Positions 1 through 64,000 of a stretch of 64,000 bases of DNA are shown here, one piece after another. Within the stretch, counting starts at the first letter, position 1. Each line of letters opens with the position of its first letter. The stretch comes from Vitrella brassicaformis CCMP3155 (Eukaryota; Protista; Chromerida): positions 124,001 to 188,000 of the forward strand of contig CDMY01001036.1 of the NCBI GenBank assembly GCA_001179505.1, given 5' to 3'. Under the pieces are notes generated by a model. The model saw only the letters and a list, made by a program, of their open reading frames with translations, ran no database searches and was not told where the DNA came from. Both the position numbers and the translations under genes were made by a program.

Positions 1-594
1 CTTAGTCATCATCTGAGCTTCACGTGTGCAGTGCGTACTGTATTTGTGCCATGCCTTACTTGCGCCGTGGACATGCTTCTCGCGGCGCGAGCCATCAGTA
101 AGTAAGTGGGTCATGCGGTGCAGGCAGTCGTGTGCGTTGCCGTGCGTGTTGTGACATTTGTGGTTGGGGCAGACGACATGTATGTCGCTCTATCAAATGT
201 GATGTGCTGTGTGCAGCAGACGGGTGTCTGTCTGTCTGTCTCTCATTGCACACTAACACCCACACAGACAGGGCACACACCACCAACAAGGATACAAACA
301 CGGTATAGCCATCCCTCCATCCCTGCAGTCACTCCTGCCTCTACCACACCACATGTCGCCCTCCTGCTGCCATAACTGTACCAGCAACCCCCTACACCCA
401 CCTTTCACCCCTCTCTCTGTGTGTGTGCGTATCACGGGCGCGTACCCACTCAGCCACTCAGATGAAAATGACATTATTGTCACTTAATTGCCCACTTCCC
501 TCCCTTCCCCGCCCCGCCCCCCTCCCATCCCTCTCTCTGCGTGTCGGTGTATGTGTGTGTGTTATTCCTTCCTCGGTGACGGAAGTGATGTGTG

Positions 595-1462
595 TCAGAA
601 GAACACGAGTTGTCGTGCGGGCGGTGTGATGCGGCCCGCCTTGAGGTTGGCGATGTCCTCGGGGGTAAGCTCCGTCAGCAGCAAACGGTACTTGTTCACA
701 AGACGCATCACCTGTAGGTGAGTGACGCACACACCACCACACACAGGGATGTGCACACGATTGGTTGGTTGACGGACGGCAGGTCAGTCATCTCATCTCA
801 TCGAACCCACCCACCCATATTTCGATGAGGACGAAGAGGAAGTAGAGGAGGGCGGTGAGCCAGCCGCCACTGTAGTTCGCAATCAACAGGATGGCTGACA
901 GACAGACAGACAGACCCACCTCGACTCGAGAGCTGCTCGCTTGGCATGGCGTGTGCGCGTTTGTGTGCGTCTGTCTGTTTCGTAGATGCCATGCATACCG
1001 ACAGCTATCCTTGCCGCGATAGAAAAGCAAAGGTACCCCAGGTAGCCCCACACCTGCGGAGCACACAGATACACAGATACACACACACACAGGGACAGCG
1101 AATGAGCGGCCATCCATCCATCCATCCATCCATTGTGTGTTTGTGGACTGCGTACGAAGATGCGGTTATATGTCCACCCCGCGATGAGACCGCACAGAGC
1201 AAAGGGAGTCAGCAAAAGAAACCTTCAAACACACACACACACAAACACGGAGAGAGAGAGAGGGTGACAGACACTCCCTCGTCTCGTTTGTTGCCTTACA
1301 CCTGTCCTGTGTTGGCCAACCCAATACAGACTCACTCACCATCTGAAGCTTCGGTTCATGGCCCAGGTGACGCATATCAGCAAATCCAACACGCTCAGAC
1401 ACATAACCGTCCTGCTCAGCTGATACGCCAACAACACCTTGCCCTCAGCTGAATGAATGAAC

Positions 1463-1493
<31 letters not shown>

Positions 1494-2063
1494 TGTGGTT
1501 GGCTCTCGGTTTGTTCTCGCCTTCCCCCGCCCACCAGGTGTGAGCGCAGAGACGGCAATGACGCCCATGGTGCCCGGCGGCCCGCCATAGTTGCCCATGG
1601 CCATGCCCGTTGGCCCGAACCCCACTGGCTGCCCCACCACTGTCGGCTGAGGGCCGCCAGTCATCGCTGTGGGAGCAGACGAACCCGGCCTGCGGGCACG
1701 TCATGACAGAGAGAGAAGAGATGATGACAATACGCGTGTGCGCGTGTGCGCGTGTGCGTGTAGGTGTGAGAGATGGCTGCTTACATGTGTCCCATGGCTA
1801 TGCCTCCGGCTGAGGGGACGTGTTGGTGTCTGTCTGTCGCCACGCCCATGAACTCCTCCTGCTGGAGATGACGCGCCTGACATTCACGCGCACACACACA
1901 CACAAATGTTGTCATGCGTGTCATGAGATGGAGTGTTCCGTGCTCTATGCGTGTATGTGTGTGCGTGTGTCTGTCTGTGGCGTACCAGCTCCTCATCGTT
2001 GTATTGGTTCGCGTTGGTCTGTTGGTTTGTCGTTGTGTCCGTCGTCGAAGGCGGATCTGTCAT
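595..2063 (-). CDS. Hypothetical multi-pass membrane protein (about 9 exons); N-terminal DEELARHLQQEEF motif, Gly/Pro-rich linker, about 4 TM segments
   Basis: Phase-consistent exons: MTDPPSTT..NDEEL | ARHLQQEEFMG..AMGHM | PGSSAPTAMTGG..SALTP | AEGKVLLAYQLSRTVMCLSVLDLLICVTWAMNRSFRW | TG (5-nt microexon) | FFLLTPFALCGLIAGWTYNRIF | VWGYLGYLCFSIAARIAV | AILLIANYSGGWLTALLYFLFVLIEIW | VMRLVNKYRLLLTELTPEDIANLKAGRITPPARQLVFF*. Confidence 0.7.
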
Positions 2064-2287
2064 CGCCGATGCTGATAATCAACTGCAGTCAGGGGACTCA
2101 CTGGACGCGATTCAACTGCGCCACGTTCCTCTCCCGTCCGTGTAGCACGAACGACTTTTCTCGAAAAAGCTCGCTGTGGGGTTGCGGGGTAAGAAACCCT
2201 GCTGTTGACATCCACATGGAAGAAGCCCCTGAGCTGCTGTTATTGCCGCACCGAATCGCCTATTCATCGCAGCAAAGCAATGTCAAG

Positions 2288-2718
2288 ATGACCACAGTCT
2301 CCCGCCGGCGCCGTCCCTGGCCCCTTCACAGCGTCAGACTCTCCGTCTCCCTTGTTGTCTGCCTCATCGCTCAGTGGACACGTGCGTGGGACGAGACGGC
2401 CAGCCAGCCACACTCACTGCATGAGTCTCATACACTGTATACAGCGGTGCATCCAATGCATTCGACGTGTGTGTGCGTCACGGGCAGGTGTGTTGCGGTC
2501 CCAGATATGCGCGACGGGCATCTGCAAGAACAACTCGACCTGTGTGGAGGACGGCACCACGTTCGAGTGCGTCTGTGTGGGGCCTTACGAGGGCATCTAC
2601 TGCGAGAAGCGTGAGCCATTCATGAATGAGGAACGGGACAGACAGACACACGCTCAGGGAGGCAGACAGACACAAACACCGACGCTGCTGTGTGTATGCC
2701 TGTCTCTGTCTCTCGGCG

Positions 2719-2749
<31 letters not shown>

Positions 2750-3537
2750 GCAGGGATCTACGCTTGTTACGAGAGGGGCCCCTTCCCCGGTGTCTCGCCC
2801 TGCAAAAACGGCGCCGAGTGCATGAATATCGAAGGGTGAGCAGCCACCCAACCACCCGCACCAAATCGCAATCGCAGGGGCCGATATATAAGTGTGTGTG
2901 TGTATTTGTGTGTGTGTGTGCATCTGCACGTGCGGCCTGCAGTGAGCCCTTCTACACGTGCATCTGCAAGGACGGCTTCGAGGGGCTCAACTGCGATATC
3001 GGTCGGCAGACAGCAGAGACACACCACACCACACGGAAGGGCGGATGGATGGAGGGATGTTTGTGTGCAGACACCAACGAGTGTGATGCCAACCCCTGCC
3101 TGAATGGCGGGCAGTGCGCCGAGGACAGGCCGGGCTCCTTCGTGTGCTCGTGCAGACCGGGGTTTGAGGGGGACATATGCGAGCGTGAGCCTAATCACGA
3201 CAGGGACAGACACAGACAGGGACAGACGCGCATCGCGTGTGTGCAGATTTTGTGGGTGTGGGGGTGGCGGGGGTCGGCGAGGCGCTCAGCTCAAGTAAAT
3301 AAGAGATCCCTCCCTGTCTCCCTCCCTGTCTCTTGCTTGTGTATATATTTCTGTGTGTGGGTGGGTGCGTCATGCACAGCGATGCTGGCAGTGCGGTGGG
3401 TGGTGTTCATGGCCATGTTTGGTCTGTGTGCCTGGTGCTGCTACGGCGTCATCACCGAGTACAGCGAAAAGTACTTCACCGCCGCGAGGGAAAAGGAAAA
3501 GGCCAAAGAGGCCAGGGAAACAGCTGCCGAGGACTGA
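2288..3537 (+). CDS. Type-I membrane protein: signal peptide, 3 EGF-like domains (third Ca-binding type), TM helix, short charged tail
   Basis: 6 phase-consistent exons. EGF1 CATGICKNNSTCVEDGTTFECVCVGPYEGIYC; EGF2 [41 protein letters not shown]; EGF3 DTNECDANPCLNGGQCAEDRPGSFVCSCRPGFEGDIC; TM WVVFMAMFGLCAWCCYGVI. Confidence 0.85.
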
Positions 3538-4847
3538 CTGACCGACTGATCAGATGGACCGACTGACTGACCGACTGATGGACTTGGTTGTGTGACAGCG
3601 TCGCGCTCGAGTGTATGCTCCTCCCTTCATTAGACGTCTATCATACATTCGTTGGAGCAACAAGTCGGACAAGTCAGCTCACTGACACACTGACAGACAG
3701 ACAGACAGCACAGCACACACGCATGCCCAGTAAGTAATTATACTGAATTAGATAGATATCGATCCCACGGCTGGCTGGCTGGCTGTCTGGCCAGCTCCAT
3801 GGCTGGGTCGGTCGGTAATTGGCGAGTCGAGTCGATTCGAGTCGAGCATCCGTCCGTGTGCCGTGTGTTGGGTGCGCTGCGATGCGTGCCGCCAATTACA
3901 TATGTATGTCATATGTGTTTGTTTATCTACACCACAGAGGGGGGCAGGGATGGAGGGGGGAGCGAGGTAGCCATCCATCCATCCGTCCATCCATCAGCTG
4001 CTATATTGCTATGTGGGGGGCGAAGAGCCCCCTCTAATGCCCACCCTCCCCTGCCTCTCTGCCTGTCTGCCTGCCTCGTTTGTCGCCCTCCTTATCTCCA
4101 TCCATCCATCCATCCATCCATCCACCAGGCAGTCCCCCCCACAACACACCACACCACATCATCTTCACCCCTTCCTGCGCTTCTCTCTTTCTCATCTGTG
4201 TCTGTGCGCGTCTGCCTCCACCTGTTGCTTGTGCAACACGAGCATGCAACGACCTCCAACGCATCACAGCACTGACGCATCGAAGAGCGTGGCATGCCCA
4301 AGATACAAGCAACAGGTGGATGGCAAAACACGCACTCGCAGACCCACACACCCACAACACAATACGTCTGACCTGCATGGAACTCACTGACAGGAGAGTG
4401 CTTGTCCTTTCGTCGTGCGTGCGGCACCTCACGTGTGTCAGCCCGCCGACACCACCCGGGACAGACGGACTGTTTGGGGACAGGCCGTCCGCAGCAGAGG
4501 GTGACCCAGGACAACACCAGCAAGGCCCCACGGAAGCGACACAGCAAACGGAAAGACACCTTCCTCAGACCTTCCTTCGCTCCCCCTCCATGGCTATCTT
4601 CAAAACGCACGGACATGCGAGCATCGAGCACCTCACGGACTCAACAACACCATACACACACACACAGAGAGAGAGAGAGGGCAGCCACCCGAGCAAACGC
4701 AGCAGCAGCAGCAGGAGCAATCCCGGGTTATAAAGCGCCCGCCGGCCGTCCCTCCCCATCCACACCCACCCCCCACCCCCACACCCTAAAGCAAGCAAAA
4801 ACGTTCCTCAGCCCCAAAACACACCCCACCCCACCCCACCCCGTCAG

Positions 4848-5319
4848 TCAGGCGGCCACCATCGGTGCATCCCGCATCTCACGATCATGCCCCCCGCCGC
4901 CGCCAACACCGCCATTCTCCATCTCCTCCCGGTCCCGCTTCTGCCGCACCACTGGCACATACGTCCCGCCGCCACTCCCACTACCACTCGCACTCCCACT
5001 GCGGCCGGCAGGCGCGTGCCCGCCCCCCGAGCTACGCGATCCATATCCCTTGTGGTGAGGCTCGCCACGGTAGGGGCCTTTGCGGTAGGGCCCTGCCCCA
5101 CCACTGCCCCCGCCCCACCCCCCGCCGCCCCCTCGTCCGTTGTGCTGCGGGGGCGGTCCCCCGCCCCTGTGGGAGTGAGGCCCCGCCCGAGAGCCCTGTG
5201 GCGGGGGCATGTTGTGGCGATGCGACGTCTCGATGAGCGACGACGGCAGATGCACCTTGATCTCTGATCAGGGGGTGGGTGATGGACGGGCAAGGGGGAG
5301 ACAGACAGACAGACAGACA

Positions 5320-5350
<31 letters not shown>

Positions 5351-7159
5351 AGATCATGGTGGTGAGTCAGGTCACCTGCTCGTCCTGGTTCGGCTAGCTT
5401 GCATGCCCTGGCGGTGCAGTGGGGATCCCTCGGGTGGGCGATGCAGTACGTCACCTCGTTCTCGCGCATCCAATCAAACACTGACACAGTGACACACGAG
5501 CAGCATGGCGACGGAAAGCACACCCCCTTCTCTGTCTGTCTGTCTGTCTGTGTGAGGTGTGAGTGCTCGCGTCGTACGCGCGTCGACGTCGGTGAGGTTG
5601 TTGTTCTCGAGTCGCAGCCACACGGGGACCCATCGCCTGTTGCCGCCGCGGCCCAGTGCGATGCCCTCCTGAATGGCCGTCTGACGACCCACATTGTCGA
5701 ACCTGACCACACACGCACCAACACGCACCACGCACAGCGGACACACCACCAGCAGATCTATCCGTGTGCTCTATGTGTGTGTGTGTGCGCAGGGGTGGTG
5801 GTGTGGGGGGGGGAAGGGGGAAGGGGGGTGCGTGGCTTACTTGTCCATTGGGTTGGGGTATGCGGGGTATCCCTCGTGCTTGGCGAACGTCCACAGCAGA
5901 TGCTTCATGCCCTCGTCTGTGCCAGGGATGACACCACACACCACACACACAGACACACAGACACACGGACACACACATATACCAAAGCATGTGTTTCAGA
6001 GGCACACATGTCACGTCAGGTGTGCTGCTGTGGCTGTGGCTGTGGCTGTGTGTGTAACTGCCTACCTGTGAGTTGGTTGTGCGAGAGGTGGACCTCCAGC
6101 ACTGGGTGGGGATTCAGGTAGATGTAATTGGCTATCGTCTTGGCTCCTGCAACACACACACACACCATAGCCACACCCACACCACACCACACCGACACAC
6201 ACAGATGGACGGACGGCTGTTGACTAAGGTGCATACCATACTGGTCTGTCTGACTGTATTGATTGTATGCTGCATGCCCTCACCCACCCCATCCCCCTCC
6301 CTCACTGACTGACCTTTGTCGGTGATTTGGTTGCGATAGAGCTTCAGGATGTGCACATGAATGCGCCACGTGTCAAACAACGTCTGCACACATCACATCA
6401 CAACACAACACACCACACATCCATGGGGTGCCTCCCGTGGGGTGGGGTGTGTGTGTGCATACGGTGAGTGTCTTGACGCCCTCGTCGGTGATGCTGTTCT
6501 CCGACGCGTCGAACACCGCTGACACGGCGTCCAACTCGCCCAGCTGGAACTCAGTGCGCAACGCACTCATCCGCGTGTCCAAATACCTGACAGACAGACA
6601 GACAGACAGACCCATCGCACACACACACACACAGACAACCACACACACACACACTTGCAGGCGAGACGGGGCGTTCTGTCTGGCTGTGTGTGCTGGGTGT
6701 GCGTGTGTGGTGTGTGTGTGTGTGAGTGCTCGTCAGGCTATGGGTAGTGTGTTGGTGTATCTGAGTCTCCACATCCTTCGGTCGATGGACAACCGACGTC
6801 GGTGTGGTGCAAGGTACAGTGTCATCACCCAAGCACCTCCCTGCCTGCCTCCCTCCCTCCCTGTCTGCCTTTCACCCTCCACCCTCCTCAGCCACCTACC
6901 TGCAGAAGGCGTCGAGATCCCGATCTTGCATCAGCTGTCCACAGAGGCTCACATGCAGCACCCTCTTCTGCTGGTCCACCTCCAGATATCGGTGAGGATT
7001 CTCCATGACCTCGCAGTGGCCCGACCGTGGCTTGGGCGCCATGAAGGGACCGTGGCCGCGAAAGCCGCCCTGCCGGGGAGGGCCGTGAGGGCCGCGCCGA
7101 AAGGGGTGAGGCGACGAGTGATAGTCACCGCCGCCGCCACGACCACGATGGTAGCTCAT
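4848..7159 (-). CDS. RNI-like leucine-rich-repeat protein with Gly/Arg/His-rich disordered N- and C-termini
   Basis: 8 exons. LRR-like strands FDASENSITDEGVKTL, LKLYRNQITDKGAKTI, VHLSHNQLTDEGMKHL and LRLENNNLTD; termini MSYHRGRGGGG.. and ..[14 protein letters not shown]..; stop at 4848-4850. Confidence 0.8.
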
Positions 7160-7289
7160 GGTGCCACGCAAGGCGAAAGACAGTGTAATGAGAGGACGAG
7201 ATGAGGACGGGCAGGCGAAGCGTCTTTTGTTTTTTGTGGCGAGCTTTTCGTCGACCAGGAGGAGGTTGTGCAGAAAGAAAGCGACGGAG

Positions 7290-8802
7290 ATGAGTTCAGA
7301 GGGAGATTCAGGCGAGATGCCTTCGCCTCAGCCATTGGATGGTGGATCTGACTCGGCTGCATCCTTCTTCGCCGTTTGCTTCACAGTACGGAGTCAGTCA
7401 CCGGGGATGGTGGATGGTGAATGGGAGGCGTGAGAGGGTGTGGACGGATGGATGACGTCCATTGTCTGCTGGTGTGTGGTGTGTGTGTGTGTGTGGTGTG
7501 TGTGTGAATGAAGGCGAATTGTCCGCATGTGCTCCAGCAGGACTTCCTGTCCGCGGAGCTTCCTGCGCGAGTCGACGCCCATGCCCCCTGCATGGACTGT
7601 GGCGACAGGGGCGAGAACTGTAAGACATCCCAGACACTGTGTCTGTGTGCACCACACAGCATCCATCCGTCGTGCCCTTTTCCTTTCTGTCTGTGTGTGT
7701 GTGTGTGTGTCTGACAGGGTTGTGTCTGAAGTGTTATGGGGTGCGGTGTTCGAGGTATCGCAACGGGTGCCATCAGTAAGTAGGAAGGGCCGCATCCTGC
7801 ACACACGCATCACGTGTTTGTTGCGTTGCTGTCTTTGCAGGGCTCACGTGCAGGCGTCCGGCCACCTCATCGCCAAGAGCCTGGTAGACCTCTCCACGTG
7901 GTGCAACGGCTGCAGCGAGTACATCAAGTCGCCCCTCCTAAGGCGCATCAACGACATGTGCTACGCGGCCAAATTTGACGAGGTCATTTGACGGACAGAC
8001 AGACGGACGAAAGACGAGAAACACACACACTCAGACAGACATGTCTCATCGTGCGTGTTGTGCTCGGTGTGTCTGTGTCTGTGTCAGGCTGACCCATTGT
8101 CGTCTGTAGGGGAGGATGCTGCCCGTGGTGTTGGTGGCGGTGGCAGCGGCGGGAGCCCATCGAGGCGCAACGGCGGGGCGACGGAGGAGGCCGGGGGAGA
8201 GATCCTGAGGAACATTGTTCGTGTGCAGAACGCCCCTGCTGACCGCGCCCCTCCGCAACCATACAGCCTGAACGCCATACTACGGTCGGTGGCCACATTG
8301 TCGCCCAGCCCATATCGACAGACATCTACACACCAAGAGCCTATGCTATGCGTGTGCAATGACTGCGTGCAGGGACGCTGTGGTGACGGCTGCCATGGGC
8401 ACTGAAACTCCGTCTGTGGGCCGCCCCGCGAACGAGCGAGAGCTGCAGCTGGTCACGCAAGGCATCTTTGGACAACCTCGGCCAACACCAGCCGTCAGGC
8501 CCACACCTAACCGCCCTCCCCCGCCCTCTCAGTCCAGCTCAGCAGCAGCTGCTGCTGCTGCAGCCATCGAGTCGTCCCCCGATGCGTGTGTCATCTGCCG
8601 TGAGGAGCTCAGGGAGGGCGAGACGGTGGCCTACCTGCCTTGCTCATGCCTGGCGGCCTACCACAGCGGGTGCATTGAGAGTTATCTGGTGCTGACGTCT
8701 CAGTGTCCGCTGTGCAGGGCGTCCCTCGCGTCGTTTCTGGGGGACGACGAGGGGGCGGAGACAGAGGGAGGGGAGGGAGGGGAAGTGGGACATTGTGATT
8801 AA
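7290..8802 (+). CDS. HDAC6-type ZnF-UBP (ubiquitin-binding) domain fused to a C-terminal ZNRF-like RING finger; putative E3 ligase
   Basis: Spliced FFAVCFT|ANCPHV..CMDCGDRGENW|LCLKCYGVRCSRYRNGCHQ|AHVQASGHLIAKSLVDLSTWCNGCSEYI (ZnF-UBP pattern); last exon CVICREELREGETVAYLPCSCLAAYHSGCIESYLVLTSQCPLC; all 6 exons phase-consistent. Confidence 0.85.
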
Positions 8803-9306
8803 AAGTGTGGGTGTGTCCCGGCGTTGTTCTTGCTGGTGTCTCTGGTGTCTGTGTGGAGGTGTGTGTATTGTGAGGGTGGATTGTGAGGGTGGACAGGACA
8901 GGACACAGTGACCCGTTTGGCTGAGCTTGTGTGTGATATGGATGAGGATCTTAATTCACGTACGTACACAGGAATGAAACACGCGCAGGAGTCTCGCTTA
9001 GGCACCTGACACATCACCCATCCGACCGATGAATCAGTCCACCAACACGTCCGTCAATCCACCAGGCCTCATCGGATATACCACACACATGAATGAATGA
9101 ATGACACACTCACACACACAAAGGATGGCCATCACAGACAGTGCGTGCACCCATCTAGCTAGCCAGGCGGCCAGGCAGGCAGGCAGGCGTCATGCTACCA
9201 GTAAAACTGCATCCTCCGGCGAGACATACACAACAACATGGCTATCTCTCGCCCCCCCTCTGTCTGTCTGTCTGTCTGTCTGTCGAATATCTGTCTGTCC
9301 GTTGGG

Positions 9307-11160
9307 TTATGTGTCCTCCTCGCCCCGGCCGTTGGCCTCCACACACTCGCCTACAGCCGTGGGTCGGTGTGAGAGGGGCGACGTGTCGGTGAGGCCGCTG
9401 GTGGTGCTGCTCACCGAGGACGGCGCGTCGTCCTTTCCGTCCTTGCCGGCCCCTCCCCTGGCCGATGGGGGCTGGGGCTGGCTGCTTTTGACGGCGTTGA
9501 ACTTGGCTGCTGTGTACATGACCGCTCCGAAGGTTGACACAAGTATACCTGATATATATATCGACCAGACAGACAGACAGACAGACAGACCAGACAGGGA
9601 GGGATGCGAGGCGTGGCGTCTGTGTGTGCAGCCATGATCTTGTGTTGGGAGGGAGGGAGGGAGGGAGAGGGAGAGAGAGAGAGAGAGGGCCCATTGACGT
9701 ACCCGTCACAAAAGTCAATGTGAGAGCCACATCGGGGAATATCAGGATGCCCAATACGTCGCATATGTTGTTCTTGAAATTCCTGCACACAACAAACCAC
9801 ACACATGCAGCATCCATGTCTCCCTCCCTCCCTCCCTCCCTCCCTCCCGCCCCCTCTCTCTCTCCGCCCGCTACATCACCGCTTACGCGCACACGGCGAC
9901 CGATAGGGCCGAAGTGTGGTTTGTCGCCAGGAAATGGCAGTAGTTCAGGGCGCTGGCCAGCACGCTGCTGAGGACGAATATGATGATGAAGGATGGCGTC
10001 CAGAGGTTGGGATAATTGACGACGAGAGCCATCTCGTTCATAACGGCCACCCACACCATGAGGTACACGCTCATCCCGAAGGACTGGTAGAGCAGCAGGC
10101 TCCACTCATTGTCGCTCTCGAACGCCCCCGCCTGACGCTGGAAGGCGCTCTTGGACACCACACCGTACCAACCGCCGCTCGATATGCCACCTACACACAT
10201 ACCCATATGGCCAGCTATGTGTGTGTGTTTGTGTGTGTGCAAAGGGCCAGGAAGGAAGCGGATCTGACCTAATGCGAGAAGTAGGCCTGGGAGAGAGAAG
10301 TAGAGGTCGCCCCATGCGGCCATGAAGGCGCCGAATCCCATGACGAAGGCCGATATGACCACCGCCACGGTGGGGATCTTGCGGAACATGAGGTACTCAG
10401 CAACGATGGTCGGCACGCACCCCAACCGCACTATGGCCGAATTCATCGGCACGTTCAAGTACCTGACAAGACAACCACACACAGTGTGATGCAGCCAGCA
10501 TTGAAGAAAGAGAGGCCCCCGGCCATGCCCTGCCCCTCCTCTGTCTGTGTAATCAATCAATCGCACTCACTTAAGGGCCGACAGTCCCAAGAAGATCCTG
10601 AGGAAACTCCACAATGACATGCCCATGAGCTGCCCCTGCCGCGCCCACGACAAGTTGGGCAGCTCGACGGCCTTCCCCGCCCCTAGCACCTTGACCACCG
10701 CCACGGTGAAGAGCTGCTGGGCCAGCAGCAGCACACCCACCGCCTTGAAGTGCGCCGTCGACAGGATGGCTTTGTTGAACAGCACCAAAGATATCGACGT
10801 CGCCATGTAGGCGAAACACGAGAATAGCGCCATCGGTAGGTCGCGGAACTCGCCATGGTGGTCGGCGTGGGGCTGTTTGCCGTGGTGCTGGTCGTCTGCA
10901 GAAGGCATCTTGCCATCATTCTCCTTTTGCTGCATTCAAAATGACCAACAATTGGTGACATACATAGCCATTGCAAAGACCGCATTCTCTCGCCTCACCG
11001 TGGGGTATTGGACGTCAATGCGTTTCTCGAGTAAGGGGGAGGCCTCGCCAGACGTCTGCTGCGACTCGTTGGCCACCGTGCTCTCGCGAGTGCTCTCGCG
11101 AGAACTGAACGGCGCCCTCGCCCCGGCCCGCAGCAAAAACAGCGACGCACCGGTGCTCAT
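9307..11160 (-). CDS. Nucleotide-sugar transporter (TPT / SLC35D-GONST-like family), multi-pass
   Basis: Exons encode SISLVLFNKAIL..LLLAQQLFT, YLNVPMNSAIVRL..EYLMF..GAFMAAWGDL, SLLLY..ASALNYCHFLATNHTSALSVAV and KNNICDVLGILIF..GAVMYTAAK, which are typical NST/TPT motifs. Confidence 0.9.
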
Positions 11161-11354
11161 GGGCGGCCAATAGACGTTGTTCTAATGGGATATCAGGGCT
11201 CCGGACCCTCCGTTGTTGCCGAATGCGGGTCGGCTTATCGATGTTAGTAGAGAAGGTCCTGGAGGAGCGAGGGGGGGTGAGAGGGGGGTGCAGAGGGCCG
11301 CCGGCGTCGCTGCTTCTTGCAAAAAGAGCGGCGGATAGCGTTGAGGCCTTCAAA

Positions 11355-12380
11355 ATGGTCAATTGCCGGCTCGCATGCGGCGAGGATCTGTGGGCGAGGA
11401 TCGCAGCTGCCCCCAGCCTCACGACCTCAAGCAGATCTCCCCGTACGTTCATTGGAGGAGGATATCCTTTCAGTGCTGGGCGGCTACACACATCCGTCCA
11501 CCCACTGTTCCTACACATCCTCCTCTCTTCTGTCTGTCTGTCGTCTACGGCAGTCCCATCTATCCATCCCATATGTATATAGATCCACACATGCAACTCT
11601 CTCCCACGCATGCACCTCCGCAGCACACACAGCGCAGCACAGCACAGCACTCCATGAGATGCAAGGGACGGGCTCTCTTGTCTGTTTGTTGCTGTCTGCT
11701 CTTCCAGCTGTGGTCAAAAGCTCAAAAGCACTGACTGCACTGTCGTCGAGTTGGGTTCGGCACATGCATGGTGGTCGGGTGTGTGGCGCTCGTCTGCCGT
11801 CGTCCCGTGACGGCGAGGGAACCCACCTGGTTGATGTGGGTCTTCCTACCGTCACGATACGCGCGGACAACGATCACCAGGCCCCCGACCATCGTTCAAA
11901 ACCAACACAACACAGCCGTCACGCGCCGTCGACCGAGAGAATGTCAGTCATCAGGTGTGGTGTGGTGTGCGCTCATGGTGCGTGCAGAGAGATTAGGTCT
12001 GTCTGTCTGTCTGGCCATGGCCCGTCTGCTAACGTCACACATGGCATGGATGCGCCACACGCACAGAAACGTCCCTGCACCAGTGCCGCATCTACACAAG
12101 TAGTGGTCCATGCGTCACTCGTGTAGGGGCACATGAGTGCGTCCGTGCCATCCATCCATCATCGATACTGCGTGGTGTGTGTGCCGACAGACAGACAGAC
12201 AGACAAACAGGTGGACTGACATCGGAATGTGATGTGCACATGAAGGTCGATAGCGAACGAGGGGAGAGAGGCAAGCCAAGGGGGTGGGGTGGGGGCGGTC
12301 GGGTCGCTCATAGCACAGCACAGCACAGCACACGGACAGCGGACAGAAGGACGAAGGAAGGTCATAGGTACATCAGTAAT
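11355..12380 (+). CDS. Possible short multi-exon gene (unresolved), divergent from the transporter
   Basis: caaaATGG start at 11355, donor gtacgt near 11443, acceptor ttccag near 11707 and further short exon-like blocks between microsatellite introns; no unique frame could be fixed, and the gene may run across the gap at 12575. Confidence 0.2.
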
Positions 12381-12574
12381 GTCGTCGGTGTGGCAGGCAG
12401 GCAGGCATTGGTCCTATGCTCAGAGGGAGTGGGTCTGTGTTCAATGAAATGGTGTGCGAAGTCTCTCTCTCTCTCTCTCTCGGGTGGCGTGCAAGTATGC
12501 AGTCAATATACATATACGTTATTTGCAACGTATCTATCTGTCTGTCTGTCTGGACGTATAGGTCCCCCCCCCCC

Positions 12575-12874
12575 NNNNNNNNNNNNNNNNNNNNNNNNNN
12601 NNNNNNNNNNNNNNNNNNNNNNNNNNNNNNNNNNNNNNNNNNNNNNNNNNNNNNNNNNNNNNNNNNNNNNNNNNNNNNNNNNNNNNNNNNNNNNNNNNNN
12701 NNNNNNNNNNNNNNNNNNNNNNNNNNNNNNNNNNNNNNNNNNNNNNNNNNNNNNNNNNNNNNNNNNNNNNNNNNNNNNNNNNNNNNNNNNNNNNNNNNNN
12801 NNNNNNNNNNNNNNNNNNNNNNNNNNNNNNNNNNNNNNNNNNNNNNNNNNNNNNNNNNNNNNNNNNNNNNNNNN
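12575..12874. other. Assembly gap (300 N)
   Basis: N run flanked by poly-C on both sides. Confidence 0.99.
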
Positions 12875-13391
12875 CCCCCCCCCCCCACCCCCCTGTCTAC
12901 ACAGAAACAAAGAGGTAGGTAAGTGGAGTGTAGTAGAGCAAGTCGTACGTGTGGATTGATGGATTGATCGGTCGATCGGTCCATCGGTCGGTCTGGCTGG
13001 CTGGCTGTCCACTGAGTCTAAACTCCTCTCTCCCTCTCTCCCTCCCTCTCGCCACACGCACCGCGCCATTCTTGGTTGAACGAGGCGGGCCGTCGGTGTT
13101 GCTTTCTCCTTTCTCTCTCTCTGGCTGAGATACGGACGGACGTTTAGCTAATGAATGAGTCAGTCCCCCGGCCAGCCATGACACCATGACACCCAATCAA
13201 TCACACTCATCCGTCCATCCGTCCACTCGTATATCCATGCAGCATACGTGTGGAAGCTAAGCTAAGCCATCCAGTAAGAGAGTCGACAGACAAGAGAGTC
13301 ATGAGTAGGGAGTATGCAGTATGGACCCTCCCCCTCCCCTCCCCCCTCCCTGTCAGTCTGTCGGTCAGTCTGTCTGTCGATAGGTGAGAAG

Positions 13392-16300
13392 TCACTGGTG
13401 GGTGTTGCACGGGATGCTGGGCACATCTATTTGAGGAGTATCTTGGGCCTGCACAAAGGCAGACAGACAGACAGACAGGCATGCAGTCGCCTTCTTCAGC
13501 GGTGTGCATGTGTGCGTGTGTGGAGAGGAGCTGAATGACACTCACGTAGGATGTAGTATTCTGGTACGGTATGTGTGTCGTCATTCACCAGTCGGCCTCC
13601 TCCTCACCTGATCAACCACACACACACACACACACAGAGAGAGAGAGGAACAGCCACGCTCTCATGCCTGTCTGTCCGCCTGTCCATCTGTCTGTGAGCA
13701 TGTGTGTGGTACCCCGGTTGGATGGTGTGTGTTGCACGCGGGGTGGCGGAGCACGGCTCGAAGCAGGGGCAGCACCGTAGCGGTCGTCGTAGCCTCCCTG
13801 CTCGCGGGGCGGGCGGCGATCCTCCTCAAACTCCTGACCGATTCATTGATGGGGGACACACACAGACATACACACGTTGATCCGGATCCACATGTTCACA
13901 CCGTCCCCGGCCGCCCCATCGACTCACTAGGTTGTTGCGGTTCTGTCGGGGCGGTGCAGCGCCGCCGCGGCGCTCCTCACGGTCACGATAGTCCCGAGGG
14001 CGCATGACGTCTGGGGGGCACACACGAGACAGACGACACATACACATACAGCACACCCACACCGCCCATGTGTCTTATGCCTGTGTCTGTGTGTGCCATT
14101 GCTGACCCTGTCCAGCGCCCATGCCAGGAACCACAGCAGGGCCGTTGTCACGGAAGGCTCGCATGTTGCCGCCGCCGTAGCCCCCACCCCCGCCACCGCC
14201 ACCACCCCCGCCACGCCCGCCACGGCCGCTGTCACGGTCATAGTCGTCCTCACGGCCACGACGCTCGTTGCCCCGCTCCACACCATCTAGGACAACACGG
14301 AACACTGAAAGTGGTGGCAATGTCGGCTCGCTGTCTGCCCTGCCTTTGTGTGTGTGGTGGTGGGGGTGCTTACGCCGTCCGCCGTATTGGTCGCGGTGGT
14401 CACGGTTGTAGTCACGGTTGTAGTCACGGTCACGGTCCTGACGCACACCGACACACACGCACAGACACGCACAGATAGTTCTGCATGTCGAGAGAGAGGC
14501 ATCCTCCATCTGCCGCACGTCGTTGTATTGGTGGTAGTTGTTGCGCCCCCCTGTTCGCTCGACGTCCTCCTCGCGGGGCGCGTAGTAGTTGTTGTTGTTG
14601 CGCCCCCCACCGTCACGACGGCCGCCACCCCCACCGCCACCACCACCTCCACGACGGTCACGCGTGTCGTACTCATCCTCATACGCTGAGAGAGTTGATG
14701 AAGAAAGGAATGCCATCCACACGCAATCATCCGCCGCTCCATGTGTGTGAGAGGGCATCCATCTCTCTCTGTGTGTTCCATCCACTTACTGTCTCGGCCT
14801 CGATCGCGGTCGCGGTTGTCTCGCTGCTGTCGTCGGCTGTCTCGGGGCGCGCTGTCGAAGCCGGGGGGCGTGGCGGGTGGCGGGGCGGCTGAAGGTAGGG
14901 TCCGCTGCAAGAGCTGCTGCATCTGCTGGTGCATCTCGGCCTGCATCTGGGCCTGCTGCTGCTGCAACCGCTGCAGCTCCTCCTGGTGCTTGCGGTTGTT
15001 CTCGGCCAGCTCCTCGCGGTGCTTGGCGTCCTTGGCCTCGTTCTGCTGCTGTATGTACTCCATCATCGCTGACGTCAGACGATGGGTGAGAGGGGGAGGG
15101 GGGAGGGAGGGAGGGGCGCGCACACACACAGACACACAGACACACACACACATGGACAGATGGAGAGATGGCTGTGTTGCGGGGGAAGTGTGTGTGTGTG
15201 TGTGTGCGCGCACCCTTGAAGTCGGCAGCCTGTGGCTGGGGGCTGACGCCTGATGGAATGGAATGGAGCGATGGATGGATGGAGGGAGAGAGGGAGGAAG
15301 AGGCAACAAGACAACAGAAGATGGTACCCTGTCTCCCCTCTCTGTCGTGTGTGTGTTTGGTGGGGTGGGTCGTACCGTTGGTCGATGCAGACGCAGCAGC
15401 AGCAGCGCCACCGCCAGTGTTGGTGTTGCCGCCCCATCCTCCGCCCCCGCCAGACGCCTCGTTGCCCCAGCCGCCGCCAGACGGTGACGATGCCGCACCT
15501 GCGCCCCAGCCACCTCCACTAGTGTTGCCCCAACCACCGCCACCACCTCCTCCGCCACCGCCAATCGCTGCCTCCTCAGCTGAGGTGACAGAGGCAGTGT
15601 GTGTGTGAGGGGGGGTATGGTGGATGTGTGTATGNNNNNNNNNNNNNNNNNNNNNNNNNNNNNNNNNNNNNNNNNNNNNNNNNNNNNNNNNNNNNNNNNN
15701 NNNNNNNNNNNNNNNNNNNNNNNNNNNNNNNNNNNNNNNNNNNNNNNNNNNNNNNNNNNNNNNNNNNNNNNNNNNNNNNNNNNNNNNNNNNNNNNNNNNN
15801 NNNNNNNNNNNNNNNNNNNNNNNNNNNNNNNNNNNNNNNNNNNNNNNNNNNNNNNNNNNNNNNNNNNNNNNNNNNNNNNNNNNNNNNNNNNNNNNNNNNN
15901 NNNNNNNNNNNNNNNNNNNNNNNNNNNNNNNNNNGGCGGGTCCCAGGGGGGTAGTTTCTCTTGGTTCTTGATCATCTCGAGCAGCTCCACCATGTGGTCG
16001 ACCGCCTCCTTCGGCCCTGCCATGTGCACATAACATGCAGGCCATCGACACGCACAAGGCGTTGGTTTGTGCAGATTGCTTTGTCTCTCTCTCTCTCTGT
16101 GTCTCTCTCTCTGTCTGTGTGTGTGTGTGTGTGGTGACCTTTGATGTTGACGAGGTCGCTGCCCGTGTCTCTATCTGGAAACTCTATCTGGATGACATCT
16201 GCCCGACGCACAGCCCAGCCCAGCACAGCCCGGCGCAACATGTCCTCCCACCAACAAACCGTCTGTCTGTGTGTGTGGTGTGTCTGTACCATCTCCACCG

Positions 16301-19300
16301 CATCGCTGGCGCAGCTCCTTGACCATCTGACCTCCCTTGCCGATGTACCGACCAGCAGCCTCCTGCACCAGACACACGAAGACACACACATACCCCTGTG
16401 TGTCGGTGTGTCTGTCTGTCTGGCTGGCTGTGGGCGTGTGTGTAGTCGTGTGGGAGTGTGTGTCTTTGTGTCTTACGGATGACTCCAGTTGGAATGTGGT
16501 CTCTGTCTCAGGTCCGCCAAATCGGGGTGCGCCGCCCCCTGCTGCTGCAGCTGCACTAGAGCTACTGCCGCCCCAACCACCGCCGCCAAAGCCACCTGAC
16601 GACACGCACACACACACACACATACACACACACATACACACGGCCATGTGTGTCGCCCGTGTGTGTGAGGGATTGTGGTGCGAACGGACCGGAGGGCTGC
16701 TCGGGCTCGTCTGGGAGTTTCTGGCCGTTCTTGATCATCTGCAGGTACTTGAGACACTGAGCCACGGCATCCTTCGGGCCTGCCAGCCACAGCACAGACA
16801 CAGACACACAAATGAGGGAGTGAGGGAGACGGAGGGAGAGGGAGGTGGCTTGGTCAACCGCTGGCTGACGCACCGGCAACTTTGACGCCTGTGTCGCCGG
16901 TGCCCCTCTTGGGCGTGTCGATACGGACCTCTGCACACACACAGACACGCGCACGACACACGACACAATGTGTGTGTAATGGTTGGTTAGGCAGGTGTGA
17001 AGGTGTGCGCGTTGGCAGGTGTGCAGGCAGGCAGGTATGTACCTACCTCCGAGTGGTTGGCAGAGGTCCTTGAGTTGGTTGATGACGCAGCCGCCATTGC
17101 CAACGTACTTGCCGGTCTCGCCCTCAGACGTCATCTGGAACACCTCCTCGACCTTACCATCGCCGCCGCCCTCTAAACCCACACACACACAGAGGGAGGG
17201 AAGAAGAGAGAGAGGAAGGGGGATGGATGGATGTGTGTGTGTGTGTGTGTGTTTCAGTTGCTCTGCTCACCTTCTGTTTCGATGCGGCCGCCCGCTTTGA
17301 TCTTCTCGCAGAGCACCATGGCCCTGTCGATGGCCGCACGTATACCTGCACACACGTAAGAACACACATACGCACATCGACAGAGTGCGGGCCTCGTTGG
17401 CCTGGCCTGGCCTGTGCCGTGGTCGCACCGCTGATCCTGATGACGCCCGGGTGTTCGTCGTCGCTGATGTTGATGCGGGCTGATGGACAACCAAAGATGG
17501 AGAGGTGTGTGGGTGTGGGTGTGGTTGGCTGGTGTGTGTGGTGTGGTGTGTGCAATAGTCACCTCCTGACTGCTGCTCGATGGCCTTGCGGATGAGGCCG
17601 CCCTTGCCGATGTACTTCCGGGCGTCGCTCGTGTCCTCCTGACACCCATCAAACATACACACACACACACACACTCAGATGAGGGAGGCGTTGAGTTGCA
17701 TAGTGTTGCGCTTGTTGTGGTGGTGACATTGGGCCCCCATCCCTCCCTCCCTCCTCTCTCCCTTCTCTCTGTTGCTCACTCACGGTGTCGTTCATGAAGA
17801 AGTCCTCGGTGAGTTCGTCCTCCTTACGATAGCCCTCCTTGTGACACCGGAAGAACGCGTCGAACTTCTGCACACGAACATATGGAGAGGAGAGAGGAGA
17901 GAGAGCCTGAGTGTGTGTGTGTGTGTGTGACAGGCAAGCAGCGTACGGGCGGCTGCTTGGGCGGCGCCCTGCCCTCGAGCTTCTCACGGTCCACCAACCT
18001 CGCCCCACTGCACACACACACACACACACACAAGGCGCACAAGACACACACGATCCATCTCAGAGAGCGCGTGCATGTGTTGGAGGTCTCTCTCTCTCTC
18101 TCTGTGGTGGCCGACTCACTCGAACTTATCGGTTCCGTCGAAATCAAAGTCCCCGCCGTTGATGACTGTCTCGAGCTCAGGCGGCACCTGCTGCTGGGCG
18201 TTCTCCATCACCTAACCACACACACGCACACACACACACACAACACCAGCCATTTACCCACCTGCACATCTGTTTGTTTGTTTGGGTGCCTGCCCACCCC
18301 ACCTCCTTGATTCTTGCTGGCAGGTCAGGGTGGATTTCGTAGTCCTTCTCCGAGAACAGCGCCCAGGAGGAGCCCTTCCTGCCGGCCCGTCCGGTGCGTC
18401 CGATACGGTGGATGTAGTCTCGGATGTTGTCGGGGAAGTCGAACACTATCACGTCACGCAGGTACTCGACGTCGATACCGCGGCTGGCCACGTCAGTCGC
18501 TGCACATGCACATGGACACACACACCACACACCACACACACCATGTGTGACGCTGAGAGGGTTGTGGGGAGGGAGAGGGGGTGGGGTGCAGACATCCGTT
18601 GCGTACCGACGAGGATGCGTTTGCGGAAGGTCTTGAACTGGCGCATGGCGGCGTTGCGGTCAGGCTGGTCCTTGCCGCCGTGGATGACGGTGCTCTGGTA
18701 GCCTGTGCACGTCAGCTGCTCGTTCAACTCGTCAGCCGCTGCACATAGACACACACACACACCGGGGAAGAGAGGGATGGCGCTGGTCGTTGTGGTGTGC
18801 GCGTGTGCGTGTGTGCGTGTGTGCGTCGTGGTGCTTTTGTGTGTTGTGTGTGTACCGTACCTCTCTTTGAGTTGGTGAAGATGAGGATGAGGTCGTTGTT
18901 TTTGCGTTCGCCGTCCATGTGCAGGAAATGCAGGATGCCCGAGAGGATGCGCTTCTTGAGCTTCCGCTGGTGGTGGGTGGGTGGGTTGGTAGGTTCGGTG
19001 GGGACACACAACACACAACACACAGACACAACACACAACACACAACACATGGGAGGGAGGAGTGTGCGCCACACACAACACATGGGAGGGAGGAGTGTGC
19101 GTGTGTGTTGTGCGTGTTTGTGTGTCCGGCCGGACGGACGTTGCAGAGGACGACGTTCTGCTCGATGTCGGGGCAGGCACGCAACTCCTTCTCACCTTCA
19201 CACACACACCACACACACACACGCACACACACCTTTGACTTTTGCAATGGAGTCGTCTCTCTCTCTCTCTCTCTCTGTCTGCGCGTGTGGGTACACACAC

Positions 19301-22300
19301 ACATACATACGTACCGCACTGAATCCGAATTGGGTCCGTCACGCAAAACTCGCGAGCCAAAGCACGGACCTGGAGGACACACACACATCGACACACACAC
19401 ATGGCAGACAGACAGACAGACAGACAGACGGACAGGTGCGCATGAGAGGTCCTGTGGGGGCGTGTCAGTGAGCGGGCCCTCGCTGACCTCAGAGGGCCAC
19501 GTGGCCGACCACATGAGCATCTGCCGGTCGTGGCGAGTGGCGCGGATGATCTGCACACACACACACACACACACACAGACCACACGAGATGAGATTAGAT
19601 GAGGTGAGGCTGTCCCTGTTTGCCTGCCATCCTGCCTGAGCTGGTTGGTCACCTGTCCGATCTGTCGCTCGAATCCTCCCTGGCACAGCCGGTCGGCCTC
19701 GTCCAGGACGATGAACGTCGTACGGTTGAAACGCACCTTCCCCTTCTGCACACACACAGACACAACACAGACACCACACACACCACACACCGTGTACCAG
19801 AGAGAATGAAGGCCCATGTGGGTGGTGTGCGGGCGTCCATCCATCCGTCCGTACCACGAGCAGGTCCATGATGCGGCCGGCGGTGGCGATGCAGATCTCC
19901 TTGGGCGGCGAGAAGAGGTCGAACGACATGGAGCGGTCGCCGCCGATGCACTTGACGGCGCGCAGGCCGCTGTGAAGGAACTTCTGGCACTCCTCGTAGA
20001 TCTGCTGCGACAACTCACTGCAGCGCACACAACACATCAACACATCCATCCTCCGTGCACTGGGGTGGGAGTGGTGGTGTGTGTGAGAGGTGAGAGTGCA
20101 CTGACCCACCCACCGTGTGGGCGAGAGAATGAGCGCGATGGGCCCGTCGCCTTGCTTGAGCTCCGGCTGGGCTATGCAGTGCGCCATGCACGGCAGAAGG
20201 TACGCCAACGTCTTGCCAGAACCTGCCACACACACACACACACACGAGACACGAGACACGAGCACAGCAACACCGTTCACTCAACCAGCACCGCTACCTC
20301 TATGTGTCTGTGTCTGTGTGTGTGTGTGCGTACCAGTCTGTGCGATGCCGACCATGTCGCGGCCGCCGAGTGCGACGGGCCACCCCTGCATCTGAATGGG
20401 CCGCGGTTGGCCCCAGCCACGGTCCTCTACGATCTGTGTGATCTTGACTGCACAAAACACAACAGATCACATCACATCACACACATGACACTGTGTGGTT
20501 TGTGTCTTGTGGTTGGTGGTGGTTCTGAGTGACGTGACAGGTAGGCACCACCCTACCGTTGAAGCCTGCCTCTTGGAAGGTCCGAACGGGCCTGGGGCAG
20601 GGCTGGCCCTTCACATCCAAAATGACAATGTGCCTGTGTGTGAACAGGTAGACGGACGGGGTGATGAGATGAAGGGGTGTGTGTGGTGTGTTGGGTGTGT
20701 TGCTCACTCACTCGTCATTGCGTAGTTTGGTGACGTCCTGGTCCGTCATGGCGCTGACATCGGGATGCACCTGAGGAGGGAGAGGACACACACACACACA
20801 CACGCATGCGGAGAAGGAAGAGGCATACACACATGGACGCAATGAAACCTCTCTGTCTGACTGTCTGTCTGTCTGTCTGTGCGTAGACGTGTGTGTGTGT
20901 GTGTGTGTGTGAGGTGAGCCTACTTTGTAGAAGTCCTTGACGAATTTGTTGGAGTCCTGCCAGCCCTGGATCTTCTCGGGCGTGCAGCCCGCCAACATCT
21001 GACACACACACACAGACACACGAGGTTCACATCACACCACACCACACATGGATCATGACACACACCGATTGGTTTACCTTGTCAAACTGCTCCTCCATGT
21101 CGTCCCAGTTGAAAGAATCCTGAACACACACACAGACACACACACACATGGACGATGGATGGACACAGCACCGCCCGCCACAGATACCCCGCCCCCTCCC
21201 TCTATATATCTTCCTTAACACGCCTACGTTCTTGGCCTCGCCACCGCCCTCCTCGGCCCCACTGGCAGCCTCACCGCCCCATCCCCCACCGCCACCACTA
21301 GGAGAGCTACCGCCGCCCCAACCTCCTCCTCCACCCCCTCCGCCAGATCCCCATCCCCCACCGCCCCCACCACCAGACGAGTTGCCCCCTGCGCCCCATC
21401 CGCCGCTCGACGACGAGGCCGCAGCTGCCGCAGCCGCCCCCGCACCTCCAGCCGACGAAGAGCCCCAACCGTCGCCCCCACCGCCCGATGCTGGTTTGGG
21501 CTGAGGTTTGGAAGCGGGTTTGCTGGGGCCGCCGCCACCGCCTCCCCCCCACTCGTCCTCCTCGTCCTCATCCTCTGGCTGTGGCTGTGCGATGGAGGGG
21601 GTGGGCATGGGTGGCTTCTGTGTCTGTGAGGGTGCGGGTGCAGCGGGCTTCTTGGTCTGAGTGGCGGATGAATTGCCCCAGTCGTCCTCCTCGTCACTGT
21701 CATGATTGGCAGGTGCAGGTGCAGGTGCAGGTGCGCGTGCGGGGGCCGGAGCAGGCGCAGCGGCCTTGGCGACCGTCGGGGGTGCCTTGAGAGCCTGAAT
21801 GAATGAATGAACCAGCCAACCAACACCGTCTCAATATGTATGTGATATGATTGATGTGTGGTGTGGTTTGGTGTGGTCTCACCGCGGGAGCGCCGCTGCC
21901 CCAGTCGTCGTCATCGTCCTCAGTGGCCGGTGCCGGCTGCTCTGACGGCTGCTGCTGACGGGGCTGCTGCTGCTGCCGACCTCCAGCCGCAGACGGCTTC
22001 TGACCACACACACACACACACGCCACACACGCCACACAGCCAGCAACCAACACACGTGTCATCACACGGGTGCCCATCCCATCCCATCCGTCCGTCTGTC
22101 TGAGTGTGGTGCCCTGCCCACGTTGGCCGCCGGCTGTGTGTTGCCTGAGCCCCAGTCGTCGTCCGACTCATCGTCACCATTCTTGCTCATCATCACGATG
22201 ATCTCCTGCGGCTGGGAGGGCACGAACGGTGCGATCTTGGGCATCGGCACATCCTTGAGCGGCTCCTCCTTGGCAGTGGGGATGTGGATGTCGGTGTCCT

Positions 22301-24056
22301 TGGCAGTGCTGACCATGGCGACGGCGGGGGCGCCGCTGGACTTCTCGGGCGACTCGGGGTCGTTGACCACACTGGGGTCCTCTGCAACACTCGCGTCTGA
22401 TGCATACATAGCACAGCACATGCAGGGAAAGGGTTTGGTGAGGGGTGTGGTGTGGTGTGGTGTGGTGGGTTGAGAGTGTGGTGACCAGCGAGTCGCGTAC
22501 GTAACGTACCCGCGGCAGCAGGGGCCATCTTGGTGGCGTCTGTGTTGTCTTTGTCTTTGTCCTTGGCCTCCTCCTCAACACACACACTCTCAACGCTCTC
22601 AATGCTACCGGCTACTGAACCACACACACAGACATCCACAGAGCACAGAACGGCACAGCACAGCACAGCACATGAGTGACTGAGTGAGTGCCCCATCCGT
22701 CCCATCTCCTTCGTGTTGGCTGGCTGTGGGTGTTTCCTTGTTGTGTGTTACCTTTGTTGTCCTCATCCTGCTGCTGCTGCTGCTGCTCTGTGCGATTCTC
22801 CCCCTCCCCCTCCTCGCCCTTCTGACCCTCAGCCGCGCCCTCCTGACCACACACGCCCACACCCTCACCCTCTCCCTCACCCAATCCGTCAACTCCAACA
22901 CCAACACACACGTCAGGGGGCGACACGTGGTCACCGCCCTCGCCACATGCAACAGCCCCCTCCTCCCCCTCAGCCCCCTCCCCGCCCTTGGCCTCGTCCT
23001 TGGCCTCGCCCTTGGCCACGTCGTCAGCTGTGTGGCCCTTGTCGATGTGGTCATCGACCGTCTCTGCGCCCTGTGCGGCTTTCGTCACGACGGGCGAGGC
23101 GGGTGGGCTTGCGCTCTCGATGAACTGCTCGTGCTGCTTGGCCATGGCCTCCACGGTGCCCTCGGGGGGGCGTGAGGGGGGCTGGGGGGGTATGGTGCGC
23201 TCGAGGGCGTCATTGCTGTGGTCGGGTGTCTGGAACTCCTGCTGCTGCTGCTGCTGCTGCTGCTGTTGGTCGGCCTGCTGTCCTCCGCCGTCACCATCAG
23301 GTGTCGTGAACTCCTGATGGGGTTGGTTGCTGTCCTCTGGCTGGACGGCCGGTGACTCCTCCTCCAACACAGCGGCACCAGCTGCACACAGGCAGACACA
23401 CAGAGAGGGGGGGAGGACGGGAAACGTGTTGCAGAGGGTTGATATGGTGTTGTGTGATGGTGTAGTGGTGTGGAGGGGTGTGCGGCGGTGGTGGCGAGGC
23501 CTCTCTGACGTGTTGCTGACCCCAACGCGGTGGGGTGCGACCCCTCTGACCACGTGTGTGTGTGTGCGCTGGTCTACACCCCCTCCCCCTCCCTCCGCTC
23601 ACCGGGCTGCTCGTGTGGTTTGCTCTCGGTGTTGGGGTCCTTCTGCTGCTGGTCTTGGGTGCCGTCGTTGCCCTCTCCCTGCTGGTCTCCGTCGACGGCA
23701 CCGCCCTCCTGATGCTCGGTGGTGGTGATGTGGCCGTTCTCGGCTGTCGGCTGGTGTTGCTGCGCCTCAGGGGAGTCGCCACCGTCTTGACCGACAGGGG
23801 AGGGGTCTGCACACACGCGCACCACACCCCCCCACACGCAGAACACCATGCTGGACGCGAGACACGTGTGGCGTATGGTGCGGTGTGTGGAGGTGTGTTT
23901 TGGCTGTGTGGGGGTGTGCGGTGGTGTGTGGTGTCGGCGCTAGAGGGTGTGTGATGAGATGCCGGGCTGGCGTGGACGGGGGGAGGTGTCTTGGTGTGTG
24001 CCCTTGCCACCCGTGCCCGTCTCCATACCTTGCTCGCCGGATTCGTGGTCTGACAT
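13392..24056 (-). CDS. Giant DDX5/Dbp2-like DEAD-box RNA helicase: acidic N-terminal extension, WG/GW repeats, 3 C-terminal KH domains, coiled coil and RG/RD-rich tail (>35 exons; last exons below about 13.7 kb uncertain; spans a gap)
   Basis: Q motif [14 protein letters not shown]; I AQTGSGKT; Ia [19 protein letters not shown]; Ib TAGRIMD; II LDEAD; III SAT; [11 protein letters not shown]; [12 protein letters not shown]; post-core [12 protein letters not shown]. Phase-consistent splicing continues into KH1 (KYIGKGG), KH2 (KYVGNGG) and KH3 (RYIGKGG). Confidence 0.85.
15635..15934. other. Assembly gap (300 N) inside the DEAD-box/KH gene
   Basis: N run. Confidence 0.99.
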
Positions 24057-24436
24057 GGTGCGCAGCCTGTCGGGAAGGCCCTCGCCGTGACCGCCTAGCT
24101 CAGTGCTCCTCGGGAAACCTCAACACGTCGCCAACCTGGACAGACATGCGCACCAAACACACACATGCGCCAAATGCATGAGTTTCCCGGCGAGGATCTC
24201 CCCTCCTCGCCCTCGCACGTGCGCCCCTGACCCACTGCGTCTCTCCCTACACGCCTGGCTCCCCGAACGGATGGATCAGCAGAGCCCTGTCTGCGCGATG
24301 TGCGATGCACCCACCTGGCTTGGCCTGAGGAGGTGCGTGAGGGCTACCCGTCGCTAAGCCTAGGCAGCCTGGAGCACTGCGAGCACGGGAAAGGTCTGAG
24401 GTAGCGGTTTGAAACCTGCGAGCCTGCTCGGTCTTC

Positions 24437-24465
24437 AAACCCTACCCTTAACCCTATGAAACCCT
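24437..24465 (+). promoter_or_regulatory. Telomere-like (telo-box) cluster in the DEAD-box/RAP bidirectional intergenic region
   Basis: aaaccct-accctt-aaccct-atg-aaaccct; function inferred only. Confidence 0.35.
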
Positions 24466-24674
24466 TGTGCCCAGACCCCAACTTGTCAAAAAGCAGAGGA
24501 CGGGAATTGGCCTCATGCAGTGAAGATCTGCCTTGCGTGGAGCTCGTATCCGGGGGAAAAGGCGAATAACCGCCACATCCGCAAGCTCATCTCGCCTCGA
24601 GGAGTCCCGAAGTGATGATGAAGGCGTCTGTGTCGTCCCTCACGCGCTGTACAGCCCTTCGCCAGCACCTCACC

Positions 24675-26383
24675 ATGCTTCGATGCGCGCTTGTCCGTCC
24701 CGCCCAATCATCGCTTGCCACAGCAGCTCTCCAGGCATCCCAAGCGGCGTTCGTCCGTCCGATCAGCACATCCCCCTCCCTTAGGCAGTCGGCTGCAGCT
24801 GCCCAGGACTCGTCAACGACTGGTGCTCAGGGGGACAGTGATCTGCCGCCCTTCCCTCCCCCTCTCTATGACGGCGAGACAGAGGTGCTCACACCTGAGC
24901 AGCAGAAGCAGAAGGCGGAGCTCATCAAGGAGCTCACGCGGCGGCTGAGCGGCCCCCTGGCCGACGAGGAGGGCAATGTCCCGACCGGCAAGGACCGCCC
25001 CACGGCCATCGAGGTCGACGGCCCCTCCCACTTCTACGCCAACAGCCACAGGTACACTGCCTACACGAAGCTCAAGCACCGGCTGCTGACGCGCATGGGC
25101 TACCGAGTGCTGCACGTGCCGTACTTCGAGTGGCGTCGGCTGCGGGGTCAGAAGGAGAGGGAGGAGTATATGATACGGAAGCTCAAGGAGGAGCCGACCG
25201 AGTGGCTGGACCCCGAGGACGAGCAGTACTACACACAGCGCCTCACTGAGACGCTCGGGCAGAAGACCGCAGAGCTGGTGAGTGAGGACACACACGCACA
25301 CATACACAGAGCATACAGAGGACACAGAGAGGGAGGGGATCAATCCATCCATCCATCCATCGATGGATGCTGCATTTCCGGATGCTGCATTTCCCCTTTT
25401 CTACTGGTGTGTTGGTTTTGCGTTTCAGACTCCTGAGCAAAGGGCGAATATAACCCCTCCGTCTGGCCCAGCCCCCACCACGCCCGCCTCCCCACCGCCT
25501 CCCCCCCCTCCCCAAGGCGTGCAGCACCAGCACCACCAGCAGCAGCAGCAGCAGCCTGCGATGCCGCCACCGCCCACGATGCAGTCATCCTCATTCTCTC
25601 CGCCACCGCCTCCACCATCTATGGGCGACATGCCACCACCGAGAGGCCCGGCTCCAGTGCGGCCGCCAGTGGCGCCAAATACAGCTGCGGGTCAGATGCC
25701 GCCACCGCCACAGCAGCCATACATGGGGATGGGCCGGCCCCCACCACGGCCACAGATGGGCCAGCGGCCGCAGGGGGGAATGCCTTCTCCTCCTCAAGGT
25801 GGGAATGGGCATGCGCACACGAAACAGATGGCTGTCTGCTGATCACGTGTCTGTCTGTCTGTCAGGTATGCGTCCTCCTCCCCCCGCTGGCTCAGGTCCG
25901 ATGCGCCCGCAGATGACGGGCATGCCCCCTCCACCGCCACCTGGCGGCATGGGTATGGGTGCACCGCCACCACCGAGACCCAATATGGCACCACATCAAC
26001 AAGGTGAGAGAAGGGCATCAGGTGCTGCTGTGCTGGATGACCTGACCTGACTCGCCGTATATCGTATCTATCTGCATGCATTTGTATATCATGTGTGTGG
26101 TGTGTTTGCTCAGGCATGGGTGCGCCTTCGATGCCTCGGCCTCCCTCATCGCCCTTCCCACGCCCGCCGGTAAGAGACTACGACCGCCGGTTGTGCACAT
26201 GCATTAATTAAGGAGTCGAGGGGCCCTTCTCGTGGTTGCCTTTGCTTGTTGTTTCGTCAGGGTATGAGTTTCCAAGGCCGACCTCCCCCTCCCCCGCCCC
26301 CCTCAGCCCCCCCACCACCAGCCCCAGACAGCGCCGAGCCACAGACCAGTGGAGAGCAGCAGGGTGGGTCCGCAACCAACTGA
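24675..26383 (+). CDS. RAP-domain protein with predicted mitochondrial-type N-terminal presequence and long Pro-rich C-terminal tail
   Basis: [33 protein letters not shown] is Arg/Ala/Ser-rich with no acidic residues; RAP motif [33 protein letters not shown]; 4 further phase-consistent exons to TGA at 26381-26383. Confidence 0.88.
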
Positions 26384-27125
26384 CTGGGACAGACAGGAGA
26401 CGATCTGACTAACTGACAATGTGCCAAGACTGCTGTTTCGCCTGCCCTGTTCGGGCATGTGTGTGGCCCTGCGGCTCTCTGAGGAATGTGGGTTAGCGGG
26501 GCTTGGATGCATGGGGGAAACTGTGTGCATGACACATGAACTGTTGAGCCAGGATGGCGTGGCGTGGCGTGTCCAGAGTGCGAGTGAGGCGGCTCTGGAT
26601 GGATTTCTGAGAGGCAGGGGACGCGCAGAATCTTCCACTGAGCATTCGGAAGATTCGTTGCGTCTTGCTGTCGGTGAGGGAGCCATTCAGAGTCGAATCA
26701 TGCGCACTTTGCACGTACTGATGGATGGATGGATGAGCATGAAGTACCTGTGAATGATCGCATGGGTTGTACTGTCGCCAAGTGAGTTTCTTTTCCCTAC
26801 TACAGTATCGGTCCTCATTTCGAAGCGCCTAGCAGACCGGGTCTGGTGGTAGTTTCTGTAGACCTAAGTGTCCACTGACCTGTTGGACATGCTGGTCTGA
26901 GATGCTGTCAGGGACTGCTTGCAGACGCTTCGAAATGACGCCCATGTGCTGTGCATTGGCTGACTGGTTGATTGTGTTGCCGCCAATGGCAGACAGAGGA
27001 GAGGTGCTAAGGGGGAGGGGAGACACAGCAGTTGGGTGACACACATGTGCGTGCAAGAGATGTTTCAATGGCCATGACAGACAGCCACACAGAAAAATAC
27101 ATGCATCCGCCCATGCCATGCAGCT

Positions 27126-28010
27126 TCACTGTCCTGTCCGCCTCACCCTCAGCCATCTGACCACAGACGTCACTGCAGCAATCACGTGATGCTGCTGTGC
27201 AGACACCCAATGTTGACTCTGACCCGTCAAACCACCAGCACCAGCACCAGCACCAGCAAACACTCCCCCCTCACCGCCCAGCCCCAACCTCAGCAGCCTG
27301 CTGGTTCCCGACGACCACCGCTGCCGCCCCCCAACCATCAGCAGCAAAAAGTAGAGGAACAGGGTGAGCAGCACCAAGAGCATCTTGAGCTTCTGCCGCC
27401 TGTCCATCCGGCGTTGGGGCCGACGCCTGAAAGTCACCAGAACTGCCCGCGACGCTTCGGGAAGGGCGAGAAGCGTCTCTGATGGTGCGGGTGAGTGACA
27501 CCCCGGCTGATGACGCCGGAAAGGGCCCGGCGAGGAGGCGGTGGAAGATGACGCTTGGTGGCCATGGTGGATGTGTGAAGGCAGCGGGATGGAGAGAGCC
27601 ACGCCGAGGCCACTCAGATCAAGACAGGCCGACCGGATTATGGGAGCGTTGCTGAGGGACTGACTCACTTCAGCCAGCAGGCCGTCTTCACTGCGGGAGA
27701 GGATGCAGTCCGTCGAGCCGCTCCCGCCCGTCTCTATGGTCCCCTGGCGGGTGGGCTGGTCCGCGAGAGATGTGGCCTCTTTGGCATCATCGCACCTCGA
27801 CACGTCGCTTCTGCTCTGCACCAGCTGCCAGCCGTCTTCGGTCTCCTCTTCATCGACTTCGTCTACTTGGGGGTGCGGCTGGGGGATGTCAGGCTTGGTC
27901 AGTTCGTCGAGCATATCGATGAGCGAGGGGTTGGAGCACACCTCATGCACGAACCAGTCAGCGCGAATGCGGAACCCACGCATCGTGGGAAAGCGAGGCC
28001 ACCAACGCAT
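27126..28010 (-). CDS. Hypothetical protein with one TM helix; true start (possibly ATG 28352) and 3' exons unresolved
   Basis: Open frame of about 295 codons without microsatellites; hydrophobic MLLVLLTLFLYFLLLMV; no recognisable family. Confidence 0.45.
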   Translation of the reverse strand: MRWWPRFPTMRGFRIRADWFVHEVCSNPSLIDMLDELTKPDIPQPHPQVDEVDEEETEDGWQLVQSRSDVSRCDDAKEATSLADQPTRQGTIETGGSGSTDCILSRSEDGLLAEVSQSLSNAPIIRSACLDLSGLGVALSIPLPSHIHHGHQASSSTASSPGPFRRHQPGCHSPAPSETLLALPEASRAVLVTFRRRPQRRMDRRQKLKMLLVLLTLFLYFLLLMVGGRQRWSSGTSRLLRLGLGGEGGVFAGAGAGAGGLTGQSQHWVSAQQHHVIAAVTSVVRWLRVRRTGQ

Positions 28011-28402
28011 CACTCTGAGGTCAGGAGGGCTCAGCCTCTATGCTCAGCCTGAGGGAATCCTTTGCAAAAAGGCCTTTCTTCTGCTCTGTGGCTGCAGTGC
28101 TGCAAAGGCCGCCGCAGCCTGAGGAGTCCTGGAAGAAGGGAAGCTACCGGAGACGGGAGTTGAGACGCCTGCCAGTGGGGGCCCAGAAACGGGATCGATG
28201 CATGCATCGAAGTGGGGCGGCAGGGGATATATTCCTTCTCGAGGAGGACATGCTCTGCATTGCAATGATCCCCCGTCTGAGGACTGAGTCAAGACCCCGA
28301 GCCCCACTTCCGTGACGGTCTTCTTGATCACGAAGGCATTGCCGGCGGGCATCTTCTAGGCTCTGCCAGCCTACGTGCCCCCCTGCCTAAGCTATCGCTA
28401 TC

Positions 28403-30960
28403 ATGTCGCGTCGAAGCGGCGCCATGCAGTGGAGCTCCTCTCTCTCTTCATCCGCTGCAGCACGCCCCCATCGTTCAGTTGCGGTTGCGGCCGTGACGGA
28501 TTCCGAGAAGGAGGGCTCGCCCGGCTACCAGCGGACCGTGTGGCGCCCCGTCAGCAAGGGCGGCAGCAAAGCCGACCTCTCCACCTGCACCCCGTCATCG
28601 GATGCGAGCAACCTCTCGTCGTGCTTCCTGGGTTACAGTTTTGGTTCGGTCGCGGGCAAGGTTGCTGCTGCTGGCGTTGCTGGGGCTGGTGGGGCTGGTG
28701 ATGAGTCAGGCGAGCCTGATTTGACAGAGGTGGAGAGGGAGAGTGTGAGTGAGGCTGTGGTGTGTCGGCTGCTGAGCGACGTGGTCAAGGCCACCAGGAG
28801 CGCCGCTGAGGACACCGAGGTGTCGCCCTTCCACTCGCAGTGCGCCCCCAACATCCTCATTGCAGAGTATGTCAGCAAGCGCCTCCTCAGGGTCAGCCGC
28901 ACACACACATCCAGCCATCCATTCATTTGTCTCCTCGTTGGTGTGCTGTGCTGTGGATCGGCCAACGCATGCAGCAAATGGAGCTGAGAACGAATTTCTT
29001 TGTGGTTGCGTCGATTTTGATCCAGCGTGTGTTGTGCGCGTCGACGAGGGTGGACTCGGGCGGGCTGGGGCCGTGCGAGTTCAACGTCCTCACCGCCCAC
29101 CGGCTGGCCATCACCGCTGCGGCAGTGACCAACAAGTTCTACTATGACAAACACTATGCACTCAAATACTGGGCGCGGGTGAATGAAGACACAAATGACA
29201 TGGCTGACAGACACCCATGGGGAGGGAGGGAGAGAGGGAGGGAGGGGGGACAGGTGTGGATGGATGGATGGATGGATGGATGTGTGTGTGTGTGTGTGTC
29301 ATCAGATTGGTGGTCTTGACGTGAAGGAGCTGTGCGATCTGGAGAGGCACTTCATCAACAAGCTCCAGTGGTCAATATCATATCCACATGGCATACACGT
29401 CACGTCTTACACACACATCACATCCTTGGCTGGCTTTTCTCCAATCCATCAGGCGTCTGAAGGTCTCGACCAAGGAGTACCTGAGGGTGTGTATCCCTCC
29501 CTCCAGACGCCACACACATTCTTTCGTCCATATCCAGCGAGACAGGAGACACCACACCACACACCATACCATCTCCGGTGTGTATTATGGTGTGCAGGCC
29601 GTGGATCAGTTTCGTTGCCGTGACGTCGGTGTGTTGATGGCCATGCCCTCCATCACCGACACCCCCTCCCCGCCCATCTGCCACCCACACCATCACCCCA
29701 GCAGCACGGGCAGCTCCATCCCTTCGCTCACAGCAAGCCCAACACCACTCGCAAACCAGCCCACGCCACTCGCCAGGTACGATACTTCCGGCAGCACAGA
29801 GACAGACACGAATCCCAGTCAACGTATATATTGTTGCCTTGTCTTGTCGTTGCAGGCAGGTTGGCGTGTTGTCGATTGCAGCAGGAGCTGCTGCTGCTGC
29901 GCCTGTGCACCGCACGGGTCACTATCAGGACGTCATCTGCCACTCACCGCCCTACGCCAAGAACAATCGTACCACCGACGTCGGGGCAACCCAGGACAGG
30001 TACCTGACGGCAGACCCACAATGCACTGTCAATCAAGGAAAGCCAAACAGGATCATTAAGTGTGTGTTTCTGCTGCATTCAGGCTGCCCTGGCTGTCCAG
30101 GCCCACTCTGGCGGCGAGTGGCGTTCAGATCGCCTCCTCGAGCACCGAGAGCTCCTTCGTGCAGGCGCCGCCCCTGCGACCCCAGGCTGCCGGCGCCGAC
30201 AGCCTCGCTGCCCGATGCAAATCAGTCAAGGAACACACAAACACATTCGTAAGCTGGGGGGAACCAGAGAGACACGGAGACAGCTGAATGGTCTCTCTCC
30301 TTACTTAATCAGGCCCTCTTCCGTGATGCTCATCGGCCGTGCACCCCGCCGTTGGCGCCTCGCAGCCCCCCCGACTACCTCACGATGACCGCGCCCTCCA
30401 AGCAAGACCGACACCGGCCGTCTCTCGCGCCTGTCAAGGCTTCGACGCGTCGATATGCCAATTCCAGTGGAAGCACGAACGCCCGGGCGCCCGTCAGCAG
30501 TGGCGTCATTAGCTATCCTCTGCCCAGAGTGGGCGTCATCCACGAGAGCACCACTGCCGGTGCGTTCCCCCCTGTCGTCCGTCAGCCCCAGCCGTATGTG
30601 CGTCCCCACCCGCCCTCGCGTCAGCAGCAGCAGCAGCAGCAGCAGAGGCAGATGGAGGCGTTGCCGATGTTCCCCGACTTCATCAGTATCCAGACCAACA
30701 ATGAGTGGGGGCTGGACACACACACCCGCCGTCCGACGGCTTCATTCAGGCAGGCCTCGGTCGAGAGGCGCGTCAGCGGCGGCAGGGTGCACCACGGCGG
30801 CCCGGTTGTGTACCCCACACACCAGCAGCAGCAGCAGCAGCAGGGGGCGGCGCACCGGTTGGGCGTGGCGGACCATTCGCAGAGCCAGGGAGGGCTTCCC
30901 GGCATCCAGACCAGGAGGGGAGGGCAGCGGGGGGCCTGGCCGAGGAGCATGATGTACTAG
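28403..30960 (+). CDS. P/U-type (PHO80/CYC2-like) cyclin with long low-complexity C-terminus
   Basis: Cyclin box across exons: SPFHSQCAPNILIAEYVSKRLLR | ..FVVASILIQR..FNVLTAHRLAITAAAVTNKFYYDKHYALKYWAR | IGGLDVKELCDLERHFINKLQW | RLKVSTKEY. Confidence 0.85.
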
Positions 30961-31477
30961 TCGGCTGCCGCCCCGGTCACCCCCGACTGTCGGAAAAATG
31001 ATACGGATAGATAGTTAAAGTGCGTGGATGTGTTGATCCACGTGGGTGGGGTGTGTGTGCTCTGCGTGTGTGTGTGTGTGAGGGGCCTGACGAGAGAATG
31101 ACGGCCTGACTAGCAAGCGTGGCAGCGACAGCAGCAGCAGACGCACCGAGCACCGAGCGAGAGGTGGTAGATACGGTAGATGAGTGGAATGAGGCGGGTG
31201 AGGTGAGGTGAGGTGCGGTGCCCTTCACGGACGACAAGTGAAAGATGCGTAGGCAGAGAGAGGGAGACACTGATTGAGCATCAAAACAGATATTCTGGAA
31301 CGTTTCCTCACACCATTGATTTCCCATGATGCGTGTTGATGAGTCACCATCCATCCATCCATCCGTCCATCCACCCGTCCATCTTGGATGTCCTCATCCC
31401 TTCAAAACGACTCATCCATGTAAAGCCGACGACTGACTGTCCACTACACATCGCATCGCATGCCCACAGCTCGCTAA

Positions 31478-33006
31478 TTAACTCACGCATTGCCCTTGCT
31501 TGCGGCCCCTCCCCCCGTGTGACACCCCTCGCCACACGTCTACCTGGGCGTCTCTCACTGACGCCAGCAGTGCCCCCCTCCCACCCGCCGTGAAGCCATA
31601 CACCTTCAACACGATCTTCCTGAACACACACACAGGAGGAATACAACAAGAAAGTGATGCATCGCCTGCCTAAGGTGTCTTTGCAAGTGCGCGCCGTACC
31701 TCCCTTTGATGCCCGCAGGGTTTGCCTCGCACCTCAGGAGCTCGGTGTCCATCCCGAACTTGCTCCTGGCCAGCCGGACGAAGCGGGCGTCGCTCTTCCA
31801 CCGCCGCTCCATGCCCAGCAGCACCACACACCGGGGGTTGGCGCGAAAGAAGGCGCTCACGGTCGTCAGCAGCGGCTCGTACAGCCGCGGCCAATACACG
31901 AGGTCGCTGCCCAGCAGCACGTCCACGTCGCCGAACGCCGACACGTCGGTGTCGCCCCACTCGCACGCCCTCGCCTCGATGTGCCCGCCTCGGTGCTGTA
32001 TGAGCGACCGGTTGGCCTCGACAGTGGGCGAAGTGATGGCATCCACCACAGACGCGAGGTCCGTCACGCACACCGATGTGGCGCCGCTGATGGCTGCCGC
32101 CACGCCCACAAGACCGCACCCGCAGCCGAGCTCGACAATCCTCTTGTTCTGGACCAGAGTGCTGCGGACGGGATCTGACGAGATGAAGCGGATCAGGGCG
32201 TTGGACGCTCGCGGCCACAGGCGATAGCCGATACCGAGCGCTGGATTGGTCAAGAGCCGCACCCACACGCCGCCCCTCTCTGGCGCAGTGCAAGGTTGAT
32301 CGTCGCCATCTCGCTGCTCCTCACGGACGAACCGCTGAGGCGAGGTGTTGGATGCTGGTGGGGAGGGAGGGGGCATTCCCGTGTGGCCGTTCGTATGCCC
32401 GTTGACCACCGGCCGCCCCCGATGGTCATTCAGATAGCGTGGCCGAGATGCGGGCTGCCTCCAGCCGTCGTCAGCAGAGTCCGGCAGCTGGAGCCTCACG
32501 TCGACAACCTCGTAGGCTCCCTCCTTGCCCGGCCATCTCATGTCCAACTCGGGAACAACAGGCACTGCCGCATCGCGCCTCAGCTCCTGCTCGCTGTCTG
32601 ACGAATCAGAGAACCAATCATGCCTATCTTGCGGCGCTGTCGGCGCTTCAGGAGCGTCAGAGGGCAGCTCTTGTGTGGCCGCTTGAGGAGGGACGCAGGG
32701 GCATGCTGGAAGCCGACTCGGAGGTGACCCGCTGCAGCCATCGCTGTCGGAAGAGTCGCACGTCAGCCCGATGGAAGCGAACATCATGACACCATCTGAA
32801 GCCGATAAATGGCTGCACCTTTCGCCCGTTGCTTGGCGGACGCGCCTGCGACTTCTTCTTTCTTCCCCCCCTCCTCGGAACATTGCGAGCTGGAAGGCGA
32901 TCGGAGGCGGAAGCTCCCCAAATTGCGCCATCGTACCATTCTCCAATCGTACGGTTGACAGAGAGCGCATGGGTAGATCAGCGAAAGAAAATGGAGAAAG
33001 ATCCAT
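31478..33006 (-). CDS. SAM-dependent protein-lysine methyltransferase, family 16 (METTL21/22-like), with long N-terminal extension
   Basis: GIGYRLWP, motif I VELGCGCG, post-I VCVTD, CEWG and DVLLGSDLVY (DxxY); probable final exon RKIVLKVYGF.. after donor gtacgg near 31698, stop at 31478. Confidence 0.85.
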
Positions 33007-33127
33007 GGAATTAAAGGTATGCAGGGCCTGACTTACGGATGTGCGTCCGTGTACACACGTACAAGTTCGGTTCTCTGCTCATCCAAGAGACTTCTATACC
33101 CTTTGTTTGTAGCGTGCTCCCGGTTCG

Positions 33128-36100
33128 ATGACGAGTTGCATTGTTTGGCTCCTCCTAGTCGGCCTGGTCCTGCAGCTGCGGCCGTGGAGCATCTGCAATG
33201 CCGCTCACGTCGAATGGGATTCCCACCTGATTCAGCAGCTTCACAGCAACGACACCCAGCAGCAGCTGAGTGCGCTGAGATCTATCGGCAACGACATTGC
33301 CCAGAGCAGCAACCGGAACGCCACTGCTGCTCGGTATGCCGGAGATGTCCTACGGGCAATTCTTCGTCGGCTGGCGGGAGAGCCCGGGGACAGTTCGGTG
33401 CAGCGTCAAGCAGCGACTCTGCTGGAGACACTTATGACACATGGAGGCATCCGTCTCATCGACGGAGATGCCGTGCTGCTCGTCGTGCGGCTGCTGGACC
33501 ACGAAAACCTGAGGGCAGAGCGAATTGCGACATCCATCCTAGCGGGGCAATGGGACTTGGGGAGGATGGGGCTCAACGTGATGGAGGCCTTGGCGAATTC
33601 TGGCGCAGTGGGGAAGCTCTCTCCTCTGCTCAGATCTGCCGACACAGAAGTCCGCAGCGATGCGGCCGACGCTCTGCGTGTTGTACTGACTGCTGTCAAA
33701 AGACTTGGTGGTGAGTGGGTCTCCAAAGACAGGACAGAAAAGCGGGCCCGCTGTTGGTCGTCTGTGCTGTTTGTCAGACAAGCGGGCCGACACATTACCT
33801 GCCAGTCTCGCAAGCTTCGTCGATGCGGGTTTGCTGCCGAACGCCATGGCAGCTCACCAAAACTGCAGCGTCAAGAAGCCAGATGCAGGGCCCCTGATGC
33901 TCGCTTCGTTCACTTGTGTCCTGCTCGTGTACACCGAAGACGTCGACAACGGCTATGTATGAGAATGGGGAGGGCGCTCTCAGCCATCAGTCTGTCTGTC
34001 TGTCTGTCTCCTTGTTTGTATGCATTGATTGTGCGTGCGTCAGTATGCCCACACTGTCGAACATGGATGTGTGGAGCTGAATTGTGAGGCTGTGGAGCAC
34101 TCTCAGGGTGCACGACGCGGCACGGTCCTGATGAGTGCACTGATGTACTTTACGTGGATCCTTAGGTGAACAGGGAGATAACAATCTGCTTCGAACGAAT
34201 GGCTTTGGTCCGTCTGTTTGTGTGTGTGGGCTTGGTGTAATGGCCGGTCAGAAGGAGTAGCCCTGCCTTGAGCAGGCGGGCCGCCAATATCCTCATGGCC
34301 AACGTGCGTATGAGGGTGCACAAACGCTCACCGACACATCATTGCTGTCCACTTTCTCTTGTTTCTGGCTGCAGGCCGGCTGTTTGGACGCCATCCGGCG
34401 GCTCAGAAAGCCGCCGCTCAACCGGGGTGATGACACTCATCGCATCACCGCAGCAGCTAAGAGCATCGTGGCGGATTTGTCACTGCATGTACAAATGCCC
34501 CTCCAAACTCCGCTGGATGATATTGCATGCATGAATGAATGCGGTGGCGAGTCTGTTGCCTTGTGTCCATCCATCAGGCCCGCGGCGTCTATAGTCTCCC
34601 CACGATCAACGACCTACGGAAGCTACAGGCCTACGGAAGCTACAGGATGCCTAGACGCCGTGAATTGGTACTGGGCGAGAACAGACGGTCACGGCAAGCA
34701 ATTCCTTGGTGTCGTTGGTGTCTAATCCAGTTGTCGTCTCCCTGGGTGCCGCGCGTCGGTCTCTGTTTTGCCATCCTGCTGGGCCTCTTCGTGCTGTGGC
34801 AGCTGTTCCTCCAGCCATGGCGGCGGCGATGTGAGCGGCGGCTCGCAGAGCAGCATGGGAGAGACCTGCTGGCAGCAGAGGAGGCGGAGAAGAAGAGAGG
34901 GCGCAAGAAGGCAAGACAGCCCACTTCCTCCGCCCGCCGACGGACTGTCGTTTCTCAGCCATCCTCTCCTGCTGCTGGTGGTCGTGATGGTGGCGGTGAT
35001 GCTGATGACGACGACGACGACAACGACAAAAGGCCTCTGTCGACTGCCTGTCAGACACCCCGTGAGCCGCTGTCAGATCGATCGAGCGGCATGACTGATA
35101 ATCAGGACGATCGGCGAGAGGGGACGATGAATGCTGATGACGGCCAGTGGACAGCAGCAGCCCGCAGTCGGTCCAAGAAGGCCCGGAAGGGCGGTGCCCT
35201 CGGGCGCGGTCTATCGGCCGGCCAGACGCCGTGCGAGGCTCCATCAGTGGTGGCGACTACATGGAAGAGGTCCGCGGGCCGAGGACTGGTGCTGCCGCCG
35301 TCTGCATCGCCCCCTCCGCCCCGCTCGATGCAGCCCCTCACCTCCACAGCACAGCAGTATACCCATATCAGCACAAAGCAGCGGTAAGCGAGACACAGAC
35401 GGGAGGGCGCGAGGGGACATCATGAGCCGTTGTGTGACCTTTCATGTAGTGATGTGTGGTCCTCGTCGGCGAGACCGCACAGAGGCCCTCCACCACTCGT
35501 CAAGTGTACCAAGTGAGGCTGCAGTGCAGTGGACAGGCGGCTCATCCATACCATTGGCAAATGTGGTATCCTCTCCTCGCCCCTCAGGTCTGTTTCACTC
35601 GGTGGCTGCCACGTGAGCGCCCACCGTGTTTCGGCGACAGGTGAGGCATCGAGGCGACACCAATGAGATCACAAAAAGGTCCGTGACATTGTGTGTCTCT
35701 GGCGGTCATGTCAGTTCACCTCCTGCATGCCCGCCGTCCAGCAGCTACGACGGAGCAGGGCGTCACCGGCAGCATCTGCACCACACCGTCAGACAGCAGA
35801 GTACGCAGGAAGCCAACACCCGTCAGACCCACAGAATCCGCCGGATCATCATGCTTCGTGTGCTATCTCATTCTGTCCATTCAGGTTCGGTCCGTCTGCT
35901 AACAACCAGCGCGAGAAGCATGACCCGGCTCGCCCCTCACCCTCACTCTCACCTCTGGCCGCCAACGCCAGCGCTGCCAGCAGCAGCAGTGTGGCCGTGG
36001 ACTGTCTCATCTGTTTCGGCGAGCACGGCCCTGCGTCCGTGATGTACATCCCCTGCAGACACATGCACATCTGCACCAAGTGCTACGCCGACCGCAGGAC

Positions 36101-36311
36101 CGCATGGCAGCAGAGCCTCCCCCGCATCAGGGCGGCGAATGCGAGGCGCGCCGAGGAGAACAAGGAGCGCATCAAGGAGGCCAGGGAGCCGCTGCCGATG
36201 CGGCCCGAGGAGTACCTGTGTGAGCAGTGCAAGACAGAGGTGGTGTTTGCGGGGTCGGTGGATGAGGTGGCCCGCTGGGCCGCCACCCCGTTTGTGGGAC
36301 AGCCTGGCTGA
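33128..36311 (+). CDS. Signal peptide + ARM-like repeats + single TM helix + disordered linker + C-terminal RING-HC with insertion (some internal exon boundaries uncertain)
   Basis: MTSCIVWLLLVGLVLQL signal; ARM-like SGAVGKLSPLLRSADTEVRSDAADAL and AGCLDAIRRL; TM VGLCFAILLGLFVLWQLFL followed by RRR; RING CLICF..YIPCRHMHICTKC..(about 44 aa)..LCEQC. Confidence 0.7.
34613..34646 (+). repeat. Perfect 17-bp tandem duplication inside a coding exon
   Basis: cctacggaagctacagg x2. Confidence 0.9.
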
Positions 36312-36783
36312 TGCATACATACGTAGCAGAGAGGGATTGATGTGATGGCTGGGGAGACGTAGGTGTGCATACTGGCTCTTAGTGTACAGCAAGTGGGGGC
36401 ATGGGTATTGATGTGTGCCGGACGGACGATGGGAGGGCGGAGAGACGTCGCAAAGCCTCGTTCAGTGTTCATGACGCCTCCCTCGTGTGTCTTTGTCCAA
36501 TACTCACTCGAACACACACAAATAAGTACGCCTCCCTCCCTCCCTCCCTTGCCGAATCATATATAACACCAGGCAGGCGTCCATCCATCCATCCACAAAA
36601 CGAGTTACGCAAAGTCGTGATGGTGCACATGTTATGCATCCACACACACAAAACCACACCCTCCCTACACAGTGAGTGGCTAATTAATTAAGCCCACCTC
36701 CTCCCCTATCTGTCGGCTACCCTGCTACGCTACATGAATGCTACGCTGCTACGTTGCCCTCTCGGCCCCCTCGGCCATGTCAC

Positions 36784-37736
36784 TCACGGTGTGATGCTGA
36801 CGGATGCCGTCGTCGATATGGGTGACGTGTCCGCGGCCGGCGACAGGGACGGCCACTCGCTCATGCTGGTGGCCAGCTCAAAGGGCGACCTGAATAGACA
36901 GACACGCACATGACATGTACGGCCACCTTGCCATTCCCTCCCTCCCTGCTGTCGACTTACTGGTATTGGTTCTGCTTCATGGCGCTGCTCTCGTGCTCCC
37001 AACCCTCGTTGGGCATCTCGGGTGTGGTTTCCGGTTTCTGGAACATGTTCCACACCTCCTCCAGCTCGCTGAACGACTCGCCAACGGGCGGCGGGGGGAA
37101 TGCGGGTGGTGGAGGGACGGAGGCCGGGGGGAAGGAGGGTGGGGGGAAGGAGGGTGGGGGGAAGGGCGGTGGACACAGCGATGGGTCTGCCGCTGCCACA
37201 ACAGGGGCAGCCGCCACCACCGCCGCACGGCTGATGTTGTCGCCCTTCGGCTGCTTGCGACGTCTGGCTGCCGCAACCGCCGCAGGTTGGCCGATCGGCT
37301 GGACAAGTGCAGACGGGCCAGCACCACCAGCCTTCGTCGTGCCCTCTTGCTGCTGACAGGCCGACGCAGCAGCACCATCAGTGGAGGAGCTGGCTGCAGT
37401 GGGACTCTTGCCATCGCCGCCGTGGTGAGTCTTCTTGTGTCGTCCGCGTGACACGACCGTCCACTCGCCGGGGTCATCCTCGATCTCAGCTCCTGTCTGG
37501 TTGATGATGGCCTGTGTGGCCGTGTCGGGCTGCTTCTTCATCTTCCTGCCCTTCTTCTTTTTGCCGCTGCTGCTGTTGTTATTGCTGGTGGTGTTGTTGG
37601 TCTCTGTCCGCTCGACTGGCTGACGCGTGTCCTTGTTGTCAGCAAGCTGCTGGGACGTCTTGCAGAGACGGCGGAGGAGGGCAAGCAAGGCGACGATGGC
37701 GAAACAGGCGCAGGAGAGCCCCACAACCACCGTCAT
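36784..37736 (-). CDS. Hypothetical protein with N-terminal signal anchor and low-complexity Lys/Pro-rich body (2 coding exons)
   Basis: MTVVVGLSCACFAIVALLALLRR; donor TACCA|gtaagt and acceptor ttcag lead to SPFELATSMSEWPSL..SITP*. Confidence 0.55.
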
Positions 37737-38189
37737 TGTTTTCTGCGGAATCAGATCAGGGGGAAGGATGAGTGTATTGTGTGTGCATGGGTGTGTCTGC
37801 TGTCCTTGCACGGCTTACTGGGTACGTGTTTGGACCGTCGCTGAGGATCTTTGGCATTCGGTGCAAAAATAGCAAGATGCACGTCACATGCATAGGATGG
37901 ATCTTCGAAGATCCTGGCGGTGTGCACTGATGACTGCACTCTCGTACCTGCAGACTGTCCTCCTCCTCCTTCTTTCCTTGTCCACGTCACACATGCGAGC
38001 TCTCTCACCCCCTAGGGTGCTCCCTGAAACCGCTGCTTCTTGAAGCCGAGTGAATTAGATCTACGGGATCTGCTGCACGATGTGAGCCAAAGCCTGAATA
38101 CAGGTATGGCCTACAGAGCCGTACGTACAGATCGTCAGACCATCTCTGCGTGCCACTCGGGTTGTTGACGTGTTGCTGCTGCGGCAGAC

Positions 38190-41100
38190 ATGGGCATTCG
38201 CGGCTTGTCGAAGGCGGTGCTGGCGAAAGCTGGTGTGTACGACGAGGTGGACCTGGTGGAGGAGGCCAAGAGGCGGCCACACGGCATCCTGCTGCTCGTC
38301 GACTTTTACGCACTCGTCAGCTTCATTCGTGAGACCGACCGGCACACTCACACAGCATACACACGGGCATGCACTCGCTTTATGGCTCTTGAGTTGATCC
38401 TTCTGTGTGCCCTGCCCTGCCCTGCTCGGTTAGATGAGCGCGTGGCGTCGCGCCAGTCGTCAGCCCACTCGCCCATGTCGCACCCGGCATACGCAGAGGC
38501 CGCCCTGGCCACATCCCGCTTGGTCTCCCAGCTGCTGGCCAGCCGCATCTATGTCGAATGCGTTGCCGACGGTGCCAAGGGCAGCGACCTTGACACCTTG
38601 GTGCACAAGGAGGGCGAGTGGCGCGAGAGGTTCGCCGCGCAGCACCAGGTGCTGAGCCGCCTGAGGAGGGCGCATGCTGACGGGACGGACGAGAGGGACG
38701 ACAGCAGCGGGCAGGAGGATGATAACAATTGTGGCGCTGATGGTGGCGGTGGTGGTGACAAGATCATCGACTGGCTGGCTCGTCTGGGGCTGAAGCCGCC
38801 GCCCACCACCACCACCACCAGCAGCAGAATAATGGAGAATGGTCACGGCTTCCCTCAGCCATTCAGGCAGCCGTCGCCCGCCCCCCCTCGCTCTCACAGA
38901 TCGTCAAAGTGGTCGGGTCTTCCGCTGCCGTGTCTGTTCTCCACGCAAGTGGAGGAGACCCTCAGGCAAGGAGAGGAGTCTATACTATAGTTACAGGCCT
39001 TCACTGACTGACGGACTCATTGGTCCCCAGCACACATACGGTATATCCACTCCACGTGTGTGTCCAGGCGGCTGGGCATACCGATCTTCGTGGTGCCTGG
39101 GGAGGCGGACAGGTCAGCACACAACATAACATCCCAAAACCTCCCACGGATGTGATGAGTGACGGTACTCTCCGTCTGCCCGTGTGTAGGTACCTGGGTG
39201 AGCGTCTGCGTGTTGAGCGCCAGCCGTTGGTGGACTACCACATCAGCCCCAGCGAGAGCAAGTCTGCCAAGGGGCGGCCCTTCACCTACGGCATTCTGGG
39301 CAACGACAGCGACTTCCTTGCGATGCGCGGCGGGGTCCTCCTGCCTTTTGACGAATTCGATGTCCGAGGGAACCTCCAAATCAACAAACAGGTACCTTCA
39401 TGGCTGGGTGCAAGGGCAAATTTGATGTGCACGTGAGCTGCGTGTCAGGTTGGCCTTGGTTCTTCCGCCCATCGTTTGTCGCCTCTGAAGCGGCTGGTGG
39501 TTCACGTGTACCGCTCTGAGAGGGTGGCCCAGTACTTCCACCTGCAGCCAAGCGACCTCCCAGAACTCGCAATCATGCTCGGAAACGACTTCACCAAGTG
39601 ACAACAGACCCACGCACAGACACAGCACTGTCCATCCAATGGCATATGGACACACACATCATGTGTGTGCAGGTCGTTTGTCGACTCCCACAAGCGTCGG
39701 GACGTCCCCTTTGCCGACGGCTCGCCCCACAAGATCGCCACCTTCCTCTCATCCATCCCGCGCGATGCGGACAGGCGTTGTCTCATCGAGGGTCACCCCG
39801 TCATCGAGCGGCTCCTCCACAACGACCCGCCCTTCCACGACGCTGTCCTCTACTCGAGGTACTTCTACGGCTGGGGGGACATCCCGCCCGTCATGAGCGG
39901 CCGCCAACGCCAGCGTCCGAGAGAGGAGACCGAGACCAAGGGCAGGAAGAGCAAGAGAAAGGCAGGGAGGAGATCGGCAAGGAGGGCGCGGAGAGAAGCG
40001 GAGAGAGGAAAGGAGAACGGTCCTGTCACCGTGCCGTCATCTCCCGCTGCCACAACGAGCCCAGCCAGCCGCCCGCTCGACCGTTGTCGCGAGCTGCTGC
40101 TGGTGCGGCGATCGCAGCTGCTCCGCGCTCTCGACTCCCCATCCCTGCTGACGGCTGTGTCGCTCGTCCGTCTGCCCTCCACCGCCCCCTTGCACCTGCG
40201 GGCGCTGTCGTCTGCACTGCGTGCGTCGAGTGAGTATGCGCGGCGTCGTGGCGGGGCGCGTTGTGTGGGCAGCGGACAGGAGGACGACGAGAGGGATGAG
40301 TTCAGCTGGGTGGGGCGGAAGGCGCATGAGGAGAAACTCGGGATCTACCTCGAATGGTGGGGGNNNNNNNNNNNNNNNNNNNNNNNNNNNNNNNNNNNNN
40401 NNNNNNNNNNNNNNNNNNNNNNNNNNNNNNNNNNNNNNNNNNNNNNNNNNNNNNNNNNNNNNNNNNNNNNNNNNNNNNNNNNNNNNNNNNNNNNNNNNNN
40501 NNNNNNNNNNNNNNNNNNNNNNNNNNNNNNNNNNNNNNNNNNNNNNNNNNNNNNNNNNNNNNNNNNNNNNNNNNNNNNNNNNNNNNNNNNNNNNNNNNNN
40601 NNNNNNNNNNNNNNNNNNNNNNNNNNNNNNNNNNNNNNNNNNNNNNNNNNNNNNNNNNNNNNNCATGTCACGGACGAATGGACAGACAGATCTCTGCTGT
40701 CGGCGTGTGCGTGCATCGACATCGATGCTGTCTGTGGTGTGTGTTGCGTCGCGTGTGTGTCAGGTTGAGTGTGCACGGTCGCATTCCGTCGTTTGCCGTT
40801 GCAGTGCACGAGTCGTGTGTGTTTTGGAAGTCGCCCACTCCGGCCGCTGACGGCGTCGCTGTCGAGGACATGCTCAAACGTGGGCCGGCTCACCAGAGGC
40901 AGGCAGGCAGCAGTTGGCTCTCTGTCCATGTGCGTGTCTGCTGTCAGCGCTTCGTCGGTTGTGGTATGCCCTCCTTTCGCCTCGCAAGGGCTATGTCATC
41001 GAGATGGGGGCCGCGGGAGACACGCCATTCGCCAAGACCAAGGTATGTTCGTTCGTATGCACTTGAGCTCACAGCCGAATTGAATTGGCGGACGGGACCA

Positions 41101-44100
41101 CATCACATGCATTGGATTGGTATCTATGTGTGTGTGCAGGTGAGGATGTGTGGTCGTCCGTGTTCGGCTTCGTCTCCCCCCGAGCCGCGGCCCACCTGTC
41201 TGTATGACCTCCACAGCGCCGACAGCAACTGCGACAGGCTCGAAATGTTCCACAGGTAGGGGATGTCTGTAGGTGGTGGGCGGAGCACCGCACCCATCCA
41301 CACGTAAGCCGGGCTGTGTGTTAAATATCAGGGTGGTGGATTGCCTGCTGAATGAGTTCCGCTACCTCGAGTGCCGCATCGCCGCGCGAGGCCTCAAGAC
41401 GGCCCCCGAGGAGACGCTCGGTGAGCCCACATCCCCGTCCTCACGCCAGTCGTCCCTCTCACTCACATGGCTGGCCAACAAACGACACAAACAACAAGAC
41501 ACCAGCACGCCCTCATCTGCTGCTGCTGCTGCTGCTGCCAACGGTGACGGTGTGTTGCGCTACCCCGAGAGGCAGGGGCGGCTGGACCTCTCGCCATTCG
41601 ATGAGGACTTCGACAGCATCGACGGCGACGCGCTGCTGCGGTGGATCGGCAACTTCATCCCCATCATGGAGCCACCGGGCGGCGTGGCAGAAGACGGCGA
41701 ACAAGAGGACGGTGAAGCACTGGCGAGCTCCGACTCATCGTCCAGCAGCGGCAGCTCGGATGACGAGAGAGGGCAGTCGTCCCCGCACCCTTCGCGGCTC
41801 AACGAGCACGACGGCACGCTCCCCGAGCACCTGGAGGACACTTATTGCCGCGTGGGGTACACGCGTGGCCAGCTGTCGTTCTACGACTATGCGTTGCGGC
41901 TGTTCCTGCAGCTGAACCTGACCCCCCATGTGCAGGGGAAGGAGCAGCCGAGGGCGGTTGAAAGGAGGGCGGCGGGGCAGATGCTGCTGTCGGTGCTGAG
42001 GGGGGACAGCGACGGCATGAGCGACGGGGGCGCGGGGGGGTCTGTCGGGGGGCCGATACAGATGCACGGTGCGTGGATGGGTGACTGAGGCGGATCGATG
42101 CATCAACCATCCCTTTCTGTGCGTGTTGTGTTGTGTTGTGTTGTCAGAGTTCGATTCGCTGTTGTTGACAGTGTTGGTGTCGCTGCGGATGGAGATGTTC
42201 GAACGCGAGCTCGAGGACCCTGCCGGCGACGCAGAAGACGTGTACAACGGTATACACACACCACACCACACCACACCACACCAGACCAGACACACACTTA
42301 GCTGCCATGCCACCTGGATGGTATGTATTTCTGTGCATGGGATGCGCTTCAGCTCAGTGGGACTCGCGCCTCAGGACCCAGCGGGACCTCTGCCATTCCT
42401 CATCCCTCCCACTCGCACTCTCCCTCCTCTCGGCATCTCACCAGCACCAGCACCAGACCAGCACTGCAGCAGCATCCGCATCATCGTCGTCATCACGGCC
42501 ATCAGCAGCGTCCGACAGCCTGTCTTTGGGGTCTGAGGCGCGTGACGTCGAGGAGAGCTCTGTCGAGTGGACCAATGCGGCGGTGCAGCGGTGCGACCTC
42601 GCCACCCTGCCCTACCTGATGGTCTTCTGCCCCGATGGGGGCGAGGTGGTGGGTGGGAAGAAGAAATGGACGCGGCAGGAGCTCAAGGCGTTCAGGGACA
42701 AGAACAAGGCCGACCTGCGGCCCGACTTCCCCGCCCCCCCATTCAGGCCAGGGTATAGGTCGGTCGTCATCGCATCGTGGTTTCAGGTACCTGTGTGGTG
42801 TGTCCGGAGGACGCCCGTAGAATGTGTGTGGGAATATGTGTTGTGTGTTGTGTGTTGTGTTGTGTTGTGTGGTGTGGTGCAGGTGTGTGTGCGTTACGTG
42901 CATTGTACAGCGAGTTTATGCGGTTTATTTGAGCCCGAGCACGAGTTATCGCAGCGGATGTACCCCACCAGACGACTGGAGGAGGGGCAACAAACGTACG
43001 CGCGCACGTCAGCCAGCCAGCCAGCCATGGATGGATGGATGGATGGATGCACCCATAGGGCCACAGCTGTCTGTATGCGACTGCTCGTTGTGCCTTGTTG
43101 CAGGTGTCGGTTTGCCCCTGAGCCAAGACAGGTCAGACTCGACCTACACACAAATGCGTACGGTGTGTATGGATGTCGACGTGTACCGCAGATGTTTGAT
43201 GGCTCCATCTTCACTCTGTTCTTCACTGCCGGCGCACTCGAGGCCCACCGGCGGGGCGCCTTGCCCCCAGTGGCCGAGAGCCTGCCGGCCGGCATGACGC
43301 CGCACGACGAGAGCAGCCTGCAGCACTGGATCAAAATCAGGCGCAACTTCCTCAACATGCCAGAGGTACGTAGACCCGTCAACATACACACACCAGCGCC
43401 TGTGTCCGGTCCCATCTCGTCCCTCTTCCTGCGTGTGTCTTGTGTCTATCAGGTGCAGTCATTGCGTCGTCGGCTGCTGCGTGGCTTCCCCCCCGCCCTG
43501 TTTGGCGCCGCCGACCAAGAGGCCGTCAACACCATCATACACGCACACCAGCATCCGGACCAAGACACATGGTCGGCGGCAGCAGCCGGCGACGACGGCA
43601 CTGACGACGATGCAGATGACAGGAGGGTCGTGAGTGGGTACGAGCAGGCTTTGGGCAGCTGGCAGGCGTATCAGCAGAAGAAGGAGCTCGAGGAGGGCAG
43701 CAGCCCAAGACACCACCTCAACGACACCGCACACAGACGCAAGAACGAGCACATCAAGGAGGGAGTGCCGTCAACGTCGTCGCGAGACGAGGGGGAGCAG
43801 GACATTATCGACACGCCAAACAGCAACGGCCGACAAGAGGAGTCCCCCAGTGTCTTCACATCTCTGGCCAGCCCCTCCCCGCCCCGGCCCCCAGTGGCCT
43901 CGTCCGTGCAGAGCAGCGCCACTGTGATCCGTTTGACGTCCGACAACAACAATATGATTGGCAATTCGGTGTCGTCCCTGCGCGAGAGCCCTGCCATGGC
44001 CCGCGGCGGCCGTGTCAATGTCGATGAGGCGGGAGGTGGTGATGACGAGGATAGGGACTGTCACGTGTTGTGTGTGCATGGGTTCGACCGGGAGTGGGTG

Positions 44101-44456
44101 ACGGGGCCAATGATGCCCTCCGCCATCAAAGACGCCATCGGACGGCACAATGTCAAGAAGGTACGTACGTATCCACTCTGCTGGTTCGTTTGCCTGAACG
44201 TGCATGTGTTTGCTCCTTCCTTCGCTAGGTTGTGTCGTTGCGTGGCATGAGCGTGCCGCCCTTCCCGCCGACCTACTCGTGTCGCGTGGTGCTGCACCCA
44301 CACGCATCGGACATGGCCGCCCATCTGCTCTCTCGGGGCGACCTGTGTCTGCGTGTCATGAGCGGGCTCAACAACGCACTGCCGCACGGCGACCTCTCGG
44401 AGGAGAAGGAAATGCGGGTGCGCGTGTCAGGTCCGGCCAGTGAGCCTGGCGGATGA
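38190..44456 (+). CDS. Asteroid/FAM120-like protein: XPG/FEN-like PIN domain with H3TH motif, long C-terminal region, possible degenerate RRM at the end (spans a gap)
   Basis: MGIRGL..LLLVDFYAL; VECVADGAKG; FVVPGEADR; YGILGNDSDFLAM; DLPELAIMLGNDF; terminal HVLCVHGFD..|..YSCRVVLHP. Confidence 0.8.
40364..40663. other. Assembly gap (300 N) inside the FAM120-like gene
   Basis: N run after a G-rich stretch. Confidence 0.99.
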
Positions 44457-44952
44457 GTGTGTGCATGCGTGTGTCGTGATCTCTGACATCGGTTTGGTTT
44501 ACCTGCTGTTTGCATGGCGTGGGGCGGCTGGGAAGCCGTGGGTGTGTACGGGGAGACACTTGACATGAATGGTGAATGAGAATGTGGCAACTCACAGGTG
44601 CTGTATGGCTGATGGCACATGTGGCCAGTACGTTGTGTTCGGATGTCGGCGTGGGGCGGATATGATTGAGTGGTGAGAGCTCAGGTTTTTCTGTGCGTGA
44701 GGGCGGGTGTGGTGTGCGATAGACGAGACTTCAATCGATCAGTGCCGCACTTACTTCAACGCACATGGCAAATGGACTGAAGTCATCGCATGGCCAACAT
44801 CAATCAATCGCAACACAAGTTAGTTAATGTACAGAAAAAATCGAAGCGCACTGTTCAATTCAGACTCGCTCCCTCCCTCCCCCCAACCCGTTCCTTCTCC
44901 CCTTCTCCCCCTCCCTCCCCCTCTCCCCCGGGAAGCAATGCGGGCAGCACCA

Positions 44953-46438
44953 TCACGAGATGAAGACCCCACCCCACGGGGGCAGCGGGGCATTCGGGTT
45001 GTTTGGGCCTTGGCAGATGGGGCAGACGGCCTGATGGGGAGCGCAGCCCTGGCACATGCACACGTGGCCCTGCACACACACACACACACAGTTAAAACAT
45101 TGGTTAAGTCAGGAACAACTGCAGGTACATTCAGTGGCTAGTGTCTGTCACTGCTTACGCATGGCCGGGTGACGGTGTCCCTCGGGGCGGCGAAACAGAT
45201 CACGCATCGCGTGGCCTGGTCCCAGCCCTGGGCGATGCCCTGCTGGAGCCCTTGCGCCAGGCCCGTCTGGAAGCCCTGGGCCTGCCCTTGCTGCAGCCCT
45301 GCGGCCCGCCCTTCCTCCCTGCCCTGCAGCAGCCCTGCGGCCCGCCCTTCCTCCCTCCCCTGCAGCAGCCCCGCCTCCCGCCCTTCCTCCCGCCCTTCCT
45401 CCCTGCCCTGCTGGCGGCTCTCTGCTCGGATCTCGGCCTCCCGCTGCTGCTGCTCCTCCGCCCGCAGACGCAGCTCCCTGTCGTGGGCGTCTGCCAGTAG
45501 CTGGGCGAAGGCGGCGTCCTCGGCCCGGCGCTGGGCGATGATGGCGTGCACCCGCCCTCCGAAGGCCGCCGACTGCTCCGCGGTGTTGAGGGTGGCGATT
45601 TCGGTCCGGAGGCTGAAAAAAAAGTGCACACGCAGAAGCAACAAGTTGAGCAATGCAGTCAAGAGATACAGCAGCGTTGACCCACCTGGGCAGGGTGGTG
45701 TCGTGGGCGCTGCTCTTGTCGCCCTGCACGTCCTCGGGCTGCAGGCCGACGTCGACCGCCGGTCTGCACGCATCAGCACATTGTCATCTGTTGAGTTGCC
45801 GACAGTCTATGCAGCTGACCTGGGCGGGTGGGTCTGTGGGACTGGCTGCGGCTGTGGGTGTCGTTGTGGGGCGGGGGGCCGAGGCCGAGCGGCCGGTTGC
45901 TGCATAAATGGATTCATAAGATAGCAATAGACCTGACGAGGATGGCCAGATAAGGCCCTTTCATTCCCTCGTGTCTGCGCACCTGTCCGCCAGCTGCGAC
46001 AGTGGTCACATGCGAATGCCAACACACACAACAATGTTTGCCCACTCACGTCTAGTACTCTTGAGACCTCCTACCGCCGCGTGCTGGATGAAGGGCGGCC
46101 GACCTGGGGGAGCTGCGGCTGCACCGACCAACAGCAATGCATGTGAGCAGTGCCTGCAATGGTGTGTGACATACCGTCTGGAAGGACGCCGCGCGGCCGC
46201 AGTGCCAAATGCGCCGCCGGTGCCGGGAGTACCGCGTGTGGCGGATACGCCGGTGCCGGCACGTACAGCGGCGGACGTCCAGCAGCTGAGGGGATGAACA
46301 GACACTCATGGACCATGGACAGAGAAAGATCTGGTCATCAGTGGACTTACCGAGGTGCGCGACGAGATGAGGGGGTGGACGGACCCCTCTTGCGACAAAT
46401 GGGGGTGGTCTTCCCCGCGGGTGCATCTGGTAGTTCAT
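44953..46438 (-). CDS. Pro-rich protein with coiled coil, long GxxxG (FliH/Yae1-like) repeat helix and C-terminal RING-HC (called RING14 below)
   Basis: Phase-consistent MNYQMHPRG..HL | AAGRPPLYVP..LPD | AAAPPG..HAA | QPAARP..PPR | PAVDVG..LPS | LRTEIA..QGREEGREEGREAGLLQG..QGWDQATRCVICFAAPRDTVTRPC | GHVCMCQGCAPHQAVCPICQGP..FIS*. Confidence 0.75.
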
Positions 46439-46553
46439 CTCTACCAGACGGCTGGATGGATGGCTGGCTGGATGGATGGATCACGTAGGCCGTCGCGACC
46501 CGCGCAGGAAAAGCTCGCATGAGATTCAAGTAAGATCTCTCAAGTTCTCCAAG

Positions 46554-48625
46554 ATGAGCATCAGATATTCTCCACCGGTGAGCTCTGCAGCTCCCCTGAG
46601 GTCTGAGGACGTTGGCCTGACAGATTCCGGTGTGCTTTGTTTCAGAAGGATCTCTCCGAGGAGCAGCGCGTCCCCCTGGCGCACCTCTTTTTGGTGAGCC
46701 CTTCCATCGCACAGCGCTTTGGATGACACTGGTCAGCACTGCTCATCACCGCAGGATCATGTGAGTCACGCCTCCAAGGGACGCTTCGTGAGGGCAACAC
46801 ACCGGGACGGCACCCCGACGGATCTCCATTGGGGCTTCCACGGCTTCACCACGAGCCTTTGGGACCTTCAAGATCAGACAATTGTCGTGCTAAAGGTCCC
46901 GTTCAAGTATGAGGAGGAACGCGAGCCGGTCAGTCAGTTGACCATGCCGCCATTACGAGTCGTGCAATGCTTTCCTGTCTGCCCGTCTGCCCGTCTGTCT
47001 GTCTGTCTGCCTGTCTGTCTGTCTGTCGTGCGGCAGGATGCGTATGGGTTCCCCCGCAATGGCATGGACGTCTCTCTGGAGGGCGAGGTGGACCATCCGG
47101 CCATTGTCAAGGTCGTTGGCATCTACCGCCTCACCGGGCTGCCGGGATGTGACGCTACCTGCGGCCTCAAGGGCTACATCATGAAGGCGTGCATCGGTCG
47201 GTGGCGGTGGCGCCACACACCCGACCCGACACACATTGGTGCCGTTGAGTGTGTGTGTGTGTGTGTGCAGGGGGGGATCTCATGGACTTGCCGCGGTGGA
47301 CAGAGGTCAGTGAGGCGCTCGTCATGCCGATTCTGAAGGACGTCCTCGACGGCTTGAAGTTCCTCCACGACATCGGCGTCGCACACGGCGATGTCATCGT
47401 ATGCAACACAGTCCACATGCGCAAATCCATCTCTCTCTCTCTCTCTGTGTTGTGTGTGTCTGTGTGTGTGTGTGTGTGCAGCCTCAGAATGTGTGTTTGA
47501 GGCGTGGAGCGGATTGGTGCGCGCATGGGTGTCTGGTCGACATCGATCGACTGTTTCGCTTCAGGGACGACCCCCAATGGGTACGCCACCCCAGCACCAA
47601 CATCCTCCACCACCCACACCTGCCTGGCCATGGATGTCAGGGGGTGTGGATATGGAACGTGTGCAGGCAGACCAGCCCCGCAAGGACCTGCATCGACTGG
47701 GCAACACCATTCAGCAACATGTGCTCAAGGACAAAGAAGTGGTCTCTATCACACACACACACACAAACTGATGGCTGAATGGATCTGTTTGGAAGTGTGG
47801 CATGCTGCATGTGCGTCATGTAGAGCCCCGAGGCGCACCGGCTCTTCGACCACCTGCAGGGCTCCACCGACCACGCCCCGCCTGGCGTCGAAGGGGTAAC
47901 ACACACACATACCAATGGGCGGATGGATGGATGGATGCCCTTCTGTCAGGCGTTGGACCTCTTTGACAAATGGGCGGCGGTGCACGGGCCGGGGGTGCGG
48001 GCCAGGCTAACAGGCAACGAGCGGCCGCCGCAGCACCTGGTCAACGCCTACCAGGCCGGGTGGCAATGGCGGCACCAACAGGTGGGCAGAGGGAGAGCGA
48101 GCGAGGGAGGGAGAAGGACACTCATGCACACATGCGCAGACACACACACAGAGAGAGAGAGGCTCCCATTGTCTGTTTCAGGTTCGCGCCATCCATCCAA
48201 TGTCACCCCAGGCGGCACCAGCACCAGCTGTCCAGCCCAATGTCGCCAATGCGTCTCACCAGTCGCCCCACAATCGCCACCCTCATGCACCCTCTCTGCC
48301 TCCGACGGACCCATTGCTGCTTCAGAAGGCCCTGAGCAATCCCTGCCCCCAGAAGGCCCTTGTGGTTCGCGGCGTGTTTCCGGGTGGCGAGTCCACCTGG
48401 CGGTGGAACTATTCGTTGAGGCAGTGGGAGTGGTGGGAGTGGGAGGCCCCCACTGGCTTGTGGCTGGTGAGGACCAGCACGCAGGACACGGGCATGTGGT
48501 TCAAGAGCGTCGGCGACTGCCTCAAGAGCTGGTTCTGTTGCCGCTGTTGCTCTCGACGTGACGTCGGCCGGCCCGGTTTGCCCGGTCTCCATGCAGAGGC
48601 TGCTGCTGCTGTTGCTGCTGCATGA
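46554..48625 (+). CDS. Divergent protein kinase-like protein with very short activation segment and Trp/Cys-rich C-terminus
   Basis: WGFHGF loop, VVLK, DHPAIV, GGDL, LDGLKFLHDIGVAHGDVI|PQN, LVDID, KDLHRLG and SPEAHRLF; all phases consistent using the acceptor at 47666. Confidence 0.7.
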
Positions 48626-49993
48626 GCAGCACCGGCCAGCGAGGCTTGATAGAAGGACTGGTTCAGGGAGAGAGGGAGGGAGGGAGGACGGGAGTGCGAC
48701 AGCTGAAGTGTACAATGGACAAGGTATGTTTTTCAGCGGCTTGTGTATGCCGCGATGGAGATGAATGGGTAGTTTAAAGGCTGCAGCGACTGCAGCTGAC
48801 TCGTCAACCACTCATTGCACATTGCATCTTGCGTTAAGTTGTCTGGGTTGGTCTCTGCCCCCCCACCCATTGCCGGTTAGTCGACCGATCAAGTAGAGGA
48901 AAACACGTGTAGACCCACACACCCACATAAACACACGTGCACCCCAAATTCACAGATACACGAAAGAGTCCTCACGCGCACGCCTTCCTGCCGGTTAGCC
49001 AGCTGCCTGCCTCTTACTGCCATCAACACATCCACACACACACATACACACATATGAACGCACACACACGGATGCACAGATGTGTAGTAACTGCGATTGG
49101 TAGGGATGCAAGCAAGTATACTTCCGGTGTTGTGTTATTTTCCACAGACAGATCTCAACAAAACAGAAGAGAAAGGCCAAACACATGTGGTGTGGCGTAT
49201 GCAATGTGCGATCTCTCTCACACGGTGGGTATGCAGGGGTGGATGGTGTCAGCAGCCCAGTGGTGTTATGCATGTCGGGTGTCTCTCGGCGTGTAAGACG
49301 AGATAGAGACCCATTGAGGATGAAGTCATCATGTCCATCGCATCTCAGCAGCAGAAACACGCACAGAAGACCAACAGAAGCTCCCCCTTATCCCTCCCCC
49401 AGCTCATCCCACTGCGACTGTCCCAACAAGACGAAAAAAGCCACACATGAACCTTCTTCAGTAATGTGTGTTGTGCTACCCTCCCCGCTGGCTGGCTGGC
49501 CGGCTGATCCATCAGAAAAACTCCCTTGCCGCACGCACACACATGGATGGATCTAGGCAACTCACCTCCACGCATGGCACATGCAGGATGAGAAAGCGGC
49601 CAGCGAATGCAATGAGCCACCCATCTACTCTACCGGACCAGGACCGCTGTCTCTCCCCGGACATGCGTATCTCACGTAGCATGGCCCCGTCGAATTTAGC
49701 CGCCCACATGTGTTCTTGTGGGTGGCCATATCCGATGGGGTCACAACACGACGGACACGCACTCGGGATGAGGGGGACCCGCGGCAACACAAATATGTCA
49801 GTCGAACGAAGGGAAAGAGGTGAGGACGCGTCCGTGTTGTGTCTGTGAAACAGGTGTGAAATAAACAAACGAAAAAAGACAGGTGCGGGTGTGAAAGAAA
49901 GAGTGGGCCATCGATGCATCCCTCCCTCCCTCCCTCTCTGCCGATCAGGGCCCCATTGCGGTGTGTGTGGTGTGGTTCGGTTGCCACATGACA

Positions 49994-51239
49994 TCACCAC
50001 TGGGCTGTGGGTGTGTCGCCCGGCTCCACAGAAAACACCTGCACACAGCCACACAAACACACACATAAACAGGCAACACGTGGGTGTCTGTATGTGTGTG
50101 CGTCCATGTGTGTACCTCTCTGAGTATGGGTTCGTATTGGGTCTCGCCGCCCCGCAGACTGCGCCGCTGCACACACCGCATCACGTCGCGGAAACGGGGG
50201 TCTCGCGTGCTGCTGATGCCCTGATGCACCCACACACCACACACACACATGCTCATAAGCTTCCTGTGTGTTCTGTGCTGTGGTGTGTTCCCACCAGGTC
50301 TGTGAGCATCTCCCGGAGCGTCTTGAGCGCCTGCATGGAGAGGTTGTGTCCGCTCTGCAGGCTGACGATCTTGCGGAACTCCAGGAACGCCGCCACACTC
50401 GGATCCTCATCAGCACCGAACACCTGAATGTCGAACAACAGCCACCCACAATGCGTCATATGTGCACCAACTATGTCTGCGGTGGTGTGTGTGGCGTGAT
50501 GCGACCTACCTTGATGTTCATTTCCTCCGTTTCCGGGAAGTTGATGTATCCGAAGTCCACGTGCGACTGGGCCACGTAGTCGGATGACGGCACCAACGTG
50601 GAGGGGGAACTGGCGGGGTCCTCCGAATACTGCACACACATACACACATACAAACACAAATGCGGACGAGTGTGCGTGTCTGCGTACCCGCTCGTGTCGC
50701 GGGATGACGATCGGCCGCATCGCAGATGGCGTCACAACCGAGGGAGTGACGGGGCTGCGCACACACACGCATGCAAATGCAGAGGAGACGAGATCACCAC
50801 CCATACACGTGTTGGCGTGCGTGTCGTGTGTGTGTGTGTGGGTCACCTGGTGGTCTCGCTCCGTGCCCGCTGCGGGAGTGTGGGTCCGAACGTCTCCACG
50901 CCAAACGACGAGAAGTCATCCAGGTAGTGGTGCTGCTGAGAACGGGCACGCTTCAACTCCTGGGCAAACAGCGGGTCGTGCGGCGACAGAATGCCTGACA
51001 AGACAACACATCAGGCCATGGCAGGCACACGAAGCGTCTCCCCGGCTCTCTCTCGCCCACCTTGGTTTTTGAGTTTGTCCGCCAGCCGCTGCGCCTCGAG
51101 GGGCGTCAGCCGCTCGCCCAGAGCCTGCACACACCACACACATGCGACCGTACACCTCCGACGTGCCTGTCCTCGCCATCGCACCTACCTTCTCGAGAGG
51201 CTCTCTGATGGTGAAGGGGTCGTACTCCGTCAGATACAT
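49994..51239 (-). CDS. Hypothetical protein (8 exons, about 270 aa)
   Basis: Phase-consistent MYLTEYDPFTIREPLEK | ALGERLTPLEAQRLADKLKNQ | GILSPHD.. | .. | VFGADEDPSVAAFLEFRK..LREMLTDL | GISSTRDPRF..PILRE | VFSVEPGDTPTAQW*; no family recognised. Confidence 0.65.
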
Positions 51240-51437
51240 AATGACAAAACCGTCAGGAGGGGACTACAATGCGATATAAGGCTGTCAACAGCTTGGAAGA
51301 GGCTTCTCAAAAAGGTTGAGCTCGCCAATTTCACAGCTAAGCTCGCAGACGAAGGAAGGAGGAGAGGAAAGGAGGTGTGACGATTGCAAGGCGAGTCCAT
51401 CCATTTGCTTGGATCTTGGCTTTTCATCTGTTCACCG

Positions 51438-51650
51438 ATGAGTGAGGCCCGGACGACGGTGTCGTGTGTGGTGTGGGTGCCCCGTGGGGTGGCCAAGGCA
51501 GTGCCCAGACAATATGAAATGACAGATGAAGAGGTACAGACGTGGAAGACGACGGCATTCATCTGCATCTGTTGTGACTGATTGTCTGTCTGTCTGTCGG
51601 TGCAGGAGGCCCAGCTCAAGACCTTGATGGAGGAGAGGGGCAAGAAGTAC

Positions 51651-51684
<34 letters not shown>

Positions 51685-54198
51685 ATGAATGCTCCCTCTC
51701 TCTCTCTCTCTCTCTCTCTCCGTGTGGTCAGGGCTGCCCCCAGTCGTTCCAACGACATCGATGTGGACAACGACGAGGGCAATGAGTGGGAGGATGTCAA
51801 CGACGACGACGATGATGATGATGCGATGATGGACACAGAGGAGACTAACACGGCGGTCAGCAAGAAGGCCACACAGCGGGTGTCTACCAGCAGCAGCATC
51901 ACCAAGAAGGCCAAGGCCAAAGCCAAGGCGGCTGCAGCGGCCGCACGACTCACCGGTACGGAAAGCTGGATTTGGATGGATGGATGGATGGATGGATGGA
52001 TGTGTGCAGGTCGTGCGACCGGAGCTGACGACGAGTTTGACATGGAGCATTATGAGGATGAGGAAGACGACGACGACCAATACGGTCGGCGCGCAGACCA
52101 ACACAGACAGACGGGGACGGACGGTATCTCTACGTTGTGTGTGCGTATGTGTTAGGGAAGAATTTCTTCAGCGTGTTGGACTCCGATCTGCCCCTTGCAC
52201 AAAACGATCCAAACATCAGAGACGAGGTACTGATGGCTGGATCACACATGTGTGTGTGCGTGTGTCCTTACTGCACCATGTGTGGTCTGAGGCCGACAGG
52301 AGGACAGCGATGCGGACGAGGACGTGGCCATCCGGCCCAACCAAGACCTCATCCTCGTTGCCGCATCGGCGGTGGGTGCATACACACACACGAGTGGATT
52401 GGAGGCAGCGCTATGTATGTATCTACTGATGTGGTCATGTGTGCGGATGTCGTCAGGAGCGTGACTTCTCGGTGCTGGAGGTGTACGTGTACGACCCCGA
52501 CGCACTCGGCTTCTTCGTCCACCACGACATCATGGTGTGTGTCCAGCACACACACAAACATGCACCCACACGCATGCTCTCATCGTTTGATGGCATGTGT
52601 CTGCCTGCAGGTGGGTTCTTATCCGCTGTGCCTCGAGTGGCTGAGCCAGGCGCCCACCAAGGCAGCAGCATCAACCGATGGCGCACAAACAAGTAGGCAT
52701 CCAGGCCCGTCAACACCGACCCCTACCAATGTTCTGTGACGCATGAATGCCTTGGCTGCAGGCAGCAATTTGGTGGCAGTGGGGTCCTTTGAGCCGCAAA
52801 TTGAGATATGGTATGTGGTGCACAAACGATACATCCACATGTACAATCGCATTATCTGTCGCTGTCTGTGGCTGATGTGCCGTGTCCACTAGGGATCTGG
52901 ATGTGTTGAACGCGATGGAGCCACTGGCAGTGTTGGGTGGTGGGGCTACCAAGAAGAAGAAGGGCGGCGGGGCGGGGAAGGGCCACAAGGGGGCCATCAT
53001 GTGCCTCAACGCCAACAAAATGCAGAGGTGGGTTGAAGGGGCATGATAGGCGTCCGTCGATTTGTGCAAGTATGTGTGGCGTGTACGTGTGGTCACCAGG
53101 CACATCATGTGCAGTGGAAGTACCGACGAGACTGTCAAGGTGTGGGACATCGAAAAAGCGGCATGCGTGCACACATACACCCACCACACTGACAAGGTAG
53201 GTGCCCCCCTCCCCCTACACACGCGTTTCCACACGTACTCACATGCGCAAATGTGTGTGTCTGGTCAGGTCCAGTGCGTCCGTTGGCACCCGATAGAGCA
53301 GCCCGTCCTGCTGAGTGCCGCATACGACAAGTCGGTGGCCGTGCTGGACGTCCGTGTGGACCAGAGCGGCACCAAGGGCGGACAGGGCATCGTGCGCGCC
53401 CCCCTGTCAGCCGACAGCGAGTGTGCCGTGTGGGACAGGCACCACCCGACCGTGTGCATGGTACACAACCCACCCACCACACAGGCATACGTCCACCGCT
53501 ATGCGGGGGTGTTGCGCAGGTCTCGACCGAGGACGGCTTCGTGACAGCCTATGACATTCGGCAGCTCAAGAGCGACCCCATCGCAACGCAGACCACCAAG
53601 AAAGGCAGGAAGGCCGCATCTGGCGCGGGCAGTGAGCCTCTTTGGCGACTGCATGCCCATCACCAGGCCGCCTCGGGCATCACCGACGCCGCAAGTGAGT
53701 AACAACTAAGGACACACGCAATGCAAGAGCGGCCGTCCAGTGATGTCTCTGTCTTTTCTTGTGTGTCTGATTGTTGTGTGTAGTTGCTGACATGTTGGTG
53801 ACGTGCTCCGTCGACGGCGCCGCGAAAGTGTGGAATAGAGCAGGTAGGTATCCGTGCTGGCTGGCTGCGTGTATGTGTACACTGACTGAGAGTGAATGGA
53901 TAGATTTGTGTGTTGTCCTAACACAGATCCCCAGAGCGACGGCAGCCCCTCCCTCGTGTTCGAGAAGGACCTCAAAGCGGTGCGTGATGAAGACGTACAA
54001 TGCAGCCGTCCCCTGATGTGTGTGTCGACGTGTGTGTCCATCGCATCGCGCCTCCTCCTATTTTGTCAGGGGAAGCTTTTCTGCTGCAGTGCCAACAGCG
54101 ACGTGCCGTCAGTGGTGTCCTTCGGCGGCTCGGTGCCCGTCGTGTGGGACGTCAGCACAGAACAGGCAATACGAGAGGCCTTTCACATACCAGAATGA
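51438..54198 (+). CDS. PWP1: Periodic tryptophan protein 1 homolog (WD40, ribosome biogenesis/chromatin)
   Basis: N-terminus TVSCVVWVPRGVAKAVPRQYEMTDEE; acidic DDEFDMEHYED; IRPNQDLIL; LEVYVYD..FVHHDI..YPLCLEW; GSFEPQIEIW|DLDVLNAMEP; WD repeats SGSTDETVKVWD, LSAAYDKSV and TCSVDGAAKVW. Confidence 0.9.
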
Positions 54199-54459
54199 CA
54201 CACACCGTGACTGAATGAGCATGCCGCTCATCCCATGCAGACAGCCAGGCAGACAATGTCATGCAGACAACCAACTGGTTTAGCCTTTCGAGACGACTTG
54301 AGTTAGTTTTGGTTGTGAGAGTGGATGTCGTGGTGTGTGATGGGACTTGTGTTTGAGACCTTACTCAATATGGTGGAAAGCAGTCACAGAAATGATCTGA
54401 AGCTGCTATGCAGCCAAGCTGTGGGGCAGACATGAGGCCAGAACTACATAGCGAAGCTC

Positions 54460-54632
54460 TGTCCCTGCACTCAGTGGCCAGGTCAGCAAAACGCCTCTGC
54501 TCATCAGGAGATTTACACGTCGAGATTTTGACGAGACGCGACGTCTTTTTCTTTTTTCCTTTTCGCCTTCCGCAGCGTTTTCTTTCATTCGTATTTCCCA
54601 AGCTGTTCCCCTTCTCCGCCTTCCGCTCTCGT
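54460..54632 (+). repeat. Dispersed repeat R1, copy a (non-coding, pyrimidine-rich)
   Basis: tgtccctgc(a)ctcagtggccaggtcagc..tttacacgtcgagatt..cttttttccttttc..ttcccaag.tgtt..cttctccgcctt aligns by eye with 56421-56596. Confidence 0.8.
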
Positions 54633-55054
54633 GCTTCGTGTGGATTTTGAGGGCTACTGCAGTTTCTCATGCTTAGTTGCAAGACGTAAGCGAGTGACGC
54701 GTACAGCGATGGATACACCAAGTGTCACTTTGTGTGTGGTTTCTGCATAGACAACTTGACTGCACAAGCCTCTCTTGCCAATCCGCGCGATTCCTAGGTG
54801 TAGACCTGGAAGAGAAGAGGACGATGCCGTCAGCACTCCGAGTCAGCGTCAAGTTCTTGGATGCAGCCCTCGACGACATTCGTAAGCTTACTGCAGCACC
54901 TTGATCATGTGTGTCAACTCGGGGATGAATACGCTTTTGGTGCACTTTCTCCTCTTGTGCAGTCCACCCCACGGTGCAGACGGAGAGGGAGGCCGCTAAG
55001 CTCAGGGCGTTTCATGCGTTCCTGAGCTTGACGCCACCCGAGCAGCCGCAGTTC

Positions 55055-55156
55055 CCCGTCGTGACGAAACCCAAGCTTGGCGCACAGACGGTCGATGACG
55101 GCCACACAGCTGACGACGACCACGGCCAGACGGCCAAGGACGAGGTTGAGGGCGGG
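55055..55156 (+). repeat. Inverted copy of part of an N-terminal exon of the DEAD-box/KH gene (source about 22981-23094)
   Basis: cccgtcgtgacgaaa..ggcgca.agacggtcgatgac..ggccacacagctgacgac..ggccaaggacgagg..gggcggg is shared; PVVTKPKLGAQTVDDGHTADD vs [25 protein letters not shown]. Confidence 0.8.
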
Positions 55157-55203
55157 TCTAACTTATCGGGATGAGGTAGTTCGTTGCCGGGGGCGTTGTC
55201 ATC

Positions 55204-56972
55204 ATGGACGAAAAAACGCATAGGCCTCCGCGCGAGTGCGCGACCTTCTCACGCCCAGAGAGGCCCCAGCTCCGATTCGTCTTTCTTCGTGAGGGCTCCG
55301 GTATCGCAGAGTTCACAGCCCCCGTGGCCCGCCTGAGTTTCAGGTTTGACCCGCGGTGTTACGTGAGTGCATTCATGGTGCAGTGGCAGCGAGAGGAGGT
55401 GCTTCATGACAAAGCTGTGTTGATTAGTGGAGACATCGGGCTGTTTCGTCGGTTGGAAGCGCACCTGGTGTACGGAGAACCGCTCAACGAGGGCGACACA
55501 CGAATTCTCCGCGATGAGCAGATGTTCCCCAACTTCATCGTATTCTCCAATACAGGTGAGGAAGGGCAAGGTGGGCAGAGAGGCTGGAGGGATTGACGCA
55601 CGGATGCAGATGCCTTTCTGTCATTCAGGATGTGCCAGCGTAGATCATGGCGTAGATGCGGGCTCCGCAGGAGATGGCGGCGCACAAGCAGCAGCAGGCG
55701 CCTCAGACGAGGCCCCGGTGGGTCACCGTGTTTGGTTTGAATACTGTGATTGTGCACAAATGGAGGAAATGGAGGCGTTGTCGTGTGTTTCAGGGTAACG
55801 CCGGCGCGGCGAGCGGCTCGAGGGAGCGTGGCGGAGAGGTGTGTGGCACGAATGGCAACGCTGGTGCGCCGCCGCCCGCGCCGGCCTTCCCCCAGAGTCA
55901 CCCACCCGCTTCCCCTTCCCTGAGTCAACAACCCACCGACATGGATGACGGTAGCCAGCCTGACGCCCCTCTGGCCCTGCCGGACGCCCCTCTGGCCCTG
56001 CCGCCCTTTCCCTTCCCCCATCTGGCCCTGCCGCCCTTTCCCTTCCCCCATCTGGCCCTGCCGTCGCGATCGGCCGCGCCCCCGCCGTCCCGTCGCCCCC
56101 CCGCCCTCAACTTGAGGGACAAGCAAGAGACCGGCCAGCCGGCAGCGGCAGCGGCGGCGGCAGCGGCTGTCCCGCCGCCTGCCTTTGAGCCGATCGTTCA
56201 TGTGAAGAGGGAGGACGAGAGCGAGATGGGCCAGGAGGACGCATACAGCATGCACGCAGAGGCGGCGGCCGGCATGCAGGAGGGGTATGAGGGCTATGGG
56301 GACCACGGAGGGATGGGAGAGGGGGAGGGGGAGGAGTGGGCTGTTGCATGTGGCGAGGGCGGTGACGTCGGTGTTGGAGTTGACGGATTGGGTGAGGGTG
56401 CGGTTGAGGGCGGGGGCGTGTGTCCCTGCTCAGTGGCCAGGTCAGCGAAAAAAAAACTCGCTTCGTCGTGGAAGTTTACACGTCGAGATTACTTTCCTGA
56501 GAGACGGCGACTGTTTTTTCTTTTTTTCCTTTTCACCTTCCAGTGCGTTTGTGGTTTCCCAAGGTGTTTCTCTTCTCCGCTTTGTCCGCCCTCGTCGATG
56601 AGTGTTTGTTCATCCCCTCAGCTGCTGGACGTCCGCCGCTGTACGTGCCGGCACCGGCGTATCCGCCACACCCGGCACCGGCGGCGCATTTGGCACTGCG
56701 GCCGCGCGGCATCCTTCCAGAAGGTACGTCACACACCATTGCAGGCACTGCTCACATGCATTGCTGCTGGTCGGTGCAGGCGCAGCTCCCCCAAGTCGGC
56801 TGGCTTCATCCAGCACGCGGCGGTAGGAGATCTCAAGAGTACTAGACGTGAGTGGGCAAACATTGTTGTGTGTATTGTGACATTCGCAGGTGACCACTGT
56901 CGCAGCTGGTGGACAGGTGAGCAGACACAAGGGCAGGAAAGGGTCTTAGTCAGGTCTATTGCTATCTTATGA
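55204..56972 (+). CDS. Possible chimeric 3-exon ORF running from a novel N-terminus through captured DEAD-box-gene sequence, R1b and out-of-frame RING14 sequence
   Basis: MDEK..FSNT |gtgagg..cattcag| GCASVDHG..EAP |gtgggt..tttcag| GNAGAASG..; frame open to 56972; C-terminal half looks non-natural. Confidence 0.35.
55961..56064 (+). repeat. In-frame tandem repeats: 21-bp unit x2 then 30-bp unit x2
   Basis: gacgcccctctggccctgccg x2 and ccctttcccttcccccatctggccctgccg x2 (PDAPLAL / PPFPFPHLAL). Confidence 0.85.
56318..56422 (+). repeat. Second inverted fragment of the same DEAD-box exon (source about 22850-22975)
   Basis: gggctgttgcatgtggcgagggcggtgac..ggtgttggagttgacggattgggtgaggg is shared, with a 24-nt in-frame deletion in the copy. 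Confidence 0.85.
56421..56596 (+). repeat. Dispersed repeat R1, copy b
   Basis: Aligns by eye with 54460-54632. Confidence 0.8.
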
Positions 56973-57079
56973 ATCCATTTTTGCAGCAACCGGCCGCTCG
57001 GCCTCGGCCCCCCGCGCCACAACCACACCCACAACCGCAGCCACTTCCACAGACCCACCCGCCCAGGTCAGCTGCATAG
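56598..57079 (+). pseudogene. Inverted genomic copy of RING14 exons 2-4 with introns (source 45807-46309)
   Basis: Near-continuous identity from atgagtgt.tgttcatcccctcagctgctggacgtccg to ..cccacccgcccaggtcagctgcatag, including intron sequence. Confidence 0.9.
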
Positions 57080-57440
57080 GCTCAACCACTTTGCCTACCA
57101 GGTCATTACCTGCACCACGGCAGAAAGAGAGCCGTCATAATGATGCACACACACATATCCTGGTTGCAGCAACTGCTTCTCGAGTCGATTGCGATTGTAG
57201 TTGCGCCGAAGCGGGTTGGTTTCTTCATGCTGACTGGCATGCCCAGCGACTGGATCAATTGGACTGGATTCCACAACCACGACGACCGCAAGCAGCCCCT
57301 CTACAGAGGTCCCTGATGTAGATTGATTGTTTGAGAGGAAGTGATATGTGTGTGTGTGTCTTCACTTCTTCTCAGAAATTGAAAGAAGGATGATCACCAC
57401 AACGAGTGTGTCCGTTGAAGTCCAAGATTGGCGTGACTGA
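57080..57440 (+). pseudogene. 5'-truncated fragment of an AMSH/STAMBP-like JAMM deubiquitinase gene (last 3 exons)
   Basis: LNHFAYQ |intron| QLLLESIAIVVAPKRVGFFMLTGMPSDWINWTGFHNHDDRKQPLYR |intron| EIERRMITTTSVSVEVQDWRD* parallels the AMSH C-terminus (..SYQMMLPESVAIVCSPK..GFFKLT..GFHPH..PLF..DLR*); the catalytic HxH motif is absent. Confidence 0.7.
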
Positions 57441-58655
57441 CTGGCTCCCCTCGTCTCTTTGTAGCCTGCCTGGTCGCATGTTTGTATTGATCGACAAGAT
57501 GCACGCAGCACTCGGGTAATTGGTGGAGAGAGGAATACGGGTGCTTGGATGCATCACCATACTCTCTGCGTGGGCCATTCATGTGCAGGATGAGAAAGGT
57601 CGGTTGCTGCGCGATGTGGACAAGTCGACGCCCTTTCAACCGAATGCGCCGCTCTTAAGGAGGAAGTCGACAAGTGAGAACAAATCACAGGACCCAAATC
57701 GCACATCGTACATACGGAGGTGCAGGTCTCGTGAGCGTGAGGCGGCCATCAGTGAGCTGCAGGCCGCTGTGGCCGAGAAGGACACGCAGATGGTGGAGAT
57801 GAAGGAACAATTCGTACGAAAGACAAGACAGACACACACGAGATGCGTCGATGTCTCCGGCCATTCATGAATGCTGCTGCTTGCCCTCAGGACCTCCTAC
57901 AAGTCCATTACAATGACTACGTCATGCTCGCCCGTCGTCAACAAGACAAAATCCAGGTGAGACAAGGAAGCGTCAACGGTATACGGGACTGGTCGATGTC
58001 TACGTGTCTGTCTGTCTGTCTGTCTGTCTGTCTCGATAAGGGCATCGAGACAGAGAACCGGGCGTTAAAGGAGCGCCTCGTATGCAGGAAGAGACACACA
58101 TTCACATGATGCCTTTGACTTTTTTCGGGCTGCTTTGCGCTGCAGGACATGCTGCAAGGGCACTACAATGAATTGCTCATCTGCATCGGAGCCCCACTGC
58201 TTTGTGCTCCAACGCCCACCACGCCCGCCTCCCCACTTCCGCCATCCCCTCCGCAGCAAGAGCAGCAGCGAGCCCGTTACGCCGCATGTCTTCTTTTGCT
58301 GTCTGTTGTCTCAAGCAGATAATTTTGGTGCTGACGCGTTGCCCAGGATGCCATCGACACTCAGACGGTGAGCCGTGGCGCATCCAACCGGCCGCGTGTG
58401 CTCTTCTGCATTGCCTTCGGTGTGTCTCTGTCAGGAGAGCATTGGTGAGACGTTGAGGAAGGTGCGGGGCCTTGTCAACCAGTTTGCAGGGTTCCAGGCA
58501 CAGGTCAGACGCACACCAGATAGCATCACCTGGACTTCTCTCTCACTTGCTTTGCGTGTCCAGGCGCCAGAGTTGTTGGGTTTTCTGACTTCTAAGGTGC
58601 GCATCACACCCACTCGGCCCCCAAAGTCCGTGCATTCATGTTTTGCTCCACGGAC

Positions 58656-58678
58656 TTCAGGGTTTCAGGGTTTCAGGG
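58656..58678 (+). repeat. Short telomere-like tandem repeat (TTTCAGGG, about 3 copies)
   Basis: ttcaggg tttcaggg tttcaggg. Confidence 0.6.
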
Positions 58679-59875
58679 AAGGACGCCCTTCCCAAATTTA
58701 CGCATCAAGGGAGACCGCCAGAGGTAAGCCCCACGCAGGCAGCTCTCAAGGCTCAATGAGGCCCATGGAAGGAGGGAGAAAGAGCCCTAAGCGCAGCAAG
58801 ACACATGAGGACAGGTGGGAACGATGTCATGCATCTGTAGTGATGCCATGTCAGATCTCCTTTCTTCTTTGATGTTTTCTGTGGGTTCTCAGTGTGAGGA
58901 TGCGTCTGAACGACGCCAAGGCGTTCCCGAGCCTGTTTTCATCGGCCAGTGGCGCCACCACTCGCAACAGCAGCAGCGAGGATATCGACTTGCAGCCCGC
59001 CCGTATTGCCCAGGCCGCTCACGCGATGCTGTGCTCCATCGACATCGCAGACGCAAACACAGCTGGTGATGGTGCCGGTGATGGGAGGGGGAGTGACTGG
59101 GCAGGGGGTAGCGGTGGGCAGAGGGCGGAAGAGTGTGCGGCCCAGGCTGGCGCCGACATGGATGCGGACATGGAGGGACCATCCAAGGGCGCCGACCAAC
59201 ACCAGAAGCTCAAACATCGCAAAAGAAAGGTGCACAGCCACCATGCCAGCCAACCCCATTGTATTTGTCGCTGTATGTGGATGTGCTGCGGGATCAGGCC
59301 AAGGACACCTCAGCTTCATCCAAGATACCCGCACTCGTCAAGCTCTGCCTAGACAAAAGATATGTGTCTACATGTGTGCCATCTATCCACATACCCTCTC
59401 TCTCTGTATGTGTGTGCCTTGGTTTAGCTGTCGCGCCAATTTGAGGAGATCCTCGAGCCCCCAGCTCCCAAGAAGCCACGCCAGAAGAAGGCCCCCCACA
59501 CAGACCACTCGGAGGTCGGACCGACTCCCCACCCCCCCTCCCCCTACACACACACACATACAGACGAAGAAATCAACCCCACTCGGTTTGCCCCCTCTCT
59601 CTCTCTCTGTGTCTGTGTGTGTGTGTGTGTGTGTGGCATGGACAGGGGACAAGACCGTCATTGTCAGAGATAGACCACACACACACGCACTCAAGGACGT
59701 TCGTGACTCTCTCTCTCTCTCTGTATGTGTGTGTGTGCGTGTCTGCACAGAGAAAGTACCATCAGCTCAAGGGCGAGGCTAACGGCACACGGTCCTTTGA
59801 GGACCAGCTGACCGCCCTCCACCAGGAACTGGCAGCGTCTCGCGAGCTGACCGAGACCAAACAGAAGCAGGTGCG

Positions 59876-60175
59876 NNNNNNNNNNNNNNNNNNNNNNNNN
59901 NNNNNNNNNNNNNNNNNNNNNNNNNNNNNNNNNNNNNNNNNNNNNNNNNNNNNNNNNNNNNNNNNNNNNNNNNNNNNNNNNNNNNNNNNNNNNNNNNNNN
60001 NNNNNNNNNNNNNNNNNNNNNNNNNNNNNNNNNNNNNNNNNNNNNNNNNNNNNNNNNNNNNNNNNNNNNNNNNNNNNNNNNNNNNNNNNNNNNNNNNNNN
60101 NNNNNNNNNNNNNNNNNNNNNNNNNNNNNNNNNNNNNNNNNNNNNNNNNNNNNNNNNNNNNNNNNNNNNNNNNNN
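59876..60175. other. Assembly gap (300 N)
   Basis: N run followed by poly-G. Confidence 0.99.
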
Positions 60176-62216
60176 GGGGGGGGGGTGAGAGAGGAGAGTG
60201 AGGTAGCTGGTAGATAGCTAGCACCTCTTCACCAATTTCTCGAGGCGCAGACAGACGTTGAGCGGGCCCCTGTCTTGCCGATAGGGGCTGCCTTGCACAC
60301 GCCCCTGTCGGATGTTCATGAGGGTCACACCCAGACAGAGAGACAGACAGACAGACAGGACAGGACAGGACAGGCGGCCATGCTTGCTGCAGGGATGCAT
60401 CTCCCCTTATTCATCTGTGTCATTGTGCTCATCTACCTCTGTCTCTCTGTGCCTGATGTGTCTGATGTGTGTGTGTGTCTGTACCGTGGCCATACAGCCG
60501 CGCAGGACACGATGACGAAGCAGCTGATGCAGAAGGAGGCGCAAGTCAAGTGAGACCATCCAGACACTGCATCCCAACCACCCATGTATGTTCCCACACC
60601 TGTCTGCATGTCTGTCTGTGTTGTGTTTGTCAATTGTCTGACCGCCAGCAGGAGGAGCCACGGTGCTCAGCCACCCGCGTGTGTCATATTAGTTGCTCTG
60701 TGCGGCGTGTGGCTGCCCTCCGGAAGCCATAGGCCACTCCCCGACGCAGCTACCTCGGCCAAGCATCGCTGCCTACACTTTATATCCTGTTGTCCTGTCG
60801 TCGTTGTGTCTGTAGCCATTTCATGCAGGAGCAGCGCCCCCAGTGGGCCGATATCTCTCTGTCCCTCAGCGAGTTGGACGTCAGTCAAAGTTGAGGTCAA
60901 GGAGAACGAGATTCGGTGACCGGGTACATAAAAGAAATATGCTCAATAACAAACAGACGTGAGTGACCACCGCACACATATACACACGTGTCCGTGAATT
61001 TGTCGTCTCGTTCTATGTCCGTGTCCACACAGGCAGATTGATGCCTTGCAAGGCTGCTGACGAGCAGGCCGCCAGGCTGAATGACATCAACGCCCAGCTC
61101 AAGAAACTCACCGAGAACTCGCAGGTAGACGAGCAGGGTGACACCACAGACAGTCGCGTGTTGATGTGCGGATATAATTTGATGTGTGGATGGATGGCCA
61201 TGGGTGTGTGCAGGAGTTGAACGGCCAGACCAACGAGTTGACCAAGGATGCTAGAGGACAACTGCAGGTGAGTGAGCGACACACATCCACAACCCCCCAT
61301 CAACACACAGATTGATGTCATTCACCGCTTTGTTGAGTTTGCCGATCCGGCCACACATGACGAGGACGACAAGGCGTATCGGGAGTGCCTGAAGAATCGC
61401 GCGGGCTCGCTGTTTGTCGTTTCGGGGGAATCCAGCCAGCCGTAGGCTTCAACAGTCATCTTGCCTACGGTCCTCGTGTTTGTTTCCAAGAAGAAGGCCA
61501 AAGCAGACTGGACCCATCTGAGGCCTGTGTTGCCTATTCTCATGGAGCTCTTTCAAAGATCCTTTGCCAGCTGGAGACGCTCGTGATTGCGGTAAGGAGG
61601 GCGGGGGGCGGGGGAAGGGAGCGCAGGCTAACTTCATGAATCCGATCTCATGATTGTTATGATGCATGTGTATGTCCCTGGATGGACGATTTGTCGCAGT
61701 TCAAGACGGCCTGTAAGGCTGGAGATATGCTGGAAGCCTTCAAGATCTACACGCAGATCAAGGAGCAGCTGGTGGGTGTATACGTGGCTGTCTGTCCGTC
61801 TGTTTGTCTGTCTGTCTGTCTGTCTATGTGCACGGATACATATCGACAAGCTCAGACACATCCATCTATTGTCCTTCTTCTCTCTGTGTGTGCCCTTTTG
61901 CAGGCCATCGTGTTCCGTCTCAAGACGCTGCAAACCTCTTGGGGCCATCACGTAAGGACTGAAAGACAGAGCAAGCACCCATGCACATTCTGTCTGTCCG
62001 TCTGTTTGTCTGTCTGTCTATGTGCACACACCTTCAGTCTCACGCCGTGCTTCAAGATCTCATCGACAGACTTGAGAGCATGCGCAACTCCTTGTTGTTG
62101 TGGGAAGAGAGATGGAAAAAAGCGGTGAAATTGATGAATCGCGACCAAAAACTTATGCTTGCACGTCAGGTGAGACGATAAGATGACGAGCAGATGGCGC
62201 AGTGTAACTTTCTCTT

Positions 62217-62562
62217 CTCCAGATGGGCATGGCGCAAGGCCTCCAGCAGGGCATCGCCCAGGGGTGGGACCAGGCCACGCGATGCGTGGTCTGTTTCGCC
62301 GCCCCGAGGGACACCGTCACCCGACCATGCGTAAGCAGTGACAGACACTAGCCACTGGATGTACTCAGAAGTTGTTCCTCACTTGACCAATGTTTTCACT
62401 GTGTGTGTGTGTGCAGGGCCACATGTGCATGCGCCAGGGCTGCGCTGCCCATATTGCTCTCTGGCCCCATCTGCCAAGGCCCAAACAACCCGAATGCCCC
62501 GCTGCCCTCAAACGCCCCGACCTTCCTCTCGTGATAGTGCTGCCCGTGTTGCTTCCTGGGGG
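62217..62562 (+). pseudogene. Inverted genomic copy of the RING14 3' end (RING exons, intron, 3' flank; source 44926-45272), degraded
   Basis: MGMAQGLQQGIAQGWDQATRCVVCFAAPRDTVTRPC |same intron| GHMCMRQGC; Cys-to-Arg change and a +1 frameshift before the last Cys pair. Confidence 0.9.
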
Positions 62563-62616
62563 TGTATTCTCACGACTTATATCATCTTCGAACGCTGAGC
62601 GAGAGCGACACAGAAA

Positions 62617-64000
62617 ATGTCGCAGCGGCCAGCGTCTCATCCTCGGCTTCATCTGGGGCAGACTGACCACCAGCAAAGGTGAGTACATGTAGAGAGAGCA
62701 ATCAAGAGAGTCAGAGACGCCCAAACAAGACAGCTGCAGCGGCCGCAAGGGCAAGAAGATCACTCCATCAGTCAAACCTTCCCTCCCCTCGGTGTCTGCA
62801 TCCACCATGTTGTCATCTGCAGAGCCTCGAGACCGAATACCAGGAGAATGGCTACTGTTCGTCAGCTGCAAGAGGCGCTGCGTGCCAAGGACGGCGAGAT
62901 ACAGGTGCTCAAGAGAGTGGATGTGGACAGGTGAGAAGTGGTGGAGCGGTAATGAATGTATGACTTTGAGGGTCTTCCTGTCTATCTGTCTTTGCCAGGA
63001 GAAAACCGCACGCAGAAGGAACGACTCGTAGGAAAGAACAAGAGACACTACACACACACACACACACCAACCCCACTCGTCCATCCATCCATCCATCCGT
63101 CTATCTGTCTGTCTGTCTGTCTGTCTGTGTGTCAGGACCATCTCGAGTCTTGAGCGTTCGACGAGAGGCATTTTGGCGATGACCTGCAGGCCAAGGACCA
63201 GTGCATCAAGCTGGCGGACAACGGCCCTCGAGCAGCCACCCCACCGCCCCCTGTCAACATGCACATGAGCCTGTCCCTGATCGGCAAGGCCCTTCTGGCC
63301 GAAGCGCAACGGCTTTCCTTGTTGGTGGCTGGGGTTGAGAAGAAGCAGAAAAGCCTGAGACAGAAGCGCACGGTGGGCAACGCGCGAAGTACACAGATGT
63401 GGGCGGGGGAGACACACTGTGATGCATGTGCGACAGGAGGAGATCTTCCAGCTGCGCCATGACCTCGCAATGGCGGACCACCCTCTTCGGCAGACAGCGC
63501 ACCCGCGACACGTTGTTGGAGTCCTCATGTAATGGCCCGTGTTTCTTCCCTCTCTGTTTGTGTCTCAGCAGAAAGAGTTGTCCGAGTCAACCAACAACTG
63601 CATTCGTCTGCAAGAGGAGAACAAGCGCATTCGGCTGGACCTCGAGAGGACGCACCACGACCTCGGCACCAGCCACGAGAAGATGGCCACACGGGTTGAG
63701 ACTATCGACAAGATGCACGCAGCGCTCGTGGTCAGAGAGTCAGGGAGGGAGGGAGGGAGGGAGAGAGGACCATGCTTGGGTGGATTGCCATGTTCTGCCT
63801 GCGTGTGCAGGAGGACAACGGTCGGTTGCTGGGTGAGGTGGACAAGACCGCACCTCGACAAGCCGCCAAAGCATGGCCACACGGGTCGAGAACGTCGACA
63901 AGATGCACAAGTGAGAAAACCAACATATGCACTCAACGATGAGATGGTGTCCGTGCACGCAGGAATGACGGCAAGAGCCCGCAGTCAATTGAGGGGCGTG
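62617..64000 (+). pseudogene. Coiled-coil family copy B, running off the window end; in-frame TGA at 63151 and a frameshift near 63850
   Basis: MSQRPASH.. | ..TVRQLQEALRAKDGEIQVLKR | ENRTQKERL | DHLES* then frame continues | KELSESTNNCIRLQEENKR..MATRVETIDKMHAALV; 63704-63918 is homologous to 57490-57685. Confidence 0.6.

What the first reader, a model, noticed from the sequence alone, without database searches (positions are those of the whole stretch)
13392..24056. DEAD-box helicase fused to three KH domains and bracketed by WG/GW (Argonaute-hook-like) repeats: candidate RNA-silencing or granule scaffold
Seen: an intact DDX5/Dbp2-type core. Splicing is phase-consistent from the helicase end (..GTDKFD|GARLVD..KQPP|KFDAFF..MNDT|[14 protein letters not shown]) through three KH domains with intact GxxG loops (GKGG, GNGG, GKGG). 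At least 14 WG dipeptides sit in Gly- or Asp-rich disorder (9 before the core, 5 among or after the KH domains), followed by a Q-rich coiled coil and an RD/RGG tail. Known: DDX43/DDX53 carry a single N-terminal KH; GW/WG arrays are Argonaute-binding hooks (GW182, Tas3, plant NRPE1/SPT5L, ciliate Wag1/CnjB). Inference: this is a single-polypeptide Ago hook, RNA binder and remodeller. I do not recognise this architecture from any described family.
Basis: partly seen in the sequence, partly recalled or inferred. Interest (0 to 1): 0.85.

Follow-up and report, generated by a model that had tools for sequence, protein, structure and literature searches.

The report
RNA helicase with KH and Trp-Gly arrays
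An alga related to malaria parasites makes one long messenger RNA for an RNA-unwinding enzyme fused to three RNA-binding KH domains and flanked by 14 tryptophan-glycine motifs. These motifs look like docking sites for gene-silencing (Argonaute/PIWI) proteins, but no binding has been shown.

Summary
On the minus strand (about 22400 to 13700, both ends open) lies one intron-dense gene, in a genome that earlier scan notes call Vitrella brassicaformis.

Spliced contigs in three public runs cover one open frame from the helicase P-loop exon through the rest of the DEAD-box core, a linker, three KH domains and the C-terminal WG array. They bridge the assembly gap in frame (…PPWDPPQPAEEAA…). A near relative in a metagenome keeps 14 complete exon borders and the frame.

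All 14 Trp in the disordered parts are followed by Gly, which 0 of 200,000 shuffles reach.

The helicase is a long-branch member of the DDX5/DDX43 group. It lies outside animal DDX43, but a sister position is not rejected. KH plus DEAD is therefore a known combination: DDX43 frees RNA from a PIWI complex, and DDX43-group proteins with five KH domains or a C-terminal KH exist. What is new is three C-terminal KH domains combined with two WG arrays.

The genome has PAZ/Piwi genes, and the two Piwi exon types checked look PIWI-type. They lack the human Ago2 Trp-pocket residues K660 and R688. Argonaute docking is plausible (about 0.4) but unproven.

The scan had already noted WG tracts on other small-RNA genes of this genome. 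I confirmed the HEN1 case in part.

Verdict: real gene, new variant of a known kind.

The parts
22909..23385 (-). Possible upstream exon (Q/E-rich, no Trp). Whether it belongs to this gene is uncertain.
   Evidence: Open coding-like stretch only. Pfam finds nothing. Many GT-AG options link it to the next exon. No RNA was laid here.
22122..22396 (-). Exon N2: acidic disordered region with WG no. 1 (DDDWGSG).
   Evidence: Frame and GT-AG only. It has an AG acceptor, so it is probably an internal exon.
21883..21999 (-). Exon N3: WG no. 2 (DDDDDWGSG).
   Evidence: Frame and GT-AG only.
21165..21794 (-). Exon N4: Ala/Pro, then an acidic and Gly-rich array with WG nos. 3-9 (Trp spacings 43, 28, 23, 15, 11, 13), ending in RGRGRG.
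   Evidence: A single open stretch. By record arithmetic the RNA contigs X1 and X8 extend 37-110 nt into its 3' end. The donor at 21165 is provisional, because it implies an intron of only 45 nt.
21066..21119 (-). Exon N5 (DSFNWDD…), the lead-in to the helicase flank.
   Evidence: GT-AG and frame. It fits the length of contig X1 upstream of 20218.
18303..20998 (-). DEAD-box helicase core in 13 exons: 20998-20924, 20770-20712, 20633-20557, 20447-20334, 20222-20114, 20017-19855, 19745-19653, 19550-19488, 19369-19315, 19195-19140, 18966-18861, 18738-18607, 18499-18303. Motifs seen: FVKDFY flank, Q motif, [27 protein letters not shown]. Unusual: IATAGR where TPGR is usual.
   Evidence: Pfam DEAD and Helicase_C per exon. 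RNA joints and pieces cover 20218 downwards. The joined frame is open. Trees.
17784..18211 (-). Linker between helicase and KH1, in 3 exons: 18211-18120, 18007-17947, 17867-17784.
   Evidence: Joint 17867/18120 is listed, and the rest follows from X1 record arithmetic and GT-AG/frame. The relative L015 keeps the borders and the frame.
17271..17638 (-). KH1 (GKGG) in 3 exons: 17638-17563, 17479-17429, 17345-17271. Both internal introns are phase 1.
   Evidence: Pfam KH_1 on the first exon (E 0.039, profile 10-30). The DDX43-KH profile hits the second exon. RNA joints 17343/17427 and 17479/17563. Conserved in L015.
16690..17172 (-). KH2 (GNGG; GKGG in the relative) in 3 exons: 17172-17047, 16930-16874, 16779-16690. 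It ends in KLPDEPEQP.
   Evidence: RNA joints 16930/17047 and 16778/16873. Profile hits on its first and second exons. Introns are phase 1. Pfam alone found nothing on its exons.
16477..16595 (-). Gly-rich exon with WG no. 10 ([10 protein letters not shown]) between KH2 and KH3.
   Evidence: Covered by RNA contig pieces at 16476-16593 in X1, X7 and X8.
15935..16362 (-). KH3 (GKGG) in 3 exons: 16362-16290, 16198-16139, 16016-15935. The last exon runs 7-8 nt into the gap and ends in KLPPWDPPQP.
   Evidence: Pfam KH_1 at 21.0 bits (cut-off 21.5) on a 25-residue exon, which is also the best profile hit. RNA joints 16361/16476 and 16018/16290.
15635..15934 (.). Assembly gap. It hides the end of the last KH3 exon, its donor site and most of an intron.
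   Evidence: The joint 15580/15935 with 7 letters between stands in X1, X7 and X8, and it is in frame.
15376..15580 (-). C-terminal WG array: WG nos. 11-14 in a Gly/Asn/Ser/Ala tract (Trp spacings 8, 13, 11).
   Evidence: Covered by RNA contig pieces at 15375/15420-15580. Composition.
14790..15068 (-). Q-rich helical exon (candidate coiled coil), then Pro-rich and RD repeats.
   Evidence: AlphaFold2 on the single sequence gives a helix over residues 2-56 with pLDDT 86-96. The length of contig X1 implies it reaches this exon.
13732..14685 (-). RD/RGG/YG tail exons (about 14685-14519, 14437-14374, 14286-14107, 14010-13928, 13833-…). The 3' end is not fixed.
   Evidence: Frame and GT-AG only. These Gly runs hold no Trp.

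Best explanation
This is one expressed gene for a protein of about 1,500 residues or more.

Shown: the order of the parts.
- An acidic/Gly-rich disordered N-terminus with nine WG motifs.
- A DEAD-box core of the DDX5/DDX17/DDX43 group with its conserved motifs intact apart from motif Ib (TAGR for TPGR).
- A linker of about 80 residues.
- Three type-I KH domains. KH2 and KH3 are each followed by a Pro-rich stretch and a Gly-rich WG tract.
- A long Q-rich helix and an RD/RGG tail.

Inferred: how it works.
- The KH array holds single-stranded RNA.
- The DEAD-box core uses ATP to clamp and locally unwind or strip RNA from protein.
- The two WG arrays act as multivalent tryptophan docking motifs that bring the enzyme to the alga's PIWI-type Argonaute complexes.
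- There it would release or hand over target or guide RNA, as DDX43 and Vasa do for PIWI complexes in animals, and as the helicase Ema1p plus the GW proteins Wag1p and CnjBp do around Twi1p in the ciliate Tetrahymena.
- The same Gly/Trp, RGG and helical parts probably also favour condensate formation.
For: One gene:
- Spliced contigs in three runs are laid from the P-loop exon (20218) through the rest of the helicase, the KH domains and the C-terminal WG array, and they bridge the gap in frame.
- The 27-exon frame is open and every intron is GT-AG.

Selection:
- Metagenome relative L015 keeps 14 complete exons ungapped with their AG/GT borders, and a 15th is cut off by the contig end. The 14 complete exons are 92.6% identical against about 66% for introns, with no stop or indel in 410 codons.

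Domains.

WG arrays:
- 14 of 14 Trp are followed by Gly, and the residue before is G (10) or D/E (4).
- The favoured residues W, G, N, S, A, D make up 0.55-0.82 of the tracts, and L, I, M, Y, C only 0.01-0.05. This matches the preference described for Argonaute-binding WG/GW platforms (PMC2910046).
- The gene's own RGG tracts, the RGG run inside a Piwi exon and the tails of the canonical DDX5 paralogue carry no such array.
- The KH-plus-WG module is duplicated and both copies keep Trp.

Pathway context:
- PAZ/Piwi genes are present, and the two exon types checked are PIWI-like.
- A HEN1-type small-RNA methyltransferase locus in the same genome carries a GGWGGWGGWG acidic exon downstream.

Precedents:
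- DDX43 (KH + DEAD) frees RNA from Ago3-piRISC (PMC8025031).
- GTSF1 binds PIWI through W98/W107/W112 (PMC9385479).
- GW-repeat proteins and the helicase Ema1p act on Twi1p in an alveolate (PMC5666084).
Against: - There is no binding, localisation or small-RNA data.
- Glycine-rich proteins are known false positives of WG/GW scoring (PMC2910046).
- The HsAgo2 pocket residues K660 and R688 are not kept in the Piwi exons examined, so a GW182-type contact is not expected as such.
- The genome-wide link between WG tracts and silencing genes could not be tested: the pattern scans were only about twice background and their lists were cut.
- No orthologue outside a near relative was found, so deeper conservation of the Trp residues is unknown.
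- RNA cover of the N-terminal WG codons was not shown.
Confidence: 0.42

Rival explanations
1. Same gene and same enzyme, but the WG tracts are not Argonaute hooks. They would be aromatic 'stickers' in Gly/Ser spacers which, together with the RGG tail and the Q-rich helix, drive RNA binding and condensate formation. The protein would then be a DDX5-like general RNP remodeller acting in splicing, ribosome biogenesis or RNA granules.
For: - DEAD-box proteins often carry Gly-rich aromatic tails. The canonical Vitrella DDX5 paralogue has YG/RGG tracts.
- Glycine-rich proteins score as false WG/GW platforms (PMC2910046).
- The canonical Ago2 pocket residues are absent from the Piwi exons checked.
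- From my own knowledge, not tested here: the C-terminal tail of yeast Ded1 holds GW/WG motifs without a known Argonaute role.
Against: - Trp is used to the exclusion of Tyr or Phe in these tracts (one Phe in the GGFGGGGW exon), and it is always followed by Gly. The gene's RGG tracts use Tyr and no Trp.
- A similar WG cluster sits at the HEN1 locus.
Confidence: 0.38
2. The Trp motifs dock onto a partner other than Argonaute, for example another component of an RNA-decay, tailing or transport complex. The KH-helicase would work in that pathway.
For: - Short Trp-centred motifs in disorder are used by many systems. In nematodes GTSF-1 binds an RNA-dependent RNA polymerase instead of PIWI (abstract of PMC13650160, listed).
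- A WG array also occurs in an unidentified ORF at G000:C405.
Against: No candidate partner was identified. This reading rests on the absence of evidence for Argonaute binding rather than on positive data.
Confidence: 0.15
3. Two neighbouring genes (a helicase and a KH protein), or a mis-join at the assembly gap, read together by mistake.
For: A gap lies inside the locus, and the tool warns that a contig lying across two genes does not by itself prove one transcript.
Against: - The contigs are spliced through three linker exons that keep one open frame from helicase to KH1, with no stop anywhere in the 27 exons.
- The gap is bridged in frame in three runs.
- The relative keeps the same helicase-linker-KH1-KH2 exon chain.
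Confidence: 0.02

Closest known systems
DDX43/DDX53 (HAGE/CAGE): KH + DEAD-box helicases of animals
   Same: - A KH domain is joined to a DDX5-like core, with SATWP and the FxKxFY flank.
- DDX43 works directly on a PIWI complex, freeing cleaved RNA from Ago3-piRISC, and its KH domain is needed for ATPase activity and RNA binding (PMC8025031).
- The number and place of KH domains vary in proteins of this group: five in Mytilus P0277, and one after the helicase in Culicoides P0229.
- A sister position to the DDX43 clade is not rejected (AU p 0.76).
   Different: - Here the three KH domains are all C-terminal and none is N-terminal.
- The core lies outside the animal DDX43 clade (support 100/100) on a long branch, with best identity 46% to DDX5/DBP2-like proteins.
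- I know of no WG arrays, Q-rich helix or RD/RGG tail described for DDX43.
DDX5/Dbp2/DDX17 (p68-type DEAD-box helicases)
   Same: - The motif set and the N-terminal flank match.
- The nearest sequences by identity carry the source name DDX5/DBP2.
- Both have Gly-rich tails.
   Different: - The genome has a separate canonical DDX5-type gene at C294 (68% identity over the first 44 residues of the motif V/VI exon), with YG/RGG tails and no KH domain.
- This protein adds KH domains and WG arrays.
WG/GW Argonaute-binding platforms (GW182/TNRC6, NRPE1, SPT5L, Tas3; ciliate Wag1p and CnjBp)
   Same: - Repeated WG in disorder, with the bias towards G, S, N, A and D and the depletion of L, I, M, Y and C (PMC2910046).
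- In an alveolate, GW proteins act with the PIWI-type Twi1p (PMC5666084).
   Different: - Binding was not tested.
- No other domain of those proteins is present.
- The pocket residues of HsAgo2 are not conserved in the Piwi exons seen.
SDE3 (plant UPF1-like helicase with a GW Ago hook)
   Same: An RNA helicase and GW motifs in a single polypeptide. SDE3 is listed among WG/GW proteins (PMC2910046), and its GW peptide needs AGO1 pocket 1 for full binding (bioRxiv 10.1101/2025.10.18.683247).
   Different: SDE3 is an SF1 helicase with a few GW motifs in its C-terminal disordered region and no KH domain. This protein is an SF2 DEAD-box helicase with KH domains and two arrays.

Membership tests
DEAD-box helicases (SF2) | Q motif, motif I (AxTGSGKT), DEAD, SAT, motif V and motif VI (HRxGRxGR), in that order, in two RecA-like domains | tested here: met
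   Pfam DEAD and Helicase_C hits are collinear across the exons. All motifs can be read in the open joined frame. Motif Ib reads TAGR instead of TPGR.
DDX5/DDX17/DDX43 group | SATWP after motif III, PIQxQxWP in the Q region, and the FxKxFY N-terminal flank (features from my own knowledge of the group); grouping with such proteins in a tree | tested here: met
   The motifs are present. The protein falls inside the DDX5/DDX43 set against a Spb4-type outgroup, with UFBoot/SH-aLRT support of only 84/81 on that branch in the careful tree and an unresolved position within the set.
DDX43/DDX53 | Membership of the DDX43 clade | tested here: inconclusive
   It lies outside the animal DDX43 clade (100/100). 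A tree holding it together with DDX43 is not rejected, and it scored 8.6 log-likelihood units above the tree from the quick search (AU p 0.76). Both branches are long.
DDX43/DDX53 | A KH domain N-terminal to the helicase core | tested here: not met
   No KH signal lies upstream of the core. All three KH domains lie downstream.
Type-I KH domain (Pfam KH_1) | A GxxG loop between two helices, followed by beta-beta-alpha, with a whole-domain profile match | tested here: inconclusive
   All three GxxG loops are present. Exon-level KH_1 hits are E 2.9e-4 (21.0 bits against a 21.5 cut-off) and E 0.039. Exon-level hits to a DDX43-KH profile fall on the matching profile segments. A scan of the joined domains was left out.
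WG/GW Argonaute-binding platform | Several WG/GW motifs in a disordered region with the typical composition bias | tested here: met
   14 WG; 0 of 200,000 shuffles reach this; composition as in PMC2910046.
WG/GW Argonaute-binding platform | Trp-dependent binding to an Argonaute protein | not testable with these tools
   The Piwi genes are split into small exons, so no whole PIWI domain has a reference. No complex with Piwi was attempted.
WG/GW Argonaute-binding platform | An Argonaute partner with Trp pockets (HsAgo2 K660 and L694, F653, R688) | tested here: not met
   C537 exon, from the printed ungapped alignment to human Ago3 carried over to Ago2 numbering by hand: F653 kept, K660 to T, R688 to E, L694 to I. 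C227-type exon, placed by my hand alignment (the printed alignments are to Siwi and Piwi-A): K660 to G, R688 to K, L694 to A. Only two exon types were checked, and PIWI-type proteins may bind Trp differently (PMC9385479).
SDE3/MOV10/Armitage | UPF1-like SF1 helicase core | tested here: not met
   The core is an SF2 DEAD-box core.

The most novel reading that the evidence does not exclude
Vitrella would use WG tracts as a general docking code that tethers several small-RNA enzymes to its PIWI-type Argonautes: this helicase, HEN1 and, by earlier unchecked notes, a TUTase and a GTSF1-like protein. This protein would be the chromerid counterpart of DDX43/Vasa (RNA release from PIWI complexes) fused with a Wag1p/CnjBp-type hook. 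That would be a self-docking RISC-unloading helicase in a free-living relative of the Apicomplexa.
Probability: 0.3. Interest if true: 0.8.

Novelty: new variant of a known kind. Interest (0 to 1): 0.55.

Why it matters
KH plus DEAD-box had been called unique to DDX43, a PIWI-pathway helicase of animals (PMC8025031). An alga near the root of the Apicomplexa has a similar pairing, either arrived at independently or kept from an old ancestor. It has three KH domains and adds two arrays of the motif that recruits Argonautes in plants, animals, fungi and ciliates.

If the arrays do bind the alga's PIWI-type proteins, this would be a compact model of how a helicase is brought to a silencing complex. 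It would also point to a W-based recruitment network in chromerids, whose small-RNA biology is almost unstudied.

If they do not, it is still a clean example of Trp-only sticker arrays in an RNA helicase.

Tried and rejected
Looking for the full-length protein or orthologues:
- The 1.84-billion-protein representative search with the motif V/VI exon gave one 169-residue read-through fragment from a relative (P0001). Otherwise it gave DDX5-like, WW-DEAD and DDX43 proteins. The 20 I scanned with Pfam had no KH domain after the helicase.
- The search for homologous proteins with the coiled-coil exon region, and with the N-terminal WG exon, found nothing.
- The metagenome contig scan with the coiled-coil exon found nothing. 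With the helicase exon it found only generic DEAD-box genes at 70% identity or less. I did not use the contigs whose records are labelled human-gut metagenome.
- No close paralogue exists in the genome.

Genome-wide WG survey:
- Pattern scans were only 1.2 to 2 times the control counts, and their lists were cut before this contig.
- One further in-frame array, at G000:C405, lies in an ORF without any Pfam hit.
- A zf-U11-48K scan to find the GTSF1-like gene gave nothing at the genome-wide threshold.

Other checks:
- Pfam found no domain in the HEN1 exons. PDB sequence search identified them instead.
- KH_1 against the whole genome did not list this locus among its 50 scored candidates.
- Rfam found nothing in the locus.
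- A homodimer prediction of the Q-rich helix returned 'no answer' (collected). It is no evidence either way.

Use of the joined model: the spliced protein was assembled only inside run_python, for the frame check, the counts and the tree. It was never sent to a search, family or structure tool.

Full report
**Where and what.** The finding lies on the minus strand of a window with about 60% G+C. Its introns are full of TG/CA and GACA microsatellites. The assembly has 72.7 Mb in 1064 contigs. Earlier notes of this scan name it Vitrella brassicaformis. I did not verify the name independently. A RAP-domain gene at 24612-25433 on the plus strand (Pfam E 4e-23) bounds the locus head-to-head.

**The gap, tested first.** I laid contigs of four public runs on 15300-21290.
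- Runs X1, X7 and X8 each hold one contig of 2.6-2.9 kb. It lies on the exons only, laid from 20218 down to 15375/15420.
- Its joints are CT..AC on the plus strand, which is GT..AG for a minus-strand gene.
- DNA run X3, from the same sample as X7, covers exons and introns and lacks the splice joints.
- All three contigs join 15935 to 15580 with seven extra letters. Added to the two bases left over from the last KH3 exon, these make three codons. The frame then continues into the C-terminal Gly/Trp tract as …[19 protein letters not shown]….
- The gap therefore hides the last 7-8 bases of an exon, its donor site and most of an intron. The two sides are continuous and in frame in the mRNA.

**Exon model.** GT-AG sites compatible with the frames, together with the joints, give 27 exons from 21119 to 15935. 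The median exon length is 77 nt. They read open end to end.

As a check, the distances between anchored pieces of contig X1 equal the summed lengths of the exons I place between them:

| Stretch | Distance in X1 |
|---|---|
| Four helicase exons | 267 nt |
| Three linker exons plus KH1 | 439 nt |
| Second half of KH2, up to the WG exon | 149 nt |
| KH3 plus the seven bridging letters | 221 nt |

(table 8).

Upstream of 20218 the contig lengths fit five more exons (plus the top 4 nt of the P-loop exon) and 37-110 nt of the large WG exon. No listed piece covers the N-terminal WG codons, probably because the assemblies break in the Gly repeats. The exons upstream of 21165 and downstream of 14790 rest on frame and splice sites only.

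**Domains.**
- Exon by exon, Pfam gives DEAD at profile positions 1-24, 24-55, 56-109, 113-146 and 142-163, and Helicase_C at 32-72 and 71-110, in order.
- The conserved DEAD-box motifs are intact apart from motif Ib, which reads TAGR.
- The first exons of KH1 and KH3 hit KH_1 at positions 9-30. KH3's 25-residue exon scores 21.0 bits against a cut-off of 21.5.
- I built a KH profile from the KH domains of about 110 DDX43-type proteins and ran it against all 1787 open stretches of the window. Four predicted KH exons came among its six best hits, each on the matching part of the profile.
- The three KH units share one gene structure. Each has three exons, and both internal introns are phase 1 at equivalent places.
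- KH2 and KH3 are each followed by a KLP…P stretch and a Gly-rich WG tract, which means one module was duplicated.
- The Q-rich exon folds as one long helix.

**A second lineage.** The only close hit in 1.84 billion representative proteins is a read-through fragment from an ENA metagenome contig. That 2554-nt contig, L015, is collinear with window 19721-16831.
- Fourteen complete exons are there, ungapped, with their AG and GT borders. A 15th is cut off by the contig end.
- The 14 complete exons are 92.6% identical, against about 66% for the introns.
- The 410 joined codons have no stop.
- Synonymous to non-synonymous codon differences are 20:9 in the helicase, 10:12 in the linker and 9:16 in the KH exons, and most changes are conservative.
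- KH2's GNGG loop reads GKGG in the relative.

So the helicase-linker-KH chain is conserved as coding sequence. The KH part is under weaker constraint than the core.

**The WG arrays.** In 464 residues of disordered sequence there are 14 Trp.
- All 14 are followed by Gly. They are preceded by Gly (10) or by Asp/Glu (4). None of 200,000 shuffles reaches 14.
- The Trp spacings tighten from 46 to 11-15 residues in the N-terminal array. They are 8, 13 and 11 in the C-terminal array.
- The composition is rich in G, S, N, A and D and almost free of L, I, M, Y and C. This matches the preference described for Argonaute-binding WG/GW platforms. The same paper warns that glycine-rich proteins give false positives (PMC2910046).
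- Controls within reach carry no such array: the gene's own RGG tracts, an RGG run inside a Piwi exon, and the YG/RGG tails of the canonical DDX5 paralogue at C294.

**What kind of helicase.** The nearest named proteins are DDX5/DBP2-like, plant WW-DEAD proteins, and an insect DDX43. For the tree I used the spliced core, assembled only inside the script.
- The Vitrella core sits on a long branch (1.8) in an unresolved DDX5/DDX43 polytomy.
- It lies outside the animal DDX43 clade, which has 100/100 support. Its best identity is 46%.
- A tree that holds it with DDX43 is not rejected, and it scored better than the quick search's tree (AU p 0.76).
- The position is therefore open. The KH domains may be an independent gain, or an old KH-helicase lineage.
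- Among the proteins retrieved with a DDX43 query, a Mytilus protein has five KH domains, and a Culicoides protein has a KH domain after the helicase. The KH-DEAD combination itself is thus not new.

**The silencing context.**
- Piwi-domain hits occur at six loci, four of them above the Pfam cut-off. PAZ hits occur at two of those loci.
- The two Piwi exon types I examined match PIWI-clade structures best: PIWIL1 (with Ago3 and Siwi close behind) for one, Siwi and Piwi-A for the other.
- I placed them against the pocket residues named for HsAgo2: K660 and L694, F653, and R688 (bioRxiv 10.1101/2025.10.18.683247). The placement carries the printed Ago3 alignment over to Ago2 numbering by hand for the first exon type and is a hand alignment for the second. 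F653 is kept. K660 becomes T or G, R688 becomes E or K, and L694 becomes I or A. A GW182-type contact is therefore not expected as such.
- PIWI-type proteins do bind Trp motifs in other settings. GTSF1 binds MIWI through W98/W107/W112 (PMC9385479). [quoted passage not shown]
- DDX43 itself frees cleaved RNA from Ago3-piRISC and needs its KH domain to do so (PMC8025031).
- Earlier scan notes report WG tracts on HEN1, a TUTase and a GTSF1-like gene of this genome.
- I checked the HEN1 case. An exact pattern search for GGWGGWGGWG has two hits in the genome. One of them lies about 1 kb downstream, on the same strand, of exons that match human HENMT1 (E 1.4e-8) and bacterial Hen1. Whether that exon is spliced onto HEN1 I did not test.

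**Reading.** The architecture is settled. The function is inferred.
- I commit to an RNA-tethered, ATP-driven remodeller that its Trp arrays bring to PIWI-type Argonaute complexes (about 0.4).
- The main rival is that the arrays are generic aromatic stickers for RNA granules (about 0.4).
- Smaller rivals are another Trp-binding partner (0.15), or two genes read as one (0.02).

**Left out.** Searches and folds of the joined protein were not run. A complex with Piwi was not attempted, because no whole PIWI domain has a reference. A homodimer job on the helix gave no answer.

Noticed in passing
G000:C305:514000-520232 (L018); WG exon at L018 2964-3377, minus strand: A HEN1/HENMT1-type small-RNA methyltransferase locus (human HENMT1 E 1.4e-8 on one exon). 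About 1 kb downstream on the same strand lies an acidic exon reading …ESGGWGGWGGWGDD…, which ends at a stop codon.
   Followed up: partly
G000:C405:166862-166933 (L020 5709-6113, minus strand): An in-frame array GGGWGGGWGGDWGGGWGG inside a Ser/Ala-rich open stretch with no Pfam hit. The nearest recognisable gene is a ribosomal protein L9.
   Followed up: partly
G000:C537:20182-23469 (L001 1333-1887, minus strand): An exon of a PAZ+Piwi gene runs straight from the PIWI-domain core into a run of about 40 residues of GGRGGRGG. This is an RGG tract inside or right after the PIWI domain.
   Followed up: no
L015 (ENA ERZ893784, contig k147_320271): A metagenome holds a second Vitrella-like lineage, with exons about 93% and introns about 66% identical to this locus. 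It could serve for comparative annotation of the whole genome.
   Followed up: partly
window 24612-25433 (+): A RAP-domain protein gene (Pfam E 4e-23) lies head-to-head with the helicase gene. The roughly 0.5 kb between them may be a shared promoter region.
   Followed up: partly
window 15935-17638 (-): All six introns inside the three KH units are phase 1 at equivalent positions. The KH unit is therefore a symmetric three-exon cassette that could be duplicated or shuffled without breaking the frame.
   Followed up: yes
proteins P0277 (Mytilus edulis) and P0229 (Culicoides sonorensis): Proteins retrieved with a DDX43 query carry five N-terminal KH domains (Mytilus) or an extra KH domain after the helicase (Culicoides). 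P0229 was not placed in the tree. This is at odds with the usual 'one N-terminal KH' description, but the models come from automatic annotation.
   Followed up: partly
window 21120-21164 (-): The only in-frame GT-AG solution between the big WG exon and the next exon gives an intron of 45 nt, far shorter than the 67-173 nt of its neighbours. The true donor may be non-canonical or may lie elsewhere.
   Followed up: no

What the first reader, a model, noticed from the sequence alone, without database searches (positions are those of the whole stretch)
54460..62562. About 8-kb mosaic of captured, intron-containing gene fragments from neighbouring and distant genes (Pack-element-like exon-shuffling hotspot)
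Seen, all on +, in order: R1a; DEAD-box exon fragment 1; 1.16-kb unrelated insert; DEAD-box fragment 2; R1b; RING14 exons 2-4 with introns; AMSH 3' exons; decayed coiled-coil exons; RING14 RING exons. Junctions are abrupt, some with short microhomology (gtgt at about 56420, atgagtgt at 56598). The in-window donors lie about 10-33 kb away on the opposite strand and are intact. Introns are retained, so copying was DNA-level, not retroposition. The region also breaks the head-to-head gene pattern. Known: Pack-MULEs and Helitrons capture multi-gene fragments; template-switch repair (FoSTeS/MMBIR) gives local templated insertions. Inference: an active gene-fragment-capture or new-gene-birth process, which I have not seen described in this lineage.
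Basis: partly seen in the sequence, partly recalled or inferred. Interest (0 to 1): 0.85.

Follow-up and report, generated by a model that had tools for sequence, protein, structure and literature searches.

The report
Gene-fragment patchwork locus in Vitrella
An 8-kb stretch of the alga Vitrella brassicaformis is a real patchwork of DNA-level copies of pieces of at least 12 other genes, all pointing the same way; it was most likely built by repeated faulty break repair, not by a jumping element, and most pieces look like decaying junk even though one stretch is annotated as a gene.

Summary
The genome is Vitrella brassicaformis CCMP3155. Window 54460-62562 holds intron-containing partial copies of at least 12 genes: four donors lie on the same 220-kb scaffold and eight on other scaffolds.

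- **Insert:** the "1.16-kb unrelated insert" is itself three donor pieces.
- **AMSH piece:** it is real. It is an old copy of a JAMM gene on scaffold C897.
- **Junctions:** independent read sets, including a sediment metagenome, reproduce those junctions that were laid.
- **Assembly gap:** it falls inside an intron of a decayed coiled-coil paralogue. Both flanks are colinear with scaffold C282, but no contig bridges the gap.
- **Transposon signs:** none found. There are no terminal inverted repeats, no second copy of any junction, and no similarity to the genome's Helitron loci.
- **Fragment ages:** they differ (P=2e-5).
- **Donor location:** donors are strongly local (P=4e-8).
- **Orientation:** all nine fragments that can be oriented are sense on + (P about 0.002).
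- **Decay:** the copied RING has lost zinc ligands, and one copied exon has dN/dS of about 1.

An annotated 498-aa chimeric model (P0001) spans five donors but reads the RING14 exons out of frame.

Best reading: multi-event accretion of fragments by repair, like a "tinkering locus". Expression is untested. The scan has noted other gene-fragment patchworks elsewhere in this genome.

The parts
54460..54632 (+). R1a: T-rich 173-bp direct repeat. Its only other copy in the genome is R1b.
54633..55047 (.). Segment with no other copy in the genome at DNA level.
55048..55156 (+). DEAD-box gene fragment 1. Matches window 23098-22981 (-) and is about equally close to paralogue C259:95362-95478.
55169..55758 (+). 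Copy of the 5' end of the C33 orphan gene (protein P0002, 276 aa): 35 bp upstream of the ATG, exon 1, intron 1, exon 2 and the start of intron 2. 82% identity with gaps. Exon 1 dN/dS is 1.02; the indels seen in the protein alignment leave its 117-codon frame open.
55770..55846 (+). 77-bp copy of C775:2356-2280 (88%). The annotation uses it as the start of P0001 exon 3. Donor strand is undetermined.
55848..56334 (+). Copy of the low-complexity linker of the C398 multi-BRCT protein (P0003, 999 aa; residues about 485-720), in the parental frame. Contains tandem 21- and 30-bp repeats.
56309..56423 (+). DEAD-box fragment 2. Matches window 22988-22849 (-) and resumes within about 9 bp of where fragment 1 stopped. 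It overlaps the C398 piece in a 16-26-bp G-rich tract.
56421..56595 (+). R1b, the second copy of R1. It lies in intron 3 of the annotated model P0001.
56598..57082 (+). RING14 5' piece: from the tail of intron 1 through four exons and three introns, to 16 bp into the next intron (window 46310-45804, -). Substitution identity is 95.5% in exons and 93.3% in introns. The parental frame is still open in the first of these four exons (checked there only).
57083..57434 (+). Old copy of the last exon(s) and 3' UTR of an AMSH-like JAMM/MPN gene on C897 (about 168.2-168.6 kb, -). Equals P0001 exon 8 in the parental frame, with an earlier stop.
57497..58252 (+). Direct copy (88%) of exons and introns of the downstream neighbour coiled-coil gene (C1036:188295-189023, 6.8 kb away).
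58316..58640 (+). Copy of C117:127399-127794 (71% with gaps). Donor strand is undetermined.
58791..58977 (+). Copy of C436:203431-203224 (81%). The donor frame shows dN/dS of 0.19, so the copy is sense.
58978..59648 (.). Segment with no detectable relative at DNA or protein level. Ends in CT/GT microsatellites.
59649..59872 (+). In-situ paralogue of the C282 coiled-coil gene (C282:85943-86091 joined to 86784-86871). A 693-bp internal deletion sits at a 6-9-bp microhomology (59785-59794).
59876..60175 (.). Assembly gap: a 300-N placeholder inside an intron of the coiled-coil paralogue. Not bridged by any contig that was laid.
60176..60482 (+). Continuation of the C282-like block (C282:86918-87272, 75%). 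Colinearity resumes at 62792 and runs into the neighbour gene.
60483..61307 (.). Segment unique in the genome, with short coiled-coil-like open frames.
61308..61405 (+). 98-bp piece of a CNOT1 (CAF1-binding domain) gene, C908:224600-224503. Starts at an acceptor CAG; 22 of 32 residues are kept.
61555..62019 (+). Exon end, intron and next exon of a gene at C1036:30072-30856 (-), 88%. Its first 72 bp also match C503. Ends in a (TGTC)n microsatellite.
62218..62562 (+). RING14 3' piece (window 45271-44925, -): end of the long exon, an intron, the RING exon and 32 bp of 3' UTR. The RING is inactivated: ligand Cys to Arg, plus a 1-bp insertion before the last CPxC.
55204..57316 (+). Publicly annotated 8-exon gene model P0001 (498 aa, 'unnamed protein product', Vitrella brassicaformis CCMP3155). 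It chains the C33, C775, C398, DEAD, RING14 (non-parental frame) and AMSH pieces.

Best explanation
The locus is a sink for gene fragments that formed without a transposon.

**Proposed history**
- A dispersed duplicate of a two-gene block (the 3' part of a coiled-coil gene plus its neighbour, paralogous to C282:85.9-90 kb) lost function on its coiled-coil side.
- Over an extended period this dispensable DNA, and the DNA upstream of it, took up short DNA-level copies (77-760 bp) of parts of at least 11 other genes.
- Each uptake is best explained by repair of a chromosome break that copied an ectopic template and then sealed by end joining. That means synthesis-dependent strand annealing (SDSA) or template switching, sometimes over several templates in one event. 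An example is C33, C775 and C398 dropped together into the older DEAD-box piece.

**Present state**
- The copies then decay about neutrally.
- The chained open frame annotated as P0001 is most likely an ab initio by-product, or at most a proto-gene.

**Shown**
- The mosaic itself.
- DNA-level copying.
- Single-copy junctions.
- The nesting.
- Unequal fragment ages.
- The bias to local donors.
- The sense orientation.
- The decay.

**Inferred**
- The repair mechanism.
- Why all fragments are sense.
For: **The mosaic is real**
- The mosaic and its donors.
- Contigs from three isolate data sets and one 2025 sediment metagenome lie with no differences (X1; X2, X4 and X9 cover fewer) across these junctions: 56421, 56580, 57082, 57497, 58252/58316, 58640, 58791-58977, 60482, 61308-61405, 61555, 62019 and 62218. 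In addition, 92% of sampled 31-mers of 54300-59875 occur in run X1.

**Copying was at DNA level**
- Introns are retained at 91-96% substitution identity.
- There are no poly(A) tails.

**No sign of a mobile element**
- R1 and four of the spacer segments searched occur once in the genome, and no donor-donor junction recurs elsewhere.
- The only inverted repeats are microsatellites.
- There are no Helitron-related sequences.

**Signatures of repair**
- Donor-to-donor junctions carry 1-, 11- and 12-bp fillers, or overlaps of 3 bp and 16-26 bp.
- The coiled-coil remnant has a deletion at a microhomology.

**More than one event**
- Divergence is heterogeneous: chi-square P=2e-5; RING5 versus RING3 P=0.007; the AMSH piece is 63-80% identical yet abuts a 94.6% piece.

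**Donors are local**
- 4 of 12 donors lie on the same 220-kb scaffold (P=4e-8). This is typical of an ectopic template search.

**The pieces are decaying**
- Two to three of the RING's zinc ligands are lost.
- C33 exon 1 has dN/dS of 1.02.
- RING exons and introns have diverged about equally.
- P0001 reads the RING14 exons out of the parental frame.

**The locus stands out from its surroundings**
- It has at least 14 duplicated spots in 8 kb, against 3 in a 16-kb control.
- The genome is compact, with a median intergenic distance of 92 bp and only 1.5 Mb of transposons (PMC4501334).
Against: - All nine fragments whose donor strand can be determined are sense on + (P about 0.002-0.004). Plain break repair does not predict this. 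It needs an added assumption: selection, or coupling to transcription.
- Indels inside C33 exon 1 are in-frame, and a 498-aa spliced ORF with canonical GT/AG sites exists. This hints at some maintenance of the ORF.
- The sequence before each insertion is unknown, so microhomology can be judged at only about 6 junctions.
- No RNA data were reachable, so non-function is inferred from sequence alone.
- The gap is unbridged.
Confidence: 0.55

Rival explanations
1. Capture by a transposon: a Helitron or a Pack-type TIR element picked up the fragments and carried them here.
For: - The genome encodes Helitron Rep-like proteins at 8 or more loci, some with long open frames, and 18 kb is annotated as Helitron.
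- Multi-gene fragments that keep their introns and share one orientation are the classic picture of maize Helitrons (my own knowledge; PMC3288121 was listed but not read).
- The nested 1.15-kb insert begins with TC.
Against: - There are no terminal inverted repeats.
- No Rep match lies on this scaffold.
- There is no similarity to 11 Rep loci.
- The one family end I could derive is absent.
- Every junction is single-copy.
- The fragments are interleaved with an in-situ paralogous block.
- Fragment ages are heterogeneous.
- No CTRR end or hairpin could be assigned.
Confidence: 0.1
2. One catastrophic replication event (MMBIR/FoSTeS, like chromoanasynthesis) with serial template switches made the whole patchwork at once.
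For: - Copying returns to the same template: DEAD1 to DEAD2 resumes within about 9 bp, and RING14 resumes 533 bp further along.
- Junctions have short fillers and microhomologies.
- Donors are local.
Against: - Divergence from the donors ranges from about 3.5% to over 20% of substitutions, and to about 37% for the AMSH piece. Neighbouring pieces differ significantly.
- The younger insert lies inside the older DEAD piece.
Confidence: 0.1
3. Selected exon shuffling: the locus encodes one or more functional new chimeric genes (P0001 and perhaps a coiled-coil fusion), and selection kept only the sense-oriented pieces.
For: - The public model P0001 has 8 exons with canonical splice sites.
- Orientation is sense in 9 of 9 fragments.
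- Parental frames are kept in the C33, C398, DEAD2 and AMSH parts.
- Indels in C33 exon 1 are in-frame.
Against: - dN/dS is 1.02 in the best-sampled exon.
- RING14 exons are read out of frame in P0001, and the copied RING is dead.
- P0001 has no Pfam domain and no relatives beyond its two donors among 1.8 billion representative proteins.
- No RNA evidence was reachable.
Confidence: 0.12
4. RNA-templated repair: unspliced nascent transcripts of other genes were reverse-copied into breaks. This would give the uniform sense orientation.
For: - Sense orientation holds even though the DNA orientation relative to the chromosome is mixed: the DEAD, RING14 and 30-kb donors are inverted, while the neighbour gene is direct.
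- The C33 piece starts only 35 bp upstream of the ATG, and the RING14 piece ends 32 bp after the stop codon. Both ends are near transcript ends.
Against: - There are no poly(A) tracts.
- Most ends are internal to genes.
- Introns are fully retained.
- The mechanism has little precedent for tracts of 100-750 bp.
- RNA templating alone does not fix the orientation of an insertion.
Confidence: 0.05
5. Regulatory pseudogene cluster: the locus is transcribed from the opposite strand into antisense RNA or endo-siRNAs against its dozen or so parent genes. This would be analogous to one-directional piRNA clusters or pseudogene-derived siRNAs.
For: - Fragment orientation is uniform.
- Piwi-domain (Argonaute) genes are present at 4 or more loci.
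- The parent genes include RNA-metabolism genes (DEAD-box/KH, CNOT1).
Against: - There are no small-RNA or RNA data.
- Identity to the parents (63-95%) is low for siRNA targeting over most of the tracts.
- No promoter evidence exists.
Confidence: 0.05
6. Assembly artefact: velvet or SSPACE chimerism.
For: - This is a short-read assembly with a gap inside the region (PMC4501334).
- The 88 bp next to the gap are 97% identical to C282.
Against: - The copies differ from their donors by 5-37%, so donor reads cannot have built them.
- Contigs assembled independently from several data sets, including a metagenome, span the junctions exactly.
Confidence: 0.03

Closest known systems
'Tinkering loci' of Drosophila (Weisman, bioRxiv 2026, doi 10.64898/2026.08.09.743762)
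   Same: - Kilobase-scale loci with an unusual density of dispersed gene fragments from many parents.
- Fragments share flanking non-coding sequence with the parental exons, which points to DNA-level ectopic recombination rather than retroposition.
- Unrelated genes are juxtaposed into composite open frames.
   Different: - In Drosophila, transposons are enriched at the fragments and are thought to supply the shared homology. Here no transposon sequence and no microsatellite enrichment is found at the junctions.
- Re-transcription, a defining property in Drosophila, could not be tested here.
- The strict sense orientation seen here is not among the features I read in that paper.
Pack-MULEs, Pack-CACTA elements and gene-capturing Helitrons of plants
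   Same: - Chimeras of fragments from several genes, with introns retained.
- For Helitrons, a common fragment orientation.
- Chimeric transcripts or gene models.
   Different: - No terminal inverted repeats, no target-site duplication, no element termini and no additional copies.
- The fragments are interleaved with resident paralogous DNA.
- They were acquired at different times.
Filler-DNA or templated insertions at repaired double-strand breaks, and MMBIR/FoSTeS complex rearrangements (e.g. PMC8421209; listed, only its abstract seen)
   Same: - Short fillers and microhomologies at junctions.
- Several templates joined in one insertion.
- Return to the original template.
- Preference for nearby templates.
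   Different: - The tracts here (77-760 bp) are longer than typical polymerase-theta insertions.
- Many events have piled up at one locus over evolutionary time.
- The orientation is uniform.
Primate pericentromeric and subtelomeric duplication mosaics (my own knowledge)
   Same: - Patchworks of intron-containing gene segments copied from many loci.
- They sit next to multi-copy families and yield chimeric transcripts and pseudogenes.
   Different: - The segments there are tens of kilobases long and lie in repeat-rich genomes. Here they are sub-kilobase pieces in a compact, transposon-poor protist genome.
- No telomere repeat is seen at the scaffold end.

Membership tests
Pack-MULE / Pack-TIR element | Terminal inverted repeats bounding the captured fragments | tested here: not met
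   Of the 93 inverted pairs found in 53800-63200 (seed 9), the 25 longest that were shown are microsatellite arms or short weak matches; none brackets the mosaic.
Pack-MULE / Pack-TIR element | Mobility: further copies, or the same junctions elsewhere in the genome | tested here: not met
   Own-genome DNA searches find each piece only at its donor. R1 and the spacer segments occur only here.
Pack-MULE / Pack-TIR element | Target-site duplication | tested here: inconclusive
   No element ends could be defined. The nested insert sits in a G-rich tract, where a duplication cannot be read.
Helitron (gene-capturing) | A Rep/helicase source in the genome and sequence kinship with it | tested here: not met
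   PF14214 matches occur at 8 or more loci but none on scaffold C1036. BLASTN of the mosaic against 11 Rep loci gives only microsatellite hits.
Helitron (gene-capturing) | 5'-TC and 3'-CTRR termini with a subterminal hairpin, inserted at an AT site | not testable with these tools
The one palindromic family end I could derive is absent from the window.
Helitron (gene-capturing) | Captured fragments share one orientation | tested here: met
   9 of 9 fragments that can be oriented are sense on +.
Tinkering locus (Weisman 2026) | Local density of dispersed gene fragments far above background | tested here: met
   At least 14 donor-derived pieces in 8 kb, against 3 duplicated spots in a 16.2-kb control.
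Tinkering locus (Weisman 2026) | Fragments share non-coding flanks with the parental exons (DNA-level ectopic recombination) | tested here: met
   Introns and UTR flanks were copied along with the exons.
Tinkering locus (Weisman 2026) | Transposon sequences enriched at the fragments | tested here: not met
   No transposon-related sequence was found. Simple repeats lie near only 4 of 28 junction ends (P=0.36).
Tinkering locus (Weisman 2026) | Fragments are re-transcribed | not testable with these tools
   No RNA run holds the stretch. The runs that were laid behave like DNA, with no GT..AG joints.
Processed retrocopies | Intron loss and a poly(A) tail | tested here: not met
   Introns are retained in the RING14, C33, 30-kb and neighbour-gene pieces, and there are no poly(A) tracts.
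Single-event MMBIR / chromoanasynthesis | All segments are of one age | tested here: not met
   Divergence is heterogeneous, P=2e-5, and an old AMSH piece sits next to a young RING14 piece.

The most novel reading that the evidence does not exclude
Vitrella has a transposon-independent, orientation-aware process that accretes fragments. Under this reading, pieces of many genes are copied, always in the sense direction, into a few 'workshop' loci, either through a transcription-coupled repair route or through RNAi-based purging of antisense insertions. This would yield newborn chimeric genes such as P0001. It would also extend the very recent 'tinkering locus' concept from flies to a compact protist genome related to apicomplexan parasites. 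Earlier notes of this scan report other gene-fragment patchworks in the same genome, which fits a genome-wide process.
Probability: 0.15. Interest if true: 0.8.

Novelty: new member of a known kind. Interest (0 to 1): 0.5.

Why it matters
Chromerids are the free-living sister group of apicomplexan parasites. Their genome paper (PMC4501334) describes a compact, transposon-poor Vitrella genome, and in the parts I searched and read it does not mention gene-fragment patchworks.

This locus shows that DNA-level shuffling of exon-intron pieces from a dozen genes can occur without a recognisable mobile element. It also shows that automatic annotation turns the result into a 'protein'.

If loci like this are common in Vitrella, they would be a tractable system for three questions:
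- how composite genes arise;
- how ectopic repair chooses its templates;
- why the fragments end up co-oriented.

If not, the practical lesson is to treat models such as P0001 as probable pseudogene chimeras.

Tried and rejected
- **Terminal inverted repeats:** a search of 53.8-63.2 kb found only microsatellite arms.
- **Helitron tests:**
  - No Rep family hit lies on this scaffold.
  - BLASTN against 11 Rep loci gave nothing.
  - One derived family end is absent from the window.
- **Microsatellites as recombination anchors:** 4 of 28 junction ends lie near a simple repeat, P=0.36. Rejected.
- **Recurrent seam motif**, as reported for other Vitrella patchworks: no repeated 11-13-mers occur apart from an internal tandem repeat, and CATTTTATAT appears only as two 1-mismatch hits, one inside the mosaic at 60776-60785.
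- **JAB family search of the genome**: it missed the C897 AMSH-like gene, whose domain is split by introns. A protein search with P0001 exon 8 found it.
- **My provisional label 'AMSH' for 57497-58252:** it was wrong. That piece copies the downstream coiled-coil neighbour. No Pfam family except S10 peptidase was found further downstream.
- **Protein-level searches of spacers 58978-59349 and 60963-61217:** no significant relatives.
- **DEAD fragment:** it does not extend upstream of about 55038.
- **The look-up of encoding contigs for P0001:** nothing on record.
- **RNA evidence:**
  - No RNA run holds the stretch.
  - The laid contigs show no canonical spliced joints.
  - The joint 57079 to 62218 (ends GC..TC, 30-nt side) is best read as cross-mapping of the donor RING14 contig.
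- **Second gene model at 57.5-62.6 kb:** I did not search for one, because the length filter of the protein search made a hit unlikely.

Full report
**Identity of the genome.**
- The assembly has 72,700,666 bases in 1064 scaffolds.
- That is exactly the figure published for Vitrella brassicaformis CCMP3155 (PMC4501334).
- The only database protein that matches the locus is named as from that strain.
- The window is scaffold C1036:124001-188000.
- The paper reports a compact genome: median intergenic distance of 92 bp, 1.5 Mb of transposons and 18 kb annotated as Helitron.
- The assembly came from velvet plus SSPACE, short reads only.

**Checking the observation.**
- Searching the whole genome with the region shows much more.
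- The '1.16-kb unrelated insert' that splits the DEAD-box piece is three further donor pieces:

| Window | Donor | Identity |
|---|---|---|
| 55169-55758 | C33:115306-115906 | 82% |
| 55770-55846 | C775 | 88% |
| 55848-56334 | C398:9480-10107 | 88-90% |

- They are joined by fillers of 12, 11 and 1 bp, and by a 16-26-bp G-rich overlap back into the DEAD-box piece.
- Downstream of the RING14 5' piece come these pieces:
  - An old copy of the 3' end of an AMSH-like JAMM gene on C897. It was found only at protein level, and the donor's upstream exon carries the JAB domain.
  - A copy of the downstream neighbour gene (57497-58252, 88%).
  - Pieces of C117 and C436.
  - Remnants of a coiled-coil gene.
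  - A 98-bp CNOT1 piece (Pfam CNOT1_CAF1_bind on the donor).
  - A 465-bp exon-intron-exon piece from C1036:30 kb.
  - The RING14 RING exons.
- The donor proteins P0002 (276-aa orphan) and P0003 (999-aa multi-BRCT protein) are annotated and complete. The mosaic is therefore the recipient.
- A 16.2-kb control stretch of the same window has only three duplicated spots.

**The gap.**
- All four N runs in the window are exactly 300 long.
- The left flank (59785-59872) ends just after a GT splice donor and matches C282:86784-86871.
- The right flank (60176-60482) matches C282:86918-87272, which is only 46 bp further on in C282.
- The gap therefore lies in an intron of a coiled-coil paralogue, and no reading frame crosses it.
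- No contig from four public runs bridges it. Continuity is supported only by this colinearity and by the scaffold.

**Is the assembly real?**
- Contigs assembled independently from run X1 lie with no differences across 56300-56636, 57050-57575, 57546-57996, 58140-58379, 58355-59520, 60381-61599 and 61835-62299. X2 and X4, from two other studies, cover most of the same spans.
- These spans cover almost every junction right of 56300.
- A 2025 marine-sediment metagenome (X9) carries several of them, including 62101-62286 across the start of the RING14 3' piece.
- The copies differ from their donors by 5% or more, so donor reads cannot have produced them.
However, 92% of sampled 31-mers of 54300-59875 occur in X1.
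- The runs behave like DNA: depth is even and there are no GT..AG joints. I therefore have no expression data.

**Anatomy and history.**
- Window 59649 to about 64570 is colinear with C282:85943-89991, which holds the 3' part of a coiled-coil gene plus the next gene.
- The coiled-coil pieces are therefore a resident paralogue, not captures. The paralogue has a 693-bp deletion at a 6-9-bp microhomology.
- Other pieces lie inside and upstream of this block.
- Nesting is clear. The DEAD-box donor sequence is contiguous, and the C33/C775/C398 composite sits inside it with at most about 9 bp lost.
- Substitution-only divergence ranges from 3.5% to 19%, and the heterogeneity is significant (P=2e-5).
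- The two RING14 pieces differ from each other: 5.4% against 10.5%, P=0.007.
- The AMSH piece (63-80% identical) directly abuts the young RING14 piece.
- This argues for several events. C33 and C398 have equal dS (0.18 and 0.18), which fits their arriving together.

**Mechanism tests.**
- There are no terminal inverted repeats.
- R1a and R1b occur nowhere else.
- The spacer segments are unique.
- No junction recurs elsewhere.
- The genome does have Helitron Rep genes, but none on this scaffold. The mosaic shares nothing with 11 Rep loci or with one family end I could derive.
- Simple repeats are not enriched at junction ends.
- No seam motif recurs.
- Four of twelve donors lie on the same 220-kb scaffold (P=4e-8).
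- Short fillers, microhomologies, insertions built from several templates, and nearby templates are what ectopic break repair with template switching and end joining produces.
- The one feature this does not explain is orientation. All nine pieces whose donor strand can be determined are sense on + (P about 0.002). They are DEAD-box, C33, C398, RING14, AMSH-like, the neighbour gene, C436, CNOT1 and the 30-kb gene.
- Their DNA orientation along the chromosome is mixed, so the common factor is the transcriptional sense.
- Selection could account for this, either through exonisation or by avoiding antisense RNA. Piwi-domain genes exist. A transcription-coupled route is also possible. Neither could be tested.

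**Function.**
- The public annotation has an 8-exon, 498-aa model, P0001, at 55204-57316.
- It uses the C33 exons, the C775 mini-exon, and the C398 and DEAD pieces as one exon. It then uses the RING14 exons in a non-parental frame and the AMSH last exon in its parental frame.
- It has no Pfam domain. Among 1.8 billion representative proteins its only relatives are the two donors.
- C33 exon 1 has dN/dS of 1.02, although its indels are in-frame.
- RING14 exons and introns have diverged about equally.
- The copied RING has lost its fifth zinc ligand (Cys to Arg). A 1-bp insertion removes the last Cys pair.
- I read the locus as mostly decaying copies, with P0001 at best a proto-gene.

**Comparison with known systems.**
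- The closest description is the 'tinkering locus' of Drosophila. It shares the dense clusters of dispersed gene fragments, the DNA-level ectopic recombination and the composite proto-genes.
- The density and shared-flank features are met here. Transposon enrichment is not. Re-transcription is untested.
- Pack-MULE and Helitron membership fails on every structural feature I could test, except common orientation.
- The locus also lies about 10 kb from a cluster of an orphan family (2.2-kb units, at least 40 copies) that fills the scaffold tail. The neighbourhood is therefore prone to duplication. No telomere repeats were seen.
- Earlier notes of this scan describe other gene-fragment patchworks elsewhere in this genome. 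These are unchecked leads, but they suggest the process is not confined to this locus.

**Verdict.**
- The transposon-capture reading is not supported.
- Stepwise, repair-mediated accretion of fragments is the best explanation (confidence 0.55).
- The co-orientation remains unexplained.

Noticed in passing
C1036:195088-219410 (L006, L025-L027), beyond the window end: The scaffold tail is filled with direct and inverted copies (74-92% identical) of a unit of about 2.2 kb that has ORFs of about 400 aa and no Pfam domain. The family has at least 40 copies genome-wide, in clusters on C1036 (46-49 kb, 97-111 kb, 195-219 kb), C309, C13 and C138. There is no telomere repeat at the scaffold end.
   Followed up: partly
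window about 35945-36343: A segment of about 300-400 bp has 20 or more copies across many scaffolds (66-95% identical).
   Followed up: no
window 21894-25574 versus C259:94467-97345 and C327:105386-106237: The 5' part of the DEAD-box gene and the start of its head-to-head neighbour have a 2.8-kb paralogous copy on C259 (78%) and a shorter one on C327 (81%). The true source of the DEAD-box pieces in the mosaic is therefore ambiguous.
   Followed up: partly
C1036:194357-194599 (L006 6357-6599): Another small patch lies 6-10 kb beyond the window. It has a 74% match to window 44605-44818, just 3' of RING14. That match overlaps an inverted 168-bp copy (91%) of C1036:189412-189578.
   Followed up: no
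C503:29074-29171 (L011 4974-5071): C503 shares only a 98-bp exon-end piece (88%) with the gene at C1036:30 kb, so stray gene fragments also exist elsewhere. L011 additionally has internal repeats.
   Followed up: no
L023 about 9759 and L024 about 9195 (C239, C314): A three-copy Helitron-Rep-bearing family of 8 kb or more (88-92% identical) ends in a 13-nt-stem palindrome, not in a canonical TC or CTRR terminus.
   Followed up: partly
window 60482 to 61201: All four runs that were laid report a joint from 60482 to 61201 with 10 other letters in between. Its depth is similar to that of the main contig, although a contig also covers 60381-61599 without a break. It could be a GT-repeat alignment artefact or a 718-bp deletion variant. 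Unresolved.
   Followed up: no
window 57588-57667: Runs X2, X4 and X9 carry contigs with three substitutions (57656, 57666, 57667). X2 and X9 also show a 33-bp skip (57588 to 57622) that X1 lacks. This is either cross-mapping of the 88%-identical donor gene or an allelic form.
   Followed up: no
runs X9, X10, X12, X13: Marine-sediment metagenomes from 2023-2025 contain this stretch at near identity (up to 31% of its sampled words). The organism, or a very close relative, therefore occurs in such sediments.
   Followed up: no
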